IMG/VR virus record: IMGVR_UViG_3300020042_009256
Span: 1 to 64,000 of that record
Length of the DNA: 64,000 bases
Direction: 5' to 3' (one strand)
DNA from: a virus
Lineage: Duplodnaviria > Caudoviricetes
Positions 1 through 64,000 of this stretch are shown one piece after another. The translations under genes and the position numbers were made by a program. Position 1 is the first letter of the stretch, and each line of letters begins with the position of its first letter. Under the pieces are notes generated by a model. It searched no databases and was not told where the DNA came from. It saw only the letters and a program-made list of their open reading frames with translations.

Positions 1-143
1 ACCTGGCCTATGAAATGGCTAATGCATTACGCGCACAATACGAGCCTGACTACTATGAAGACGCAGCAATCTAACTATGACACCGTCACATTAATTGTGG
101 CGGGTGTCTACATCCTATTCACCTTACTCATCCAAGCAATCTC

Positions 144-500
144 ATGGCTCTTACAACGGAACAACAACTCATTGCCTACGCAGTTGGCTACGAACCCCTC
201 ACTGGTGACGAAGCTGAACTTCAGTTCGAACCAGAAGTTACCTACGATCCAAAAGATGGAGGTGTCCCCAAGCCTGGTGCTATCTACCAGAACAAGCGTG
301 GAACCTACCGTTACTACTGGAAGCCAAGCGGTGGTAACTACACCAAAGAAGAGAAGACCCAGCTCGAAGGTTGGTACGACATCCCGTGCCTCGAAGATCT
401 CGAAGAGTGGACCTTCGACTCAGTCTGCTTCACGCCAGACGAAGACGAGGTCGAACCCGACCATCCCGACAGCTGGCTTAGGCTTCTCTACCTAATCTAA
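144..500 (+). CDS. hypothetical protein, acidic C-terminus (EWTFDSVCFTPDEDEVEPDHPDSWL)
   Basis: 118-aa ORF with C-ending codon bias; preferred over the overlapping 10..495 frame; C-terminal motif recalled from cyanophage proteins. Confidence 0.75.
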   Translation: MALTTEQQLIAYAVGYEPLTGDEAELQFEPEVTYDPKDGGVPKPGAIYQNKRGTYRYYWKPSGGNYTKEEKTQLEGWYDIPCLEDLEEWTFDSVCFTPDEDEVEPDHPDSWLRLLYLI

Positions 501-511
501 GTAACAGACCA

Positions 512-624
512 TTTGCTATTCGCAAATAACGAATAGTATGTACCAGGGGTATTGACAGATAAATACTGTCCACCCCCACACCCCCAGTGGGAGTACCAGG
601 AGATACCTTTAATCTTCTAGGTAC
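512..624 (+). other. cluster of intergenic hairpins
   Basis: CTATTCG/CGAATAG (516-536); GGGGT..GACAG/CTGTC..ACCCC (546-576); GTACC-AGGAGAT/ATCTTCT-GGTAC (593-624). Confidence 0.5.
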
Positions 625-663
625 TCACCTTATCTAACCCTCATTCTCTCATCAACTAATCTC

Positions 664-915
664 ATGACAGTAGCTGAACTACCTGATGACATCAATGACT
701 ACTACAAAGCTAAGGCTAGAGACTTACCTGCACGTAAGCGTACTACTGTCGATGATCTAATGGATGCACTAGATAATGCAGTAATCGATGCACTAAACCA
801 TGGTGGTTCCAATGATGCAATCCATGAAGCATTCGAAGCTGTAATCAATCATCCAGACAGTACCTGGTCACCAGAAGTTCTTAGCTACCGCATACGCCAA
901 GTCCATTACAAGTAA
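664..915 (+). CDS. hypothetical protein
   Basis: 83-aa ORF, ATG start, same strand as neighbours. Confidence 0.75.
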   Translation: MTVAELPDDINDYYKAKARDLPARKRTTVDDLMDALDNAVIDALNHGGSNDAIHEAFEAVINHPDSTWSPEVLSYRIRQVHYK

Positions 916-944
916 CCTATACCGCAAGGTTAAGAATGGGTTAA

Positions 945-1117
945 GCATGGAGTTGGTTCGCATTAGAACCTAAGTCTGGTGCGGCCAGACACTCCATGCA
1001 TTTCCATTGGCCTGAACAATGGAACCCCTAACGAAACAACCAGTGGCCACTGGGTCTTGCAAGACTCAGTCATCGTAACACTTGTTACGTGCCCATGGCC
1101 AGGGGTTGACAGCCATG
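945..1117 (+). ncRNA. putative structured RNA leader (three-way junction plus hairpins)
   Basis: GCATGGAGT/ACTCCATGC (945-953/991-999) encloses GGTTC/GAACC and GTCTGG/CCAGAC; four further hairpins and a final CATGGC/GCCATG stem covering the ATG at 1115. Confidence 0.5.
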
Positions 1118-1306
1118 ATAGATTACACACTCACTCAACTGAAACTCATGAAAATAGAAACGAAACGAGCAATGCATGCATTACTTCGATTAAGTATTGC
1201 AGCTGCTGCTGAAGATGAATATGCAACAATCTATTCAGCCTCAACTCTGGAAGATGATTACTTTTACATCCTTGAATTAATTCTTGACAACAACAACGAA
1301 ATTTAA
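1115..1306 (+). CDS. hypothetical protein
   Basis: ATG at 1115 is in frame with track ORF 1082..1306, AGGGG upstream. Confidence 0.6.
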   Translation: MIDYTLTQLKLMKIETKRAMHALLRLSIAAAAEDEYATIYSASTLEDDYFYILELILDNNNEI

Positions 1307-1310
1307 ACTC

Positions 1311-1529
1311 ATGTCCCTGATCAACGACGCACCCAAGCCACGCATCCCTGATGCAATGGATCGCCAACGCCTTGAAGCTATGCAACTTGTTGCGCGGATG
1401 AAAGAATCTGCAGATAAGTTTGGTGTTGGATTCGTCGGTGGCTTTATCAGCCCTGACGGACAAAAGTTTATGATGACCAACATGGACGAAGCTGATACTC
1501 AGGCACTACTGCCGGAGGATCTCAAGTGA
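1311..1529 (+). CDS. hypothetical protein
   Basis: ATG at 1311 in track ORF 1284..1529; GTGA overlap with next gene. Confidence 0.7.
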   Translation: MSLINDAPKPRIPDAMDRQRLEAMQLVARMKESADKFGVGFVGGFISPDGQKFMMTNMDEADTQALLPEDLK

Positions 1530-1726
1530 CACAACGTAAATCCGTAATCAATTTTGATCAAACCATCGCCGGAATTAACATTTCTGAGCGTGGAATACGA
1601 TCTTTTAGCAAATCATTCAAACTTGGACCGTTTCAACTCACGTTGAACGCCCGTAACTCTGGTGTCCGTGGATCGATCTCGATCCCTGGCACAGGGTTGT
1701 CCAAACGAAACATCCAACTGTTCTAA
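1526..1726 (+). CDS. DUF4236-like small protein
   Basis: FSKSFKLGPFQLTLN...GSISIPGTGLS resembles the DUF4236 pattern (RKSIKxGP..xxxGIPGTGLSY). Confidence 0.55.
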   Translation: MTQRKSVINFDQTIAGINISERGIRSFSKSFKLGPFQLTLNARNSGVRGSISIPGTGLSKRNIQLF

Positions 1727-1736
1727 CTCAACTCAC

Positions 1737-1934
1737 ATGACATCAACTCAACTTCACTCCATGATCACACTGATGGATCAATACGGAGGCTCATTTGTCT
1801 CCGCACTTGCACAAGCATTGCGTTATGCCGATCCAACCAATCGTCAACGTTTGCTTGATGCATTCCCTGATATTGTTGCCAAGTATGGTCCTGGTACCAA
1901 GTTTGCACAAGTCAAACAACCCATCGAGGTCTAA
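1737..1934 (+). CDS. hypothetical protein
   Basis: ATG at 1737 in track ORF 1662..1934; GGSFVSALAQAL..ADPTN..RLLDAFPD. Confidence 0.7.
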   Translation: MTSTQLHSMITLMDQYGGSFVSALAQALRYADPTNRQRLLDAFPDIVAKYGPGTKFAQVKQPIEV

Positions 1935-1937
1935 CGC

Positions 1938-2201
1938 ATGTCAGTCCTAGCTATTCACAACTTGCAAATTGATGACAATGATTATTGCACAGTTAAAGCA
2001 TTGGTTGAAGACAGCATTCTTGTCTGTCCACCAACACACGACAACGCTGCTGAGTATGCTCCTGGAGTATGCGAAGCAAAGTTTATTTTGGATTCAGAGG
2101 TATCAATTCCTGTGGATGAAGATGACTTCTGTAGCTATCTTGATTCACTCAATCTGGATTGGCGACTGGTCGAAGTTGACAACTCCGATTTAGACGTGTA
2201 A
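1938..2201 (+). CDS. hypothetical acidic protein
   Basis: 87-aa ORF tightly packed in operon. Confidence 0.7.
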   Translation: MSVLAIHNLQIDDNDYCTVKALVEDSILVCPPTHDNAAEYAPGVCEAKFILDSEVSIPVDEDDFCSYLDSLNLDWRLVEVDNSDLDV

Positions 2202-2206
2202 TTTAC

Positions 2207-2233
2207 CGTCCTAAGCATGACGTTAAACTGCTT
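2207..2233 (+). promoter_or_regulatory. mini H-type pseudoknot motif, copy A
   Basis: CGTC-C-TAAGCA-T-GACG-TTAAAC-TGCTT: stem1 CGTC/GACG, stem2 AAGCA/TGCTT. Confidence 0.7.
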
Positions 2234-2261
2234 GACACTACTTACTCACTACTAATTCAAC

Positions 2262-4103
2262 ATGCAATTCCAACTCCCTGAAAACTTACAAGTCGAGTTA
2301 CTTGCATACGACCCAACGCTTAAGCAACTAGCTCGCACTACTAACGCAAAGACCAAATCATCTAAGCCTAAGTTTCCACTGGGTCAACCTTATACCTTTG
2401 TACCAGAAGATGCAATCAAAGCATCACTGGTACAAGATGCAATTAACTTGATCAATGCTGAGCCAGTCGAACGTAGGTACCATGAATTCAAACGCATCAC
2501 AGGCTTTGGCCCTGATGCTAAGAGTTCAACTGTAGGTATTTTGTATCACTATGAATCAGTGTGGTATGCCGCATGGCTACCCCCCAAAGGTAAAGAACAA
2601 GACTACGTGTATGGCTTTGCCTTTGCATATAAAGATAACAAGACTTCCAAAGGAATGATTCCTTATGTAGTAAGTCAAATCAATGACACACAATTAGTTC
2701 CGTATGGCAGATCTAACTTCATTACCTATTCACGTGTTGTAACCAAGCAAGACATCATCGATGGCTATGACCGTCCAATGTATCTGATACCACAATTGAC
2801 TTGGAATAAAGGTGGGCAGATGCGTGAAGTAGTTAAACGCTTCACAGATTCATTAGCAGATACTATTCCTACATGGAATGATTCTCGCAGTGGAATATTT
2901 GCACGCATTAAACATTCAAGCTACGTTAAGTTACTTGATATAGGACGTTACATTAGCAATGAAGAAGAATGGAATGCCTGGAAACCTACAGTTGATAACG
3001 TCTTTGAAATTATTGATGGTTTAAAGGGTGGCCCGCATGATTACAACTGGGGTTATTACAAACCTATTCGTCACATCATTGACAAACCATTCTTTCGTAA
3101 ATGGATTCAAGCAAGATGTGATGAAGTTATATTGCGTCTAAGTGATACAGAAAATCAATCAGAAATGATTGTTAAACATCCATGGAATCAAATCACTGCC
3201 TTGTTTGAAGCCATTGGTTATGTTAATCGTGTATGGCCTGACTGTCCTGTTGACTACTATCAAACACATATTAATAATTTACTAGCTCTTTATAATCCAC
3301 GTTGGCAGTTCGAAGGTAACCGCGTAAGTAATTGGTTGAATGAGCATATGCCTGTTGCATCATACTTTCACATAGTTGATAAACATATTAACCAAGATTC
3401 AGAGTTAGCTCGTACGCATCGTATGAATAGTACTATTTCTAGCAGCACTGGGCTTACTCAGTATTACTTTACTGAATGGAAAGATACATTACAAATGTTA
3501 CACAAAGTATTGTGTGACAGAGAAGCAAAGAACGAAACACTACCGCCGCCTAAGCGTTGGCGTCTCACTGAGTTTCATGACTATGTACAAGCAGAAGCAT
3601 GGAAAGTTGAAAACACTAATCACAAACTACCTCAAGACCTATTCCCTGCACCTATCAAAGTACAAGTTGAACATACAGAAAAAGTAAATGCAACGTCAAC
3701 ATCTGACAAAATGATTTACAACATTAAAGACAATTTAAATTACGGTAGGCCAATTCTTGATCTTATAGATGGTCATTATAAAGTAACACCAGTTAACTAT
3801 ACATTTTTCCAACCTATTGACACACATCAGTTAGCAGCGTGGGGTCAAACCGTACGCAATTGCGTTGGTGATGCATCCAGCTATGCCGATGGTGTACGCA
3901 AGAAGAAACATTTCATTGTCTTAGCAATGCTTGACAATAAGCCAATGTTCACTATCCAATTGGAAGTGGACAGGGGCATGATGTCAGTTAAACAAATTGT
4001 TGGCATATGCAATGCCAGACTCACTAGTGACCAACAAGATTCCTACACCAAAGCTTTTGCGCAGGCGTTGAAGCTTCAGGAATCTAGGCTACAATCTGCG
4101 TAG
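2262..4103 (+). CDS. PcfJ-like domain protein
   Basis: 613 aa; C-terminal LTEFHDY...LAAWGQTVRNCVG..SYADGV...FIVLAMLDNKPMFTIQL...VKQIVGICN matches the PcfJ pattern. Confidence 0.75.
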   Translation: MQFQLPENLQVELLAYDPTLKQLARTTNAKTKSSKPKFPLGQPYTFVPEDAIKASLVQDAINLINAEPVERRYHEFKRITGFGPDAKSSTVGILYHYESVWYAAWLPPKGKEQDYVYGFAFAYKDNKTSKGMIPYVVSQINDTQLVPYGRSNFITYSRVVTKQDIIDGYDRPMYLIPQLTWNKGGQMREVVKRFTDSLADTIPTWNDSRSGIFARIKHSSYVKLLDIGRYISNEEEWNAWKPTVDNVFEIIDGLKGGPHDYNWGYYKPIRHIIDKPFFRKWIQARCDEVILRLSDTENQSEMIVKHPWNQITALFEAIGYVNRVWPDCPVDYYQTHINNLLALYNPRWQFEGNRVSNWLNEHMPVASYFHIVDKHINQDSELARTHRMNSTISSSTGLTQYYFTEWKDTLQMLHKVLCDREAKNETLPPPKRWRLTEFHDYVQAEAWKVENTNHKLPQDLFPAPIKVQVEHTEKVNATSTSDKMIYNIKDNLNYGRPILDLIDGHYKVTPVNYTFFQPIDTHQLAAWGQTVRNCVGDASSYADGVRKKKHFIVLAMLDNKPMFTIQLEVDRGMMSVKQIVGICNARLTSDQQDSYTKAFAQALKLQESRLQSA

Positions 4104-4116
4104 TCCCCACAGACTT

Positions 4117-4146
4117 GCCGGTCTTAGCCTCGACACTAGGACCGGC
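4117..4146 (+). other. 11-bp intergenic hairpin without U-tract
   Basis: GCCGGTCTTAG-CCTCGACA-CTAGGACCGGC, 7 nt upstream of ATG 4154. Confidence 0.5.
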
Positions 4147-4153
4147 ACCACCT

Positions 4154-4369
4154 ATGACTGACTACACTGACGAACAGCTACTTGCTATGGCAGTGGCTAA
4201 CATGGGTGAATACATTCATGACCATTCACCTCATTACATTTTAATAAATGATCCTCGCAATGAGGATGACTACGATACATGGGTATATGGTTGTGAGCCA
4301 TTGCCACAAGATCACACTTGGCACTCAACATCAATTGATGTAGATGTAAGTCCAAGTGCGCCCGAGTAG
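4154..4369 (+). CDS. hypothetical protein; stop codon lies inside the tRNA gene
   Basis: ATG at 4154 in track ORF 4115..4369; ends GCG CCC GAG TAG. Confidence 0.65.
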   Translation: MTDYTDEQLLAMAVANMGEYIHDHSPHYILINDPRNEDDYDTWVYGCEPLPQDHTWHSTSIDVDVSPSAPE

Positions 4370-4435
4370 CCCAGCGGAAGAGGCAAGCGACTTAAAATCG
4401 TTCCAGCGTGAGTTCAAATCTCACCTCGGGTACCA
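4360..4435 (+). tRNA. trnL: tRNA-Leu(UAA), short variable loop, CCA encoded
   Basis: Acceptor GCCCGAG/CTCGGGT, discriminator A then CCA; D-arm GCC/GGC; anticodon stem AGCGA/TCGTT with loop CTTAAAA; T-arm GTGAG-TTCAAAT-CTCAC. Confidence 0.92.
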
Positions 4436-4455
4436 ACCACTACACATTTAATTCA

Positions 4456-4818
4456 ATGTCAATTCTTGCTTGTTTCCAACACATCATCCCTGACTTCCAT
4501 GCATTCAGTGATGAAGACCAACGCTACAACTTAGGTGCTACATGGACAGCCGCTGATGGCCTTAAGGATTACCACAACCTTGAGCTGCGTTACGTTCATA
4601 ACTCTGAACGGCTTGCGCTCCAAGGGGATCCTCAGCCTGATGGCAGCTGGAAATATGTAGAACCCAATGGTTCTGTCCACACTATTAATCCTGAACGTGC
4701 TAAGCATTTCATGGATCAAACCCAAGCACATGCAACGATCATGTGCACCATGTTAGATAAGCTACGCGAATCAGGTGTTATGTCCGAAGCACTAGACACC
4801 GAGGCTCAAGCTGCGTAA
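4456..4818 (+). CDS. hypothetical protein
   Basis: ATG at 4456 just after the tRNA, in track ORF 4408..4818. Confidence 0.75.
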   Translation: MSILACFQHIIPDFHAFSDEDQRYNLGATWTAADGLKDYHNLELRYVHNSERLALQGDPQPDGSWKYVEPNGSVHTINPERAKHFMDQTQAHATIMCTMLDKLRESGVMSEALDTEAQAA

Positions 4819-4838
4819 ACTACTAACGGAATGTTCTA

Positions 4839-4866
4839 GCCCCTGCGTAAGCGGGGGTCTTTCTTT
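4839..4866 (+). terminator. rho-independent terminator
   Basis: GCCCCTGC-GTAA-GCGGGGGT followed by CTTTCTTT. Confidence 0.7.
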
Positions 4867-5184
4867 ATGACAGACTCAAACATGATCGATCTTAATTTAG
4901 TTCAACAAGTTGTTGATCGTATTCCAGATCACACTTGGGTTGATGTGCGTATTGCAATCATTACAAATGTTGTAGACCACATGCCAGATGAAGTCTTGGA
5001 ACAACTGACAAATGATCCACATGGATATGAAGAAGCTGATGAAATCTTGTCAGCTTATTACACTGATGAACGCAACTTTAATTTAATTGAAGATGCATTT
5101 AACATCTTAGGTGAAGAGACAACTCTTTATTTATTAGATGGCTTGCAACTTGATAAAATTCAACCTATTGAAATAACAGAATGA
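4867..5184 (+). CDS. hypothetical acidic protein
   Basis: 105-aa ORF; ATGA overlap with next gene. Confidence 0.75.
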   Translation: MTDSNMIDLNLVQQVVDRIPDHTWVDVRIAIITNVVDHMPDEVLEQLTNDPHGYEEADEILSAYYTDERNFNLIEDAFNILGEETTLYLLDGLQLDKIQPIEITE

Positions 5185-5405
5185 ATTGCATTAAATGTGA
5201 CTCTACAGTTTGGCGGTGTACAAGAACAGCGCATGACACTGTAGATACTTACATTCGTCAACGGACATGCCAAAACTGTGGCAATAAAACTTATACGGTT
5301 GAAGTTGAACTGCCACCGTATTCAGTTGAGCATCATAGTAGAGACGGCATGCCTAAGATGACACGTTTACGCAATGCTCGCAAAATTACTTTCTCAGCTA
5401 CTTAG
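5181..5405 (+). CDS. zinc-ribbon protein similar to the NrdR N-terminal domain
   Basis: MNCIKC...IRQRTCQNCGNKTYTVE resembles M-x-CPxC...IRRRRxCxxCxxRFTTxE; no ATP cone. Confidence 0.6.
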   Translation: MNCIKCDSTVWRCTRTAHDTVDTYIRQRTCQNCGNKTYTVEVELPPYSVEHHSRDGMPKMTRLRNARKITFSAT

Positions 5406-5410
5406 TAACT

Positions 5411-5740
5411 ATGCCAACTCCAAAACAACCAGCTAAGTTTAAAACTGGTGATCGTGTAGCTGAAAAGCCTAAGCCTTCTTACATACAAACCAAAGACAAA
5501 GCAACAAGTGATCGCATTGCACAGTACCGAGTACAACGCTTAGGTACAGTCACTGGTTATGTATATAAAACTTCACGTACTGGAACTAGATCTCCATACG
5601 TGGAAGTTCAATGGGATCATCTTGCATCACCATGTACCCACGCTCAATGCAGACTTTGTTTTGAAAGTGAGCTGTCTACAGTTTTAGTAACTTACCGTGA
5701 CGCTATTACACTTGACTGCCCTACAAGTATTTGCATTTAG
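5411..5740 (+). CDS. hypothetical protein (possible SH3/KOW-like fold)
   Basis: FKTGDRV...GTVTGY...YVEVQWD. Confidence 0.65.
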   Translation: MPTPKQPAKFKTGDRVAEKPKPSYIQTKDKATSDRIAQYRVQRLGTVTGYVYKTSRTGTRSPYVEVQWDHLASPCTHAQCRLCFESELSTVLVTYRDAITLDCPTSICI

Positions 5741-5801
5741 TTTTTGTTTTGCTTTTTTTCTTGTTAGTTTTATTCTTTGGATTAAAACTTTATAAACAAC
5801 T

Positions 5802-6062
5802 ATGGCCAACGCAAATGATCTTACTAAAGACCGTGCTGCCCGTAGCAAAGGTCTTAATTTCACAGTTAACTTACGTTTATCTCGTGAAGAGATTGAAGCT
5901 GCACGACGTCTGGGAGATGGCAACATCTCAATGGGTGTACGTTGGGCTATACGTTATGCCAATGGGCGTAACATGAAACCAATCAAACTAAGTACCATGC
6001 TTAGGTCTGCTGCAGTACTTGCGGCTCAAATGGAAAATGCTAAGGGCGGGGCCACGCCATGA
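5802..6062 (+). CDS. small DNA-binding protein (ribbon-helix-helix-like)
   Basis: TVNLRLSREEIEAARRLGDGNISMGVRWAI pattern. Confidence 0.55.
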   Translation: MANANDLTKDRAARSKGLNFTVNLRLSREEIEAARRLGDGNISMGVRWAIRYANGRNMKPIKLSTMLRSAAVLAAQMENAKGGATP

Positions 6063-6376
6063 TCAGTGGTACGGCCCTACAGTTACCAACTAGAGCAGAC
6101 AGCAAGAACTCTAGTTCCCTTGGATGATGAGGCTGACGCTGTCCTTCTACACCTCATCAATAGTGTACAACAAATTAAAAGCAAGCAGTGGGTTGTTTCT
6201 CTAAATGTTTACGAGCATGCTGAGCTTCAACTTCTATACGCTTTAACTTTTTCTTTTGTTGTGCCAGGTAAACAATGAATGCTTGAGTCATTTATTTTGT
6301 AACAATTTATACAGAAAGTATAAGTCGTTACTGGAAATTATGTCGTTCATGCGGTAACATTCTCGTACGGGATAAT

Positions 6377-6400
6377 GGACCTGAGATGTCCTAAAACTCA
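6377..6400 (+). promoter_or_regulatory. mini pseudoknot motif, copy D (variant subtype)
   Basis: GGAC-C-TGAG-AT-GTCC-TAAAA-CTCA: stem1 GGAC/GTCC, stem2 TGAG/CTCA; preceded by GATAAT. Confidence 0.6.
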
Positions 6401-6425
6401 TTCATTAACTTTACTTATCATTCAA

Positions 6426-6647
6426 ATGCAACTTACTCCACTTCAAACTGATTGTGTTGTAAAGCTGGCGGCAGCTGATGTCCGTTCTGCAGACACTATG
6501 CTTGGCTTGCTTTTGTTAGAAGGTATCCGATTCTTTTACTGTGATAGCGAACCAGTTAATTCTATTACTTGTGGAGAATTAAACCACAATGTATTAAAAG
6601 AAATGGCTGATGCACTCAACAAAGAAATTCAAAACAACCTCAACTGA
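6426..6647 (+). CDS. hypothetical protein
   Basis: ATG at 6426 in track ORF 6375..6647. Confidence 0.6.
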   Translation: MQLTPLQTDCVVKLAAADVRSADTMLGLLLLEGIRFFYCDSEPVNSITCGELNHNVLKEMADALNKEIQNNLN

Positions 6648-6653
6648 ACTCAA

Positions 6654-7436
6654 ATGAAACTTCTTAAGTTTGCTACAGGAAACGCTAAGCTTTCTAAGCG
6701 TCTGATCTTCTCACTTCCAGCTGGATACTCATGCCCTTGTGCTGGTGTCTGTAAAACTTTTGCAGATCGTGCTACTGGTAAGATTACTGATCTACCACAG
6801 TACACCGGCACAGTTGCAGATGAGTTCCGTTGCTTTGCAGCCATGGCAGAGGTACGTCCTAACGTACGTGAAGCCCGTTGGCATAACTGGGATTTGATTC
6901 GTGAAGCTATCTACTCTACCGAATCAGATACCAAGAAACAACTTGCTGTATTAACGGGTGTTATTGAAATGTCTCTCGCTGTACAACCAGCACTAGACCT
7001 TGTCCGTGTACATGAGTCTGGTGATTACTACACAGAGTTGTACATGCATGCATGGATAAACGCCGCCAGGAATTTTAGTAACATGACGTTCTATTCGTTT
7101 ACTAAATCTCTTGGTATGTGGTACAACCTGCGCAAGTACATACCTAAGAACATGTACTTCACTGCATCATATGGTGGTGTACTTGATTCAATGATTGCTC
7201 AATACCCAAGGACATTTAAACGTTATGCTCGTGTGGTATACACAGAGCAAGAAGCTATTGACCTTGGTCTTGAGATTGATCATGATGACAGTCACTGCTT
7301 AGGTGACAAGCCATTTGCATTGTTAGTGCATGGTAGCCAACGTGCTGGGTCAGAAGCTATGGCTGCGTTAATGCAACGTAAAAAAGCTGGTAAGTTTGTT
7401 GGTTACAACAAGTCACAACAAAAGGTTGCAGCTTGA
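6654..7436 (+). CDS. GP88-like phage protein
   Basis: GNAKL...FSLPAG.SCP..C...C.A...RVHESGDYY...FYSFTKS resembles the GP88 family. Confidence 0.65.
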   Translation: MKLLKFATGNAKLSKRLIFSLPAGYSCPCAGVCKTFADRATGKITDLPQYTGTVADEFRCFAAMAEVRPNVREARWHNWDLIREAIYSTESDTKKQLAVLTGVIEMSLAVQPALDLVRVHESGDYYTELYMHAWINAARNFSNMTFYSFTKSLGMWYNLRKYIPKNMYFTASYGGVLDSMIAQYPRTFKRYARVVYTEQEAIDLGLEIDHDDSHCLGDKPFALLVHGSQRAGSEAMAALMQRKKAGKFVGYNKSQQKVAA

Positions 7437-7474
7437 AATAAATGTAGTAGCATCTGACCATCTTGCACAACACT

Positions 7475-7708
7475 ATGGCCTACGTTATTGCTACGTATAA
7501 AGATGGTCTCCCATACGCTGTTCATGCGTGTGGTGAGACCAATTCATTCCAGCTTGTTGCGTTAGACTCTGACGTAACTTTGAACAAGATCTTTTCCCAT
7601 CCTTATAGGGCTGGTGCATATAACATCTTGTCATGGATTGAAAAGAACGATGACCAGCTCTCCGGTATTAACCTCGATGTTTACGATGAAGCCAAGTTCC
7701 GTAAGTGA
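7475..7708 (+). CDS. hypothetical protein
   Basis: ATG at 7475 in track ORF 7463..7708; overlaps the polymerase start. Confidence 0.65.
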   Translation: MAYVIATYKDGLPYAVHACGETNSFQLVALDSDVTLNKIFSHPYRAGAYNILSWIEKNDDQLSGINLDVYDEAKFRK

Positions 7709-9509
7709 ATCTTGGCTTGTATTCGATTGTGAAACTGACGGGTTGTACGACCAGGCTACAAAAGTTCATTGCATTGTGATCTATGATCTCAACCTCGAAC
7801 AGACTTTTTCTTATGGGCCTGACAGCATTGCTGCTGCTCTTGCTCATTTGGCAACTGCCGATGTACTCATTGGTCACAATGTAATTTTTTATGACATTCC
7901 AGTTCTGCAAAAACTACATTCGTTTAACAGTAAATCACGCATTGTAGATACACTCATCTGTACCAGATTAATCTGGCCCAAAGAATTACTCTATGAACTT
8001 GACACAGAACAATATACGGAAGTTCCAAAGAAGCTACGCGGTTCTGCCGGACTCAAAGCTTGGGGCTACCGATTGGCTGATAACAAAATTAACTTCAAAG
8101 ATTTCTTGGAGTATTCCCAAGAAATGTTGGACTACTGCATCCAAGACGTTGCAGTTACCACAAAATTATTCAAACGCATCCAGGGACAAAACTATGCTGA
8201 GCCTGCACTCAAGTTGGAACATGACTTTGCTTTGGCGATTAATAAACAAATTAGATCAGGTGTTCCTTTTGATTTGGATGCAGCTCTTGATTTGGTGGAT
8301 GATCTCCGAGCAAAACAAAGCAAGCTTGAAACACAGCTAAAAGAATTGTTCCCACCTATAGAACATGAGTCTTGGTTTACACCTAAGGTAAATAATGCTG
8401 CTCGTGGTTATGTCAAAGGTGTACCATTCCGTAAGGTAAGAGTAGAAGAATTTAACCCTGGATCTAGACGACAGATTGCTGATCGACTACGCAAAAACTA
8501 TAACTGGGTGCCAGAGAAAGTAACAGCAAAAGGTAATCCAAGTCTTGATGATGAAGTGTTAGAACAACTACCGTACCCTGAAACAAAAACATTAGCAGAG
8601 TATATGCTAATTGATAAACGCCTTGGACAAATTGCAGATGGCAACAATGCTTGGATCAAACTTGTTAATAGTGATGATCTCCGTATGCACGGTGATGTTG
8701 TTACGAATGGTTGCATCACGGGTCGTTGTGCACACCGTTACCCCAACATGGGTCAAGTCCCGGCGGGATATTCGCCTTACGGAAAAGAATGCCGCTCTTT
8801 GTTCTACGCTCCTAACGGCTGGGATCTTATTGGTATTGATGCTAAAGCATTGGAACTTCGGTGCCTTGCTGGTTATCTTGCTCTTTGGGACAATGGCGAA
8901 TATGCTTCTCTTGTTGTTAATCCAGAAGTAGATATACATACATACAACCAAGAACAATTTGGTGTGGAAACCAGGGACATAAGCAAACGTCTGCTCTACG
9001 GAATGTTGTATGGATGTGGTGCAGTTAAAGCTGGTACAATTATTAACCCTAACGAAAAAAATCCTGACAAACTTAAACGTCTTGGCCGTAATGCTATTGA
9101 TGGTTTTATGAATGGTGTACCAGCACTTAAAAAATTGAAAGAACAAATTGAATGTACACTTATTGAACGTAATTATTTAATTGGATTAGATAAGCGTGCA
9201 TTGTATTGTCGTTCATCATTTAAAGGATTAAACGTATTGTTGCAATCGGCTGGTGCAATTCTTATGAAACAAGTTGTTGTAAACATTCACAACAACATTG
9301 AACAGAACCTTGGCTTGCCTTACGGCAAGAGCTGGGAGCAACTACTAATGATCCATGATGAAGTTCAGTTAACTTGTTATGGCGAATACACCGAAGCCAT
9401 TCGGGAGCAAGCTATGATGGCATTCCCTCAAGCCCAGGAGTTCTTTGACTTCCGTTGCCTCATCGAAGGGGACAGCAGGGTTGGAAGCAACTGGGCTGAG
9501 ACTCACTAA
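7686..9509 (+). CDS. polA: DNA polymerase family A with 3'-5' exonuclease (T7 gp5-like)
   Basis: ExoI FDCETDG, ExoII GHNVIFYD, ExoIII YCIQDV; motif A DAKALELR, motif B KRLLYGMLYG, motif C IHDEVQ. Confidence 0.97.
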   Translation: MKPSSVSESWLVFDCETDGLYDQATKVHCIVIYDLNLEQTFSYGPDSIAAALAHLATADVLIGHNVIFYDIPVLQKLHSFNSKSRIVDTLICTRLIWPKELLYELDTEQYTEVPKKLRGSAGLKAWGYRLADNKINFKDFLEYSQEMLDYCIQDVAVTTKLFKRIQGQNYAEPALKLEHDFALAINKQIRSGVPFDLDAALDLVDDLRAKQSKLETQLKELFPPIEHESWFTPKVNNAARGYVKGVPFRKVRVEEFNPGSRRQIADRLRKNYNWVPEKVTAKGNPSLDDEVLEQLPYPETKTLAEYMLIDKRLGQIADGNNAWIKLVNSDDLRMHGDVVTNGCITGRCAHRYPNMGQVPAGYSPYGKECRSLFYAPNGWDLIGIDAKALELRCLAGYLALWDNGEYASLVVNPEVDIHTYNQEQFGVETRDISKRLLYGMLYGCGAVKAGTIINPNEKNPDKLKRLGRNAIDGFMNGVPALKKLKEQIECTLIERNYLIGLDKRALYCRSSFKGLNVLLQSAGAILMKQVVVNIHNNIEQNLGLPYGKSWEQLLMIHDEVQLTCYGEYTEAIREQAMMAFPQAQEFFDFRCLIEGDSRVGSNWAETH

Positions 9510-9522
9510 CTAATTCTTAATT

Positions 9523-9702
9523 ATGATTGACTGGAAATCTGTAGCCTTTCGACTACATGAAATTGCTGAGTATTATTTTGATTGCAGTATGGACAGTTCT
9601 CTTCATGATGAAGAGATAGAAGTATTGCACACAAAATATCTTGATTTAGTATCTACTTTAATAACAGAAGAACCAATAGATCTTTCTGTATCTAACGAAT
9701 AA
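9523..9702 (+). CDS. hypothetical 59-aa acidic protein (below ORF-track cutoff)
   Basis: ATG..TAA, MIDWKSVAFRLHEIAEYYFD...; fills the gap after polA. Confidence 0.55.
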   Translation: MIDWKSVAFRLHEIAEYYFDCSMDSSLHDEEIEVLHTKYLDLVSTLITEEPIDLSVSNE

Positions 9703-9714
9703 AAATAATTGACT

Positions 9715-9741
9715 CGTCCCAGGTAAGACGTTAAACTGCCT
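9715..9741 (+). promoter_or_regulatory. mini pseudoknot motif, copy B
   Basis: CGTC-C-CAGGTA-A-GACG-TTAAAC-TGCCT: stem2 AGGTA/TGCCT, compensatory relative to copy A. Confidence 0.7.
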
Positions 9742-9761
9742 TCCACTAACCATCTGAACCA

Positions 9762-10565
9762 ATGAACTTTGTAACGGTGTGTGCCCAGGCAACTGAGGTG
9801 CCACGTGAGGTATATACCTCAGCAACTTCCACAGCATTACGTTGTAATCTTTTGTTACCTCCAGTAGGTAACAAAGCCCCTACTCCAATTGAATTCAATG
9901 TGTACGGAAAAGCTGCCGAACGTTTTCAACACACCACCAAGGGAGGACTTCTCTACATTCACGGCGCCAAGTTACGTCATGACTTGGACACAAGAACGCA
10001 CTCATTACATGGAGGCATTGTCACTCCGGTTACAGAAGCATTCCCAATCTTTAATACAGTCATCCTCGGTGGCCGTTGCGTTAAAGACATCCATCAAGAT
10101 GACGCCCGCGCTTTTAGAACAACGGCAGATGGGTTAATGATTTGTAATCAAACTCTTTCAGTTAATACTGGTCGCAACCAAGCTGATCTGTTTAACTTCT
10201 ATGCAATGAATACTGCAAAAGATAAGTTAAACAATGCGGAACTTCTGGTTAACTTTACCAGGAAAGGCACAGGTCTTTCAATCATTGGCCGCATAGTTAG
10301 CGATGCTTGGGTTGATAAAGAAACCAAGGAGAAAAAATTGAATACCAAAATTCAATTAATGTCTATGACCTTGGCTCCCAAGAACACGACCGCTGCTCCT
10401 GAAATCAAAGCTCAAACGACTGTTGCAACTGATGAAGTTGTTGGTCTTTGGGGTGGTAAGACCGCTGATGATAGTGACGTATGGAATCAAGCATCTGGCG
10501 GTGGCTTGCCTGATCTACCTGGTCAGTACGGCGCCGCACCTAACCTTGACGAAATTCCTTTTTAG
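9762..10565 (+). CDS. ssb: single-stranded DNA-binding protein with two OB folds
   Basis: Second domain NTVILGGR..FRTTADG...AELLVNFTRKG..IIGRIVSDAWVDKETKEK is SSB-like; first domain is similar (VYGKAAE); C-terminal tip DEIPF. Confidence 0.85.
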   Translation: MNFVTVCAQATEVPREVYTSATSTALRCNLLLPPVGNKAPTPIEFNVYGKAAERFQHTTKGGLLYIHGAKLRHDLDTRTHSLHGGIVTPVTEAFPIFNTVILGGRCVKDIHQDDARAFRTTADGLMICNQTLSVNTGRNQADLFNFYAMNTAKDKLNNAELLVNFTRKGTGLSIIGRIVSDAWVDKETKEKKLNTKIQLMSMTLAPKNTTAAPEIKAQTTVATDEVVGLWGGKTADDSDVWNQASGGGLPDLPGQYGAAPNLDEIPF

Positions 10566-10570
10566 ATAAT

Positions 10571-10594
10571 GGACCTGGGATGTCTTTAAACTCA
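10571..10594 (+). promoter_or_regulatory. mini pseudoknot motif, copy E (variant subtype)
   Basis: GGAC-C-TGGG-AT-GTCT-TTAAA-CTCA; both changes in the stems versus copy D give G-U pairs; preceded by GATAAT. Confidence 0.6.
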
Positions 10595-10616
10595 TCCGTA
10601 TTAAAACTAAAACACC

Positions 10617-11684
10617 ATGACTGAAGCATTACTTAACTCTGTCATTGACACTCCTCCTTCTCTGAAAACTCTTAAAGCTATGACTACCAAGAAAACCTCT
10701 GCACTTGCTACGCGTGGACTTGATTCATTCCGGCTCTTTCAATCCAAAGAATTTGTATCCGGATACCAAAACCTCATCACCATTCAGCCTCTTAACAAAT
10801 CAAAAACACGGGGTTGGTTCATCCGTAAGTCAGACCTGGACACTTGCGGATGGAGCGCAACTGAAAATCAGTTTGCTAAGTCTTCAGTTATCTGGAACTA
10901 CAAGCAAACTTTCGGTATGGCTCCCAATACTTCAGTTGAAGAAGGACTTAATTTTACTGAGCCTCGTTTACAAATCCTTCTACGTTCTCCCCTCATGGTT
11001 GAGGAAACCACAGGGATGAGGCAGACGATTGGTACCTTTGACAATCCCGATGTTAAAGAATGTTGGGAAGCTGACAAGATGGCAGCTGATCTTTCCAAGA
11101 GTAAAGGTGAAATGTACAAGCGCAAGTACAGCGTGCGTACCAAGTACCTTGTTTATATCTTAACTGAAGATAACAAGCGTGCCCATAAGATCCCTATGGT
11201 CTTGACCTTGAAAGGATTGAATGGTACGGATGTATCTGAAAAAGTTAAGTTATATGAAAAAGAAATGTCCAAGTGCTTGAGCAAAGCACTGGATGCTGAA
11301 GTACCCTTGTCATTCAATGAAAAGTTCTACGCCACTACCGTATTTGCTCCGGTACTTGCCAATGAAATGCGTGGAGAAAACAACGTTGAGATCTGCGCAA
11401 TTGAATCTTTTGACATCCCTGATTACAGCAGTCAAGAAGCTTCAGTTGAATCTTTGAATCGCATGTCGATTCCTGATGAAGATCGTGAATCAACTTGGAA
11501 GTTCCAGGAATTGTTTGCAGATTACATCAACCAACATGCTCGGCAAGATGCTGAGAAGTTGGGTGGTGCCTACGGTATTAAAGCCGGGGTTGAAATTCTG
11601 CCCGCTTCCAGGGGAGTCACGGAGGTTGAAGTGAAAGCTTTGCCTGCACGTGATGAACTTACTGGAGAAGACAGTTCATTCTGA
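10617..11684 (+). CDS. hypothetical protein (replication/recombination context)
   Basis: 355-aa ORF right after ssb; no confident family. Confidence 0.85.
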   Translation: MTEALLNSVIDTPPSLKTLKAMTTKKTSALATRGLDSFRLFQSKEFVSGYQNLITIQPLNKSKTRGWFIRKSDLDTCGWSATENQFAKSSVIWNYKQTFGMAPNTSVEEGLNFTEPRLQILLRSPLMVEETTGMRQTIGTFDNPDVKECWEADKMAADLSKSKGEMYKRKYSVRTKYLVYILTEDNKRAHKIPMVLTLKGLNGTDVSEKVKLYEKEMSKCLSKALDAEVPLSFNEKFYATTVFAPVLANEMRGENNVEICAIESFDIPDYSSQEASVESLNRMSIPDEDRESTWKFQELFADYINQHARQDAEKLGGAYGIKAGVEILPASRGVTEVEVKALPARDELTGEDSSF

Positions 11685-11939
11685 TACAGTAACTTGAGGA
11701 TTGGCTAAGTCATCTTGTTCAACAGCCTTGTTGTTAAAGATGAACATATCCTGAACCAATCCTCTAATTACACCTTGTCTTTGAGTGGCGATCCTTAACA
11801 AGAGGGTCGCCATTTCTTTTAAAGCACTGACTGAATTACATTCTTGAATTGATCGTTTGACTTTTTCTTCCCAGAATTTATCATCAAGCGTTGGTTCAAT
11901 TTGAAATTTAGACAATGAAACGTATTTGATTTTTTCCAT
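11676..11939 (-). CDS. distant NblA-like two-helix protein
   Basis: EPTLDDKF..SIQECNSVSALKEM..LLL..ATQRQGVIRGLV aligns loosely with NblA ELSLEQQF..VQNMS..AKDF..LY..VVRE..YQELL. Confidence 0.4.
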   Translation of the reverse strand: MEKIKYVSLSKFQIEPTLDDKFWEEKVKRSIQECNSVSALKEMATLLLRIATQRQGVIRGLVQDMFIFNNKAVEQDDLANPQVTVSE

Positions 11940-11972
11940 TAGTACAACCATGAACACTTTATTGTACCTGTT

Positions 11973-12173
11973 ATGAAACCTGAAGACAAAGCAGCATTGA
12001 AAGCAGGCGGCACTACGTTTTTAGTAGGCAGTCTGGTTGCTGTAGCATTTGCAAACCCTATGTCATGGATAGCTGTTGCTTATGGAACCTACAAGATCAG
12101 CAAAGAGGCGAGGCGTTCAGCCAGGGCCCGTGCTACCATTGATTCCTCAGATGAAAAAAACCTTTTCATCTAA
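11973..12173 (+). CDS. small membrane protein
   Basis: Hydrophobic GGTTFLVGSLVAVAFANPMSWIAVAYG. Confidence 0.6.
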   Translation: MKPEDKAALKAGGTTFLVGSLVAVAFANPMSWIAVAYGTYKISKEARRSARARATIDSSDEKNLFI

Positions 12174-12194
12174 ACTCAACCCTAACTCAAACCA

Positions 12195-13139
12195 ATGTCA
12201 ATCCAAACGCAAACGCAACTCACTACGGCGCAAGCTTCTATTTATTCTCGGTCTAACATCCGACGCGCCTTCCCAGACTTTGATGAGACTGAGATCGCTG
12301 GAATCTATTTGCGTGATACTGCTTGTCTTGTGGTGCGTCGGGATGGTAGTGAGCAAACTTATGATCGGTCTTTAATACAGTCTGCTTATCAAACGTATAC
12401 CCACCGATTAAAAGATTTCTTTTCTTACTTGGGTCCTAACTACAGGGGCCCATCTATTTGGCACAACAACGCCTACGTTATGTTCAAGGGTTGGAACTAT
12501 AGCCATGCCCTTGGTCACTTAACATCTAATGCTAAGCTCCAAGCCCATTGGGCTGATAAATTTATTCACCTTAAAGATGTCAACAAAGTTACAACGTTAT
12601 TACAATCAGATCAGACTGATCTTGGGCACCTCGTTGCCCCGGATGGGTTGCGGCTTCCGGCTGGGTCGGTTGACTTCGACGCTGACAATGAACAGGAACC
12701 CAACATGGGATCCCTTGCGGCTGAGCCTTATTGTTCATGTGGGTCCTTTCAGCGTCAACTGGCAAACCTCAGTGATTTCCAAATGGAAATTACAGGCTAT
12801 AAACCATGGTGCATCCACCTGACTTGGTTTCACAAATACCGTGAGTTACTATGCAAACGCACGGATGTACGTAATGCAGCACGTGGTGGTGTGGTTGAAA
12901 CATGCGTTGCTTGGTGGTATGCCCCTCCTAGGGATCACATCAGTGATGGACGTTTTGTTTTATTGCATACCAAGTCAGGGGCTCAGGCACCACTGAGTCA
13001 CTGGCGTACGTACAAACCTAAGGAGATTTACACCCAGCACAATGCATGGGATTTATTCTCTAGTATGCTAGATGCTGGTTATGTTCCGTTTCCTGGTACG
13101 TCACTTCCACAACTAGCTAATGCTGTTAAAAAACAATGA
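12195..13139 (+). CDS. SWIM zinc-finger protein
   Basis: YCSCGSF...PWCIHL (CxC-xn-CxH). Confidence 0.7.
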   Translation: MSIQTQTQLTTAQASIYSRSNIRRAFPDFDETEIAGIYLRDTACLVVRRDGSEQTYDRSLIQSAYQTYTHRLKDFFSYLGPNYRGPSIWHNNAYVMFKGWNYSHALGHLTSNAKLQAHWADKFIHLKDVNKVTTLLQSDQTDLGHLVAPDGLRLPAGSVDFDADNEQEPNMGSLAAEPYCSCGSFQRQLANLSDFQMEITGYKPWCIHLTWFHKYRELLCKRTDVRNAARGGVVETCVAWWYAPPRDHISDGRFVLLHTKSGAQAPLSHWRTYKPKEIYTQHNAWDLFSSMLDAGYVPFPGTSLPQLANAVKKQ

Positions 13140-13339
13140 CCCTGGCATCTATTCCTTTTGAAAAAATGACTGTTACTTGCAGCAATGAAGACAACGGTGG
13201 CATGTGTATCACCTTTGATTGGGATGACACCGACCCAGCATTTGAACCATGGAATCAAATGACTGAACATCAACAGCGTAGTTTTCTTTTGACTTCTATT
13301 TCTAATAGGCTTCAAAAAGATCTTGATGCTGCGTCCTAA
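13136..13339 (+). CDS. hypothetical protein
   Basis: ATGA overlap; stop codon falls within pseudoknot copy C. Confidence 0.65.
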   Translation: MTLASIPFEKMTVTCSNEDNGGMCITFDWDDTDPAFEPWNQMTEHQQRSFLLTSISNRLQKDLDAAS

Positions 13340-13357
13340 GAACGACGTTAAACTTCT
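13332..13357 (+). promoter_or_regulatory. mini pseudoknot motif, copy C
   Basis: CGTC-C-TAAGAA-C-GACG-TTAAAC-TTCT: stem2 AGAA/TTCT, compensatory versus AGCA/TGCT in copy A. Confidence 0.7.
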
Positions 13358-13378
13358 AATTTAAAACTAATTAGACTC

Positions 13379-13504
13379 ATGTTTGAATTTCTTACCTCCA
13401 TTGTTCTTCCTCAGATCACAAACATCTTGCGTGATCTTGCCCTGGCAGCATGCGTAGCATTGTTGACGTGGGCTATTAATAAAGTTCAAACTCAATTCAA
13501 CTAA
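13379..13504 (+). CDS. 41-aa hydrophobic peptide
   Basis: MFEFLTSIVLPQITNILRDLALAACVALLTWAINKVQTQFN; not in track. Confidence 0.55.
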   Translation: MFEFLTSIVLPQITNILRDLALAACVALLTWAINKVQTQFN

Positions 13505-13509
13505 GCACC

Positions 13510-14223
13510 ATGACACAAATCACTGCAACAAAACTTGAAAGCCTAAACGTCTTAAAACTTTACGAACACTATGGTGCCCTGGAGCGCAGTCTTCCTCTCC
13601 TCACTCCTGAGTCCCAAGACTTGGCAAAAGCTGAACTGGAACAATGCGCACAAATTCGTTCAGAAAAAATTGACCGAATTTACTACGCTATTGCTGCGCA
13701 CGAAGATGCGTTAGAACGTATCAAGAAAGAAGGTGAGCTGATGGCTGTGGCCAAGAAGCATCACGAGTCTCAGATCAAATCACTCAAAGGTTTGATCAGT
13801 TGGTTGCGGCGGGCACTGCCTGTTGATTCCAATAAGATTACTGGGCGTAACTACCAGTTCACATTAATCAAGAAAAAAGACTTGACAGTGGAAGTCTCAT
13901 CTAGTATTGAAGACTGGGATGAAAAACAACAGGAACAATTTTGTATCCTCCAAGAAACCACTACAACCAAACGTATTGTGGTATGTTCAATAGGTGGTGA
14001 ACTTCTCGAAGAGAAAACAACACCTTCAACTAAAACCGAACTATTACCTAATCTTGATGCAATCCGTAACGCGTATCAAACCGGCCAACACCTCCCCATT
14101 GGAGTCAAGGTTGTCCAAGAATATTCCATCCGTACCAAACGAATCTACTCCGAACCTAAAGTGGACTTGGATGCATCCGAATATTTCGGAGAACTTCTAC
14201 CAGAAGTTGGAACCTCCGACTGA
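13510..14223 (+). CDS. Siphovirus Gp157-like protein
   Basis: Coiled coil EKIDRIYYAI..LERIKKE...IKSLKGLI..KITGRNYQFTL typical of Gp157. Confidence 0.65.
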   Translation: MTQITATKLESLNVLKLYEHYGALERSLPLLTPESQDLAKAELEQCAQIRSEKIDRIYYAIAAHEDALERIKKEGELMAVAKKHHESQIKSLKGLISWLRRALPVDSNKITGRNYQFTLIKKKDLTVEVSSSIEDWDEKQQEQFCILQETTTTKRIVVCSIGGELLEEKTTPSTKTELLPNLDAIRNAYQTGQHLPIGVKVVQEYSIRTKRIYSEPKVDLDASEYFGELLPEVGTSD

Positions 14224-14464
14224 TCTAGAAGATGCACATATCAAAATGTCATGTCATCAGCATGCCGTTGATGATTTTGATTTGCAGATCCAGATGAATG
14301 AGCTGGAACAATCTATGTTGTGTGATGGAGAAGATGTCCTTCCTTATCAGACAGGTAAGATGGATGATCTTGAACAAAAAAAGTTAAAACTTTTGTTGGG
14401 TAAACGATTCCATCGAAATGCATCACGTGCTTACTGGTTTTATATTATGAAGGCAGATAAGTAA
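14171..14464 (+). CDS. hypothetical protein
   Basis: ATG 14171 in track ORF 13994..14464; true start uncertain. Confidence 0.6.
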   Translation: MHPNISENFYQKLEPPTDLEDAHIKMSCHQHAVDDFDLQIQMNELEQSMLCDGEDVLPYQTGKMDDLEQKKLKLLLGKRFHRNASRAYWFYIMKADK

Positions 14465-14470
14465 ACTGCC
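14445..14470 (+). promoter_or_regulatory. possible weak pseudoknot copy F
   Basis: TTAT-G-AAGGCA-G-ATAA-GTAAAC-TGCC has the same spacing as copies A-C, but stem1 is all A-U. Confidence 0.3.
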
Positions 14471-14499
14471 ATACAATTAATAGATAGACAAGGTGTACC

Positions 14500-14763
14500 G
14501 TGATTGACGACAACCGATTAGTTGAATTACTGGCTGGCTTTACTCAAGGCGGTACACCTCTTCCTGCAATGACAGGAAACAAAATGGAATGGGGCGTTAC
14601 CATCCTTACTGCAGCAATGCTAGCTAATGAAAACTTAGCTGGTCAAATGACTGCAGAAGAAATGGTTGATGGGGCAATTAATTATTACAATGTGATTCAA
14701 GAACGTCTTGGTTTTTATCAACAACATCAAGCTGCTTCATTGGAAAAACTTTTAGGTAATTAA
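14500..14763 (+). CDS. hypothetical protein
   Basis: 87-aa ORF, GTG start. Confidence 0.7.
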   Translation: MIDDNRLVELLAGFTQGGTPLPAMTGNKMEWGVTILTAAMLANENLAGQMTAEEMVDGAINYYNVIQERLGFYQQHQAASLEKLLGN

Positions 14764-14796
14764 TCTGCTAAGGTATTTAAGTCTTTACCACCACCA

Positions 14797-14994
14797 ATGG
14801 AACCCGTTTACGTGCCAAGGTTAACCGTTATTTTTACGGTTGAACTTGAAGTTGAATACGATCCTTTTAAGGGTCGCACTACAGAGCAAACAGCTGCTGG
14901 CCTAGTAGAAGTAGCTGAGAATTTACTCTGGGAGACAAGCACCAATGTTACATCTGTTATTACAAAAATCACTGCAGTGCAATCTGATGACTAA
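14797..14994 (+). CDS. hypothetical protein
   Basis: 65-aa ORF in operon. Confidence 0.65.
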   Translation: MEPVYVPRLTVIFTVELEVEYDPFKGRTTEQTAAGLVEVAENLLWETSTNVTSVITKITAVQSDD

Positions 14995-15271
14995 AGACCT
15001 ACTCAAAAAACTTAATACGACTGGTGCCTTTGATACACCATGGCTTAGAGAGCAGCTTGAAAATTGGGACGTTGTTGCGGAACAAAAGAAAGCTGATTTT
15101 ATGGAACATATGTACCAGGTGTACAAGCCTGTTAACAAATGTTACACCGGACTATGGCAACGCTTCTGCATTCAAGAAGCTGGCCCTGCTGCACGGGAAC
15201 AGTACTTTGAAATGATAAAGGCTATCCGTATGTACGAAGAACAACAAGCCAAGGCTGTTGACAACGGTTAA
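14987..15271 (+). CDS. hypothetical protein
   Basis: ATG 14987 overlaps the upstream stop. Confidence 0.7.
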   Translation: MTKDLLKKLNTTGAFDTPWLREQLENWDVVAEQKKADFMEHMYQVYKPVNKCYTGLWQRFCIQEAGPAAREQYFEMIKAIRMYEEQQAKAVDNG

Positions 15272-15285
15272 CTTTGTCCTATAGT
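15258..15285 (+). promoter_or_regulatory. sigma70-type promoter
   Basis: TTGACA (15258-63), 16-nt spacer, TATAGT (15280-85). Confidence 0.6.
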
Positions 15286-15323
15286 TGGGGGCACACCACG
15301 CCAGTGGGGTCCCCCATTTTTTT
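15286..15323 (+). terminator. rho-independent terminator overlapping the promoter start site
   Basis: TGGGGG..CCAC-GCCA-GTGG..CCCCCA followed by T7. Confidence 0.65.
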
Positions 15324-15731
15324 ATGACTACTCAACTTCCTAAAGGCCCTATTAAAGACATCATCACATGGCAAACCAAACACAAAGAAAGCAAACAAGA
15401 GTGTGGAGTAGCTGAGATGAATACTCCTGGTACTACCAAGGATTCCCGCGAAGCCTTACACGACACCCGTAACGCAACTGACTCTGTAAAAGATTGGCGT
15501 AGTTTCTGGAAAGATGTATTGAATGAAACGAAAATAGAAGAAAAAATGTCTGTGCATAAACAAAAAACTATTGATAATTTTCTTGACACAATCTGTTGTG
15601 CACTAGAAGAGATGAGTGGTGAAGAAGTCTTTGATTGTTTTTTTGAAGCTGTTCAAAGTGAACATGAATATAAAGAAAAAGAATACAACAAGATTAATGA
15701 ACTTATGGATTTTTTGATTGGACTAAAATGA
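15324..15731 (+). CDS. hypothetical protein
   Basis: ATG 15324 in track ORF 15285..15731. Confidence 0.7.
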   Translation: MTTQLPKGPIKDIITWQTKHKESKQECGVAEMNTPGTTKDSREALHDTRNATDSVKDWRSFWKDVLNETKIEEKMSVHKQKTIDNFLDTICCALEEMSGEEVFDCFFEAVQSEHEYKEKEYNKINELMDFLIGLK

Positions 15732-15985
15732 AAACACCTAAAAAACCCACGCCATTGCAACTATTTAAACAATGGAAAAAAACTGAACTCGCATTACAAA
15801 AAGCAAGAAGTGAACAACAATTATTACAAAACATGGCTTTTAAAGCCCCAGGTATTTATTGTACTCGTATTACAGTGGACGGTTTTATTTACGAACTAAC
15901 AACCAAAAAAACTAATCCTTGGAATTCAAACCTTAATGTAACTAAACTTGGTTCAGTTGAAGAGTTTACTAAGTTAGTCAAATGA
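15728..15985 (+). CDS. hypothetical protein
   Basis: ATGA overlaps on both sides. Confidence 0.7.
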   Translation: MKTPKKPTPLQLFKQWKKTELALQKARSEQQLLQNMAFKAPGIYCTRITVDGFIYELTTKKTNPWNSNLNVTKLGSVEEFTKLVK

Positions 15986-16173
15986 TTAAACAACATGTTG
16001 CCTGGGTATGTTGCGACTGTGGTGAGAAGTATGGCAAGTGGTACCAGGATGGTGAGTATATAGGACCAAGTAGTCACTGTTCTACTATGCACTATGACAC
16101 TTGTGATGTGTGCGGTAAACATAATGTCCCTTGCACTGAGCCAAGGGACTATGGTTATTTACGGGACAATTAA
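15982..16173 (+). CDS. small Cys-rich zinc-finger-like protein
   Basis: CCDC...CSTMH..TCDVC....CTEPRDYG. Confidence 0.65.
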   Translation: MIKQHVAWVCCDCGEKYGKWYQDGEYIGPSSHCSTMHYDTCDVCGKHNVPCTEPRDYGYLRDN

Positions 16174-16397
16174 GCAAACACCCGATATGGATTAGTGGGA
16201 GTTACTAAGTATTCATCCCACCCTTGTGGTAAGTTGCCAGCAAAGTTGACGTGCCAGCCATCTAACTCGGGGATCAAGCCAATTACGTCAATAGCGTGCC
16301 CGTGGGTGTAGGCAGTAAGCGTGTTGTCAATCAGAAAACCTGCCTCAGTAGCAGCAGCGGTCCAGGCGGATTCGTTGGGGAAGCGTAGGAAGTTCAT
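16170..16397 (-). CDS. small tail-fibre-associated protein
   Basis: Coupled (ATGA) to the upstream tail gene; GWHVN...W..YLVTPTNPYRVFA. Confidence 0.65.
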   Translation of the reverse strand: MNFLRFPNESAWTAAATEAGFLIDNTLTAYTHGHAIDVIGLIPELDGWHVNFAGNLPQGWDEYLVTPTNPYRVFA

Positions 16398-17698
16398 TGT
16401 GTAATCCGTTGGAGGATGGTGTCGGCAAGGCGGGTGGGCCAGTAGGTGAGGCGTTTGATTGTTGAGTTAAGAATTTGGCTGCTACCACGAGCACCAATGT
16501 CAAGTTGAGAAACAGTTGGCAAAATCACAGCACTGTCAACGGTTATTGCAGATCCATTAGCTGAAACGCCAGAATTATCCGCCTTGTATCCAAATCCAAT
16601 TTGATATTGTTGAGCAGTTAATGTTGGTGTATTTCCAGCAAACGTATCTGTGCCACCAGAAATAACACCAACGTCTAAAACATTTGAAGTGTTAATCGCT
16701 AAACTTATGCGTTCACTGGTAGTACCATTTGAAACGGTAGCAATTTGGTGCGCCACACTAAATGCACGTTCTGCATAGCTTGCAAACAACGTCCCCTCCG
16801 TCTGGTTATAGAAGCTAAAGTTTGACCCGGTAATGCTGGCCACATCTGCGGCGCGGGTTACGGTTGCGGTAGTCGTGGGGATGTAGGAGGTGGCGAAAGC
16901 GCCTTCTTCTACCTGAGCGCCCCAGATGCGCACAGTTGCACCATTGGTGCTGAAAAACGGCCTGAGGCGTATTGTTGTTCCAGTACTTGTGGTAGTTGTC
17001 AAAGTCAAGCGAACCCAGCCATTAAGATAAGGCGTTAATGTTCCACTTGTGCTTGTAAAACCTTCATTAAATGGAGTGCCAATAGGGTTATTTGTGCTTA
17101 AATTAAATTGCACCCGTCCACGAATTCCTGTCGTTCCGTTGTCAAGGGTAACGGTAAATTGTGTTGTTGTACCTTTAACCCACAATGAGGCGGTATATGT
17201 CCGAGCAATTGCGTCTTTTGTAATGCTGTTGTTAATGACTCCAGGACTTGATGTGTTTGTCCAAAGATCCGCCGTCAGCGTACCATCTGGAGCCGTAGAT
17301 TCATTGGGAGTTATTGTGCAGTCGAGTGGTGTCCAATAAGCATTGCTAAAGTCTTCGCTGTATAAACTTAAGTTCGTCCTCGCCTCTTCCACCAGCAGGC
17401 CAAGGCTTTCGCCCGTTGTTGGGTTGTGGTCGAAGCGTGCCTCGTTGGTGGTCGCCGTCTTAATCAACCCATCGCTGCCGACGTACGTGGCGCCGGTCCC
17501 CGGAGGAGTACTGCTGGCGCGGGTAAAACTAACTAAATTCTGATTGGTAACGTTATCAGACAGTGATTTATTTCCGGCAAAATCAAGATCTAATGATGGA
17601 ACAGCTCGAGCATTACGCCACAATTCATTGCGCACCCATGGTCCAGCAAGGACTCCACCAGGTGCAAGACTTGTGCGTAAAGTTCCTAGTCCACGCAT
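16394..17698 (-). CDS. tail/receptor-binding protein with beta-sandwich (CBM/LamG-like) domains
   Basis: SFTRAS..ATYVGSDGLIK...EARFDH.P.TGESLGLLVEEARTNL...WGAQVEEG.FATSYIPTT..VTRAAD motif typical of phage tail proteins; Thr/Ser/Gly-rich. Confidence 0.7.
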   Translation of the reverse strand: MRGLGTLRTSLAPGGVLAGPWVRNELWRNARAVPSLDLDFAGNKSLSDNVTNQNLVSFTRASSTPPGTGATYVGSDGLIKTATTNEARFDHNPTTGESLGLLVEEARTNLSLYSEDFSNAYWTPLDCTITPNESTAPDGTLTADLWTNTSSPGVINNSITKDAIARTYTASLWVKGTTTQFTVTLDNGTTGIRGRVQFNLSTNNPIGTPFNEGFTSTSGTLTPYLNGWVRLTLTTTTSTGTTIRLRPFFSTNGATVRIWGAQVEEGAFATSYIPTTTATVTRAADVASITGSNFSFYNQTEGTLFASYAERAFSVAHQIATVSNGTTSERISLAINTSNVLDVGVISGGTDTFAGNTPTLTAQQYQIGFGYKADNSGVSANGSAITVDSAVILPTVSQLDIGARGSSQILNSTIKRLTYWPTRLADTILQRITQ

Positions 17699-18261
17699 TA
17701 GATCGCAGCCTCCAACGTGCTTACCCGTAACTCAATAGTACTAGCACTAACTGGTGTATAAGCATTACGAGTTTCAATTTCTGCGTAAAATATATTACTA
17801 TTTGTTGCTAATTTAAGTAGCCGTCCTGGGTAATCCAACTGTGTGTATATTGTGCTACCAAGATCTTGTGGGGTTGTTAACTCAAGGTAACCCATATACG
17901 CAGCACGGTCAGCACTTGTTAAATCAAAAGGTGCATTATCTGCTATTGCTGTAGGAGTTGCGTTGTACAGATGCACGCGGAAAGCGCCCATGCCAGCAGG
18001 CACAGTGTTATCACTAAAGATTAATGCTGTAGATTGAATCAATATAAAACCACCAGTGGGCCCAATACCACTTAGTGTAATAATTGCACTGCCAGTAGTG
18101 CTTCCTACAACATCTCCCGCTGTATAGGCAGTGGTATTGCTCGGCCGAGTAATAGTAGAAGTAACTCGGTACGCATTGCCATCAACGGTAAGCGGTTGTC
18201 CGCTAACGGCAGTAACTTTAATTACTTCGTATAACTGAGAATTTTCTCTTACTAACGGCAT
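17698..18261 (-). CDS. putative virion structural protein
   Basis: ITRPSNTTAYTAGDVVG; beta-rich; coupled to the tail gene. Confidence 0.6.
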   Translation of the reverse strand: MPLVRENSQLYEVIKVTAVSGQPLTVDGNAYRVTSTITRPSNTTAYTAGDVVGSTTGSAIITLSGIGPTGGFILIQSTALIFSDNTVPAGMGAFRVHLYNATPTAIADNAPFDLTSADRAAYMGYLELTTPQDLGSTIYTQLDYPGRLLKLATNSNIFYAEIETRNAYTPVSASTIELRVSTLEAAI

Positions 18262-18490
18262 GGTATTTAACTATTTTTTTAATTCTAACAGAAGTTGATC
18301 ATAAGTAAAAGCTTTGTATTGATGCCTTAAAATAATAGAAAGTATCTGTGTTGGCAAAGTGCAAATTCGTTATATCAATGATCTTGGTGATGGAACTTCT
18401 GGCTATGCTGACTACAGTTCATGCATCAATGGACTGGGAAAAAATCTCTAGGTAAGCTTTGGTAAACTAGATAGATAAAGGTATTTGACT

Positions 18491-19045
18491 ATGTATACCC
18501 CCGGTCCTCAACAGTATCAAGTCGCTAAAACTCCCCAGGTTCAACAGGTTCCTCAACCCCAGGACAAACCCAAGGCTCCTGCTAAGTCAAAATCCAACGG
18601 GGACATTGGTGCTTTTATTCAGCAGTGTATTTCTCTTTGTGCTCACCTAGAGGAACTAAGGACACAAGCACACCTTATACATTTAAACTATGAGGCCCCG
18701 AATTTCTTTGGTGTGCATGTATTTTTAAAAGAACAATATGAAGCACATCAAGATCAGTTTGATAAGTTAGGTGAGTTCATACGGTCTATGGATTATCTAA
18801 TGCCTATGTGTGCCAAGGGGTTGGCTGATAACTGTCCTGAATTTAAGAATGTTACTAGCTATAAAGCAAACGATATGTTGATTACGTACTATAAAAACTT
18901 AGAAGATTTTGCCATGCGTTGCAAAAAAGTAGAGGCACTTGCTGCCAAAGCACACGCTATTGATATCCAAAACTATATTGCAGAACTTGCAGGGGAAATT
19001 TTTAAAGCTGCATGGATGGTTAAAGCTACGTTACGTAATAGCTGA
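18491..19045 (+). CDS. dps: Dps/ferritin-like DNA-binding protein
   Basis: HLNYEAPNFFGVH.FL.EQYE...DQFDKLGEFIR retains the H,H,D,E ferroxidase pattern; ends AAWMVKA; Q/P/K-rich N-terminal extension. Confidence 0.8.
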   Translation: MYTPGPQQYQVAKTPQVQQVPQPQDKPKAPAKSKSNGDIGAFIQQCISLCAHLEELRTQAHLIHLNYEAPNFFGVHVFLKEQYEAHQDQFDKLGEFIRSMDYLMPMCAKGLADNCPEFKNVTSYKANDMLITYYKNLEDFAMRCKKVEALAAKAHAIDIQNYIAELAGEIFKAAWMVKATLRNS

Positions 19046-20556
19046 TGGCTGATCTTAAATCTATTCGTCAAAAAGTTGATAATCTACTTACTGATTATTT
19101 ACGTAATACCACAACAGATCAGGAAATTCTTGATTTTTATGGTGAAGGAAATATTATTGGACGCAAAGGAATAGATCCTAATACGGTTGTTGACGAGGCA
19201 GTTAATGCGTATAAATTACCAGGAGAAAGACCACATATTAAACGTGAAATTCCTAAGTCCAATGAACTGTTTGGGTTACCTGGCGGCAAAGCATCTATTG
19301 TTAATATAAACAACGCTATTGACCCAAGGACCGGAAATCCTTGGCAGATGAAATTTGAAACATTACCCTTTCCAGCAGAAGGAACGCCTACAAGTGCTGC
19401 AACTCGTTTTCTAAAAGACTTTCGGGTTCCTACTGGGACAGCTGTTGACTATGGTTTTGAGACTGCGCCAAATGTTAAAGATGTTAATGCTGTGGATATC
19501 AATGAATTAATAAACGATCCAAGGAATTATAAAAATGCTCGTGGTGCTTATTTAGCAGAAGACGCAGGCACTCCACTTTCAGAATCTGGACCATTAACTA
19601 ATTATGCAAAAGAAGAACTTGAAAGAATAAAAGGAAGATCTTCTGCAATAACCCGACCCAATGGACAGCTGGTAACACCACAGTACTGGGGTTCACGCGG
19701 ATTTGAAACACCTGATAAATTAAAACAAGCAACACTTGATACTTTTAAAGAACAAATTTCACAAACTGAAAAACCTTTCGGTTCTGTTTCACAATTAACT
19801 CCTGTAAAAGAAAACGCAAAAACACTTCGACCGGGAGGTGATGCTGACTGGAGAGCTAACGTATATGAAAAGGCTGGCTTGGCAGGGCCAATGACAGACG
19901 TGCATGTTGCCGGTGCTTATGGAGGATCTTCTGGTAACGTGCAAATGTTTACCAAAGGAAAAGACAGATTACTTCCAATTCAACCATACACAGAGTTTTA
20001 TGGATTTGATCCATCAAAACCAAGTGCTTTAGGTACTGCTCCAGCACCAGATTTTACACCTTTTCAAAAAGCTGTTGGCACTAGAAACTATTTAATTGGT
20101 AAGAATATTTTAGCAGGCCGTGGATCCTTGGGTGCACCGGTACGTGCTGTACAAGCAACGCCTTCCGCTCTACGTTTGTCTGTTAAACCAGCAACTAAAG
20201 CGTTGTTAATTGACGCAGGTATTAACTACGTTTTGGGTGCGTCCCCACAAGAAGCAATTGTTACTGCAGGAACTGATTTAATTAGTGCTGAAAGTTTAGG
20301 TGGTGCACAAACAGCAGCAATTGAACGCATGGGTCCTAGAGGAGAGTTTGTAGACACACGCAGTAATACTGTATTGGGGCCTCAAGGTGCTTATACAAAA
20401 ACAGGTATTGCTTATAAAAACGGCAAGCCTATTGTTGTTCCCAGGGGTTCTGTTGCTGGTGAAGGCAATATCCTTACGCAAACTCAAGACACATTAAAAA
20501 ATGCTGCTAGCGTTTGGCGTAAACGGTTAGGTGCTCTTGGTATTTTTGGTCGTTAA
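19045..20556 (+). CDS. hypothetical 503-aa protein
   Basis: Long ORF coupled to dps by TGATG; no recognisable family. Confidence 0.8.
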   Translation: MADLKSIRQKVDNLLTDYLRNTTTDQEILDFYGEGNIIGRKGIDPNTVVDEAVNAYKLPGERPHIKREIPKSNELFGLPGGKASIVNINNAIDPRTGNPWQMKFETLPFPAEGTPTSAATRFLKDFRVPTGTAVDYGFETAPNVKDVNAVDINELINDPRNYKNARGAYLAEDAGTPLSESGPLTNYAKEELERIKGRSSAITRPNGQLVTPQYWGSRGFETPDKLKQATLDTFKEQISQTEKPFGSVSQLTPVKENAKTLRPGGDADWRANVYEKAGLAGPMTDVHVAGAYGGSSGNVQMFTKGKDRLLPIQPYTEFYGFDPSKPSALGTAPAPDFTPFQKAVGTRNYLIGKNILAGRGSLGAPVRAVQATPSALRLSVKPATKALLIDAGINYVLGASPQEAIVTAGTDLISAESLGGAQTAAIERMGPRGEFVDTRSNTVLGPQGAYTKTGIAYKNGKPIVVPRGSVAGEGNILTQTQDTLKNAASVWRKRLGALGIFGR

Positions 20557-20807
20557 TCTATCCAGTGTTCTAGCCTGTGGCAGTTGCAGCAAAGCGGAAT
20601 ACACTTCTCAATTTCTTTTTGTATTCGGTCCCAGCTGTATCCTTGATTGACCATTTTGGATATGGTGAAATCTTTATCGCCTATATGGTGAAACTCAAGG
20701 ACGCGATGATCGGCTAACTCACAGTGGTCGCAACTTAAAGTTTTTTTGTACGCAAGAAACTCTTGACGATTCCGCTCAATACGTTTTCGATTCTGCGTCC
20801 AGGTCAT
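20553..20807 (-). CDS. small HNH endonuclease-like protein
   Basis: CDHC...LEFHH...EIEKCIPLCCNCHRLEH. Confidence 0.75.
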   Translation of the reverse strand: MTWTQNRKRIERNRQEFLAYKKTLSCDHCELADHRVLEFHHIGDKDFTISKMVNQGYSWDRIQKEIEKCIPLCCNCHRLEHWID

Positions 20808-20812
20808 CTAAG

Positions 20813-20964
20813 AATGTAAAGGGCGACCCCAAACTTCTGGGCGGGATACATTTAATGCAGTTATCCTAGCTGCACCCTTTATATTTTGGGACCTCCTTCT
20901 AGACTATGGGTCTAACGAGTACCCCGGCCTGATACTAATGCATAGCAGGCACACAGTTATTATA
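20813..20964 (-). ncRNA. putative structured leader/ncRNA upstream of HNH with its own -10 box
   Basis: TATAAT (20959-64, - strand), then GCCTG/CAGGC, TAGAC/GTCTA, TGCAG/CTGCA and TAAAGGG/CCCTTTA stems. Confidence 0.4.
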
Positions 20965-21631
20965 CAATTTCATTAGGTGTTTTCCAAAAGTAATCATCTT
21001 GTTCTCCAAGGCGACCCCACTTGGGGGCGTGTTCTACATCAAAGTAACGAGTGGATACTTTAAAGTCAGGCGTCTTAAGGTTGTGATTAGTCAAAGATGG
21101 GTCACACATGCGGCAACGATTGTTGGGATAAGCACCAATCTGCCCATTATTCAAGGCCACAATATTGTGGGACTTGTGCTCATCAGGGAACTCGGCAAAG
21201 TAAAAGTCAGGTTCGTTGCGGTGAGCATGATAGTTGTCAATCGTAAACAAATACGATCCTTTTTGAATGCCTGCGCTACGGGTCATCACCTGAATTTCCA
21301 TGTTGTAGATCAGGTTTTTCTCAATGACCGTCAAGCCTGTGTCAAATCCATTCCAAAATTGAAGATCAGTTAATTCAAGATCTGGTGTGGGTGGGTTGGG
21401 TTTGTCCGGATGGTCTGACTCCCAGGACAAAAACGCACTGATGGGCAGCTTGTCATACAGCGCACCATACTCGGTTAGGTAGGTTTCAAAATATAAAGCA
21501 CGACCACTGAGTGATTTACATGTAACCCAATAGCCTGGGGTGTATTCACCATGGCCATCCTGCAAGTCACGTAGGTACTCACGTCGTACCCACACTTTGA
21601 CGGGCGGTACATTTGCAACAAGTGTGGTCAT
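20960..21631 (-). CDS. conserved phage hypothetical protein
   Basis: LVANVPPVKVWVRREYL.D...GHGEYTPG.W..KSL.GRALYFE...YGALYDKLPISAF recalled from cyanophage proteins. Confidence 0.8.
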   Translation of the reverse strand: MTTLVANVPPVKVWVRREYLRDLQDGHGEYTPGYWVTCKSLSGRALYFETYLTEYGALYDKLPISAFLSWESDHPDKPNPPTPDLELTDLQFWNGFDTGLTVIEKNLIYNMEIQVMTRSAGIQKGSYLFTIDNYHAHRNEPDFYFAEFPDEHKSHNIVALNNGQIGAYPNNRCRMCDPSLTNHNLKTPDFKVSTRYFDVEHAPKWGRLGEQDDYFWKTPNEIV

Positions 21632-21671
21632 GAATTGTGAGTAACTGACGGAAGTCTAACTGACGCGCAAC

Positions 21672-21696
21672 AAAAAACCCTGGTTCAGGCCAGGGT
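21672..21696 (-). terminator. rho-independent terminator
   Basis: - strand ACCCTGG-CCTGAA-CCAGGGT-TTTTTG. Confidence 0.75.
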
Positions 21697-21706
21697 AAAT
21701 AAACAA

Positions 21707-21766
21707 TCCACACCCGCCCCTTTCGGAGCACTCTTCTGTGTAAGGTGGAACGGACTCGACTGTCCG
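21707..21766 (-). ncRNA. structured 3' element or small RNA
   Basis: - strand CGGAC/GUCCG hairpin; UCCAC/GUGGA stem enclosing GCUCC-GAAA-GGGGC (GNRA loop; U-G pair only on - strand). Confidence 0.45.
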
Positions 21767-21781
21767 CGTAGAAAGTTTAAC

Positions 21782-21949
21782 TTATTTTTTCTTGGGCGGC
21801 ATAGCTTTCTTAGCTGGCACTGCTCCCTTCTTGGGAGGCACTGCACCTTTCTTAGGCGGTACAGCTTCTTTCTTGCCACCTTTCTCAGGGGCTGCTTTAC
21901 CGGCGGGGACCATACCTTTGCCGGGAACAAACTTTTTACCTTCAGCCAT
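21782..21949 (-). CDS. 55-aa Lys/Pro/Ala-rich histone-H1-like peptide
   Basis: MAEGKKFVPGKGMVPAGKAAPEKGGKKEAVPPKKGAVPPKKGAVPAKKAMPPKKK; TATAAT upstream at 21972-77; not in track. Confidence 0.75.
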   Translation of the reverse strand: MAEGKKFVPGKGMVPAGKAAPEKGGKKEAVPPKKGAVPPKKGAVPAKKAMPPKKK

Positions 21950-21984
21950 GGTTAAAAATATATCTTTTGTAATTATAGATTGAA

Positions 21985-22194
21985 TTACTTACTCTTGTAA
22001 CGTTTGGCTGCACGTGCTGCACGACCTGCTTTCTTGGCGGCATCTGTGTTGGAAACAAATTGTTTTCCTTCACGACTAGCAGCGCGTTTCTTTTGATCTG
22101 TCTCTTGACGTTCTTTTTTTGACAATGAGGCCCAAGCTTTTTCTGGTAGGTAACGTTTGGTATATCCACCTTGTATAGCCTTATCACTTGCCAT
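21985..22194 (-). CDS. basic protein, C-terminal half of DUF5872-like family
   Basis: TKRYLPEKAWASLS..E...TDQKKR..S..GKQFVSNT. Confidence 0.7.
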   Translation of the reverse strand: MASDKAIQGGYTKRYLPEKAWASLSKKERQETDQKKRAASREGKQFVSNTDAAKKAGRAARAAKRYKSK

Positions 22195-22465
22195 CTTTAT
22201 ACCTCTTGGCTGCAGCTTTAGCTTTACCGCGTTTCTCGTACTCGTCTTTGGTTTGCCACTTTTCTTTACCCCACTTCTCTAAAGATTTCTGTTCTTCTCC
22301 CTTGCCTCCTTTGTATCCACCGCCTGCCTTTTCGTATTCCTGGGCCACAAGTTGAGCCTTGCGTGCAGACCACTGACCTGGCTTACCCCCTTTGGAGCCA
22401 GCCATCACACGATCTTTAATGTTCTCGCGTAACTCAGGTTTTGTATATTTATTTTCCTGAGACAT
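22184..22465 (-). CDS. DUF5872-like protein
   Basis: KYTKPELRE.IK...AGSKGGKPGQWSARKAQL.AQEYEKAGGGYKG. Confidence 0.75.
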   Translation of the reverse strand: MSQENKYTKPELRENIKDRVMAGSKGGKPGQWSARKAQLVAQEYEKAGGGYKGGKGEEQKSLEKWGKEKWQTKDEYEKRGKAKAAAKRYKDGK

Positions 22466-22503
22466 CAGGATTGTTTTCTTTTTCCTTTAGTATTTTAACT
22501 CAG

Positions 22504-22707
22504 CTATTGGTTGGTGTTACGCTCTTGAGCTTTATGAAATTTCTCCATAATGTCTTCAATTTGCTCCAGGGATTCGAGCCGCATTAAGATATCGGAAAGG
22601 GTGTTGATGGTAATAGGGTGTTCAGCGCGAGCAGCGAATGCCAACGCATCACGTAAGCAATCGGTAGCTGCGTGCACGGATTCTTTTACTTGATTTGAAA
22701 GCGCCAT
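22504..22707 (-). CDS. conserved cyanophage hypothetical protein
   Basis: MALSNQVKESV..A..CLRDALAFAARAEHP. Confidence 0.65.
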   Translation of the reverse strand: MALSNQVKESVHAATDCLRDALAFAARAEHPITINTLSDILMRLESLEQIEDIMEKFHKAQERNTNQ

Positions 22708-22840
22708 TTCAGATTGTTTGGGTGCTCTCAGTATAGGGCCTGCAATAAACATGTGTATCCTGTTGGCTACATTTATTATGGCAGTGTTAAAAATAAAAAC
22801 AAACCGTTAAAACCGTACTTGGATTTTTGGTTTGTACTAT

Positions 22841-23569
22841 TTAATTTCCCAGGTGGATCAGCGGTAAGTTGTACAGACCAATGCGGTTGTAATCACGTAA
22901 ACCAAATTCATAACAGATGTTGGTCGTATCGCAGTCCCAAGTTTTGGTCAAGGGGTTGATACCTGAGAAACGTGCGCCTTCAATAAAAGGTTCTGCGTTA
23001 TACACACAGAAACAATTAAAAGTTGCGGCAACTTCTAGTCGGGGTGGCATATCAAAAATACGTGGGCCTCTAAAACCTGTATCAGATGATACAAGACGTG
23101 TTGCCCAGCTGTCATAAATCCAACGATGGTTTTGTACATCCATGGGATGCAAGCTATATGGAGATGCGATGTCATCGTCTGTAGTAAGGAGACAACTTAG
23201 CTGGTTTGCATTGTATTGAATGTCTGGTTCAATAAATAAAATTTTGTTATAAGAGGAAAGATCATCGACCTGTTCTAGGCAGCGGTTACGTGCTTTTGCT
23301 AAATAACAAACCCTATCCTCTGCTTGAATTGAACCAAAATATGGCCAGTTCTCTGTGGAGGAAGTGATCCAAACATTGCCTAACTGTTGTTTAAAAATTG
23401 ATTGGTTCTCGTACAGGTAAGCCGGAGATTCGTCTGTTGAATCATTTTCAAATACCGATAGATCAAAAGTGATCTCTGGGTTCCTAGCTTGAAGAGCAAA
23501 AATTTGTTTCTGCCATTTTGCCAGGAAGGGTTCCCGATTCCGGATGATGGTGCAAATTAAGATACGCAT
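22841..23569 (-). CDS. glycosyltransferase-like protein (GT-A fold)
   Basis: ILICTIIRN....ENDSTD...LAKARNRCL...ILFIEPDI; adjacent to nucleotide-sugar genes. Confidence 0.55.
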   Translation of the reverse strand: MRILICTIIRNREPFLAKWQKQIFALQARNPEITFDLSVFENDSTDESPAYLYENQSIFKQQLGNVWITSSTENWPYFGSIQAEDRVCYLAKARNRCLEQVDDLSSYNKILFIEPDIQYNANQLSCLLTTDDDIASPYSLHPMDVQNHRWIYDSWATRLVSSDTGFRGPRIFDMPPRLEVAATFNCFCVYNAEPFIEGARFSGINPLTKTWDCDTTNICYEFGLRDYNRIGLYNLPLIHLGN

Positions 23570-24732
23570 TCGTCTAGCTCCTTGGATAACTCGTTAATGT
23601 CTGACGGTTTGATGAAATGGTTATTGCCAATATAAAAAGAATGGGTGTGCATCTTTTCACTATTGGGAAGAGCAATTAATGATTCATAATCTTTCATGAA
23701 GGGTTGACGTAGCAAGTTGCCAACAAGAAAAGGTCTTGTCTCAATGCCCATGTATTGGAGAAGTGGTTTTAATTTTTTAACTACTTTAGCATCTTTACAA
23801 TGAAATGGTAGAGTCATTGCTGAGTTACCAAGGGGTATAGGTAAGGTATCAAACCAGGGTTTCTTGGTCATCTCCTCATAGAAAACACGATAGTTTTTAT
23901 TGCGTTGAGCATTCCATCGATCTAATTTTTGTAGTTGAACAAGTCCTAGAACTGCACCTGTTTCTACATTGCGGAAATTGTAACCTTTGGTTGGGAATAA
24001 AAAGGTTGGATCAATGTCCGGATTGTCTGCCTTGATAATCTTTTGGTAGTCAGGTGTGGTTTCCCTAGATAAACCATGGGAGCGCTTAGCACGTAACAAA
24101 TTGTAAAGATCTTTATCTTTGACGCAAACCATGCCGCCTTCAATGGTGGTCATGTGATGACCAAAGTAAAAGGAGAAGGTAGAGCCGATGCCTGTGTTAC
24201 CAACTTTGACATTGGTTTTTTGGTCGCGGGCACCATGGGATTCGCAACAATCTTCCAAGATGATTGTGTTGGGCCACAGTGCTGCAATCCGCCCCATGTC
24301 ATTGGAGATTCCTAAGATGTGAGTTAGATAGATAATGTCTGGTACTAGTCCCTTCTCGGAAAGAGCAGTTACTGATTCAACGGTTGGGCTATAGGTTTCG
24401 TAGTCAATGTCATAAAAATACACATTGTGTTTTTGCTGGCAGAAGGTTGAGATATTTGTTGCCCAGTTAATGGCTGGTGCAAAGATTGTTAACTTTTCTT
24501 TTGTTGGAAAGTGTTTTTCTTTTACGGCATCTAGGAGGAGGAAGTTTGCTACGGAACCGTTGGCTACATACAGGGAGTATGGGGAGCCTTGCCACTTACT
24601 CCATTGCTCTTCAAACTCCCGACACTTGGGGCCATTGGTAAAACGATCACTGGTTGCAATAAATTTGATTAGTGCCAGGCGCTCTTCTAGGCCTACGGTA
24701 TTTTTTTGAAGAGGCCAATTAAATTTAGACAT
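23557..24732 (-). CDS. DegT-family PLP enzyme, ColD-like GDP-4-keto-6-deoxymannose 3-dehydratase
   Basis: NGSVAN, LEDCCESHGA, SFYFGHHMTTIEGG (His instead of the Schiff-base Lys), GYNFR, GIETRP..GN. Confidence 0.75.
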   Translation of the reverse strand: MSKFNWPLQKNTVGLEERLALIKFIATSDRFTNGPKCREFEEQWSKWQGSPYSLYVANGSVANFLLLDAVKEKHFPTKEKLTIFAPAINWATNISTFCQQKHNVYFYDIDYETYSPTVESVTALSEKGLVPDIIYLTHILGISNDMGRIAALWPNTIILEDCCESHGARDQKTNVKVGNTGIGSTFSFYFGHHMTTIEGGMVCVKDKDLYNLLRAKRSHGLSRETTPDYQKIIKADNPDIDPTFLFPTKGYNFRNVETGAVLGLVQLQKLDRWNAQRNKNYRVFYEEMTKKPWFDTLPIPLGNSAMTLPFHCKDAKVVKKLKPLLQYMGIETRPFLVGNLLRQPFMKDYESLIALPNSEKMHTHSFYIGNNHFIKPSDINELSKELDECVS

Positions 24733-24775
24733 AACCCAAAATCCTTTTATAAACTATAGTGTAAAAAACAATTAA

Positions 24776-25804
24776 ATGTACATGAAACGGGCATTGGTTA
24801 CTGGAGTTACCGGTCAAGATGGATCTTATTTGGCTAAGCATTTAATTGATGAGGGTTATCAAGTTTGTGGTATTGTCAGGAATCACACACAATCCAATCA
24901 ATTGCAGCGATTGAGGTGGATATTTTCTGGTGACTTGCCTCAGGAATTGAGCCTTGAGTATTCGGATTTGACTGATGCTCCCTCATTGAACAGGATTGTC
25001 CAGTCTTTCGAGCCGGATGAAGTCTATAACTTGGCTGCCCAAAGCCATGTTGGTGTCAGTTTTATGTCACCTGTCAGTACCGCAACGGTAAATGCACTGG
25101 GGGTCATGAATGTTCTGGAGGCTTGCCGTGCTGCGTCAACAAAACCAAAGTTTTACCAGGCTTCAACCTCGGAGATGTTTGGTAAGGTACAAGAAGTTCC
25201 GCAAAATGAAGAGACTTCCTTCTATCCAAGGAGTCCTTATGGGGTTGCAAAGTTGTTTGGATATTGGTTGACCATCAATTACCGCGAGAGTTATGACCTA
25301 TTTGGTGTTAATGGAATTCTTTTTAATCATGAAAGCCCCATTCGTGGTGACAATTTTGTAACTAAGAAGATTACCAAGGGATTAGTTTCTGTTTTACGTG
25401 GTAAGCAACCAGTACTTGAGTTGGGGAACTTGGAAGCCAAGCGTGATTGGGGTCATGCAAAAGACTATGTGCGGGCTATGCATTTGATATTGCAGCACCC
25501 TACGCCTGAAGATTTTGTTATTGCTACTGGTATCCAACATAGTGTCCGGGAGTTTTGTGAAATTGCAGCGGAACACTTGGAGCTTGGCTTGGAGTGGCAA
25601 GGTGAGGGTGTTGATGAAATTGGTTACAGCACAAAACTTAACAAAGTTGTAATTAAAATTAATCCTGCGTGCTACCGCCCAACAGAAGTTGATACCTTGC
25701 TGGGAGATAACACCAAAGCACATGCTGTCCTGGGGTGGAAGCCAACAATTCCTTTTGAGAATATTGTGAAAGAAATGTTGGCTTACGATCTAGAAACGGT
25801 CTGA
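24776..25804 (+). CDS. gmd: GDP-mannose 4,6-dehydratase
   Basis: ALVTGVTGQDGSYLA, YNLAAQSHV, YQASTSEMFG, SPYGVAK, GILFNHESP, LGNLEAKRDWGHAKDYV. Confidence 0.96.
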   Translation: MYMKRALVTGVTGQDGSYLAKHLIDEGYQVCGIVRNHTQSNQLQRLRWIFSGDLPQELSLEYSDLTDAPSLNRIVQSFEPDEVYNLAAQSHVGVSFMSPVSTATVNALGVMNVLEACRAASTKPKFYQASTSEMFGKVQEVPQNEETSFYPRSPYGVAKLFGYWLTINYRESYDLFGVNGILFNHESPIRGDNFVTKKITKGLVSVLRGKQPVLELGNLEAKRDWGHAKDYVRAMHLILQHPTPEDFVIATGIQHSVREFCEIAAEHLELGLEWQGEGVDEIGYSTKLNKVVIKINPACYRPTEVDTLLGDNTKAHAVLGWKPTIPFENIVKEMLAYDLETV

Positions 25805-25814
25805 TACCAAGGGG

Positions 25815-25967
25815 TTACAGGTCAACACGTATGTAGTCAAGGCCTTCTTCCTTGAGTTGTTGTTCGTGTTGATCTGCTTCTTCTTCTTCGTAATCATCAA
25901 ATGCCATCTTTTCAAATCCTTCGGGACGGCTCTCGCCATAGTAAAAACGTATTAGTTTGCAAGTCAT
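25815..25967 (-). CDS. 50-aa acidic peptide
   Basis: MTCKLIRFYYGESRPEGFEKMAFDDYEEEEADQHEQQLKEEGLDYIRVDL; not in track. Confidence 0.5.
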   Translation of the reverse strand: MTCKLIRFYYGESRPEGFEKMAFDDYEEEEADQHEQQLKEEGLDYIRVDL

Positions 25968-26036
25968 CAAAAAATTGAGATAATTTATTTTTAAAGAATA
26001 GCAGTACCAATATTTTTTAGCGGAAACTACGGTTGA

Positions 26037-26894
26037 TTGACATATGTATTAGATTGTAATCAATATACAAAACCTGAAATGGTTAACGACTGGCAGAGTC
26101 GAATCAAGAATTTAAATCGTGGGCCTGCACGAATTACGCTGAATGGAAAACGTCACTACGTTACTCCGCTTGAAACTGGTCCAGCGCCTTCGGTCACCAC
26201 AATTCTTTCGGAGACCGCATCAGAAGCCAACAAGAAAAAGTTGGAGATGTGGTCCAAGGCAAACCCTGGAGTTAAGGAAGCTGCTGCAGAACGCGGTACT
26301 GCGATTCACTTTGGGATGGAACAATACCTTAAAGGGAATAAAACTCCTGAGATCAAAGAAGATTATGCAGATTTTTGGTCGGGTATGCCATCAATTCTTG
26401 ACCAGTTTACGGAGGTGCTTTGGGCGGAATCCCCCATTCTGGAACGATTTAATTTCACTGTTGGCGCCGATGACGTGGCTCGCGTGTGGGGTTGCGATGA
26501 TGAGGGGCGGGCTTGGGCTGGTGCTCCTGACATCATTGGCGTGGTTAACGGTAAGCTTACTCTTGCTGATTTAAAAACCAGCGTTAAACCCTATAGCCGT
26601 AAGTGGCCTAAGGATTTGGAGAAAGGATCGCCCGAATGGCGAGACTTACTTGGGGGTCACATGAAATTTAAAAAGACACTTAAACAACTGGCTGCATACG
26701 ACATTGGCATCGAACAGACTCTTGGGATGACGGTCCAGCAGGCTGCCATCCTTGTGTCGACGCCTGTACGCACTCAAATTTTTAAGATCTCCAGGAGATT
26801 TCTAGATTCTTTACGGACTGATTGGTACAAAATTGTTGAGGAATATTACAAACAGATTGAGAATTGTAATGTGTATGACGCTGATTTGGTTTAG
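26037..26894 (+). CDS. PD-(D/E)XK exonuclease
   Basis: PSVTTIL, RGTAIH...EQYL, AGAPDIIG, LADLKTS, QLAAY. Confidence 0.85.
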   Translation: MTYVLDCNQYTKPEMVNDWQSRIKNLNRGPARITLNGKRHYVTPLETGPAPSVTTILSETASEANKKKLEMWSKANPGVKEAAAERGTAIHFGMEQYLKGNKTPEIKEDYADFWSGMPSILDQFTEVLWAESPILERFNFTVGADDVARVWGCDDEGRAWAGAPDIIGVVNGKLTLADLKTSVKPYSRKWPKDLEKGSPEWRDLLGGHMKFKKTLKQLAAYDIGIEQTLGMTVQQAAILVSTPVRTQIFKISRRFLDSLRTDWYKIVEEYYKQIENCNVYDADLV

Positions 26895-27073
26895 CTGTAA
26901 TACGCGGATTCATTTTGGCTGAACCCTAGGTCGCTAGCGCCGAACTTAAGGCGGGGATTGCCTTGTAACATCGCACGTGATGGACTCAGGCCTGTAATCC
27001 TCCCTTCAAGTCTGGCGCCTGCCATTGACTTGGAGGGATCTACGTCTGCCAAATATTTACCAGCAATGCGCAT
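26891..27073 (-). CDS. possible small protein
   Basis: 60-aa ATG ORF convergent with the exonuclease. Confidence 0.35.
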   Translation of the reverse strand: MRIAGKYLADVDPSKSMAGARLEGRITGLSPSRAMLQGNPRLKFGASDLGFSQNESAYYS

Positions 27074-27215
27074 AGTTTTATTGCTGTTGTTCTCATCATA
27101 CGCGAACTGTTACTTAAAAATTATGCGTCTCATTAGACTTGCTGATTCTTAAAAAAAGAATGGTTTGACCAGGATCATCCGCCGTAGGATGAAGAGACAC
27201 TCAAATTTGCTCCCT

Positions 27216-27449
27216 ATGGAAATTCAAATTTCTACGGGAGAATGGCTTGCCTCACTTGGCAAACGCATGGCGTCGGCTATGGATGGGGACATTTTTTGTC
27301 TTCCAACACCGATGCATGTTCATGCGTTTTCTTTGTTAAAGGATTCCCATTTTCCACAAAGAAACCTAGAGTGGACCTTACGCCCAAGTAGTAATGCGCA
27401 TGACGAGCACCAACAAGCTGTCCCTACGACCGGGAGAAATTCGCCTTGA
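27216..27449 (+). CDS. hypothetical protein
   Basis: ATG 27216; overlaps the primase start. Confidence 0.5.
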   Translation: MEIQISTGEWLASLGKRMASAMDGDIFCLPTPMHVHAFSLLKDSHFPQRNLEWTLRPSSNAHDEHQQAVPTTGRNSP

Positions 27450-30045
27450 TTTCATCCCCCTTGATTGGCCGCTCACGCCACTCGGCGCACGCAAGGATCC
27501 TTACATTGCGGGTTGGCAGGGTAAACCGTTTGACCTAAAAGAAATTGAAGAGGAAATACTTTCTGGTGACTGTAAAGCGATTGGTGTTTTAGGTGGACCC
27601 GCCTACAACAATCCTTATGGTTTGGTGTGGGTCGACATTGATGGACCGACTGTCTACACGCTTGTCAAGGAACTGGCAGATGAAACCGACTTTGATAAAG
27701 CACTGCCCCCAACGCTGACTATTTGTAGCGGGAAACTTGGGCGAGAACGCAAACTGTACAAGCTACCTCGGGAAAAGCACAAACATTTTGTCCGTAATAA
27801 ATACACTTGGCACGGGGAGGGCGCCAAAGAAAAGCTTGAGATTCTTTGGTCCCGGCACCAGGGTGTTCTCATGGGTCTACACCCTGAGACTGACGGTTAC
27901 TACACTGCAGAAGGACAGGGGTTTGAGTGGTGTGACAAGCTGCCTGACGTTCCGGACTGGCTGCTAAACGCAATCATTAATAAGAATGTAAAGCAAGGTA
28001 TCCCTGCTAAAGAAACCAAACGCATTGTGGGTCCTGGCTTTGCAATCAATACAGAAATCAGTCTTGATCGCGATATCCAACTAGGTCAAGAAGCCATGTG
28101 GAGTTTGCCAATCGAAGCTTGTGATGATTACGACATCTGGATCACAATTGGTCAGACACTTCACTCAACAGATGAATCGCTGCTCGATGCTTGGGATGAA
28201 TGGTCCAAGCAATCAGAGAAGTATCAGGAGGGTGAATGCCACAGGCGTTGGCTCTCCTTCAGTAAAGGAGGGGGGCGTGGCTTGGGGTCACTAATACATA
28301 TCGCCCAGGAACACGGGTGGCAGCCTTCACAAGACCATCGTGCAATGAGTGTGGATGACGCGGTTTTGGAGCAGAGTTGTAAGTTGCTTGAAGCTTTTGA
28401 AAAGGAGGTCCACTTGGTAAATCAAGAAGTTGTTCATGAAGAAAAAAAACAACAGGACTCTGAGTTGGTCTTTGACACATCTCCGTTGCTGTCATTGCCT
28501 GGCTTAAACATGAAAACAGGAAAAGACCAAAAAACAAAGAATGCATCATCCGACATCCTGACCCATGTGGTTCGTCAGTTATATAACGGAAATCTGCGGT
28601 TCAGTCAAGAGCAGGGGACCTTTTTTCTTTATGAACACCGTAGTCCGGGGCTCTGGTCCCAGGTGTCTGACCATGAGGTGAGGGGCAGTATCAAGAATAA
28701 ATTTGAATCTGTGAAGGGTGAGTTGCTAAGAAATGGCTATGGCATGAACCTGATCAACGATGTTCTTGAACAGTTAAGAATTGTTTTAATTTTTGATGGT
28801 TGGTATGAGGGCAATGATCTTTTGTTGTTTACCAATGGGATTCTTGATATTCAAACTCGTGAGCTGCGTCCATTTGAACGGGGCCTTTTCATTACGCAAC
28901 AACTGCCTTATCCCTATAACCCTGGGATGGGTTGTGAACTAATCATCAAATGGCTTAAGAGTGCTCAAGATGGATCTTGGCATCGTGTGCAAGTTCTACG
29001 TGCTTGGCTTCGTGCCGTATTGTTGAGTCGCTCTGACATTCAAAAGTTTGTTGAGATTGTAGGCCCAGGGAAATCAGGTAAGTCTACTTATGCAAACTTA
29101 GCTCATGCCTTGGTGGGTGACGATAACGCCATGATCTCTTCGCTGGAACACTTGGAGAAGAATAGGTTTGAGACGTCTAACTTATATAAGAAAAAGTTAT
29201 TGCTGTTCAATGATGTTGAGCGGTACGGTGGTTCGGTATCGGTATTGAAAGCACTGACTGGTCGTGACCTTATTCGTAACGAACGTAAGTTTCAAACGGG
29301 TAGTCAAAAACCTTTCAAGTTCAATGGCCTTGTGATGATTACTGCTAATGAACCGATTCAAACAACTGATCCAACCTCTGGTCTCGCCCGTCGCCGTCTT
29401 ACTATTCCTTTTAATAATGTGTTTAGTGGCTCGTCTGCAGAACAAAAAACACTCATCGATATGGATGATCGTGGGCGACCGTTCGGTGAATTTGCTCACC
29501 TCCTTCCTGGATTGGTCAACTGGGTCCTCGATATGAGTGAGGCGGAGATGCGGGAATACCTTATGGAAACCAATAGCAAAGTTAAATTCTTTGCTACGTA
29601 TCACCGCGAGCAGATCCTTAAATCTAATCAGATCATGGACTGGTTACATCACTGCGTTATTTTTGACGTAGGGGTAACGTCTGTCATTGGTCTTGCTAAG
29701 TATGCAGCCGGTAAAAATACCTACGAAAATCACAACTATTGGTTGTATGCAAGCTATTGTGAGTTCTCTCGCTCTAGTAATAGCAACGTTCTTGGGCGCA
29801 GTCGATTTGAATCCCTGCTGATGGACGTTTGTATGCACCAATTAAAATTGAATGTTTACCAGGTAAAGACCAGTCGCGGTATGCTTGTTAAAAATATTTC
29901 TTGTCGAGGAAGAGATCCTAAATATGAAAAGTATCCAACTATTGTGGAGGTTGGGTTGAACAAAGAAGAATGGAGAGTTCAGTACGGAGATGTTCTAGAT
30001 AGGAAGACTGATGCAAAAATAGAGAATGAAGCAATAGAAACTTGA
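27400..30045 (+). CDS. primase (prim-pol + PriCT-2) fused to D5-like SF3 helicase
   Basis: N-terminal WPLTPLG..K.P...GW..LVWVDIDG; YDIWITIGQTLH..W.EWSK.S.KY....C..RW.SF (PriCT-2); Walker A GPGKSGKS, Walker B FNDVE, motif C ITAN. Confidence 0.92.
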   Translation: MTSTNKLSLRPGEIRLDFIPLDWPLTPLGARKDPYIAGWQGKPFDLKEIEEEILSGDCKAIGVLGGPAYNNPYGLVWVDIDGPTVYTLVKELADETDFDKALPPTLTICSGKLGRERKLYKLPREKHKHFVRNKYTWHGEGAKEKLEILWSRHQGVLMGLHPETDGYYTAEGQGFEWCDKLPDVPDWLLNAIINKNVKQGIPAKETKRIVGPGFAINTEISLDRDIQLGQEAMWSLPIEACDDYDIWITIGQTLHSTDESLLDAWDEWSKQSEKYQEGECHRRWLSFSKGGGRGLGSLIHIAQEHGWQPSQDHRAMSVDDAVLEQSCKLLEAFEKEVHLVNQEVVHEEKKQQDSELVFDTSPLLSLPGLNMKTGKDQKTKNASSDILTHVVRQLYNGNLRFSQEQGTFFLYEHRSPGLWSQVSDHEVRGSIKNKFESVKGELLRNGYGMNLINDVLEQLRIVLIFDGWYEGNDLLLFTNGILDIQTRELRPFERGLFITQQLPYPYNPGMGCELIIKWLKSAQDGSWHRVQVLRAWLRAVLLSRSDIQKFVEIVGPGKSGKSTYANLAHALVGDDNAMISSLEHLEKNRFETSNLYKKKLLLFNDVERYGGSVSVLKALTGRDLIRNERKFQTGSQKPFKFNGLVMITANEPIQTTDPTSGLARRRLTIPFNNVFSGSSAEQKTLIDMDDRGRPFGEFAHLLPGLVNWVLDMSEAEMREYLMETNSKVKFFATYHREQILKSNQIMDWLHHCVIFDVGVTSVIGLAKYAAGKNTYENHNYWLYASYCEFSRSSNSNVLGRSRFESLLMDVCMHQLKLNVYQVKTSRGMLVKNISCRGRDPKYEKYPTIVEVGLNKEEWRVQYGDVLDRKTDAKIENEAIET

Positions 30046-30401
30046 GTAACGGTCGCCACTTAATCTTGGATCTTTACGATTGTGATCCAGGTATCCTTGA
30101 TGATTACGGGGAACTTCAACGGTTGCTTGAAGCTGCGCTTGTGATGGCAAAAGCTAATATTTTACAGATCATTGGTGAAAAATTCAAACCGCAAGGTGTG
30201 ACTTTGTTAGCATTACTATCGGAGTCACACGCATCTATCCATACATGGCCGGAGATTGGCTATGCGGCCATTGACCTATATACATGTGGTGATACCACTC
30301 AAACTCATAAGGCTGCTGAGTTTCTTAAATTCAAACTCAAATCCAATAACTCAAAAGAAAAAGAATTAATACGGTCGACAGTACCTACGAATTGTGTATA
30401 G
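30042..30401 (+). CDS. speD: S-adenosylmethionine decarboxylase proenzyme
   Basis: GRHLILDLYDC, LLSESHASIHTWPE (E|S autocleavage), DLYTCG; TTG start. Confidence 0.93.
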   Translation: MSNGRHLILDLYDCDPGILDDYGELQRLLEAALVMAKANILQIIGEKFKPQGVTLLALLSESHASIHTWPEIGYAAIDLYTCGDTTQTHKAAEFLKFKLKSNNSKEKELIRSTVPTNCV

Positions 30402-30424
30402 TTAATCAAGATATCTCGTCTTAA

Positions 30425-31687
30425 ATGACTAAAAAACCTAAGCTCCTTTGGTGTGGTGACATCGTTGCCAAAACCGGTTTTGCACGTGTTACTGAAAATG
30501 TTTTGTCGCGCATTGAAGACGATTACGAAATCGTAGTGCTCGGCAATAACTGGTGGGGCGATCCGCATCCTCTGCAGGAACGCTACAAAATGTACCCATC
30601 TTCCAATAGGTTCCAGCAGGCACCTTTTGGTGAGCAACGTATCAAGGAAGTTGTGGAGCGCGAAGCTCCTGACCTTGTGTTTACAATTAATGACATCTGG
30701 ATTATTAATGAGCAATACAGGCAAATTCAAGAATTACACAAAGAAAAGAAATTTAAATTTGTGGGTTATGCCCCCATGGACAGCTACGGCTGGACTGGTA
30801 GCCTGGCTGATACTGCTAACGATTGGGATGGGATTATCTCTTATACGGAATTTGGCGCTCACGAATTTATTGCCGGTGGTATTAACCAACCCATTTATGT
30901 GGTACCGCATGGTGTGACTTCAGGCCAGTTCTATCCCATGGATAAAGCTGAGGCCCGGAAAAAACTGGGCGTGGCAGACGATATCTTTATTGTGTTCAAT
31001 GGTAACCGTAATCAATTCCGCAAACGGATTGACATTACCATTGAAGGTTTTGCCAAATTTGCCAAGGACAAGCCTGACACCCAGTTGTACCTACATATGG
31101 GTTTGAAGGACCAGGGCTGGGATATCATTCCGCTGTTCTCACGGGCTATGCAGCGGGAGGGGCTGGATCCTAATGGGCGGATCATCCTCACCACGCAGAC
31201 ACAGAACCCACCGGATGTGGAGGTTGACTTGCTCAACACCATCTACAACTCCGCTGACATTGGCGTAAACACCTGCAAGGGTGAGGGCTGGGGGCTTGTC
31301 AACTTCGAGCACGCTGCCTGTCGTGTGGCCCAGGTGGTGCCTAATCACACGTCATGCCGTGAGATCTTTGAGGGTTATGGGGAGTTAATTCGTTGTGACC
31401 ACGTTGATGTGGACACGAACTACGGCAGGGAAATGCCCTGTCCTTCTTCAGACCACCTCGCGGAAATCCTTACGGATCTTTACGAAAACCGTGACAAGCT
31501 TAATGCTACGGCGGAGGCATGTTACCAACGTGTTACAGATAAGAAATTTGATTGGGAAACGGTCGCCGCACAATTCGCCGGTATTTTTGAAGATGTGCTT
31601 CAAAAAACTGAAGCTGAGCCAGAGCCTGCACCTAAGAAGAAAAAGAAACTAAAGAAGGTAAAGAGACTGGTTGGCGCTGCAAGCTGA
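30425..31687 (+). CDS. glycosyltransferase (GT-B, family 4-like)
   Basis: TGFARV, NGNRNQFRKRID, YNSADIGVNTCKGEGWGLVNFEHAAC. Confidence 0.88.
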   Translation: MTKKPKLLWCGDIVAKTGFARVTENVLSRIEDDYEIVVLGNNWWGDPHPLQERYKMYPSSNRFQQAPFGEQRIKEVVEREAPDLVFTINDIWIINEQYRQIQELHKEKKFKFVGYAPMDSYGWTGSLADTANDWDGIISYTEFGAHEFIAGGINQPIYVVPHGVTSGQFYPMDKAEARKKLGVADDIFIVFNGNRNQFRKRIDITIEGFAKFAKDKPDTQLYLHMGLKDQGWDIIPLFSRAMQREGLDPNGRIILTTQTQNPPDVEVDLLNTIYNSADIGVNTCKGEGWGLVNFEHAACRVAQVVPNHTSCREIFEGYGELIRCDHVDVDTNYGREMPCPSSDHLAEILTDLYENRDKLNATAEACYQRVTDKKFDWETVAAQFAGIFEDVLQKTEAEPEPAPKKKKKLKKVKRLVGAAS

Positions 31688-31707
31688 CACTAGTTGTCAC
31701 ATGCTTT

Positions 31708-31733
31708 AAACCCTTGCTACGGCAGGGGTTTTT
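31708..31733 (+). terminator. rho-independent terminator
   Basis: AAACCCTTGC-TACG-GCAGGGGTTTTT. Confidence 0.75.
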
Positions 31734-31780
31734 ATTTTGGTTGGTTGGTCCCAGGATGAGACGTACTTGGGATACAGAGA

Positions 31781-31937
31781 TTGCAGACTTTGGGGCCTTT
31801 CTATACTTACTATGACGTAGATGACGCCGCTGTGGACAATGTATGTGTCTCATGAGAATCAAATGAGAAACACGTACACTTTGTGACAGCGGCGTCATTT
31901 AGCTCTAGACTGAAAAAAATTAACCCAAAGTCTGCAA
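31781..31937 (+). repeat. 157-nt nested inverted repeat (long hairpin)
   Basis: 14-bp perfect TTGCAGACTTTGGG/CCCAAAGTCTGCAA (31781-94/31924-37); 13-bp perfect ATGACGCCGCTGT/ACAGCGGCGTCAT (31821-33/31886-98); inner ACAA/TTGT, TGTATGTGT/ACACGTACA, CTCAT/ATGAG. Confidence 0.85.
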
Positions 31938-31951
31938 AGTCTGCACTCACC

Positions 31952-32635
31952 ATGGCAAACATGTACCGACAGGTCAAAGATGCGAGTGAGCAAGTGGCTT
32001 TTCGCCATGTAAGAGATATTGAAACCTTAGACCAGTCTCAACTTGAGTCTCATAGTTATTACATTGGGTATCCTTGTCCCCATGGTCATTTGATACGTGA
32101 CACTAAACAAAACTGGTGTTATTTCTGTGTTAAAAAAATACTAGGCAACAATTGTGGCTTTGATGTTAATTTTCTTCACCCTGATTACAAGGTCAAGTAT
32201 TTAAAGCTTTGGGCATGTATTGACGTAGGGCATCCAGAAAATTGCTGGACTATCAATGCTGCTGGTGCGTACAACCCTAAGCGTATTTGCATGCCTTCCT
32301 ATCGTTCTTTATATAGTCGGCAAAAATCTGAGAACGTAACCATACACAAAGCTTTGTATCAAAGTGCATGGGGTGATATCGGGTCTTTGGTAGTAACACG
32401 CTCATGCGGAAATCCAAAATGCGGTAACCCTTTGCATATGGTGTCCAGCTGGAATCGTCTGTTTCCTCCTGGAAACTTACATCCATTTTCTATTGAATTC
32501 AAAGCTGAAAAAATAATGCAGATATCTCAGGCTCGTTTGTTAAACTGTGAACAAAAAATCATTGAGTATTATTACAAACCAACTATTACTCACCCATTAG
32601 AAGTGAAGGAACCCCCGGAGTATGATGAAGGGTGA
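31952..32635 (+). CDS. His-Me finger (HNH-like) endonuclease-like protein
   Basis: N-terminal CPHGH..WCYFC; CWTI...HKALY...RSCGNPKCGNPLHM. Confidence 0.6.
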   Translation: MANMYRQVKDASEQVAFRHVRDIETLDQSQLESHSYYIGYPCPHGHLIRDTKQNWCYFCVKKILGNNCGFDVNFLHPDYKVKYLKLWACIDVGHPENCWTINAAGAYNPKRICMPSYRSLYSRQKSENVTIHKALYQSAWGDIGSLVVTRSCGNPKCGNPLHMVSSWNRLFPPGNLHPFSIEFKAEKIMQISQARLLNCEQKIIEYYYKPTITHPLEVKEPPEYDEG

Positions 32636-32655
32636 GGCTTATATTGCAATAAATA

Positions 32656-33402
32656 ATGGCAAGGAATCAATCTAGTCAAAGACAACGTACCAAGGAAAAC
32701 CCTTTAGATCTTGGTACATTTAACGTAACATCCTTGCGTGATTTACGTGGTACTTTAGGGCCTCGCTCTCAGGTTATTGGTAGGGCTGATACGTGGGATA
32801 ACTCTAATGGTGGTTATGGTGGTGGTACGTATAACCATTGGTTTAGAATTAACCTAGCAGTTAACGCATGGATCATTGTTACTAAAGGTCCACCAAGACC
32901 TAAATACATTCAAACTTCTGTATATGACTTAAATCAAAATCCTATTCAAGCGCGTAATGTTTTTGATCAAGACAGCGTCAAACAAGTAAACAACGGCGAG
33001 GTTTATTATCCATATGTTGGGCATACAATGAATGCTCAATCTTATTTATACAATAACTTCAACCCCAATCGTCTTGATCGAGGTGATGATCGCTACTTTG
33101 TACTGCCTCCTGGATCTTATCTACTGTGTGTATCTACTACTAGAAATGAATTACTGAATTATTCAGTTGGTTTAGTTGTTGAAGTTCAAGATATTGAACC
33201 CGAGTTGTTACTAGAAACAGGCGGTATTAATCATATTGTCTATGAAGACGAAGATTACATTTTGCTTGATTTGACTGAGAACTACACTGGCGAAGATGTG
33301 CACCAACATTCTTTAAATGAATGGCAAACGGCCTGGGAACGTGATCATCAACAAGATAATCGGTTTCCTGATTTGTTTTTACCGCTGATAACGGAGTCAT
33401 AA
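32656..33402 (+). CDS. hypothetical beta-sandwich protein, possibly virion-associated
   Basis: 248 aa; YNHWFRINL...LPPGSYLLCVSTTRN...YSVGLVVE. Confidence 0.75.
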   Translation: MARNQSSQRQRTKENPLDLGTFNVTSLRDLRGTLGPRSQVIGRADTWDNSNGGYGGGTYNHWFRINLAVNAWIIVTKGPPRPKYIQTSVYDLNQNPIQARNVFDQDSVKQVNNGEVYYPYVGHTMNAQSYLYNNFNPNRLDRGDDRYFVLPPGSYLLCVSTTRNELLNYSVGLVVEVQDIEPELLLETGGINHIVYEDEDYILLDLTENYTGEDVHQHSLNEWQTAWERDHQQDNRFPDLFLPLITES

Positions 33403-33461
33403 TTTTGTTACACAACTAAACCGTATAGACGTTATCGTATTTAAAACACTCAACCAAATGA

Positions 33462-33926
33462 ATGACCTTCCGAATCAAACAAAGAAAAAAAGTATTTACC
33501 GTCAATATTGGAAAGGGATACATCTTGAAAATGCGTTTACTCCCATGGTGGAGGACAACGACAGGACGTGTGTGGCTTGCAAGTTTGGCTGTGTCAAAAA
33601 GCAAAAGACAAATCAACGATTGGATGAACAGAAAACAAAGTCACAGGGTCCGCCGCTTGGATATGTCTTTGACCGGTAAAATTGGTAATCGAGTTCAAGC
33701 CATAGCTATTCGCCAAGTTCGTAAATGGGTAGATGAACTACCTTATCAACACGCTATAACCTTGATATGTGAATCTGCACTACCCGAAAAACAATTTCGT
33801 GTATGGGAAAAATGGTTTAAAAGACACGAAAATTTTAACTGGGAAATATCTAAAACGCATAAGTCTTTTTATTTTTACAAAAGTAAGTGTTCAGTTGAAT
33901 ACATTAACGAATATTTAGATGCGTAG
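33462..33926 (+). CDS. hypothetical basic protein
   Basis: 154-aa ATG ORF. Confidence 0.65.
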   Translation: MTFRIKQRKKVFTVNIGKGYILKMRLLPWWRTTTGRVWLASLAVSKSKRQINDWMNRKQSHRVRRLDMSLTGKIGNRVQAIAIRQVRKWVDELPYQHAITLICESALPEKQFRVWEKWFKRHENFNWEISKTHKSFYFYKSKCSVEYINEYLDA

Positions 33927-33952
33927 AATAAAGAAAACCACCTAAGTTAATC

Positions 33953-34114
33953 ATGAACATTTCTAAGTATGTTGAGACGGCTCTTGCAGTTCATGCAGCA
34001 GCTAGTGCAATTACTGCACTTACACCTACGCCTAAAGATGACAGCGCTGTTCGTAAGTTGTATCGGATTATTGAATTGCTTGCTCTGGTTACTAGCCGTA
34101 CTAAGCAACGTTGA
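33953..34114 (+). CDS. 53-aa protein with TPTPKDD motif (holin-like candidate)
   Basis: MNISKYVETALAVHAAASAITALTPTPKDDSAVRKLYRIIELLALVTSRTKQR; next to the endolysin; not in track. Confidence 0.55.
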   Translation: MNISKYVETALAVHAAASAITALTPTPKDDSAVRKLYRIIELLALVTSRTKQR

Positions 34115-34118
34115 TTCC

Positions 34119-35213
34119 CTAGGCAATAATGCACCAGCCAGATTTTGGGCCTTCGACTAACCATCGGGGCTCAAAATTTTTGTAACTGTAGTGTAATTTT
34201 TTACCGTTGGTAGAATCATAGGTTCCATAAGTTAGGTTGCAATCGCCCCAGGGATCATGCACCCAGTAGCCATCGGAATTGTATCCGACAATACAAAGCC
34301 AATGCCCCCCGCCCTGCGGATTTTTTACATTACCGTAATGAAGAAAACCTGCAGGAACTGGTTTGCCTGCATCAATTTGTTTCTTAATTAGATCGCGGCT
34401 GCCATTGGTAATAAATTTAGCATTCACACCGTAGTGTCCTAGGGCAGACAACTGAGCGTGACTAGAAGTACTGTCGCCATAACCGAATACAATCCGAATG
34501 TAGTCATTGTCCCCCTTGATAGAACTTGGTTTGAGAAATTTTAGCATCATTGCACAGCTTGAACTGAAGCATGTGCGAGAAGCATCACGGTAGTTATCCC
34601 GTTGACTCATGTAGATAACGGGGAGTGGATTTTGTTTTGCAGGTGAGTTACCACCAGGAGTTTGCAATTTCTGGTCCATGATCTGAATTAATTTTGTAGC
34701 ATAATCTGGATCAGTTGCATACCCTTCTTTCACCAGTAATTCAGCGCATGCATTTCTATTGACTGCCTGATTCACTCCTTTGTATGAACCAAAGTCTTTG
34801 TACCAGCGGTTGACTAAGTATTCAACGCAGGCTTGTAAACTTGGGAAATTAATAAACCTATCGTTGATGGTTATCCATTCACCATTGATAAATTCTTTGG
34901 TGTCAACACTGGTACCGCTGCCTTTAAGACCAAAGTAATTATGCTTGCCAGATGTTGCAGTACCACCGGCACTTTCTAATTGCCACTGAGCTGCTACAAC
35001 TTCTGGAAATTTAGCACCAGCTTGCTTTGCTGTTTGTAGTACACCGGCCCAAGTATTTGGAATTTTAACGGAAGGCGTAGTTTTCTTACGATACTTAACA
35101 GCAAAAGACTCCAGGATCTCAGGGGGGAGCTGAGTCTGGAGCCAATTCCATGCGTTGATTTGATGCTCAAGTTGCTCGTCAAACTTTGCAGCATCACGTA
35201 ATTGGATTGTCAT
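34119..35213 (-). CDS. endolysin: GH73 glucosaminidase-like domain plus C39-like peptidase
   Basis: AAQWQLESAGG..NYFGLKG..GYATDPDYA (GH73); SQRDN...TCFSSSCAM..GHWLCIVGY..VHDPWG (C39-like). Confidence 0.85.
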   Translation of the reverse strand: MTIQLRDAAKFDEQLEHQINAWNWLQTQLPPEILESFAVKYRKKTTPSVKIPNTWAGVLQTAKQAGAKFPEVVAAQWQLESAGGTATSGKHNYFGLKGSGTSVDTKEFINGEWITINDRFINFPSLQACVEYLVNRWYKDFGSYKGVNQAVNRNACAELLVKEGYATDPDYATKLIQIMDQKLQTPGGNSPAKQNPLPVIYMSQRDNYRDASRTCFSSSCAMMLKFLKPSSIKGDNDYIRIVFGYGDSTSSHAQLSALGHYGVNAKFITNGSRDLIKKQIDAGKPVPAGFLHYGNVKNPQGGGHWLCIVGYNSDGYWVHDPWGDCNLTYGTYDSTNGKKLHYSYKNFEPRWLVEGPKSGWCIIA

Positions 35214-35253
35214 GGGCCTAAAGCTTTGATTAAGTTTAGACCCAATCAATTTA

Positions 35254-35442
35254 TCAAAGAACTTCAGGGGTAATTTCAGTTACTTCTTCAGTTTTTTTTG
35301 TTTCTTCTGGAGCAAACTCAAGGTTGTCAATAAGATCACCAATCAAATTTGCCGCAAAAGCAATTAAGGTGCCATCACCTGAGGCACGGGCAGAACCAAA
35401 GGAGTTGATTGCAGAAACTAGCTCGCTTTTTTTGGGGGCCAT
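35254..35442 (-). CDS. hypothetical 62-aa protein
   Basis: MAPKKSELVSAINSF...; ATG 35442 within track ORF. Confidence 0.6.
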   Translation of the reverse strand: MAPKKSELVSAINSFGSARASGDGTLIAFAANLIGDLIDNLEFAPEETKKTEEVTEITPEVL

Positions 35443-35563
35443 GACATTTAATAGTTTTCCAAAAGTATAGCAATAATCTGTGTCTCCAGTACCAAGGCAG
35501 CACCTTGAGTCTGCTACCATGAAAAAAGGGACGGTCGTTACCCCGCCCCTTAACCAAAACATC

Positions 35564-36310
35564 ATGGATATGCTAGCACCCCAAGACTCACTTGATGTTC
35601 GTGCTTGGAATGGTACCCCAATTTCTCGGCGCACAACTGACGGCTACGTCAACGCCACAGCCATGTGCAAGGCCAACGGTAAACAGTGGAACGACTACTG
35701 GCGCACCGAACGTGCGACGGCTTACCGGGAGGCTCTTTGCACCGAAACGGGAATTCCCGTTTCCAGTTTGTGTCTCAGTCTGAAAGGCGGTTCTTATCAG
35801 GGCACTTGGGTCCATCCACAAATCGCGGTCGACCTGGCCCGCTGGATCAGTGCGCCGTTCGCGGTGTGGATGGATAGCTGGTTTATAGATGAAGTTAAAC
35901 GCCAAACAACTACGCCTGCAAGTTCTCAACCACAAATTTCTGGTACAAACGTACTAAATCTTCTCAGAGAATCTGTTGATTTTATTAGGGATCTTGGGTG
36001 TTTTGATGATCGGGACAAGCTTTTGTTCTCGGATCTTGCTCGTAATAATGCAATGCGTGTTAATTCTGATTTTCTTCTGCCTCCAGGGGATGAGGAGATG
36101 ACGATCAGTGATGCGTATATGGAGTTGTTCCAAGGGCGCCTAGAACGCAACAAAGCGAGTATCGTTGGAAAGTTTGTAGCAAACAGCTACAGAAAAGAAT
36201 TTAATTCAGAGCCTCCTACACGCATTCAATATGTTGATGGTGCTCCAAGAAAAGTGAAAAGTTACAAAAAAAGTTGGTTGTTAGAAACTTTGAAACTGTT
36301 TAAAGAATAA
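35564..36310 (+). CDS. KilA-N domain protein
   Basis: DGYVNATAMCKANGKQWNDYWR...QGTWVHPQIAVDLARWIS..FAVW. Confidence 0.9.
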   Translation: MDMLAPQDSLDVRAWNGTPISRRTTDGYVNATAMCKANGKQWNDYWRTERATAYREALCTETGIPVSSLCLSLKGGSYQGTWVHPQIAVDLARWISAPFAVWMDSWFIDEVKRQTTTPASSQPQISGTNVLNLLRESVDFIRDLGCFDDRDKLLFSDLARNNAMRVNSDFLLPPGDEEMTISDAYMELFQGRLERNKASIVGKFVANSYRKEFNSEPPTRIQYVDGAPRKVKSYKKSWLLETLKLFKE

Positions 36311-36316
36311 AAAATT

Positions 36317-36338
36317 ACCCCCGTCAAGGGGGTTTTTT
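36317..36338 (+). terminator. rho-independent terminator (likely bidirectional)
   Basis: ACCCCC-GTCAA-GGGGGT-TTTTT, A-tract upstream. Confidence 0.75.
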
Positions 36339-36400
36339 AATAGCGTTGATTAATAATTGTAGTGAAGTGGACTACAATAATAGAAAAGTAATTGTGGTAA

Positions 36401-38683
36401 TTAACCACCCTGCAGTGCATTAATTTTTGCTTGTAAGTTATCCGTGATAACAGTTAAATCTTGAATTGCGTTTACCAAGACAGGAATTAAGTAGTCAGTG
36501 GTAACGCGGAGTTTTTCACCGTTTTCCGTAACATTAGTAATAACTGCATTATTTTTTTCTAATTCAAGAATGTCTTGCGCTTTAAAACCATAACGAACAG
36601 GACCATAAGGCTCTTCTGTATCTCTATTTTTTTTAAATTGATATGAGATAGGTTTTAATTGTTTAACAAATTCAAGTCCATGTGGGACAAGTTTTATATT
36701 AGTTTTATCTCTAGCATCTGAAAATTGTGTCCAAGGAGTATGTACATAAGCAAAAGCGGTTGCATTAGATCCCATTGAAATAACATTGTTTGTGCTACTT
36801 AAAAATCCAAATTCTGGATCCCACGCACCCGCAGCATTCATACCACCAATCTGGATATTGCCACCACCAGTAGTTGTACCGGATCCAGCGTTCATTCCTA
36901 CAGCAGTGTTGTAATTGCCTGTGGTAAGTCCAGTAAGAGTTTGATAACCAATTGCTGTATTACCAGTACCTGCAGTACAGTTGCGTATTCCAGAAGCGCC
37001 GATAGCTGTGTTAAAGTTTCCACTGGTAACGTCTCGGAGTGCATGATAACCAACAGATGTATTGCGCTGACCGTTAGATGTTACGCCAGCACTTCCAACT
37101 TGATTTTCAAAACCAATAGCAGTGTTACCTGAGCCTGTTGCATAAAAACAACTATTCATGCCAACTACAACAATACCTGATTTGGTAGTTCCACTAGCAG
37201 CTGCTTGGAAACCAACTGCAACATTGTCATGTCCTGCTGTAATACCAGTTAGTGTTGCATCTCCAATAGACGTATTACCTGTACCAGTTGTTACAGCATT
37301 AAGCGCTATACGACCAAATGCTACGTTACCGGAATTTTGTGTCGCAGTACCACGGCCGACAGTAACTCCTACACCACTTGCTCCAACAAGGTATAGGGCT
37401 CCTGTTGTAGAGAAACTTCCTGCTTGTATAGTTGTGCCTGTAATGAAAACAAAATAACCAGAACCACCACTAATAAAATTACCTGTAACCGTAGCACCAG
37501 ATACTAAAGTTGTGAAAATACCATTAGTCCCTGTAATATTTGTAAATCTTCCTGCGTCACCTGTAACTACAGTACCTGAAACTTGAGTTGTAAATACCCC
37601 ATTAGCACCAGTAATATTGGTAAATTGCCCTGCGTTCCCTGTAACAATTGCTCCAGAAACTTGAGTTGTGAATACTCCGCTGACGCCCGTAATGTTACTG
37701 AATTGCCCTGCGTTACCGGTGACTATTGCACCTGAAACTTGCGTGGTAAATACACCATTAGCACCAGTAATATTGGTAAATTGCCCTGCGTTCCCCGTAA
37801 CAATTGCTCCAGAAACTTGAGTTGTGAATACTCCGCTGACACCTGTGATGTTAGAAAATTGTCCCGCATCACCGGTTACAATTGTTCCTGAAACTTGAGT
37901 TGTGAATACCCCACTAACACCTGTGATGTTACTAAATTGCCCTGCGTTACCGGTGACTATTGCACCTGAGACTTGAGTAGTAAAAACACCACTAACACCT
38001 GTGATGTTACTGAATTGCCCTGCGTTACCGGTGACTATTGCTCCAGAAACTTGAGTTGTGAATACCCCACTAACACCTGTGATGTTAGAAAATTGTCCCG
38101 CGTCTCCTGTAACAACTGCACCCGAGACTTGAGTAGTAAAAACACCACTAACACCTGTGATGTTACTAAATTGCCCTGCGTTACCGGTGACTATTGCACC
38201 CGAGACTTGAGTAGTAAAAACACCACTGACGCCCGTAATGTTACTGAATTGCCCTGCGTTACCGGTGACTATTGCACCTGAAACTTGCGTGGTAAATACA
38301 CCATTAATTCCCGTTATACTGGTAAACCTACCTGCATTACCAGTGACTATAGCTCCGGAGACTTGAGTGGTAAATACACCATTTAGGCCAACCACATCAG
38401 TAAATTTGCCCGAGGTGCCTGTAACCGTTGCACCACTAACAGTGCCACTTACTACTGCATCTGTTTGAACAACAAGTCCTGAAACAGTAAGCAGTCCCGT
38501 AACAGTACCCCCTGCTCCAGGTATAAAAAACGTACTGAGATATTGCGTAAGTCCAGATGTTGTGAGTTTTTTATTTCTAATAGATGGGTCAACTTCAAAT
38601 ACGTGAACAACAGTGAATAGATCTTGCTGAACAAGATCTACCCCTGCAAGTTCTTGTAAATCGCTAATGCGCCTGTTAGCCAC
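36401..38683 (-). CDS. long tail fibre with tandem repeats, YadA-like GNTAIG repeats and C-terminal peptidase S74 chaperone
   Basis: 12 x 26-aa repeats; NTAIG/NTAVG repeats; SDARDKTNI..GLEFVKQLKP..Y...YGFKAQDI; terminal coiled coil. Confidence 0.88.
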   Translation of the reverse strand: MANRRISDLQELAGVDLVQQDLFTVVHVFEVDPSIRNKKLTTSGLTQYLSTFFIPGAGGTVTGLLTVSGLVVQTDAVVSGTVSGATVTGTSGKFTDVVGLNGVFTTQVSGAIVTGNAGRFTSITGINGVFTTQVSGAIVTGNAGQFSNITGVSGVFTTQVSGAIVTGNAGQFSNITGVSGVFTTQVSGAVVTGDAGQFSNITGVSGVFTTQVSGAIVTGNAGQFSNITGVSGVFTTQVSGAIVTGNAGQFSNITGVSGVFTTQVSGTIVTGDAGQFSNITGVSGVFTTQVSGAIVTGNAGQFTNITGANGVFTTQVSGAIVTGNAGQFSNITGVSGVFTTQVSGAIVTGNAGQFTNITGANGVFTTQVSGTVVTGDAGRFTNITGTNGIFTTLVSGATVTGNFISGGSGYFVFITGTTIQAGSFSTTGALYLVGASGVGVTVGRGTATQNSGNVAFGRIALNAVTTGTGNTSIGDATLTGITAGHDNVAVGFQAAASGTTKSGIVVVGMNSCFYATGSGNTAIGFENQVGSAGVTSNGQRNTSVGYHALRDVTSGNFNTAIGASGIRNCTAGTGNTAIGYQTLTGLTTGNYNTAVGMNAGSGTTTGGGNIQIGGMNAAGAWDPEFGFLSSTNNVISMGSNATAFAYVHTPWTQFSDARDKTNIKLVPHGLEFVKQLKPISYQFKKNRDTEEPYGPVRYGFKAQDILELEKNNAVITNVTENGEKLRVTTDYLIPVLVNAIQDLTVITDNLQAKINALQGG
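37484..38419 (-). repeat. 12 tandem 78-nt coding repeats
   Basis: Unit GNAGQFSNITGVSGVFTTQVSGAIVT, near-identical at DNA level. Confidence 0.92.
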
Positions 38684-38733
38684 GTATTTTACATTGATAG
38701 CCTAAATGCATTATAGTGTGTCCGTACTCAATG

Positions 38734-39033
38734 TCATTTGACTTTGATTTCAATTCTTGGCAAGGTTTTTGCTGCAAAATTCCAGCCAACTTGAATTCCT
38801 GTGACAATTCCGCAAGCAATCAAAAAGACGACAATAAGTTCTGCAACCGTTAAGTTGCGTCGAACGTATACGTACTGAGGAGGTGATACTGCTTGTGTAC
38901 GCTGTTCCAAAGCCATTCGGATAGCTGCCTCCTTAGCCCGCGCTTTCATCTGCTCTACTTGCTCTTGGGTGAAGCCAGGAGGCATTTGAGGAGGCGTCTG
39001 AAAAGTTTGGCTTTGTGGGATTTGTTCTTCCAT
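38734..39033 (-). CDS. hypothetical membrane protein
   Basis: LTVAELIVVFLIACGIVTGIQVGW hydrophobic segment. Confidence 0.7.
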   Translation of the reverse strand: MEEQIPQSQTFQTPPQMPPGFTQEQVEQMKARAKEAAIRMALEQRTQAVSPPQYVYVRRNLTVAELIVVFLIACGIVTGIQVGWNFAAKTLPRIEIKVK

Positions 39034-39087
39034 GATCCATGCAGAAATATTTTTTACACACTAGCATTAAAAAAACATTTTTGCCTT

Positions 39088-39501
39088 ATGCAGTACGGAA
39101 TTAGAAAAGGATTGGAGGATGTTGCTTTTGAATTAAAAGGCATCAGAAATATCTTGGCTTCCATGTGGCATAGTCGATACCAAAATCAAGAAACTGATTT
39201 GTTAAACCCAGAAGCTTTTGCGGATGAGTACGTATCTACAGAGGAATGTGCACGACGCTTAAATGTATCGGATCAAACAATTCGTAATTGGATGGCAACT
39301 GGAAAAAAGAACAAAGGCAAGGGCTGGATTGAGGGTGTTCACTACATTAATATTTGTCCGGATGAAGAAAAACGTGCAGTAGTTCGTATCCCTTGGAATC
39401 ATTTGGTCCGTTCTTTTTCTAAAGATAGGCCGCTTGTTGCGTCAGATCTTTACAAACTTAAAAGCTTGTACCAAACTACAACTGAAGGAAAATTAGAATA
39501 A
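39088..39501 (+). CDS. excisionase/MerR-like HTH DNA-binding protein
   Basis: YVSTEECARRLNVSDQTIRNW. Confidence 0.75.
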   Translation: MQYGIRKGLEDVAFELKGIRNILASMWHSRYQNQETDLLNPEAFADEYVSTEECARRLNVSDQTIRNWMATGKKNKGKGWIEGVHYINICPDEEKRAVVRIPWNHLVRSFSKDRPLVASDLYKLKSLYQTTTEGKLE

Positions 39502-39959
39502 TGTCTTACCGTTTCCAAGGGATTTGTATTGATTCTGTTACAATTTACAACTATCAAGAAATTTTACCTACATCGTTGGTACTTCAAGTGGAGGATTTTC
39601 TTCCGCCTAGTGGTTCTTTTGATAATGTTTGCTTGCGTCGTTACCTGTTAAATATTAAGAACTATGAAGAAGAAGATGCAAATTCCAATATGACCTTGGC
39701 AAATCGATTGCGAATTGCTTTTAAAAACATGCAGCCGGACACAATTTGTGGTAAATTCCCCCAAGCGGAACTGCCTTTGAAGCGTCGTCTACGCTGCGTA
39801 GCTGAGTATCTTATCCGCTCTGGTGAGTTTGATAAAGTTCGGGATGAAAAAGGCAAGCTCATTAAAAAACGTGGTAACTTGGGCAAACTTGTAGTACTCT
39901 ATAAACCATTGCCCAAACTTTTAGAATCCCTCGCCAAACAGAATTTATTAGAAAAATGA
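39501..39959 (+). CDS. hypothetical protein
   Basis: Coupled ORF (TAATG). Confidence 0.75.
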   Translation: MSYRFQGICIDSVTIYNYQEILPTSLVLQVEDFLPPSGSFDNVCLRRYLLNIKNYEEEDANSNMTLANRLRIAFKNMQPDTICGKFPQAELPLKRRLRCVAEYLIRSGEFDKVRDEKGKLIKKRGNLGKLVVLYKPLPKLLESLAKQNLLEK

Positions 39960-40342
39960 AAAAACGCGAACAGTTAATTGCATCAGTTATTGGTTCTGAC
40001 CTGGATCCAACTAAAGCAAAGATGTTGGATGCCACCATCAAATTGATTCTTGGTGACATGGGGCAGCAGTACTTCAAAATGTGGGAGTACGAGGGCCCTG
40101 GCGTCATGGTGTTCCAACCTGAAAATAAAGAACGCTCTATGTTCTTCTTGACCTTAAAAGAAATTCATTCTGCACAAGAAGAGTGTGAACGTAGCAATGA
40201 TGGTGATTTAGCAGAAAGCTTTCGTCGCATTCTTCAAGCAGCGCAAAAAATTGATCCAATTGAAAAAGCTGGATACGTTATTAATGATAAAGATGGAATG
40301 CGATATTTTGAAATTAATTACAACCAAGTTTCTGAATCGTAA
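39956..40342 (+). CDS. hypothetical protein
   Basis: Coupled ORF. Confidence 0.75.
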   Translation: MKKREQLIASVIGSDLDPTKAKMLDATIKLILGDMGQQYFKMWEYEGPGVMVFQPENKERSMFFLTLKEIHSAQEECERSNDGDLAESFRRILQAAQKIDPIEKAGYVINDKDGMRYFEINYNQVSES

Positions 40343-40929
40343 TGGCAATTCATGATGTTCGAAGTAGGAAAGAAGATCTTGAGTTGATTACAAATTATGA
40401 CCTAACGGCGTCTGCTCACGCGTTGCTAAACGGAATCGAATTAGATGTTGCCAGTTCAAAAATAGCAAATGAATATGTAGAAGCTGAGAAGTTTTTTACA
40501 CCAATCGATGATGGTTTAAATGCCCAACAATGGTACGGTCGTGTTTATTTGTTTCCTCCAGGGGGCGCTTATTTTCATGATAAAAAAAATGACCGTTGGA
40601 AGATGACTAGAGCTTCATCACCAACTTTGGTTTCATCTCATGCTGTTTGGTTTAGAAAACTATATCGTTCATGGTTTAACCGAGAAGTTGAACAAGGTTT
40701 GTACTTTACCAACTGTCCGGACATGATTCGGTACGAACAAAAAATCTTTGATTTTCCTGTGTGTATTTTAAAAACAGCGCCAACTTTGGTTAAAAATACC
40801 AGTAATGGTATTGACAAACACAAGACGTGCACTTCTTTTTTGGTTTACTTGCCACCCATGGGAGAGTCCGGGAATGCTGTTCAAAAATTCATTGATATTT
40901 ACAAAGAGAAGGGTCGGATTCTTTGTTAG
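40342..40929 (+). CDS. phage Dam-like N6-adenine methyltransferase homolog with altered catalytic motif
   Basis: IELDVASSKIAN..V.A..FFT..DDGL..QW.GRVYLFPPG, versus family IDLDPAS..AN..V.A..YYT..DDGL..W.G.VWxNPPY. Confidence 0.7.
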   Translation: MAIHDVRSRKEDLELITNYDLTASAHALLNGIELDVASSKIANEYVEAEKFFTPIDDGLNAQQWYGRVYLFPPGGAYFHDKKNDRWKMTRASSPTLVSSHAVWFRKLYRSWFNREVEQGLYFTNCPDMIRYEQKIFDFPVCILKTAPTLVKNTSNGIDKHKTCTSFLVYLPPMGESGNAVQKFIDIYKEKGRILC

Positions 40930-40962
40930 GTTCTGTAGACTAAAAGACGATTCAAAAGACTG

Positions 40963-41550
40963 ATGAGCATCCTGGCCGATTGGGAAATTAAATACTTGGC
41001 TGAAAACCGAGAGATGATCGCTCCTTTTCAAAATCATCTTGTTAGTGAGCGGGATGGAAACAAAATCTTAAGTTATGGACTTAGTTCTTATGGTTATGAC
41101 ATTCGATTGTCACCTAAACAATGTTTAATTTTTGGACGTATTCAAGCAGGTGAATGTGATCCAAAGGAATTCAATCCTGAAATTCTTTGTGAAGCTGAAT
41201 TATTAGAAGATGAAAAAGGTCAGTATTTCATGCTGCCTCCTTATGGTTATTGTTTGGGTGTTGCTCAGGAACGACTCAAACTTCCTCGTGATGTAACCGT
41301 TGTTGCAGTAGGCAAGTCTACTTATGCACGATCTGGAATCTTAGTTAATATCACCCCAGCGGAATCTGGGTGGGAAGGTTATCTAACTTTGGAAATCAGT
41401 AACTGTACTGGTTTGTTTAATCGAATTTATGCTGACGAAGGTATTACACAACTGCTGTTCTATCGCGGCAATCCCTGTGAGGTTACTTACCAGGACCGAA
41501 AGGGTAAGTATCAAAATCAAGAGAAAGAAATTGTTTTCTCTCAGGTCTAA
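40963..41550 (+). CDS. dcd: dCTP deaminase
   Basis: SYGLSSYGYDIRL, VGKSTYARSG, TPAESGWEGYLTLE, YADEGITQLLF, YQDRKGKYQ. Confidence 0.95.
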   Translation: MSILADWEIKYLAENREMIAPFQNHLVSERDGNKILSYGLSSYGYDIRLSPKQCLIFGRIQAGECDPKEFNPEILCEAELLEDEKGQYFMLPPYGYCLGVAQERLKLPRDVTVVAVGKSTYARSGILVNITPAESGWEGYLTLEISNCTGLFNRIYADEGITQLLFYRGNPCEVTYQDRKGKYQNQEKEIVFSQV

Positions 41551-41552
41551 AA

Positions 41553-41993
41553 CTAAAGACCAAACCCTGTAAATTTACCTGAATAAGGTTGGGGTTTGTT
41601 TGCATATTGAGTAGAGCCAGTAGTACCAACCGTATCACCCATGTTGGGCAACACTACGCCTTGAACCTGTGCTGCAGTTCGAGGCGTTTTACCTTCAATA
41701 GTGTTTTCATCAATGGCAGCTTTTTGTTTAAATTTACCAGCACTTTTGGCAGCTGCAAAATATTTTGCAACTCTATCTTCATCTTTATTTAAAGATTCAA
41801 CTGACTCACGATCTTGTTCGTTTACGTTGCGAAGATCTGTTCTGTATTTTTGTTCTGGATGTAAATCAGAAGTATCTGAACTTGATGTTCCAGAGTCGTG
41901 TCTGGGGTCATATTCAGGACGCCCTCTCTTGCCAACCCTAGTATCGAAGGGCTCGTCTCTTCTGCCTTGACGAGGGTCGTAAAATCTTGCCAT
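41553..41993 (-). CDS. hypothetical charged, disordered protein
   Basis: ATG 41993 in track ORF. Confidence 0.65.
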   Translation of the reverse strand: MARFYDPRQGRRDEPFDTRVGKRGRPEYDPRHDSGTSSSDTSDLHPEQKYRTDLRNVNEQDRESVESLNKDEDRVAKYFAAAKSAGKFKQKAAIDENTIEGKTPRTAAQVQGVVLPNMGDTVGTTGSTQYANKPQPYSGKFTGFGL

Positions 41994-42033
41994 GATAGTA
42001 TTGTAATTGAGAAAATTTAAAGTGTATATAGAC

Positions 42034-42387
42034 ATGCATGGCGCCGCAGGTTTTCTAGATAGTTTTGTTCAAGACGAAGTTAATTGTCGTTGTCTTGACG
42101 AAGATGATTTTGGTGCACCTCTCGATAACAAAGAAAATGATGTACCCTTGTATGACATGTACAATCGAGGGTTAGCAGCATGCGAGCAAGGAATGGAGAG
42201 GAAGAACTTAGGATTGGAGGGCCAGCGAATGGGAATGACTGGATATATCCCCTCAATGGAGGAGGCACTCGAGAAATACCCAGCGACAGCACCAAAGCCC
42301 AAAGCACTCTTGGTACCCCTACCATCAGCGGATCAGATGCCAGTGGAACAACTCCTGTCCAAGCAGCGCCGTGGTTTGCTCCGGTAG
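42034..42387 (+). CDS. hypothetical protein
   Basis: ATG 42034; acidic; overlaps next ORF by about 200 nt. Confidence 0.6.
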   Translation: MHGAAGFLDSFVQDEVNCRCLDEDDFGAPLDNKENDVPLYDMYNRGLAACEQGMERKNLGLEGQRMGMTGYIPSMEEALEKYPATAPKPKALLVPLPSADQMPVEQLLSKQRRGLLR

Positions 42388-42686
42388 AGGATGACGGTTG
42401 TAAAGATGGGGTATGCCCAGTTCCATGGGCAAATCAACCATGGTCAACAAAACCCTATCGTCCTGAATTACAGCCTGATTTAGTTAATCATCCGCCGCAT
42501 TACACCGACGGATCAATCGAATGTATTGACGCAATCGAAGCGCAGCTGACACCAGAAGAGTACCGAGGTTACTTAAAAGGGAATATTGCCAAGTATGCCT
42601 GGCGTGAGCGCCATAAAGGCGGGACAGAATCACTGAGGAAGGCACGCTTTTATTTAGATCGTTTGATAATGTTTGACGAAAATTAA
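42180..42686 (+). CDS. DUF3310 domain protein
   Basis: DLVNHPPHYT.GSIECIDAI...GYLKGNIAKYAWRERHKGG.ESLRKARFYLDRLI. Confidence 0.88.
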   Translation: MRARNGEEELRIGGPANGNDWIYPLNGGGTREIPSDSTKAQSTLGTPTISGSDASGTTPVQAAPWFAPVEDDGCKDGVCPVPWANQPWSTKPYRPELQPDLVNHPPHYTDGSIECIDAIEAQLTPEEYRGYLKGNIAKYAWRERHKGGTESLRKARFYLDRLIMFDEN

Positions 42687-43003
42687 AAAGGAATATACTC
42701 CTCCTCGTCATCTTCATCATCATCATCATCATCCTCGTCGTCGTACACACATGCGGCGGCGAGGTCAGCTAGTTCGAGATCAGTAGGTACATCAAAACCT
42801 AATTTAATATTTTCATCCTCCAAGAGATCTTTGACTGCGTGCCACTCCATTAAGCGTTGGTGATACAGATTTAAAAGCGCAACATAAAGTTGATCCCAGG
42901 TCATCTCCTGCGCCTGAAGCTCGGCTTTGCGTACAGCAAACTGAAGCTCTAAAGGCAGTTCAAACTCTCTAGGTTCAGATCCGTTTTCCATCCTTGTTTG
43001 CAT
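42683..43003 (-). CDS. nblA: NblA-like phycobilisome degradation adaptor with acidic C-terminal tail
   Basis: ELPLELQFAVR...QAQEMTWDQ...LLNLYHQ...KDLL aligns without gaps to NblA ELSLEQQFSIR...QVQNMSHDQ...LVKLYEQ...QELL (recalled sequence). Confidence 0.8.
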   Translation of the reverse strand: MQTRMENGSEPREFELPLELQFAVRKAELQAQEMTWDQLYVALLNLYHQRLMEWHAVKDLLEDENIKLGFDVPTDLELADLAAACVYDDEDDDDDDEDDEEEYIPF

Positions 43004-43027
43004 GGCTTCGATTCAAATATTCTAGAA

Positions 43028-43687
43028 CTAATAGTCGAATACAGAATCTAACTCATCAGAGGGATAGTCGACCCAAGAACCGTCTTCCAGGCGGAACTCA
43101 TTAGCAAATTGCGACAATATGTATGGGTTGATACCGTTTTCCAACTGTCGTATCGCTCCTACTTGCTTAATGGAACCAGCGTAATTACGGAAACAAGTAA
43201 GTAAAATATCGGTGGACGGTTTTAAAAGTGTCTGTGATTCCTTTAAGAATAACTTAACCTCTTCCCGCCTGCGCATCAAAAGCCCGCCAATAGCTTGTTG
43301 TTCCTCATCAAAAATCCAACGGCTTATTTCTTCTGCTGCTCCACATAAATCTTCGTGTTCAATGCAATCAATTACACGACTGTACAAAAATGATTCCCAC
43401 CCTATTGAGTGAATAAATGATATCAACGCTTGCCGCATGCATTCATCTAATTGAAGATTTAACGTTTCAAGCTGGCTATCAATTACATTGATTTCATGAA
43501 ACAAATATTCAAGCGCTTTGCTTTTACTGCAACACTGTTCTTTTTTTACTGGTAGACCATCTGGATAAAATTGTGTGCCATATCCAAATGTGTAAGGCTC
43601 TTGTCCAGTAATTGGGTTTGCATATGCTTTTTCGTTAAACCCTTCATGTTTGCAAATTAAATCGATAGCGTACAAAAAATTAGACAT
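43028..43687 (-). CDS. GH24 phage lysozyme
   Basis: ICKHEGF..KAYANP.TG..PYTFGYG; ALISF..SIG; RW...GGLLMRRREEVKLF. Confidence 0.85.
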   Translation of the reverse strand: MSNFLYAIDLICKHEGFNEKAYANPITGQEPYTFGYGTQFYPDGLPVKKEQCCSKSKALEYLFHEINVIDSQLETLNLQLDECMRQALISFIHSIGWESFLYSRVIDCIEHEDLCGAAEEISRWIFDEEQQAIGGLLMRRREEVKLFLKESQTLLKPSTDILLTCFRNYAGSIKQVGAIRQLENGINPYILSQFANEFRLEDGSWVDYPSDELDSVFDY

Positions 43688-43710
43688 GGGGATAACACTT
43701 GCTATCCCCA
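43687..43710 (-). promoter_or_regulatory. hairpin occluding the lysozyme translation start
   Basis: - strand TGGGGATA-GCAAGTGT-TATCCCCA; the last A is the A of AUG. Confidence 0.55.
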
Positions 43711-43730
43711 ATCATACACAATGTAATTAA

Positions 43731-43856
43731 CTATCGACCCTGGCCACGGCTTGGTTTGCGTCCATGGTTAGGTTTTGAATGCTTACCATCTCCCTGACGT
43801 GAGCGCTTGGGCTTGGATTCAACTGTAAGTGATGTGGTGGACTTTGGTTTTGCCAT
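43731..43856 (-). CDS. 41-aa basic peptide
   Basis: MAKPKSTTSLTVESKPKRSRQGDGKHSKPNHGRKPSRGQGR; motif recalled from cyanophages; not in track. Confidence 0.65.
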   Translation of the reverse strand: MAKPKSTTSLTVESKPKRSRQGDGKHSKPNHGRKPSRGQGR

Positions 43857-43861
43857 TGAAA

Positions 43862-44149
43862 TTACCAGTTGTAGTTACACGCCCACCAGCCTGGAGTTAA
43901 CTTGTCAGTTTTCTCTGAGCAGTTGTGGCGCGATTTAAAGTTAGCACGCCTGCCTTCGTCTTTGTGAGAAAGGTAGTCGTCGTATCCACGCAAACCAAAT
44001 CGAACAATCCCTTCCCTACCCTTGTCACAAGCCTTTACAACATATTTGTGTTTATCTCCTTTTGGTGCACGCTGTGGCTTATTGCAGGCCATCTTGTCCT
44101 TTTGATAGCGATGCGCTGCACTAGCTGCTTTTTTTGCTTTATCTGACAT
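43862..44149 (-). CDS. basic protein (DUF5754-like)
   Basis: HKYVV...VRFG..GYDDY..HKD..RRANF.SRH......PGWWA..NW. Confidence 0.65.
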   Translation of the reverse strand: MSDKAKKAASAAHRYQKDKMACNKPQRAPKGDKHKYVVKACDKGREGIVRFGLRGYDDYLSHKDEGRRANFKSRHNCSEKTDKLTPGWWACNYNW

Positions 44150-47049
44150 TAAAGCCCTTTAAATAAAGATGTGAATTCACCAAGAACTTGTCTTCCTGTT
44201 TTTGAAGAGCTGTTATCTTCTTCATCATCATTTAATTTTAAATCAAAGAAATTCGTATCTTCATCATCTTTGGTAGATTTGCTTGTTGTTTTTGTAACTT
44301 CTGTTTCATCTTCACCCAGGAGGCTGCTAACTTTACTGAGATTTTCCCAGGGATCTTTTGAATAAAAACCAGTTACTTCAAGAGGTTTATTCATGGCTGC
44401 TTTACTAAGAATTCCTAGTTCTGATGGATCAGTATCTGGGAAGAATTTTTCATAAAACTCATCTTCACTTCCTTTGTAGCCTGCCTTTTGAAATGTTTTA
44501 TACAACGCATCATCTGTTCTAACTGGCGCATTTTTAAAATCTTCAGGTCTATCAATGTAAGTAATACCTAAAACTTCTTGTGTTGGATCTTTTCTTTTTT
44601 CATTTAGGTATTTAATCTTCGATCTGATATCTGCAGCAGTACCACTTCTTATGGTGGAAGTAATATAAGTTTTTAATTCATCAAGAGTTCCTTTCCAGGT
44701 ATCCATACCAAACTGTTTAAGTGATTCGTCCCAGGTTTTTTTATCATTTGGATCTAATCCTTTTAACATTTCATCGGCAAATTCATCAGGTGTTTTAAAT
44801 ATACCAAAAACAGTCCCCTGTTTTAATGCTTCTCCTTTTAATTGAGGCAGAATATTGTTGTTAATTTCATCTTGAACTTTCCCAGCATTAAGGATATCTT
44901 CCGCTGGATCATAGTTTCTGTGTTGGCCTGCAACTTCAAAATGCATGCGTGCAAAAGCATCTTTGTTGTTTACATCAATACCATATCGATACGCTTGGCT
45001 TACCCAGTAGGGGTCGCCATTTTTTGCTTTATCCCAATCACTGGCTACGGTTTCCCTTTGGTTTACGTATGAGCCATTTGCTTCTCTTCCTTTATTACCT
45101 GTTGGATTAAAATAAAATTCTGCATTAAAACCACGGGGGCCTGTGCTTCCTATTTGATCTAAATACATTTTCGCACGTAAATCAGCAGTTTGTTTTACAG
45201 CGTTAAGCATGACTTGAGTTTGGAATGGGTTTTGTTCTTCTTGCCTAACGTCTAAATACTCAACAAATTCATCCATTGATCTTGATTCATCAAAGCGTGG
45301 CTTTAAATATTTAGTTATGAAATCATTTGCAAATCCTTTGTCAATTCTTACTTGCTCTTTTGCATCTCCAACAGAATAACCTAATTCAAGATCTTTGTTA
45401 TATTTTTCTGTTAATGCATTATCAAACCATTGTTGCCAATTATATATAGCGTTGTTGTTTGTTGTTTTTGTTAATCCTTCAATGCCTTTTTCTAATGATT
45501 CTTTTTGTTTTTCTCCTGCTGACCCCATCATTGCAAGTGTTCCGCCTATGCCCGAATCACCAAGAAGTGACTCAGATAATGTTTTACCCATGTCCATAAT
45601 TTCGCCAACACCTGAAAATCCTTTTAACGTTGCTAAAGTACTTTCTTTTGCTTTCTGTTTTTTCATTTCAGTGATTGTATCTTGTAAAACGTTTTGTGAT
45701 AATGCAGAAAATCGTTTTACATCCACCATGGCTTTATCACCAACTGCTTGATTTAATGCATCTTCTAAGTCAGTGACACCATATCCCATATTTGCGTTGT
45801 ACCTAAAGCTGATATTTTTATCCTCAGGTCTATCAGATAATCTGAATAAAGCTGCAAATTCATCTGGTTTATTAACATCCAAGTACTTTTCTTTTGCTAA
45901 CTTGTCCCAGTAAGCGTCTCCATTTATCGCTGCTTCCCACTGAGCATTAATTTCTGGGATGTTAAGCAGGCGATCTGTTTGTGTGCCTGTGTTTATTCCT
46001 AGTTGTAAATCACGAGCATTTTGAATATCTGCATCAGTAGGTTTTTCTGTGTAAGCGTCTGCTTGATTTAAAACTTCTGCTTTGTTTCCACGAGCACCTG
46101 CTGGTTTTCCTTGGCTTGTATAGTGTTGTAAATAAAACCCACGCTCTCCATAACGTTCTGTAATATCAATGTCATCATTTTGTACTGCAGCTTGCCATTG
46201 TTGTACTGCTGCAGGGTTATTTTCTTTGTAATAATCAGACTCAAAAACACCATATGCAGGTCTAGCACCTAAAGCTGGGTCCCATCTTTCTAATTTTTGA
46301 TCTCTGTAGAAATCTTTAAATCCATCTTTAACTGCATTTTTAACAGCACTTGATGTATTTAATGCATCTAATGCATTTCTTTGATCGATATAACTTCCTT
46401 TTTGCGTAGCGTATGCAATTTGTTCTGCTTTGTCATAAGCTTCGTTAGTTTGTTTATTTTGATTTTCAATAACAGCAAGTCTTTTGTTTAATTCAGCATA
46501 TGCAGCATTTTCTCGTTTATTGTTTTGACTTTCGTTATATGCATTTACAATTGTTTCTGATTGAGCACGACCATGATCATATTTAGCGCTGCCACTTTCT
46601 GACCAATCTTCTCCACCAAGCCTGGCTTGGAGATACCCTGCAATATCATCTCTACTTGCTCCTGCTACTTCACTAAACGGAACCCAAACATAACGTGTTT
46701 CTGTTGTGTAAAAAGGATTGCCCGAATCATCTGTGTCACCACTACCAAAAATTTCATAAGTAGTACCGTCATCATTAACTGGCCTTATGTGAACCGTATA
46801 CGGAATATTTACGCCATCAGGAGCGTTTTTATTAGTCGGATAGGTAGCTAGATTTGTTTCTTTTTTGCTACTGTTGAATTTTTTCTTGTTTGAATCATAA
46901 TAAAACGAAACACTGTCAGCGGCTTGTTGCTCAGCTTTTACAAGATTTAAACCTGCTTGAAATCCTTCCCATTTGGTAATATCCTGATCAACATTGCCCC
47001 AGGCAAGACCCGGCTCTGTACTACCACCACCACCTTGGCCTTTACTCAT
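44149..47049 (-). CDS. large virion protein (internal/ejection or tape-measure-like)
   Basis: 966 aa in the structural arm; duplicated GDxYW..A...DV...D.FA motif. Confidence 0.7.
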   Translation of the reverse strand: MSKGQGGGGSTEPGLAWGNVDQDITKWEGFQAGLNLVKAEQQAADSVSFYYDSNKKKFNSSKKETNLATYPTNKNAPDGVNIPYTVHIRPVNDDGTTYEIFGSGDTDDSGNPFYTTETRYVWVPFSEVAGASRDDIAGYLQARLGGEDWSESGSAKYDHGRAQSETIVNAYNESQNNKRENAAYAELNKRLAVIENQNKQTNEAYDKAEQIAYATQKGSYIDQRNALDALNTSSAVKNAVKDGFKDFYRDQKLERWDPALGARPAYGVFESDYYKENNPAAVQQWQAAVQNDDIDITERYGERGFYLQHYTSQGKPAGARGNKAEVLNQADAYTEKPTDADIQNARDLQLGINTGTQTDRLLNIPEINAQWEAAINGDAYWDKLAKEKYLDVNKPDEFAALFRLSDRPEDKNISFRYNANMGYGVTDLEDALNQAVGDKAMVDVKRFSALSQNVLQDTITEMKKQKAKESTLATLKGFSGVGEIMDMGKTLSESLLGDSGIGGTLAMMGSAGEKQKESLEKGIEGLTKTTNNNAIYNWQQWFDNALTEKYNKDLELGYSVGDAKEQVRIDKGFANDFITKYLKPRFDESRSMDEFVEYLDVRQEEQNPFQTQVMLNAVKQTADLRAKMYLDQIGSTGPRGFNAEFYFNPTGNKGREANGSYVNQRETVASDWDKAKNGDPYWVSQAYRYGIDVNNKDAFARMHFEVAGQHRNYDPAEDILNAGKVQDEINNNILPQLKGEALKQGTVFGIFKTPDEFADEMLKGLDPNDKKTWDESLKQFGMDTWKGTLDELKTYITSTIRSGTAADIRSKIKYLNEKRKDPTQEVLGITYIDRPEDFKNAPVRTDDALYKTFQKAGYKGSEDEFYEKFFPDTDPSELGILSKAAMNKPLEVTGFYSKDPWENLSKVSSLLGEDETEVTKTTSKSTKDDEDTNFFDLKLNDDEEDNSSSKTGRQVLGEFTSLFKGL

Positions 47050-47069
47050 TGAAAATACTAAGGTCTACT

Positions 47070-47438
47070 TCAACAAGCATATTCTATTGTGTTGTATTTT
47101 TGTGCTTGTACTACCAATACATCTTGAGAAACCCACTGATCAATTTTTCGATGTTTAAAAGAACAGTAAAATTCTTGCCGTTTGTACCAGGCCTCCATTG
47201 GTTCGCTTGCTTTTGATGTGTTGCAACGACGGCATGCGGGAATTAAATTGTTTCGATTACTAGAACCAGATTTGAAACGTGGAATAATGTGGTCAAGGCT
47301 TGTGGCTTCTTCGCCGCAATAACCACATTTACAGTCCCAGGAATCGTAAATAGCTTGTCTAAATCGTTTCTTTGCAAGTTTGGGAGTTAGTTCAAGGAGC
47401 AATGCGAGGGGTTCGTGTTCGCAGCTGAACATGCTCAA
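47070..47438 (-). CDS. HNH endonuclease
   Basis: CGYCG...SLDHIIPR.KSG.SNRNNLIPACRRCNTSK. Confidence 0.9.
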   Translation of the reverse strand: MSMFSCEHEPLALLLELTPKLAKKRFRQAIYDSWDCKCGYCGEEATSLDHIIPRFKSGSSNRNNLIPACRRCNTSKASEPMEAWYKRQEFYCSFKHRKIDQWVSQDVLVVQAQKYNTIEYAC

Positions 47439-47569
47439 TTTGCAGTTATCTTATTTTAATTTGACTTCACACATTTTCCGCTTAAATGTAAAGATAAAAA
47501 AACCGTAAAACCCCCTTGACAAGGTTTGGCGGCCTGATAGGGTAGAGGGACACAAGACTTTCTCAAGTC

Positions 47570-47779
47570 ATGACCAAACAACGTGAGTGGGTTTCCATTC
47601 AACAAGCTGAAACTCTTCTAGGCATTGATCGCAAAACCCTCTTCAAATACCGTGACGACGGCACCCTCAAGCTTGGTCCCCACTTCGCTGCTTTCCCTGG
47701 CACCTACTCACGCGATAGCTACCGTTGGAACGTTGAAAAGGTTCGGAAGCACTTGAACAAAATGGCAGCTGCCGTTTGA
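47570..47779 (+). CDS. HTH DNA-binding protein
   Basis: WVSIQQAETLLGIDRKTLFKYR; possible promoter TTGACA-16 nt-TAGGGT upstream. Confidence 0.75.
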   Translation: MTKQREWVSIQQAETLLGIDRKTLFKYRDDGTLKLGPHFAAFPGTYSRDSYRWNVEKVRKHLNKMAAAV

Positions 47780-47795
47780 TTTCAAAACAAAACTT

Positions 47796-47826
47796 AAAGC
47801 AGTCCCGCTTATGGGGCTGCTTTTTT
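47796..47826 (+). terminator. bidirectional rho-independent terminator
   Basis: AAAGCAGTCCC-GCTTAT-GGGGCTGCTTTTTT between convergent genes. Confidence 0.75.
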
Positions 47827-48046
47827 ATGCAGGTCCGATACCACTTGCATACGCTGCCCATGCAGCGCCTAACGCATTTATTGTTGATGTTTCCCCAGTG
47901 GTATATGGCAGGTTTACTACATCACCAGGAGAGTACACTGTGGGGCTACCGCTGTAAAAAACTTCACTAAAACCAAATTTACTAGCTTTTAATTGTTCTT
48001 CAGACAGTATGTAGCGTGTTTCAATAATTTCACCAAAATCAGCCAT
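47825..48046 (-). CDS. hypothetical protein
   Basis: 73-aa ORF ending the structural operon. Confidence 0.7.
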   Translation of the reverse strand: MADFGEIIETRYILSEEQLKASKFGFSEVFYSGSPTVYSPGDVVNLPYTTGETSTINALGAAWAAYASGIGPA

Positions 48047-48048
48047 GG

Positions 48049-49530
48049 TTATACAGCGGGTAATTCTCCGGCAGATGGGTTGTAAAACGCACCGGTCTTA
48101 TCTTGCATTCTAAAGTTTTCTAACCTAATAAACGATGTTGGTACGTTGAGTAATTTCTGCAACATAGGAAGAACTTGGGGCGATTGAAAGTTTTGTGGTG
48201 GTACATCCATAAGTGCCATGGCCCGTAATCCATTTGTTCTTTGAATGTGTTCTTTGGTTTCATGAGATTCATGCACTAATCGTTGTTCCCAAGCCGTAAG
48301 ACTTTCTTCTGTATCTACGGGATAATCAGAAGGCTCTGGCGGCAAAATACCTTCTTCAAAACGTAATGCATAAATGTGTTTGCAGTACCGCATTTCATCA
48401 AGTAACGGTGACCAATAATCAGAGAATGAAATAATTTGATTGTTTTTAGCTGTGTAATCAACAAAGGTTGTTGGTCCTTCCGCTCTACGAGCAGCAGAAA
48501 AATTCCTTAAATAACGACCGCCAAAATCATTAAACACCCCTGGGTTGTCAATAGATTCTGCAGTCAAGGTTAGGTCTCTATTTGTATTTGCATTTGTCAT
48601 TGCACGATTATCAACTGAACCGGTTCCTTGATCTGTAATTACTTCATGGCGACCATACTTAAGCAAAGATGGTTTTGTATATGGAAACCGACGTCGTTCT
48701 TTGCCATCTAAATTCATCATGAAAGCGTAACTACGCCGACTAAAATCTTGACACGAACAAGCGTAACGTGTTCCAATAGTTAAGTAACGCCCTGCAGTTG
48801 GCTTTCTTGTTGCGGGTGTTAAGTAAAGATTGTCGGGACTAGCTTCAAAGGAACTAGTTTTTTGTAGTTTTAAAATTCCGTTATTCCCATCAACGTCAAT
48901 TAAAATTGCTTGGACAAAGCCATATCTTTTATCTGTTACTGGATTTAATGTATCTTTGGTAATCGGTACACCTTCTGGGACAAGAATACGATCTTCTAGT
49001 ATTTCACCTAATAAAGGTTTGAGAGCTGGTCCAGAAGGATTTGGTACATATAAAGGCGGTGGTAAAGGATTGACACTACTCCAAGTCCCTGCAAGCTGTA
49101 CGTACCAGTACTCATCATCTTCTGTTACAGAAGCAATGCTTGCCAGGGTTCCAGTTGAATCCTGTACGTTATCAAACCGAAGAATCGCCCCTACACGGCA
49201 TCCAGCCCAGTGCACGCCGAATTCTTTGTTTGATGTAGGGAAGCCTTGTACAACCCCCAGGATTAAAGGCTGACGACCTTCCGTTGGTGCTGTGCCATCT
49301 GGATATGGTACTTGGTATTGGAACGGGTAAGTTAATGCATGTTGTACACCAACTCCAGCAGAAATTTCATAACCACGACGCCATCGAGTCCATGCTGACT
49401 CTCGATCCATTCGTGCAATAGAGTTAGGAACTGAACCTTTAGAAAACTCTGTTGTTACTGGTTGGACTCTTGTGATAGATGGAATATCTTGGGCTCCAAA
49501 AGAACCAAAGTTATTTCCTTGTTTAGCCAT
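48049..49530 (-). CDS. 493-aa protein with split SWIM-like motif
   Basis: RYACSCQDF ... RYCKHIYA separated by a long insert. Confidence 0.7.
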   Translation of the reverse strand: MAKQGNNFGSFGAQDIPSITRVQPVTTEFSKGSVPNSIARMDRESAWTRWRRGYEISAGVGVQHALTYPFQYQVPYPDGTAPTEGRQPLILGVVQGFPTSNKEFGVHWAGCRVGAILRFDNVQDSTGTLASIASVTEDDEYWYVQLAGTWSSVNPLPPPLYVPNPSGPALKPLLGEILEDRILVPEGVPITKDTLNPVTDKRYGFVQAILIDVDGNNGILKLQKTSSFEASPDNLYLTPATRKPTAGRYLTIGTRYACSCQDFSRRSYAFMMNLDGKERRRFPYTKPSLLKYGRHEVITDQGTGSVDNRAMTNANTNRDLTLTAESIDNPGVFNDFGGRYLRNFSAARRAEGPTTFVDYTAKNNQIISFSDYWSPLLDEMRYCKHIYALRFEEGILPPEPSDYPVDTEESLTAWEQRLVHESHETKEHIQRTNGLRAMALMDVPPQNFQSPQVLPMLQKLLNVPTSFIRLENFRMQDKTGAFYNPSAGELPAV

Positions 49531-49533
49531 TAG

Positions 49534-50310
49534 TTAGAAGAATCCACCTTGAGCAATAACCTGTACTCCGGGAATGTATCCAGAAACGTTTGGACCATCC
49601 GGAAAAACACCAACGTAAATACGATCTCCACGCTCCAGGTAAATACCTTTGTTACGTAAGGGTGCAGTAGTGCCTAACCCGTTTGTGTTTCCTGCAGAAG
49701 CCATTGGATAAGCAATTTGAGGAAGCAAGTCAGAGCAATCAACTATCCCACTGTTGGCTGGGATTGTTTTTGCAAACAAAAGATTATAGTCACCAGATCC
49801 AGGGATTGGTGTTGTAGTGTTACGAGTCTGGTAGAAAACAAAAGTTGCGGCTGGTTGGTAACCGTAGGCAATACCTTGCCAGAAAAAACCAGTTGCAGTA
49901 AGTCCTGAGTAATTTAAAGCACCGAGTTTACCTGTGGTGGTAGTTCCTGTGTATGTGTAGTAACCAACGCCACTGGCAAAGCCATTGTTCATAGCACCTG
50001 TGGTAGAAACATACACGATCTGTCCGCTTGACAAGGAAACAGGATTGCCGGAAGTAGTGATATCTAAAGTAAAATCTGGAGCCCGATAAAAATCGTTACG
50101 GACAATAGTAATCGAATCAACTACACCACCAGAATTATTATCTTCACTTAAAGTTGCGTCCATGTCTACCAAGATGGACGGAGCTTGGCCACCCTGTACA
50201 AACAACGTGCTTGCGCCTGCGCTGCCAACAACCTGTGTCGTTACTCGCACCGTGTCAAATAACGGGCGATCCGAAAATACTGGCTGCTTATTGGTTGAGG
50301 TGGATGCCAC
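49534..50310 (-). CDS. putative virion structural protein
   Basis: T/G/S-rich, beta-rich, structural operon; GTG start. Confidence 0.7.
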   Translation of the reverse strand: MASTSTNKQPVFSDRPLFDTVRVTTQVVGSAGASTLFVQGGQAPSILVDMDATLSEDNNSGGVVDSITIVRNDFYRAPDFTLDITTSGNPVSLSSGQIVYVSTTGAMNNGFASGVGYYTYTGTTTTGKLGALNYSGLTATGFFWQGIAYGYQPAATFVFYQTRNTTTPIPGSGDYNLLFAKTIPANSGIVDCSDLLPQIAYPMASAGNTNGLGTTAPLRNKGIYLERGDRIYVGVFPDGPNVSGYIPGVQVIAQGGFF

Positions 50311-50349
50311 GCTTCTTACATCGACTTTTCATTAATTATAACTGCTGTT

Positions 50350-50619
50350 CTACTGTGAAGCAAATTGATTAAATGCTAAAAAATCTGGGGGCAAATTCAT
50401 TTTAGATGCGACCATAGCATCTGGATTATTTTGCCAATTCAAAAAATCTTGAAAAGAAGTACCTTCGTTTGCAGTTGATTTAAACGCAGGCCTGTTCCAT
50501 TTTTTGTTTGCTTCATATGCAATGGTTGCCATTGGATTTAATGACGCTGTTTCATAAGAAGCCCTACGCAACTCTCCTGGTAAGTTGCCGCTTTCAATGT
50601 AGTCAGCAAAACGTGCCAT
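50350..50619 (-). CDS. hypothetical protein
   Basis: Coupled (TAATG). Confidence 0.7.
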   Translation of the reverse strand: MARFADYIESGNLPGELRRASYETASLNPMATIAYEANKKWNRPAFKSTANEGTSFQDFLNWQNNPDAMVASKMNLPPDFLAFNQFASQ

Positions 50620-51257
50620 TATGCAAAAAGATCAAGGTAATCACTAGGCATGGCATCAGCCATGGCAAGGTTGCTATCCATTAACAACCCAGTTGAACTG
50701 CGTTGTTGCATAACAGCTGGTATAACTTGTTTTAATACTTGTTGTAATAAAGAATTTCCTAGGTTGTTACCTTTTTCAACAGCTTGTGTTATTGCGGGCG
50801 GAGGAGGTGGTCCCAGGTTACCCAACTGTCCATAAGCCATTCTTGCTGCTTTAAAACGATTTTCATCTTTAGGAACACCAGCTCTTTCGTAATCACGCCT
50901 GAAAACTAAAGCGGCTTGTTCCGGTGATACTGCACCACGTAATGAGGCAAGTGAGTTTTTTTCCGTGCCTTGTAACTCATGGACTAAAAATTGTGCCTGC
51001 AAATTTGGATCACCGGGATCCATTTTTTTTTGCTTAGCATAATTTACAAGATTGGTTTGCCTTGGACCAGTCCATTGCAAAAAACCATAGCCACCTTTCC
51101 CAAGTGGGTTGCCAACTACACCGCCTTCATTAACTCGTGTATTAAAACCAGATTCCTGGAACCCGTTACCCAAGATACCAGCTATCTGTCCATTGCTCAA
51201 CGCAAGGTTGTTTCTTAAGGCCCTAGCAAAAATAGCGGCGTTTGGATTTAGTTCCAT
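50619..51257 (-). CDS. virion-associated tail lysozyme domain protein
   Basis: AGILGN..QESG.N...EG......G.G.LQWTG.R..L..YA...D...Q..FL..EL...E...AA..F...YER. Confidence 0.8.
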   Translation of the reverse strand: MELNPNAAIFARALRNNLALSNGQIAGILGNGFQESGFNTRVNEGGVVGNPLGKGGYGFLQWTGPRQTNLVNYAKQKKMDPGDPNLQAQFLVHELQGTEKNSLASLRGAVSPEQAALVFRRDYERAGVPKDENRFKAARMAYGQLGNLGPPPPPAITQAVEKGNNLGNSLLQQVLKQVIPAVMQQRSSTGLLMDSNLAMADAMPSDYLDLFA

Positions 51258-51264
51258 TAGTTTT

Positions 51265-51387
51265 CTATCCTTCTGCTCCTACCCAGTTTGATTCAGCTTT
51301 GAGACCAGGGGTAAATACTGTTTGAGAAACCAGGAACAGACTTACGGCTGTAGCAAGACGCTTGACAAACTTAGGGCAAAGAATCAT
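51265..51387 (-). CDS. 40-aa peptide resembling a signal peptide
   Basis: MILCPKFVKRLATAVSLFLVSQTVFTPGLKAESNWVGAEG; not in track. Confidence 0.45.
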   Translation of the reverse strand: MILCPKFVKRLATAVSLFLVSQTVFTPGLKAESNWVGAEG

Positions 51388-51401
51388 TGGTTTAATGCAA
51401 C

Positions 51402-51476
51402 AACACTGGCTTCCGTGAATACAAAGGTATTCGTTATCCAGTTGGTGGACTTACCTGCTGAGCAGTGCCAAGTGTT
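51402..51476 (-). ncRNA. 75-nt four-way-junction RNA behind an extended -10 promoter
   Basis: - strand P1 AACAC(U)UGGC/GCCAGUGUU enclosing CUGC/GCAG, UCCA/UGGA and GAAUAC/GUAUUC; TG-T-TAGACT at 51488-51480. Confidence 0.5.
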
Positions 51477-51493
51477 TTCAGTCTAACAAATGT

Positions 51494-52294
51494 TTATTTA
51501 ATCCTTTGATTGTAAGCTTGTGCAATAAGCTGACGCTGCTTTTCATCAATGATACCAGCAGATGGAGCGTATGCCTGAACAGGATCGGTTAAGTAATCCG
51601 TAACGTTTTTAGGCAAAGGTTGATTAAATACTCCCGAAGCTACAGAAGATTGCAAAGCTGACGTGTCAAGTCCAGGGATGTTAAGCGGCGTGGTAAAAGC
51701 TTGTCCAATATCTCCTGGCATTGTACTTGTATCGACAGCAGGGGCAGTAAAGCTGGTTTGTGCCGAGTACTGAGGCATTACTCCTTTCAATGGACTTAAG
51801 TTTTGGAACGCTGTTAAAACATCGGAATACCCAGTAGCACCGGGTTTTAATTTTCTTGCTAAATCAGGGTTTGTTTGTGCCCAAATCTGCATGCCAATTT
51901 TTTCCCTTTCATCACCTTTAGCTGCATTGTATTGCTTGCTTAGTTCAGCAATCTGATATTTTTTGAATAAAGGGTCTTGTTCTGTTAATTGAGCAATTCT
52001 TGATTTTTCTGCTTCATACTCACGCTTTCCTGCAGGAGTTGTATCTGTTGTGGTTGTAGTTACTGTAGGTTGTGCTGTACTCATTCCTTCCGGACGTTTG
52101 GGAAGGTTAAATCTTTCTGAATACAAATAAGATTTTGGATTTAAAAAGTTGCGATACGCCTGTTGTAGTCCGGGATTTTTAATGCCAGGTTGAAATATAT
52201 TTCCAATGGCTTCTGTAAAGCCATAATCAACAGTACCTGGGATACGTCCTTGCACTGGTGTATTAGGAACAAAAAACTTTTTAGGGGTAGCCAT
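51494..52294 (-). CDS. putative internal virion protein
   Basis: Q/T/P-rich, structural operon. Confidence 0.7.
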   Translation of the reverse strand: MATPKKFFVPNTPVQGRIPGTVDYGFTEAIGNIFQPGIKNPGLQQAYRNFLNPKSYLYSERFNLPKRPEGMSTAQPTVTTTTTDTTPAGKREYEAEKSRIAQLTEQDPLFKKYQIAELSKQYNAAKGDEREKIGMQIWAQTNPDLARKLKPGATGYSDVLTAFQNLSPLKGVMPQYSAQTSFTAPAVDTSTMPGDIGQAFTTPLNIPGLDTSALQSSVASGVFNQPLPKNVTDYLTDPVQAYAPSAGIIDEKQRQLIAQAYNQRIK

Positions 52295-52755
52295 TACCTA
52301 CAAACTCCTCTTAAGAAAATACGGGAACCAACAGCTGTGTCGGCAGGTCCAGGTAAAGCCTGGATGAATTCAGCACCTGAACGTTCGTAACGATAGCGAG
52401 CCTGAAAAGGATCTTTATAGTTAGGTACGTACAAGATACCAGCAAGGCGATTGGTTTCGTAGAGATAAATCTCATCCCAAACCTTTAACGCTTCTTTGGC
52501 ATTACTTGATCTAATTGTACGATCAACATCCCCTGCAATACTTTCTAAACGTGTGGAAGGCGAAGTTGCGACTTCGGTTTTTCGTTCAGCCGTATCACAG
52601 CGTCCAATTTGAATGACAATCTTATCGTAAAAATAAGAGTCTGGTACTGTGTTAAGAGATTCTTCTAGACGTGAATAATCACCAGCAGGTACTGATACAA
52701 CAAAGTAACCTAGGTGATACCTAACCCTGCTCTTGTCGAAGTCAGATAATTGCAC
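52294..52755 (-). CDS. putative head-tail adaptor/connector
   Basis: MQLSDFDKSRVRYHLGY; helical; downstream of capsid genes. Confidence 0.5.
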   Translation of the reverse strand: MQLSDFDKSRVRYHLGYFVVSVPAGDYSRLEESLNTVPDSYFYDKIVIQIGRCDTAERKTEVATSPSTRLESIAGDVDRTIRSSNAKEALKVWDEIYLYETNRLAGILYVPNYKDPFQARYRYERSGAEFIQALPGPADTAVGSRIFLRGVCR

Positions 52756-52794
52756 TTCTAAAACTCTTCGTTATTTGATTATAAAGCAACAAAA

Positions 52795-53685
52795 TCAGCG
52801 GGATTGTCTTTGTAGTTGAGACTGTAGTTCTTTAATTTTCTTATCTCTAGAATCTTCAATACCAAGTTGATTGGATACTAGACCACCTGCCGCTAGTCCA
52901 CCCATTATGCCAATTTCATCACCTAGAAATCTACCTACGGCGCGGCCAACATTTTCTCCCGTAACTGGTACGGTGGGTTGTAATAAAGAATCAAAGACGT
53001 CACTAAGTGCTTTATCTGTACCAGGGACTTTTATTTCTTTTGCTTCTTGATGTTTTGCCATTCTGGCAATGTTTTCATCCATGCGATTAGCAGCGTTTGA
53101 GGCGACTGCCTGCTCAGTTTTTCTATAAGGAGAAGTAGCGTGATGTACGAGAGTATGCCGTTGTTCTTCAGACAAACCTGACCACATTTCTGCTGCAGCT
53201 GCGGCTTTACGTCCTGCTTTAACATCTGGAATATATTGGATAAACTCATCTGCTGTAACTCCATATTTTTGTGCGAATTGATTAGGATTGATTAAGGCTT
53301 CCTCTAGCATTGCAGAAGAAGTTTCATTAATCAACGATTCTTGAACAGCAAGTTTCATTGCTCTTCCTTGTTGCTTTGCCCCCTCAACACTAGATTCTGA
53401 ACCTGTTAATCTAACTAATGCAGCAATTGGACTGTTTTGATTTTTTAACGGATTTGGATTAATACGTTTTCCTATTGCCGCACCTATCTTGCGACCTGCC
53501 ATACCAACTCCAATTCCACCTGCTATGGCGCCTACTGTTTTTAAAGCTATTTCTTCAGGGGGAGTATCTGTTCCAATTTGAGCGCCACCTGCCATCCCGC
53601 CGCCCATTACACCTTCTACTACCTCTTCTCCTACTGGAGTTTGCAAAAACTCAAGTAACCTGTTTTGCGTGCCTGCTAATTTCAT
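52795..53685 (-). CDS. Gly/Ala-rich putative internal virion protein
   Basis: Gly-zipper segments GAIAGGIGVGMAG and GGLAAGG. Confidence 0.7.
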   Translation of the reverse strand: MKLAGTQNRLLEFLQTPVGEEVVEGVMGGGMAGGAQIGTDTPPEEIALKTVGAIAGGIGVGMAGRKIGAAIGKRINPNPLKNQNSPIAALVRLTGSESSVEGAKQQGRAMKLAVQESLINETSSAMLEEALINPNQFAQKYGVTADEFIQYIPDVKAGRKAAAAAEMWSGLSEEQRHTLVHHATSPYRKTEQAVASNAANRMDENIARMAKHQEAKEIKVPGTDKALSDVFDSLLQPTVPVTGENVGRAVGRFLGDEIGIMGGLAAGGLVSNQLGIEDSRDKKIKELQSQLQRQSR

Positions 53686-54317
53686 TATCCTAATACCTTA
53701 GAGGGGTCGAGAAGAGCTTCTTCGTACGGATTGACCGCACCAAGTAAATTTGCAGGTTGAGGTTGAAGACGTTTTTGTAATGCTTGTGCCATAACATTAC
53801 CGATCAATTGATCTTTTAAACTTACTTCTTTTTGCTTTTGATTTAAATTAAACAACTGTTCAAGTAAGCTATTTGCTGCATTCTCAGCTGATGTGCTTTG
53901 CTGTTGAGGTGCAGCACCTGGCATAACATCAGTTAGCTTATCTTCTGGTGTTTTGTAACGTCCTGTTGCAATCCACTGCATCATTTCGGGAGTTGTGTTA
54001 ACAGGTCCCTTTAGTGCCAAGTGAGTATGTGTACTATGCCCTGCATCTCCTGGGCCCAGTACTTCAGTAAATAAACCTGTTTGTTTTGCGCGATATTTCA
54101 ACTCACCAGTGAGGTCTTGCCAGGATCGCTTGGGTCCTCCTGCATATGCAGCAGACATATCTGCTCCTTGACGTGTTACATCAATGGCATTACCCGAGTA
54201 GTGATGAGAGCCAGGGGCGTGTTTACCTACACGACCTGTTCCAAAAGCGGGGTTTTCACCTACGGTCCAACCATACTTTTGAAGTTGTCTACCAATATCA
54301 GTAATATATACAGCCAT
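53685..54317 (-). CDS. M15-like zinc peptidase domain protein (virion muralytic candidate)
   Basis: GKHAPGSHHYSGNAIDV (SxHxxGxAxD) and GHSTHTHLAL (HxH). Confidence 0.6.
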   Translation of the reverse strand: MAVYITDIGRQLQKYGWTVGENPAFGTGRVGKHAPGSHHYSGNAIDVTRQGADMSAAYAGGPKRSWQDLTGELKYRAKQTGLFTEVLGPGDAGHSTHTHLALKGPVNTTPEMMQWIATGRYKTPEDKLTDVMPGAAPQQQSTSAENAANSLLEQLFNLNQKQKEVSLKDQLIGNVMAQALQKRLQPQPANLLGAVNPYEEALLDPSKVLG

Positions 54318-54343
54318 ATGTTTTTATTTTTTTATTTTAGTAC

Positions 54344-54369
54344 AAAAAAACCCCAAAAATTTGGGGTTT
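54344..54369 (-). terminator. rho-independent terminator
   Basis: - strand AAACCCCAAA-TT-TTTGGGGTTTTTTT after the capsid operon. Confidence 0.7.
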
Positions 54370-54385
54370 ATAACGGAGATAAGGG

Positions 54386-54796
54386 CTAGACGCGAATTAA
54401 ATTAGCAGCTAAAACAGAATCCCAATCAACACGTTTAACTTGTTTAAGTTGCTCCAGATTGTGGAACCTTTCACCCGATAAGGACATTTGAAGGTCTTTA
54501 ATCTCTCGCGCAGTTTTAAGGCCGATACCTTTAATGTGATCCGCAATCATTTGCGGGGTAGCGCCATTGATGTTTAAACGTGTGTCAGGAGGAAATTTCC
54601 TCGGTTCTTCTTTGGCTGCTTTATCTTTAACTTGTAAAGTTGTTACTTTTTTTGTAGCAACTTCATCAGGAATCAATTCAGTTTTATAAGCGGTAAAAAT
54701 ACGGCCGTCTTGGTCTTCAACCATGAACCATTCGCCGTGATCATACTCGCTAATAACCTTGAGTCGAGCACCTGTTTTTTTGTGTTGATAAAGCAT
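54386..54796 (-). CDS. helix-hairpin-helix domain protein
   Basis: LNINGAT...IKGIGLKTAREI..LQ....RF.NLEQLKQV. Confidence 0.75.
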   Translation of the reverse strand: MLYQHKKTGARLKVISEYDHGEWFMVEDQDGRIFTAYKTELIPDEVATKKVTTLQVKDKAAKEEPRKFPPDTRLNINGATPQMIADHIKGIGLKTAREIKDLQMSLSGERFHNLEQLKQVKRVDWDSVLAANLIRV

Positions 54797-54837
54797 AGGA
54801 CCAGAAAGATTCACTAACTGGTCCTAGTTTAGCTTAA

Positions 54838-55671
54838 TCAGCTAACAGTGCGGTTGTTTAGATATGCGTCAATATCTTCGTATTGAGGCGCGTCATCGGG
54901 ACGGATGTAGCACACTTCCACAACCAGATAACCAACGCGACCAGCAGCAACGTCCGCATCCGAGATATAAATACCACCAGAGAGGGTGGCATCATTGGCA
55001 GCACCCTTGGCAAGAACACCAAGAGTAACGGCGCCAGACACAGGGAAGTAGGCGATAGTACCTGAGCCAACACCAGTAATAGAGGGAAGGCCAGTGCTAG
55101 TGATGAAAGGATTGGTACCAAAACCTTGTGTACCACCAGAGAAATAAATCTTATTGGCGGCATCACCAGAGACCGTGGAGACCATGTTGGCCTGAATCGC
55201 GCCTTCAGCAACTCCAGAAAAAGCAACACCGGTTACAACGGTTGGAGTACCGATGTTACGACCAAAGGAGATAATGTTACCGGTAGAAGCGTACACACCA
55301 GAAGCAGCGCGGCCATCCCAACCAGAAGCCACTGAAATTGCAGTGCGATACACATACGAAGTTTGAGTGGCGCTACCAGAGATCACCATGCCGGTGATGT
55401 CAGTGCGGGTATCGTCCTGCCGATAAGGCGAAGGGATGATCACTTGCATAAACTGACCGCTGGTAGCAGCAGAGCCAGAAGCCCAGGAAACGGGGACGTA
55501 ACCACGTTGCTGGAAGTAACGGTAACCAGGAAGGGCCAGCACCGAAGTAGGGCCACCCACCGTGGAATCATTAACACTATTGACAGGGTTGGCGTCAATA
55601 TTTTTGTACCAACCGTTTAAAGCATTCACCCAGTTGCCTGGGTAAATTTTCTTTGCAGATAAGTAAGTCAT
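54838..55671 (-). CDS. putative capsid decoration/minor structural protein
   Basis: Immediately after the major capsid gene, strong RBS, S/G/T-rich. Confidence 0.6.
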   Translation of the reverse strand: MTYLSAKKIYPGNWVNALNGWYKNIDANPVNSVNDSTVGGPTSVLALPGYRYFQQRGYVPVSWASGSAATSGQFMQVIIPSPYRQDDTRTDITGMVISGSATQTSYVYRTAISVASGWDGRAASGVYASTGNIISFGRNIGTPTVVTGVAFSGVAEGAIQANMVSTVSGDAANKIYFSGGTQGFGTNPFITSTGLPSITGVGSGTIAYFPVSGAVTLGVLAKGAANDATLSGGIYISDADVAAGRVGYLVVEVCYIRPDDAPQYEDIDAYLNNRTVS

Positions 55672-55688
55672 TTATTTTTCCTTAAAGT

Positions 55689-56870
55689 TTAAACAATTGT
55701 AAGCGTACCGTCATCTTGGACAAAGCTGTAAGCAGTAGTTACGAAATCTTTATTCAGGATTTCAAAACCAGCATACAGTTGCCAGATTAAGATGATAAAA
55801 CGGCTAAAGTCGTCATTGTTGTTAATGAGAACTTGAGCGTTGGGGCCACCGATACCCACGCCAACTGCTTGAGGACCAAAGAAGAAACCTTGTGCAACTT
55901 CAGAGCGGGCGTCGGTGAAGAAAGTACTACCGTTGTCAAAAGAAACAGTAACGTTTTTGGTAGGGAAGTTAGTCGACTCGAAGAACTTAACACCTTCAAA
56001 CTGAACGCCAGTAGGCATAACAGGTTCGCCAGCAAGGAAATAACCTTGTCCAGCTTGAGGACCCATGTAGAAGCTGGCGTTGTTAGGCATCATGGGGTTG
56101 CCCATGTACATGCCTTGACCAGGGTTACCAGAGTAACGAGCGATCTCACGGAAGTCGGGGTCACGACGCAAGTGCATCATGAACGTAGGATCGCAAATAC
56201 AACGATACAGACCATCAGCATAGGTCGGTACGTTGCGCTTACGTAAATCCTTAACAACGGTCAGCAAGTCAGTACGAACTTGAAACTGTTGCAGTTGGTT
56301 GCCGTACTCAGTACTGGTGTATGTGATGCGACCAGAAGAGTCCTTGGTTTTGTTACCAGGGAAGTAGTAACCACCTTGAGTAGTAGAGGCTTGACCGTTA
56401 GCTTCTGCTTTGGCAAGTTCGTCAATAAAGACGCGGTCACGCCACCGACGATAGTCATCGAGTAGGGTCAAGCTGCCGATAGACTGGTGGAACATGTTCA
56501 GGTTGCCGCTGTCAAGCAGCATGCGCTGAGCAGTGATCAGAGTCTCACGAGCAATCTTGAAGGTCGAAGCTTGGGTGGGATCACCGGGGTCTGCAGGGCC
56601 AGTGTACTCCTTAAGCACCACAAGGACTTTCTCCTTGGTGATGTTACGGCTGCTAGAACTACCAATGGTTTGGTCAGCAATACGCTCGCGGCTGTCCTTG
56701 GTACCGGGGGTTCCCCAAAACTTGTAGCGATCCAGCTGAACGGTTTGACCGGGCTGGCGAGTAAAGTCATGTACAACCACAGGCTCAACTGCCATCTCGG
56801 CAATGTAAGCAGGGTGGGGACGATAGAGTTCGGCCCCTAGAATTTTTGGAAAGTCGTTATCAATAAACAC
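55689..56870 (-). CDS. major capsid protein
   Basis: 393 aa, GGAGG RBS, GTG start, high-expression codon bias; PGQTVQLDRYKFW N-terminus; located after scaffold and portal. Confidence 0.8.
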   Translation of the reverse strand: MFIDNDFPKILGAELYRPHPAYIAEMAVEPVVVHDFTRQPGQTVQLDRYKFWGTPGTKDSRERIADQTIGSSSSRNITKEKVLVVLKEYTGPADPGDPTQASTFKIARETLITAQRMLLDSGNLNMFHQSIGSLTLLDDYRRWRDRVFIDELAKAEANGQASTTQGGYYFPGNKTKDSSGRITYTSTEYGNQLQQFQVRTDLLTVVKDLRKRNVPTYADGLYRCICDPTFMMHLRRDPDFREIARYSGNPGQGMYMGNPMMPNNASFYMGPQAGQGYFLAGEPVMPTGVQFEGVKFFESTNFPTKNVTVSFDNGSTFFTDARSEVAQGFFFGPQAVGVGIGGPNAQVLINNNDDFSRFIILIWQLYAGFEILNKDFVTTAYSFVQDDGTLTIV

Positions 56871-56973
56871 TTTGGTTTATCCTCCAGAGTCTCGGGAATT
56901 TTTTTATCGGGTGAAAGATTCAGACATTAACATGTCTTATCTAACACAAATTTTAGCAGTCCGTAATTTTTCT

Positions 56974-57501
56974 TTAAGCGTATGAAGAAGACGGATAAGA
57001 AACAGTTGTTGCCTTTGTACGGGCACCAGCTGAATTACTGGAACCATAACTTTCAGGATCTACGTACTGGCTTTGTTGAAAACCAGGTACACCCATTGCT
57101 TCAAGTCCGCCACCAGCAGCAAGACCACCTAAACCAGCAAGAGCTGCAGAAGTAGGCGTAGATCCTGCTGCTAAAACTTTACTAATGTTTCGTGGTGTAA
57201 TACGCTCAGCAACATTACCTGCGGCACCAGAAAGACCTAATAATGCGTCTGAGACGCGATCATTTTTGGCGTTGTAACTTGCCCCAGATAACTTGTCTTC
57301 TACTCGACCAAGAAGACGTTGACTGCCTTGTGCAAGTGAAGGCCCATATTTACCAGCTAAACGAAGGCCACCATATGCACCAGCGCCACCAGCAACTCCA
57401 GCTAATCCAGCAGTTCCTGGATCCTCACCTTGTGAAAGGGCATAGCCGCCGGTAGCTAAACCAGCGGCGGCGGGAACACCATATCTAAGAAGTGGACGCA
57501 T
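56974..57501 (-). CDS. Gly/Ala-rich hypothetical protein
   Basis: Gly zippers. Confidence 0.7.
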   Translation of the reverse strand: MRPLLRYGVPAAAGLATGGYALSQGEDPGTAGLAGVAGGAGAYGGLRLAGKYGPSLAQGSQRLLGRVEDKLSGASYNAKNDRVSDALLGLSGAAGNVAERITPRNISKVLAAGSTPTSAALAGLGGLAAGGGLEAMGVPGFQQSQYVDPESYGSSNSAGARTKATTVSYPSSSYA

Positions 57502-57505
57502 GGCC

Positions 57506-58504
57506 TCACTCCATCACAAACAGTTTGTTTGCAACAGTACCAGGTTGTGCTTGATTCAGCATACGCCAAGCGTTCTGGGGATCACGAGCCATTGCTTCGT
57601 TGAAGCCGCCCCAGAAATTCTCAGGTTGCTGAGGAGCAGCAGCTGCAGGAGGTGCGGGGAACTGACCATAAGGTGACATACCAACTTGCTCAGTGGGATA
57701 ACCACGGGTTTCAAGTTGATTTTCGTTTTCGTACACGGGGTACGGACCTTCGGGACCAAAGAACTTCAGCGTGTAATCGCTGAGAACATCAGGGTTGGTC
57801 AAGATTTCGTTGTAAGCCAGGTTCTCCTGGTGCTCGTTAACAGCAAAGTTGGCATAACCAACGATGTTATTTGCGGCGCGGTTTCCCCACTGGACGGCGC
57901 TGTCCAGCATTCCTTCCAGTTGGAGGGCGTAGTTGTTCAGAATTGCCGGAGCTTCGATCCCGAACGCCTCGAACACCATCCGGCTTTCTTGACTCAGGTT
58001 GTAGTAATCGGCTACTGCCTGGTTCACTTCCTCGTGGGCTTGATTCGCCGAGGATCCCGTCAAGTAAGTTGGGGAAGAGTTGGGCGAGTATGCCTGGTTG
58101 AGATACGAGGTCGGCATCCCCGATTGTGGCATACCCTGGTTTTGGGGCATTCCATAGTTGGCCGGGGTATACGCTGTCGTCGGCGCTGACGGTTGACCCT
58201 GGAACGGGGATTGAACTGGTGCGCTCAATAGGTTCACCACCTTGTTGAACGCCGACTCCCAGGGGTTGCCCACTGACTCCGTCCCCGGTTGGTATTGGGG
58301 GGCGTACTGAGTAGGGGCGGATTGGTAGCTGGGGGCTGCCTGAGGTACCGCTTGGGGGTAGCTCGTACCCACTTGATAAGCCTGCGGTGCTGCCTGGTAG
58401 CTGACCGGTGCTGCTTGTGGTGCTGCCACCACGTAGCTGCTCGGCGCGACGGCTGCTGGTGCTTGGCTCGTCTGTGGGATCGATTGGACGGTAGCGTCCT
58501 GCAT
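57506..58504 (-). CDS. putative scaffolding protein
   Basis: Q/A/P/Y-rich disordered N-terminus with helical core; between portal and capsid; GGAG RBS. Confidence 0.6.
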   Translation of the reverse strand: MQDATVQSIPQTSQAPAAVAPSSYVVAAPQAAPVSYQAAPQAYQVGTSYPQAVPQAAPSYQSAPTQYAPQYQPGTESVGNPWESAFNKVVNLLSAPVQSPFQGQPSAPTTAYTPANYGMPQNQGMPQSGMPTSYLNQAYSPNSSPTYLTGSSANQAHEEVNQAVADYYNLSQESRMVFEAFGIEAPAILNNYALQLEGMLDSAVQWGNRAANNIVGYANFAVNEHQENLAYNEILTNPDVLSDYTLKFFGPEGPYPVYENENQLETRGYPTEQVGMSPYGQFPAPPAAAAPQQPENFWGGFNEAMARDPQNAWRMLNQAQPGTVANKLFVME

Positions 58505-60254
58505 AACTCATCTCCTTTTGTAAAGCTTCTAGGGTTCGATACAGATATGGAGTTAAATCCAATCTCGGATCCGCAGCCATCGGAACATCCGGTGATTGCG
58601 GGTGGGGAGTTTGCATCATTCCCCCCACTAGGCCAGCAAATGCTTTGTATGCACTCTGCAATTCACCGACCATCCTGAATGGGAAGCCAGATAGCATCCC
58701 TGCCCTTTCTTCATCCGTTTTAGACGGGAAGAGGTATTTCAGTGCTTCAATGCTATCAACACCTAATTCTTGTAAGTTTCTTACAACAATTGAATTGTTA
58801 AGAACATCTTGCGTAGAATCTTCGTATACAGGGCCAAGCCAACGCCATAATACCGTAACATCACCGTCTGGGATTAAACCTAAAACACCAGGTGGTACTT
58901 GTTGAGTCTGAAGACACGCCATCATTAAATTTTTAACTTGATCTTCAAACGCTTTCATTGCGTCTTCGTACATCCCCATTTCTTCCTGTGTCGCTTCTTC
59001 TGGTAACTCAAGAGGTTTCTCAATACCTGCAGCAGCCGCCAATGTTTGACGGAACATTCGTTCCTCTTGATAAATAATTAACTCTAAACATCTGCAAATA
59101 CCATACGTGTAAATTGCAGTTGCTTTTTTCTTAGACGTTGCTGAAACACGACCAAATAACGATTTATATTCAGTTGCAGTTACACCAGCTGAAATTGACA
59201 GTTCATCTACACCGCCAAGAGCAGTTCTAATTTCTTCGCGATATTGGCGAGCAAAATTATTCTGATCTCCTGTAATTGCATCAGGAACAATGTAACCAAC
59301 ACGATCATTAGGTTCTAGGTTGGCGATAACCCGTGGCACACGTATCTGTCCATCGACGCCACGACTGAGGGGATCTTGTTTAAACGTTGATCGGCTCAGC
59401 GCACCCATGCTGCCAAAACCTGAGTTGGCTGCAATAGATGGTCGCTGTACGACAGTGTCCCCACCAGCTTCCATTAAATCTGTTTTTGGACGTGAGGAAA
59501 GCAGTGTGGGATTACCAAAAAACTGAACGTTTTTACGCATTGTCCGAACTATTTCATCATGCGTGCAAATGTGATTTGCTAAAGCATCAAATTCTCCAAC
59601 GCCTTCAGTTGAGAAGCCTTTGGGATTGTTAAAGATTTCAACGCAGGGAATAAAACCTAATGAGTTTTTAAATGTTTTTGTTTTTCCAGGGACAGCTTGA
59701 TAGGTTGTATCAAAAGAAATTTCACCTTCTGAATGAGTTTCTTCGATTGTTTTGCGTTTAATCGAAAGCCTGATATATCTTTTTGCACCAGGGTTTCCCA
59801 TGGTTGCTGGCCCTGATAAACTGTTAACATCAATGTCCTGCTGGTAGCCAAAACCACGACGTACCTTATAGCTATAGATGATTACAACTTCATCTAGCTC
59901 GCCGTCAATATTGTAAAAAGTACGATACTCGTGCTTACGAAAATAGTAAAGACGGTAATTGTTTTGAGTTGGGCGAATATAAAAAAGACCTTGGCCATCA
60001 GAAAGGAAATAGTCCCAGATTGAATCTAAGCGTGTGTCGAGTTGATTGTATTTAATTACACGGTCGAGAAAATCTTTACGTTGGTTTCCAAAATTATCTT
60101 GACTCGGGAAAAATTCAACACCTTGACGAATACCAAATAAACGCATCTGAGCTAAATGCGCAGCCACGATTCCCGTGTCAATTGATACCCCACCGTCTTT
60201 GTCGAGATAGGAATCAACAATTTCTTTTAACCGGGAGGCAGCATCAACGGCCAT
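57867..60254 (-). CDS. putative portal protein with long C-terminal extension overlapping the scaffold gene
   Basis: Position between terminase and scaffold/capsid; ~580-aa globular core then ~210 low-complexity codons in the -1 frame of the scaffold gene. Confidence 0.65.
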   Translation of the reverse strand: MAVDAASRLKEIVDSYLDKDGGVSIDTGIVAAHLAQMRLFGIRQGVEFFPSQDNFGNQRKDFLDRVIKYNQLDTRLDSIWDYFLSDGQGLFYIRPTQNNYRLYYFRKHEYRTFYNIDGELDEVVIIYSYKVRRGFGYQQDIDVNSLSGPATMGNPGAKRYIRLSIKRKTIEETHSEGEISFDTTYQAVPGKTKTFKNSLGFIPCVEIFNNPKGFSTEGVGEFDALANHICTHDEIVRTMRKNVQFFGNPTLLSSRPKTDLMEAGGDTVVQRPSIAANSGFGSMGALSRSTFKQDPLSRGVDGQIRVPRVIANLEPNDRVGYIVPDAITGDQNNFARQYREEIRTALGGVDELSISAGVTATEYKSLFGRVSATSKKKATAIYTYGICRCLELIIYQEERMFRQTLAAAAGIEKPLELPEEATQEEMGMYEDAMKAFEDQVKNLMMACLQTQQVPPGVLGLIPDGDVTVLWRWLGPVYEDSTQDVLNNSIVVRNLQELGVDSIEALKYLFPSKTDEERAGMLSGFPFRMVGELQSAYKAFAGLVGGMMQTPHPQSPDVPMAADPRLDLTPYLYRTLEALQKEMSYAGRYRPIDPTDEPSTSSRRAEQLRGGSTTSSTGQLPGSTAGLSSGYELPPSGTSGSPQLPIRPYSVRPPIPTGDGVSGQPLGVGVQQGGEPIERTSSIPVPGSTVSADDSVYPGQLWNAPKPGYATIGDADLVSQPGILAQLFPNLLDGILGESSPRGSEPGSSRLLQPESRKPDGVRGVRDRSSGNSEQLRPPTGRNAGQRRPVGKPRRK

Positions 60255-60307
60255 TAACTATTGCCCTTTTTATCTTTATTGATCTTAGCAGATTTCTTTT
60301 CTTTCAT
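60254..60307 (-). CDS. 17-aa basic peptide coupled to the portal start
   Basis: MKEKKSAKINKDKKGNS; TAATG overlap. Confidence 0.3.
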   Translation of the reverse strand: MKEKKSAKINKDKKGNS

Positions 60308-60313
60308 CGGTCA

Positions 60314-60673
60314 TCAATAAATAGCTGCTTTTACCATGCCACCAGGAATTTGTTGTCCGTACTGAGGGCCTGCATACAAACCTTGATTACCCATTGCAAT
60401 TGCACCTGCATTACCCATGGGTACTTGACCATTTGTAGATGCCAGTGGAAGTTGTGGGCCACCGGGTTTTACATTGCGATAAATGTTGTCAATTGCTGGT
60501 GCCGATTGTGGATCCCACTGCTTCAACTCTTCAATTTGACCTGGCGTCATGCCACGGATCCCACGTTGTGGAACAACAAACTGTGGTCCAAAAGGATTAC
60601 CTGCTAATGCGCCGGGAGCTGTACGACTCATACCAGCTTCATTTCCTAAAAATCCTCCGTAAATACTAGCCAT
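60314..60673 (-). CDS. Gly/Pro/Gln-rich hypothetical protein
   Basis: ATG 60673. Confidence 0.65.
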   Translation of the reverse strand: MASIYGGFLGNEAGMSRTAPGALAGNPFGPQFVVPQRGIRGMTPGQIEELKQWDPQSAPAIDNIYRNVKPGGPQLPLASTNGQVPMGNAGAIAMGNQGLYAGPQYGQQIPGGMVKAAIY

Positions 60674-60700
60674 TTTCAATCTGTTACTTATGTGTTTATT

Positions 60701-60886
60701 TTACTCCTCTAATACCACATACCCAGTAGGATCGTTTATTTTGGTCAAGATGATTCCTTCTCCTTTTACGTCCCAATTCAATACATCTCCTTCTTGCCAA
60801 CCCAGGTCTTCCATCACCTCCTCTGGAAGATTTATAAACTGATCTCCGTTCTCGTCCTCCTGGACTTCTAGGATGTAACTTCTCAT
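60701..60886 (-). CDS. AbrB/MazE/SpoVT-like DNA-binding protein
   Basis: GDQFINLPEEVMEDLGWQEGDVLNW...IILTKI. Confidence 0.75.
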   Translation of the reverse strand: MRSYILEVQEDENGDQFINLPEEVMEDLGWQEGDVLNWDVKGEGIILTKINDPTGYVVLEE

Positions 60887-61176
60887 TTGGTCAAAATCTT
60901 TTCTATAAGCTTATCAAGCTTATTGTTAATCTGCTGAAAATTATCGTGCATGTTTTGAATCTCTCTAAGAAAATCAACTTTTAAAACGTATTCTAAAGGC
61001 ATCCGATTAATTTGTTGCTCCAGGGAATCCACGCGATTTTCTTGCGAATGTAACGATTCGTTAAGGGTTTTTAACCGTTCGTGCGTTCGGCTTAGGATTT
61101 TGTTTGCCACCCAGGAACCACCTGTGACAGCTGACACAACTGCGGTAATTGCAATTGTTAAATATTCAGGTCCCAC
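60883..61176 (-). CDS. N-terminal membrane anchor plus coiled coil
   Basis: LTIAITAVVSAVTGGSW then LNESL..QENRVDSLEQ..INNKLDKLIEKI. Confidence 0.7.
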   Translation of the reverse strand: MGPEYLTIAITAVVSAVTGGSWVANKILSRTHERLKTLNESLHSQENRVDSLEQQINRMPLEYVLKVDFLREIQNMHDNFQQINNKLDKLIEKILTK

Positions 61177-61206
61177 AGCTATGAAGTCTTTCTCCTTATT
61201 TTAAAC

Positions 61207-62733
61207 CTAATAATCAAGATGAAGATTACCCTTTCTTGCTAATCCGGTAACCAACCAAACCAACGCATCCACACAATCATCATGACCACTTACGCCGAAA
61301 TTCGTGAGTTCCTCGAAGAGATTTGTGAAGTTCCTGAAACGGTTAAAGATAATTTTTCGATCTTCAAACATTCCCATGATTCCCCGGAACCGTGCCAACT
61401 TGTCTGCACGGAACCCTTTGACGGGATGCCAAATCAAGTTGTAGAGACCTTCGTTATTAAGGCAAACACGCTTGAAGTCTGCTTCTAGAGAAGCCTGATA
61501 CTGCACGGCTTCAGACCAAATGTCACACGTGGAGTAAGTAGGGAAGTAATTACCACCTTCATCGCAACCAAGAATTGACCAATCATTGAGAAGCTCTTTC
61601 ATCACATCGAGTTTTTCAAGATTGCCCATTACCCTGATCCGTCTGTAATCAATGATGTGAATGCGGTCATCAATCCGTCCACCTAAAATCATGACGGTGT
61701 AATCATTCTTTTCTTTAATACCTGCAGACAAGTCAACGCCAACACCTAGGGCATCAAACTCTGTTGAAATTTCAGCCTTGACAATAAGTTCTGGCGCCAA
61801 TGAAAGTTCGTTTTGTCTAACAATTTGATTCATGTATTGAAACGAAAAAGCAATAGGAGCTTGTCGTTTCTTTTCTTTTAGGTAATCCAGTGACCACATA
61901 TCAGGCCAGTAAGATTCTTCCTCTCCTGTTTTGGGATTATTTTGAATAGCCGAAAGAACAATTTGTGTCCAGTTGTTTTGTTCATTGAAGGTTGTTGCAT
62001 GAATGTCATCATGTCTAAACCGTGTACCAAGGCAGATAGCCCTGGCTCCTTCAAACATCGTTGGTGCAATCACAGCATTCCAGTTATCCTGCATCATTTT
62101 TCTGATGTCAGGGTTTGCAATGTCAGCGGCAGACTTAATAGCGTCATCAATCATTACCAGATGAGAACGCTTGGAAGTCACCGAACCTTTAAGGCCAGCT
62201 GCGCAAAGCGTAAATTGTTCATCACCGGTTACGTCAATTCCAGCAAACTTGTGATCGATAGACCAATACTCATTACTAGTAACGTTTTTAAGAAGACGAA
62301 CTTTAGGGAATACTTCTTGATAACGTTTGCTTTCAATGATTCGTTTAATGGTTGCTGATTTAGAACGTGCAATATCAACAGTGTATGAAAGATAAAGAAT
62401 TTGCAAAGGAAGCTTGGCTTCCGTGTGGATCCCAATAGCCCAAGCTGTTAAAAGTCCCAAGACCGTGCTTTTTGCTGAGCCACGGGGGGCCAATAGATCT
62501 ACGTTGGGGCCAGCAATTTTAATTAGGCAACTACTGTCTTCATTCGTTACAAAGTGACGATGCCAATTTTGATGGTGTTCAGCCGGGGGTTTATCAGCTA
62601 CGTACTCACAAAAATACCCAAACTCTTCCCTGGCACGTTCCAAGAGATGTGCATTAACCGGTGCCTTGACCTTGAAATTCTTAGACGCCGCACGCGCATT
62701 ACGCCGATAAGCAAGGTGCTGATAAGAAGGCAC
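61207..62733 (-). CDS. terL: terminase large subunit
   Basis: Walker A LLAPRGSAKST, Walker B LVMIDD, coupling motif GTRFRHDD, nuclease GVDLS and HDDCVDA. Confidence 0.92.
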   Translation of the reverse strand: MPSYQHLAYRRNARAASKNFKVKAPVNAHLLERAREEFGYFCEYVADKPPAEHHQNWHRHFVTNEDSSCLIKIAGPNVDLLAPRGSAKSTVLGLLTAWAIGIHTEAKLPLQILYLSYTVDIARSKSATIKRIIESKRYQEVFPKVRLLKNVTSNEYWSIDHKFAGIDVTGDEQFTLCAAGLKGSVTSKRSHLVMIDDAIKSAADIANPDIRKMMQDNWNAVIAPTMFEGARAICLGTRFRHDDIHATTFNEQNNWTQIVLSAIQNNPKTGEEESYWPDMWSLDYLKEKKRQAPIAFSFQYMNQIVRQNELSLAPELIVKAEISTEFDALGVGVDLSAGIKEKNDYTVMILGGRIDDRIHIIDYRRIRVMGNLEKLDVMKELLNDWSILGCDEGGNYFPTYSTCDIWSEAVQYQASLEADFKRVCLNNEGLYNLIWHPVKGFRADKLARFRGIMGMFEDRKIIFNRFRNFTNLFEELTNFGVSGHDDCVDALVWLVTGLARKGNLHLDY

Positions 62734-62765
62734 GGGTACTATTCAGACTATTACTGAATAATATC

Positions 62766-62930
62766 CTACTTCTTTTCTTTACCTTTACGCTTCTGCTCTT
62801 GATATTTGCGTGCTTTTTCCAGGGCTGCTTTACGCTTTTCTTTATCACTCATCTCAGAGCCATCTTCATTCTTGGCTTCTTTTTTCTTAAGATACTCAAG
62901 AAACTGAGGAGGCATTTTTTTCTTAGTCAT
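62766..62930 (-). CDS. 54-aa Lys-rich peptide
   Basis: MTKKKMPPQFLEYLKKKEAK...KAALEKARKYQEQKRKGKEKK; TAATG coupled; not in track. Confidence 0.65.
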   Translation of the reverse strand: MTKKKMPPQFLEYLKKKEAKNEDGSEMSDKEKRKAALEKARKYQEQKRKGKEKK

Positions 62931-63181
62931 TAAAATCTCCGTTGGGTTTGTCTTTCGATCTCTGTACCCCTACGCTCAACATCTCGCTGTTGTTGGTAAG
63001 TATTTTGTCGTTGTTGCCTCATGTCTGCTTCAATTCGTCTACGTTCTGAGTCTGCATCACGACGTACTTGGTTTGAATTATTTGTCATATCCCTACGTGT
63101 TTTTTCATTCTGCCTATTAATTGCAGAAGAATTAGGATTGACGCCACCAGGGCCGTTATTACCAGGTCTTACTCCACCCAT
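62930..63181 (-). CDS. R/Q/N-rich low-complexity protein
   Basis: MGGVRPGNNGPGG N-terminus. Confidence 0.65.
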   Translation of the reverse strand: MGGVRPGNNGPGGVNPNSSAINRQNEKTRRDMTNNSNQVRRDADSERRRIEADMRQQRQNTYQQQRDVERRGTEIERQTQRRF

Positions 63182-63183
63182 GA

Positions 63184-63600
63184 TTAAGCTCCCTTACCTT
63201 TGGTTGACCTTCTTGAAAATCTACTGGGGCTAGTTGGCATTCCTTGCGCACTAGGATTATTTGAATTCCTTGTTAAAGATCCAAGGGAACTTAATTGTTG
63301 CCTTGATTGCGGAGCATTATTCAATGCGTTTTGAGAATACATGGCATTTTGATTGTCCATTTCACGCTGTGCAGCTGCTTGCTGCTCACGTTGCGTATTT
63401 ATAGCACGTTGATAATTTTCTTCTTCTTGTTGAAAACGAACTTGTGCGGGGTCTACTCTGCTTTCATCCCGTTGAGGTTCTGTATAACGTGGTGCTTCCT
63501 GTTGTACGACAGGCTGAGGGGCTGCTACACTTTCTTCCCTCGCTGGTGGACTATAAGAACCACCTCCTCCTCTACCGCTATTTGGTCTGGCTCCGCCCAT
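63184..63600 (-). CDS. Q-rich low-complexity protein
   Basis: MGGARPNSGRGGGG N-terminus. Confidence 0.65.
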   Translation of the reverse strand: MGGARPNSGRGGGGSYSPPAREESVAAPQPVVQQEAPRYTEPQRDESRVDPAQVRFQQEEENYQRAINTQREQQAAAQREMDNQNAMYSQNALNNAPQSRQQLSSLGSLTRNSNNPSAQGMPTSPSRFSRRSTKGKGA

Positions 63601-63635
63601 GATTAAAATTTATTCCTGTCTTAATTTTAAACTAA

Positions 63636-63998
63636 TTACTCTTCTAATTGCATGCGGGCCCACACACTCATTGATGCTTCTTCCAGGGGACCTTCAATTG
63701 GATCGTCTTTAAAAATAAACATCAACTCACGAATAGCCCTATCAGCACCGGCCATTAATAAACCCTTGCGATCTTTGGTAGAAGTAAATTGCTCAACCTG
63801 GGCAATTGTTCCACGAAGTTCTTTTTGCATTGAAGCAACACGTGCAACACCTGCGTCACGTTTAACCGTTCCTGTTTCTACATCTGCGCGTAACTTACGA
63901 ATATCTTCCTGCATTTCATCAATCTCGTACAGAAGAGTTTTACGATGATCAGGTTTTTTGTAATTGTCTTTTACCCAAAGATCACACGCAACAATACT
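63636..63998 (-). CDS. helical protein truncated by the window edge (terminase small subunit candidate)
   Basis: Frame is open to the window end (SIVACDLWVKDNYKKPDHRKTLLYEIDEMQED...); upstream of terL. Confidence 0.6.
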   Translation of the reverse strand, partial: SIVACDLWVKDNYKKPDHRKTLLYEIDEMQEDIRKLRADVETGTVKRDAGVARVASMQKELRGTIAQVEQFTSTKDRKGLLMAGADRAIRELMFIFKDDPIEGPLEEASMSVWARMQLEE

Positions 63999-64000
63999 TC

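Follow-up and report, generated by a model that had tools for sequence, protein, structure and literature searches.

The window, as we term the 64,000-nt stretch of viral DNA analyzed here, comes from the IMG/VR record of a phage related to Synechococcus phage S-EIV1 and carries five real H-type pseudoknots (copies A, D, B, E and C, at positions 2207, 6377, 9715, 10571 and 13332, respectively). The knots are 24–28 nt long, all lie on the + strand and separate early/replication genes. As read from the sequence, their consensus is a 4-bp stem 1 (P1, NGUC/GACN), a loop 1 formed by C, a Watson-Crick stem 2 (P2) of 4–6 bp and a loop 3 YWAAAC. Our best explanation, which we advance tentatively, is that each knot is a self-folding pseudoknot of the coremin type, known from eukaryotic RNA viruses, plant viruses among them, that would act as a roadblock on polycistronic early/replication mRNA. 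We found no publication describing a coremin-like knot in phages.

The sequences on which the original prediction was based were reproduced as described. Copies A, B and C share the type 1 layout, namely CGTC, an 8-nt loop, GACG, TTAAAC and a 3′ arm that pairs with the loop. In copy A (2207–2234; model score 50.6 bits) P1 (CGTC/GACG) joins 2207–2210 with 2219–2222, loop 1 is C, P2 (TAAGCA/TGCTTG, with a U-G first pair) joins 2212–2217 with 2229–2234, and loop 3 is TTAAAC. Copy B (9715–9741; 46.2 bits) has the same P1 and loop 3, and a P2 with one G-U pair (AGGTA/TGCCT). Copy C (13332–13357; 39.8 bits) combines P1 CGTC/GACG with the weakest P2, of 4 bp (AGAA/TTCT), and faces a competing 7-bp hairpin at 13355–13375. 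Since P2 of type 1 often gains a sixth pair, loop 1 is a single invariant C. Type 2 (copies D and E) reads GGAC, a 7-nt loop and GTCC or GTCT. Copy D (6377–6400) has P1 GGAC/GTCC, loop 1 C, P2 TGAG/CTCA, which takes up the C of AAAC, and loop 3 TAAAA. Copy E (10571–10597) has P1 GGAC/GTCT with one G-U pair. Its P2 was first read as TGGG/CTCA, but the likeliest pairing is GGAT/ATCC, which leaves a loop 3 of 8 nt (TTAAACTC): GGAT/ATCC is kept in the orthologues of the related loci L005, L006, L007 and L008 while P1 varies (AGAC/GTCT, GGAC/GTCC, CGTC/GACG), and those of L007 and L008 retain ATCC and lack CTCA.

The type 1 pattern matched three times and the type 2 pattern twice in the window, with 0.00 matches expected for either (100 shuffles). 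For the S-EIV1-like phages (49 distinct copies), 97.5% of the cells were paired, and the covariation score was reached by 0 of 500 shuffles. For the other IMG/VR contigs (87 distinct copies), the paired share was 94.3% and again 0 of 500 shuffles reached the observed score; shifting the partner by 1–3 columns lowered pairing in these copies to 21–48%. Model matches missed by the regular expression had A-U or U-A at a G-C pair that seemed invariant. Shuffle tests and covariation thus agree with the predicted H-type fold, with two covarying stems and a conserved A-rich loop 3, and the covariation is far stronger than five copies could reveal. Base pairing in both stems is under selection, and the fold rests on this covariation. 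By folding prediction, single stems are thermodynamically unremarkable (−3 to −4 kcal/mol, z about −0.5), and such weakness of each stem alone speaks against a roadblock. Knot stability would rest on tertiary contacts; loop 3 probably lies in the minor groove of stem 1, as a tertiary triplex.

A weak sixth copy (copy F, 14445–14470, + strand) had been proposed. Its stem TTAT/ATAA consists of A-U pairs only, and it forms a GGCAG/CTGCC hairpin. We do not accept it as a family member. It lacks the GUC/GAC stem and the loop 1 C, the covariance model missed it at E ≤ 10 although its filters were disabled, and the sole recurrence is an identical copy in L005, the closest relative. A loose descriptor gave ∼10 F-like matches per 420 kb of shuffled DNA, and the GGCAG/CTGCC hairpin alone has −5.8 kcal/mol (z −2.7). 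Copy F is within chance.

The genes downstream of the knots are all on the + strand. Copy A begins 5 nt past the TAA of ORF 1938–2201 and ends 27 nt ahead of the ATG of a PcfJ-like gene (2262–4103; Pfam PF14284, E 8e-9). Copy D lies 98 nt past the upstream ORF and 25 nt ahead of the ATG at 6426, the start of a unit (6426–9509) made up of a 73-aa ORF, a GP88-like gene (6654–7436; PF17338, E 2e-35) and a family A DNA polymerase gene (7614–9509; PF00476, E 5e-33). Copy B is placed 12 nt past the stop of ORF 9523–9702 and 20 nt ahead of the ATG of ssb (9762–10565; PF00436, E 4e-7), whose product is annotated as a ssDNA-binding protein (SSB) in S-EIV1. Copy E follows the ssb TAG by 5 nt and precedes the ATG of a DUF5895 gene (10617–11684; PF19247, E 4e-14) by 19 nt. 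Copy C ends 21 nt ahead of the ATG of a gene for a 41-aa MFEF.. peptide (13379–13504), with an N-terminus conserved in relatives; its downstream unit (13379–14223) also holds a Gp157-like gene (13510–14223; PF05565). The loop of copy C contains the TAA of ORF 13136–13339, and a stop codon is likewise found inside the loop of two related copies, so that ribosomes must melt these three knots, a point against a roadblock.

Knot placement relative to both neighbors is constrained. The commonest distance from the upstream stop codon to the knot is exactly 5 nt, with almost none closer, both in the S-EIV1 lineage and in unrelated contigs; 5 nt is the nearest at which a structure escapes unwinding by the helicase of a terminating ribosome. 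Knots of the S-EIV1 lineage precede the downstream AUG by 18–30 nt, with about 20 nt typical. In long intergenic gaps the knot adjoins the downstream AUG in 8 of ∼11 cases, copy D included, which suggests a 5′-leader role in this lineage. The knot-to-ATG spacers of the window (2235–2261 for A, 6401–6425 for D, 9742–9761 for B, 10598–10616 for E and 13358–13378 for C, + strand) are G-poor and unstructured, each with a predicted free energy of 0 kcal/mol. They had been described as A/C-rich and devoid of a Shine-Dalgarno (SD) sequence. Their composition is real but not peculiar to knot-bearing genes: SD-less, G-poor leaders are the rule at early genes of the window phage, with or without a knot.

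The relatives were searched with the covariance model, as the original prediction had suggested. S-EIV1 and 18 related contigs gave 95 matches, every one on the gene strand; these occupy matching positions, before the ssb, PcfJ-like, GP88-like, DUF5895 and small MFE.. peptide genes. The knot precedes ssb in S-EIV1 and in 18 of 18 related loci, with compensatory changes in P2 among these copies. Orthologues of copy A stand before MQFQLP.. genes and those of copy C before MFE.. genes; the variant seen in copy D precedes the GP88-like gene in L006, and GGAC/GTCC variants occur in L012, L014 and L019. About 100 unrelated viral contigs also carry the full knot, as do 68 of the 122 pattern matches from bacteria of many phyla. 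Outside the lineage it lies ahead of proteins of every kind, 4–5 nt upstream of tRNA genes and in tandem arrays. Overall, the downstream genes are mixed (replication genes, L11, Rrf2 regulators, phage structural genes, tRNAs). Some copies directly follow terminator-like hairpins with T-runs, and U-tracts follow some bacterial copies. In three locus sets the knot is almost always co-oriented with at least one neighboring gene, by a cruder gene-orientation count. No Rfam family matched at E ≤ 10, even with a 76-nt target; the original prediction had allowed for a strong match, and the DUF805/DUF805b-type match that it suggested was mistaken.

These data indicate that (i) the element acts at the RNA level, given its gene-strand bias and its co-orientation with neighbors, and strand and placement fit the predicted location in 5′ leaders of early/replication genes; and (ii) the knot is not lineage-specific, which contradicts a phage-specific regulon. 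Because the same knot occurs in unrelated viruses, many bacterial phyla, tRNA contexts and tandem arrays, its partner must be universal or absent.

Among the roles first considered, a structural roadblock, originally framed around RNase J, best fits the coremin match. By analogy with coremin, we cautiously favor a putative function of the knot as a protein-independent roadblock or insulator on polycistronic mRNA; its direction is likewise putative. The knot would occupy the smallest gap in which it can stay folded between a ribosome terminating on the upstream gene and one initiating on the downstream gene, providing a mechanical block at the cistron junction without a dedicated protein. Its chief targets would be 5′→3′ movers: ribosomes that slide on after termination, the exonuclease RNase J, and RNase E when it scans inward from a 5′ end. 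The 5′ end of the cistron that follows (ssb, the polymerase unit, the PcfJ-like gene and others) would therefore stay protected, and translation of this cistron would not depend on the neighbor upstream.

The knot might instead be a 3′-end cap that halts 3′→5′ exonucleases and stabilizes the upstream cistron in the manner of REP elements and terminator hairpins, after an endonucleolytic cut in the unstructured spacer or, where a tRNA follows, an RNase P cut. We regard this as unlikely, although the sharp 5-nt mode after the upstream stop and the knots ahead of tRNA genes favor it, RNase E could plausibly cut the G-poor single-stranded spacer, and among knots of other viral contigs the co-oriented gene lies only upstream in 24 cases and only downstream in 11. 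Such stop-codon coupling, tRNA-adjacent copies and 2:1 upstream-gene excess fit a cap at least as well as a roadblock. A cap would, however, be redundant for copies directly after terminator-like hairpins; the knot tracks the downstream AUG in long gaps (98 nt at copy D), the conserved triplex-type half (stem 1 and loop 3) points 5′, and the published coremin activities are all against 5′→3′ machines. It is less likely still that the knot serves to stop post-termination or read-through ribosomes from entering the next initiation region, or to modulate termination, with uncoupled translation of neighboring cistrons rather than control of RNA decay as its purpose. A structure 5 nt past the stop codon sits at the mRNA entrance of the stop-decoding ribosome, bacterial knots overlap the end of a conserved short ORF, and coremin arrests scanning ribosomes and boosts −1 frameshifting by 20–30% in vitro. 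This purpose is impossible for copies before tRNA genes or lacking an upstream co-oriented gene, and the window copies, as read from their sequence, have neither slippery heptamers nor in-frame extensions.

The remaining readings fare worse. A standby element had been proposed; as such an element, or as a translation enhancer, the knot would dock on the 30S platform or S1 and raise SD-less initiation ∼20 nt downstream. This would suit the constant distance to the AUG and the open leaders, but it is improbable: many knot-less early genes share the SD-less leader, so the knot is not needed for such initiation, and in other hosts it precedes strong-SD genes at variable distance, tRNAs or nothing. 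Both an SSB operator and a riboswitch are unlikely. An operator for a trans-acting protein, originally the phage SSB, in a translational regulon of replication genes has little in its favor beyond the constant knot before ssb and a layout that recalls the T4 gene 32 operator (a knot, then an unstructured leader). No such protein is common to the unrelated phages, the many bacterial phyla and the eukaryotic RNA viruses in which the identical motif recurs, and the motif also stands ahead of tRNAs and in tandem arrays. Its conserved bases coincide with those of coremin, a fold that needs no protein to function in vitro; the wide distribution excludes a phage-encoded partner such as SSB as the general ligand. 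We give scant credence to a new ribozyme or endonuclease guide that would cut polycistronic RNA between genes. Like phage hammerhead, twister and HDV-like ribozymes, the knot spans many phyla and occurs at gene junctions, next to tRNAs and in tandem, but 24–28 nt is too small, all self-cleaving classes known to us being far larger; Rfam ribozyme families gave no match, and coremin RNAs are stable, with no self-cleavage in published assays. A ligand sensor of preQ1-I-like size and topology is extremely improbable despite the compact H-type fold, the A-rich loop 3, the 5′-leader placement and the U-tracts of some bacterial copies: RF00522 did not match the knot, loop 2 is one variable base and so the conserved ligand-pairing C is absent, the downstream genes have no common metabolic theme, and the window copies have no expression platform. 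Equally remote is a DNA-level signal, either a promoter with TAAACT as −10 box (TTGACT-17 nt-TAAACT in copy B) or a site at which gene cassettes recombine; the close relatives L017 and L018 differ by extra genes flanked by extra knots, so the repeats may act as crossover points. No conserved −35 or other upstream signal was found, the weak signal there (−8 to −6) being a TAA or TGA stop codon, and promoter-like sites were not enriched. Variants TAAAAC and TAAAAG break the −10 box, two crossing covarying helices are unexpected for a duplex-DNA site, and coremin works in RNA viruses that have no DNA stage.

The roadblock reading draws on the likeness to the coremin xrRNA, which halts Xrn1 one nucleotide short of stem 1. 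To resist Xrn1, coremin needs a hairpin directly 3′ of the motif (hp2), as does xrRNA_WCC, a Watson-Crick pseudoknot version obtained by in vitro selection; pseudoknots of the BWYV type fail to stall Xrn1 even with hp2 added. Folding prediction shows unstructured RNA directly 3′ of four of the five window copies, and an hp2-like hairpin follows the knot in only a minority of related copies; its absence after most window copies counts against a roadblock. Bacterial RNase J1 is also blocked in vitro by a flaviviral xrRNA. Stem 2 of the phage form is Watson-Crick, unlike that of coremin. In contrast, stem 1 and loop 3 (GUCC...GACGUUAAACU) match coremin, the loop 1 base is similarly restricted (C with U tolerated in coremin, an invariant C in the phage knot), and the natural variants UAAAAC and CUAAAC are common to both. 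In BNYVV coremin (GUCCGAAGACGUUAAACUAC), stem 1 (CGUC/GACG) is identical to that of phage type 1, and the spacer start UUAAACU is identical to that of the phage knot.

Re-reading of the window placed five strong copies of a short H-type pseudoknot exactly where the original prediction had put them. Copies A (2207–2234), B (9715–9741) and C (13332–13357) are of type 1, with CGTC, an 8-nt loop, GACG and TTAAAC followed by a 3′ arm complementary to the loop; copies D (6377–6400) and E (10571–10597) are of type 2, with GGAC paired to GTCC or GTCT and a 7-nt loop. In the 64-kb window the type 1 pattern was matched three times and the type 2 pattern twice, versus 0.00 expected, and all matches were on the + strand. 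Copy E is genuine, but its stem 2, first drawn as TGGG/CTCA, is more likely GGAT/ATCC, which leaves a loop 3 of 8 nt; its orthologues in the related loci L007 and L008 keep ATCC and lack CTCA. A weak sixth candidate (copy F, 14445–14470) was not accepted as a member of the family: the covariance model described below missed it even with the filters off. It recurred solely, and unchanged, in the nearest relative, and a loose descriptor of its type gave about 10 matches per 420 kb of shuffled sequence.

The window represents bases 1–64000 of a 73,167-bp IMG/VR virus record with a completeness rating of 92%. Among deposited phages its sole near relative is the polar freshwater cyanophage Synechococcus phage S-EIV1, with ∼80% DNA identity across the polymerase–ssb region and a syntenic gene order. 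The early/replication module (1–16 kb, + strand) contains the PcfJ-like gene, a tRNA-Leu (anticodon UAA, 4360–4435), the GP88-like gene, and genes for a family A DNA polymerase, SSB, DUF5895 and a Gp157-like protein. A terminator-like hairpin with a T-run (4839–4868) lies directly ahead of the 4867 gene. No phage RNA polymerase was seen when the ten largest window ORFs were scanned. Elsewhere, the window carries a prim-pol/D5-type primase-helicase (27394–30045) and a sugar-modification cluster (23557–25804 and 30425–31687) with a DegT/DnrJ-type aminotransferase (− strand), a GDP-mannose 4,6-dehydratase (E 2e-133) and a group 1 glycosyltransferase.

Folded as nested structures, single copies gave −3 to −4 kcal/mol (z about −0.5), not separable from shuffles. 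ViennaRNA cannot score pseudoknots, so that energy supports neither side, and the case rests on comparison with relatives. A 7-bp A/U hairpin (UCUAAUU/AAUUAGA, z −4.9) at 13355–13375 overlaps the 3′ arm of stem 2 in copy C, and the two folds are thus mutually exclusive; the hairpin is missing from the orthologous copy in the related locus L006. The suggested match to a DUF805/DUF805b-type motif was not borne out, since none of 4227 Rfam families matched the window motif or 12 bacterial loci. With Rfam 15 no motif match was obtained for the window, a 76-nt target or the 12 bacterial loci, either at the gathering threshold or at E ≤ 10.

To follow the element among relatives, 18 related IMG/VR loci were collected via their SSB protein (49–85% identity) and searched first with a regular expression and then with a covariance model trained on 49 distinct copies. 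Together with S-EIV1 and the window, they gave 95 matches at E ≤ 10, in every case on the gene strand. S-EIV1, a cultivated phage that infects Synechococcus PCCC-A2c, carries seven copies in the stretch covered, six of them matched by the regular expression and one a variant. The matches precede the PcfJ-like (MQFQLP..), GP88-like (MKLLKFS..), ssb and DUF5895 genes, a small MFE.. peptide and a few other genes; ssb is preceded by a copy in S-EIV1 and in 18 of 18 related loci. That orthologous positions are kept across the S-EIV1 cyanophage lineage, with every ssb gene preceded by a copy, is new.

In the 49-copy alignment 97.5% of the cells were paired, and none of 500 shuffles reached the observed covariation score. 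The outer pair of stem 1 was CG, UA, AU, GC or UG, both here and in the larger 87-copy alignment, and three stem 2 pairs alternated between AU and GC or between CG and UA. Even the “invariant” G-C pair of stem 2 became A-U or U-A in copies that the model found and the regular expression missed (e.g., GGACA/TGTCC and GGTCA/TGACC). Orthologous ssb leaders varied by compensation (AGGTA/TGCCT, AAGTA/TACTT and AAGCA/TGCTT). Both stems covary among relatives, as the original prediction had claimed, and by this comparative evidence the element is a genuine pseudoknot.

Information upstream of 74 copies was flat save for T-[AG]-A at −8 to −6, which corresponds to the stop codon of the upstream gene, 5 nt before the knot. 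The distance from stop codon to knot showed a sharp mode at 5–6 nt with nearly none shorter, in the S-EIV1 lineage and in unrelated contigs; exceptions are copy C and two related copies, in which the upstream stop codon falls within the loop. On the other side, the ATG lies 18–30 nt past stem 2, most commonly 20–23 nt. Of ∼11 knots in long intergenic gaps, 8 keep close to the downstream ATG; copy D, 98 nt from the upstream ORF, is one of them. Given ribosome geometry, these spacings are about the closest at which a structure escapes unwinding by the terminating ribosome and clears the initiating 30S subunit, so that the knot resembles an incompressible unit wedged between the footprints of two ribosomes. 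Flanking genes were mostly co-directional on both sides, and 5′-only and 3′-only contexts were also present. In locus L017 (1489–2230) an extra gene sits between two knots, and in L018 (1674) a single knot precedes the PcfJ-like gene; in the window a 73-aa ORF (6426–6647), absent in L006, separates knot D from the GP88-like gene. Gene gain and loss seem to take place at knots.

The spacers that follow the knots are G-poor, unstructured (0 kcal/mol after A, B, D and E) and devoid of a Shine-Dalgarno (SD) sequence. The A/C-rich, SD-less leaders of the original prediction are real, but they are not specific to the knot, since leaders of this type also precede early genes that lack one. Hence, the knot is not required for SD-less initiation, and the independence of these leaders from the knot is a new observation. 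Early genes (+ strand, 1–16 kb) have G-poor, CA-rich leaders without SD, and several late genes (− strand, 44–63 kb) bear AAGGAG or GAGG-type sites, which suggests two putative modes of translation initiation within one phage.

The same pattern was then used beyond the lineage. In a scan of prokaryotes with one genome per species, 68 of the 122 matches listed (of a total of at least 122) were complete knots, including a complementary stem 2. Among these listed matches, complete knots came from Firmicutes, Omnitrophota, Planctomycetota, Saccharibacteria, Bacteroidota, Desulfobacterota, Anaerolineae and one archaeal MAG. In IMG/VR, the pattern gave 117 loci with 107 complete knots, and a model search of 100 of these loci yielded 87 distinct copies with 94.3% pairing, the covariation being reached by 0 of 500 shuffles. 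Viral contexts were mixed: phage genes with SD, sites 4–5 nt upstream of tRNA genes, sites right after terminator-like hairpins, and tandem arrays. The tRNA-adjacent knots, on unrelated IMG/VR contigs, lie 4–5 nt from the tRNA 5′ end in loci L149, L178, L203, L212, L222 and L253, and 11 nt from it in L207. Tandem arrays occur in viral contigs, Anaerolineae and other bacteria, with 2–4 knots ∼3–15 nt apart in loci L182 (about 11120–11200, and 3700–3790), L258 (361–420), L055, L059, L113, L136 and L120.

In bacteria a knot was found ahead of rplK. A conserved short ORF (..RYMLRPVAHCKEGC..) whose end overlaps the knot stands before the gene for an Rrf2-family regulator in Omnitrophota, Planctomycetota and Anaerolineae. 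In these three groups and others the ORF runs into the knot with the consensus ..(R/K)(Y/F)M(L/I)(R/P)(P/R)VAHC(K/S)(E/D)GC.., and its stop codon varies in position, in or near the knot. This arrangement was present in bacterial loci L024, L040, L081, L085, L086, L096, L100, L103, L108, L110, L113, L117, L124 and L136–L138. The next gene mostly encodes an Rrf2-family regulator and once a hybrid-cluster-protein-like product, and a U-tract follows the knot in several Omnitrophota copies. No NCBIfam family was found for the short peptide. From its layout, the short ORF with its knot looks like a putative leader-peptide/attenuator unit.

Cyanobacterial chromosomes gave a different picture. The 21 pattern matches in 401 cyanobacterial genomes did not exceed the reversed-pattern control, and few were true knots, so chromosomes of the host phylum do not commonly carry the knot. 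A host-encoded element was rejected on this count, and the finding that cyanobacterial chromosomes nearly lack the knot is also new. Three picocyanobacterial genomes (G334, G168 and G133; loci L271–L273, L276 and L278–L280) contain a separate repeat that begins CGTCCTCAGAATGACGTAAAAC and forms an 11-bp long hairpin with a downstream GTCATCCTGAG; it is not the pseudoknot, and five copies were seen in one roughly 1.9-Mb genome.

What might such an element do? We tentatively favor, by analogy, a barrier at cistron junctions that needs no protein, a roadblock or insulator most likely directed against 5′→3′ machines. That direction is preferred because of the precedent of coremin, a motif of eukaryotic RNA viruses considered below, because the conserved half of the knot (stem 1 and loop 3) faces the 5′ side, and because in the S-EIV1 lineage the position of the knot follows that of the downstream start. 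The chief rival view is that the knot caps the 3′ end of the upstream cistron. The coupling to the stop codon, the tRNA-adjacent copies and an excess of 3′-only contexts in other phages speak for it, and the tracking of the downstream start for the roadblock; we consider the cap unlikely as the principal function, and the two roles are compatible rather than exclusive. Ranked below the cap are ribosome insulation, a standby site, a protein operator, a ribozyme or processing signal, a riboswitch and a DNA-level signal. A standby role would fit the SD-less leaders, were these not shared by knot-free genes. The phage SSB, proposed as operator partner, would fit the copy before every ssb gene of the lineage, but the family spans unrelated phages, tRNA contexts and bacterial phyla, and a distribution this wide and heterogeneous cannot be explained by a phage-specific partner. 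A riboswitch is unlikely because the downstream genes have no common theme. A promoter was rejected, as sigma-70-like sites were not enriched and no conserved upstream signal besides the stop codon was present. Recoding was likewise discarded: slippery heptamers were absent, and in-frame extensions past the stops met new stops before the next ATG.

A more specific form of the roadblock, possible although doubtful, is that the knot would be the prokaryotic counterpart of viral xrRNAs: a protein-independent, exoribonuclease-resistant element that blocks RNase J and/or RNase E scanning, with a fold and core sequence common to dsDNA phages, bacteria and eukaryotic RNA viruses. With such elements the cyanophage would divide its early polycistronic transcript into messages that each have their own stability, such as a long-lived ssb mRNA. 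A flaviviral xrRNA halts bacterial RNase J1 in vitro, which indicates that the xrRNA principle can transfer to bacterial enzymes. In the literature searched, no xrRNA-type structured roadblock was described for bacteria or phages. If true, this reading would explain the division of SD-less polycistronic early mRNAs into units of independent stability and translation. For annotation, the knot is a common and readily recognized intergenic RNA missing from Rfam, and as a portable 27-nt stabilizer or insulator it could serve synthetic operons.

Several known RNAs resemble the knot in part. The preQ1-I riboswitch (RF00522) is also a knot of ∼30 nt in which both stems are short and loop 3 is A-rich. 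However, the element described here lacks the ligand-pairing C of loop 2 (its loop 2 is one variable base), SD sequestration and any association with que genes, its downstream genes being unrelated to queuosine; the 76-nt target gave no Rfam match to RF00522 at E ≤ 10. The gene 32 leader pseudoknot of phages T4 and T2 serves SSB autoregulation of one gene and is bound by gp32. It shares the H-type fold ahead of the unstructured leader of a phage ssb gene, but the motif here is multi-copy, precedes at least five different genes per genome, as well as tRNAs, and occurs in bacteria and other organisms without a common SSB; sequence similarity is nil. REP/BIME elements, the ompA 5′ hairpin and Bacillus STAB-SD are simple hairpins or SD-like sites that act as lineage-specific mRNA stabilizers. 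Like the knot they are repeated structured elements just past stop codons or at 5′ ends. They split operon mRNA into segments of differing stability; unlike them, the knot is a sequence-conserved pseudoknot found across phyla.

The luteovirus/enamovirus −1 frameshifting pseudoknots, which resist the ribosomal helicase (PMC10321173), are similar in architecture. The BWYV and PLRV knots are 26–28 nt long; an A-rich loop occupies the minor groove of their short stem 1, a loop 1 C lies beside stem 2, and a single base joins the two stems (PMC10321173). In contrast, our knot has no slippery heptamer, the upstream frame stops 5 nt ahead of it, and the sequences are unrelated save for the A-rich loop. 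The BWYV pseudoknot does not stall Xrn1 (PMC10321173).

The closest likeness is to coremin (xrRNA_C), present in BNYVV, cucumoviruses and many other eukaryotic RNA viruses. In the published assays, all on plant-virus sequences, coremin halts Xrn1, stops ribosomes that are scanning and promotes −1 frameshifting (PMC6546385, PMC10520033, PMC10321173). BNYVV coremin consists of GUCCGAAGACGUUAAACUAC and a second hairpin, with hp1 CGUC/GACG and a spacer starting UUAAACU. More generally, hp1 has a 3–5-bp stem in which pairing counts more than sequence (natural consensus CGUC/GACG), and lp1 is YGAD or YGNNAD, with C or U as first base and 6–8-nt loops. The conserved spacer is UUAAACUAC, with C18 and U19 essential and U14A and U13C as natural variants; hp2 directly 3′ of it is needed for Xrn1 resistance (PMC6546385, PMC10520033, PMC10321173). 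These papers mention neither phages nor bacteria, and no report of the element in phages or bacteria was found in the literature searched, although an IMG/VR structured-RNA survey may contain it unnamed (PMC10690425).

The knot shares GUCC...GACGUUAAACU with coremin base for base. The 4-bp stem 1 is identical in window copies A, B and C (CGTC/GACG) and is followed by UUAAACU; D and E have GGAC/GTCC or GTCT. Across the 74 copies loop 3 is YWAAAC plus U (AAA 100%, C 97%, T 99%), and the same natural spacer variants recur (TAAAAC in 15/74 and CTAAAC in 11/74); the bases past the U vary because they pair with the loop. Both elements have 6–8-nt loops and tandem copies. The first loop base is an invariant C, the one-base loop 1, where coremin also tolerates U. 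The second, however, is always U or C instead of G, and the loop ends in U, A or C, so that it departs from the YGAD/YGNNAD rule, as does a published octaloop variant (GRV) (PMC6546385, PMC10520033, PMC10321173).

An hp2 is missing in four of the five window copies, whose spacers fold at 0 kcal/mol, and in most relatives; in copy C the 7-bp hairpin overlaps stem 2. A minority of knots are followed by hp2-like hairpins, e.g., in L011 (−11.1 kcal/mol, z −4.1) and L016. Directly after the copy at the GP88-like gene, hairpins are present in the related loci L011 (6371–6410, 14 pairs), L016 (6780–6815, 10 pairs) and L010 (6786–6825), at −8 to −11 kcal/mol (z −3 to −4) with the ATG 47–51 nt away, and they reproduce the hp1–spacer–hp2 layout. 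The knot also differs in its setting, intergenic on mRNA of a dsDNA phage or bacterium without Xrn1, whereas coremin lies in the 3′ UTR.

The structure of coremin is unsolved; its authors hypothesize an H-type knot in which loop bases contact the bases after AAA, and a Watson-Crick coremin (xrRNA_WCC) was selected in vitro (PMC6546385, PMC10520033, PMC10321173). Where coremin has 2–3 non-canonical contacts, the knot has a freely covarying Watson-Crick stem 2 of 4–6 bp, as in xrRNA_WCC, with covariation at all five variable pairs. In the 87-copy alignment pair 13–31 is AU in 43, GC in 41, GU in 3 and unpaired in 0 copies, and loop 1 is a single C where U9 pairs with A or G at column 33 (59/87). 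Hundreds of natural phage and bacterial variants with such a stem 2 thus provide direct comparative support for the coremin fold, and a simple bacterial system in which it can be tested.
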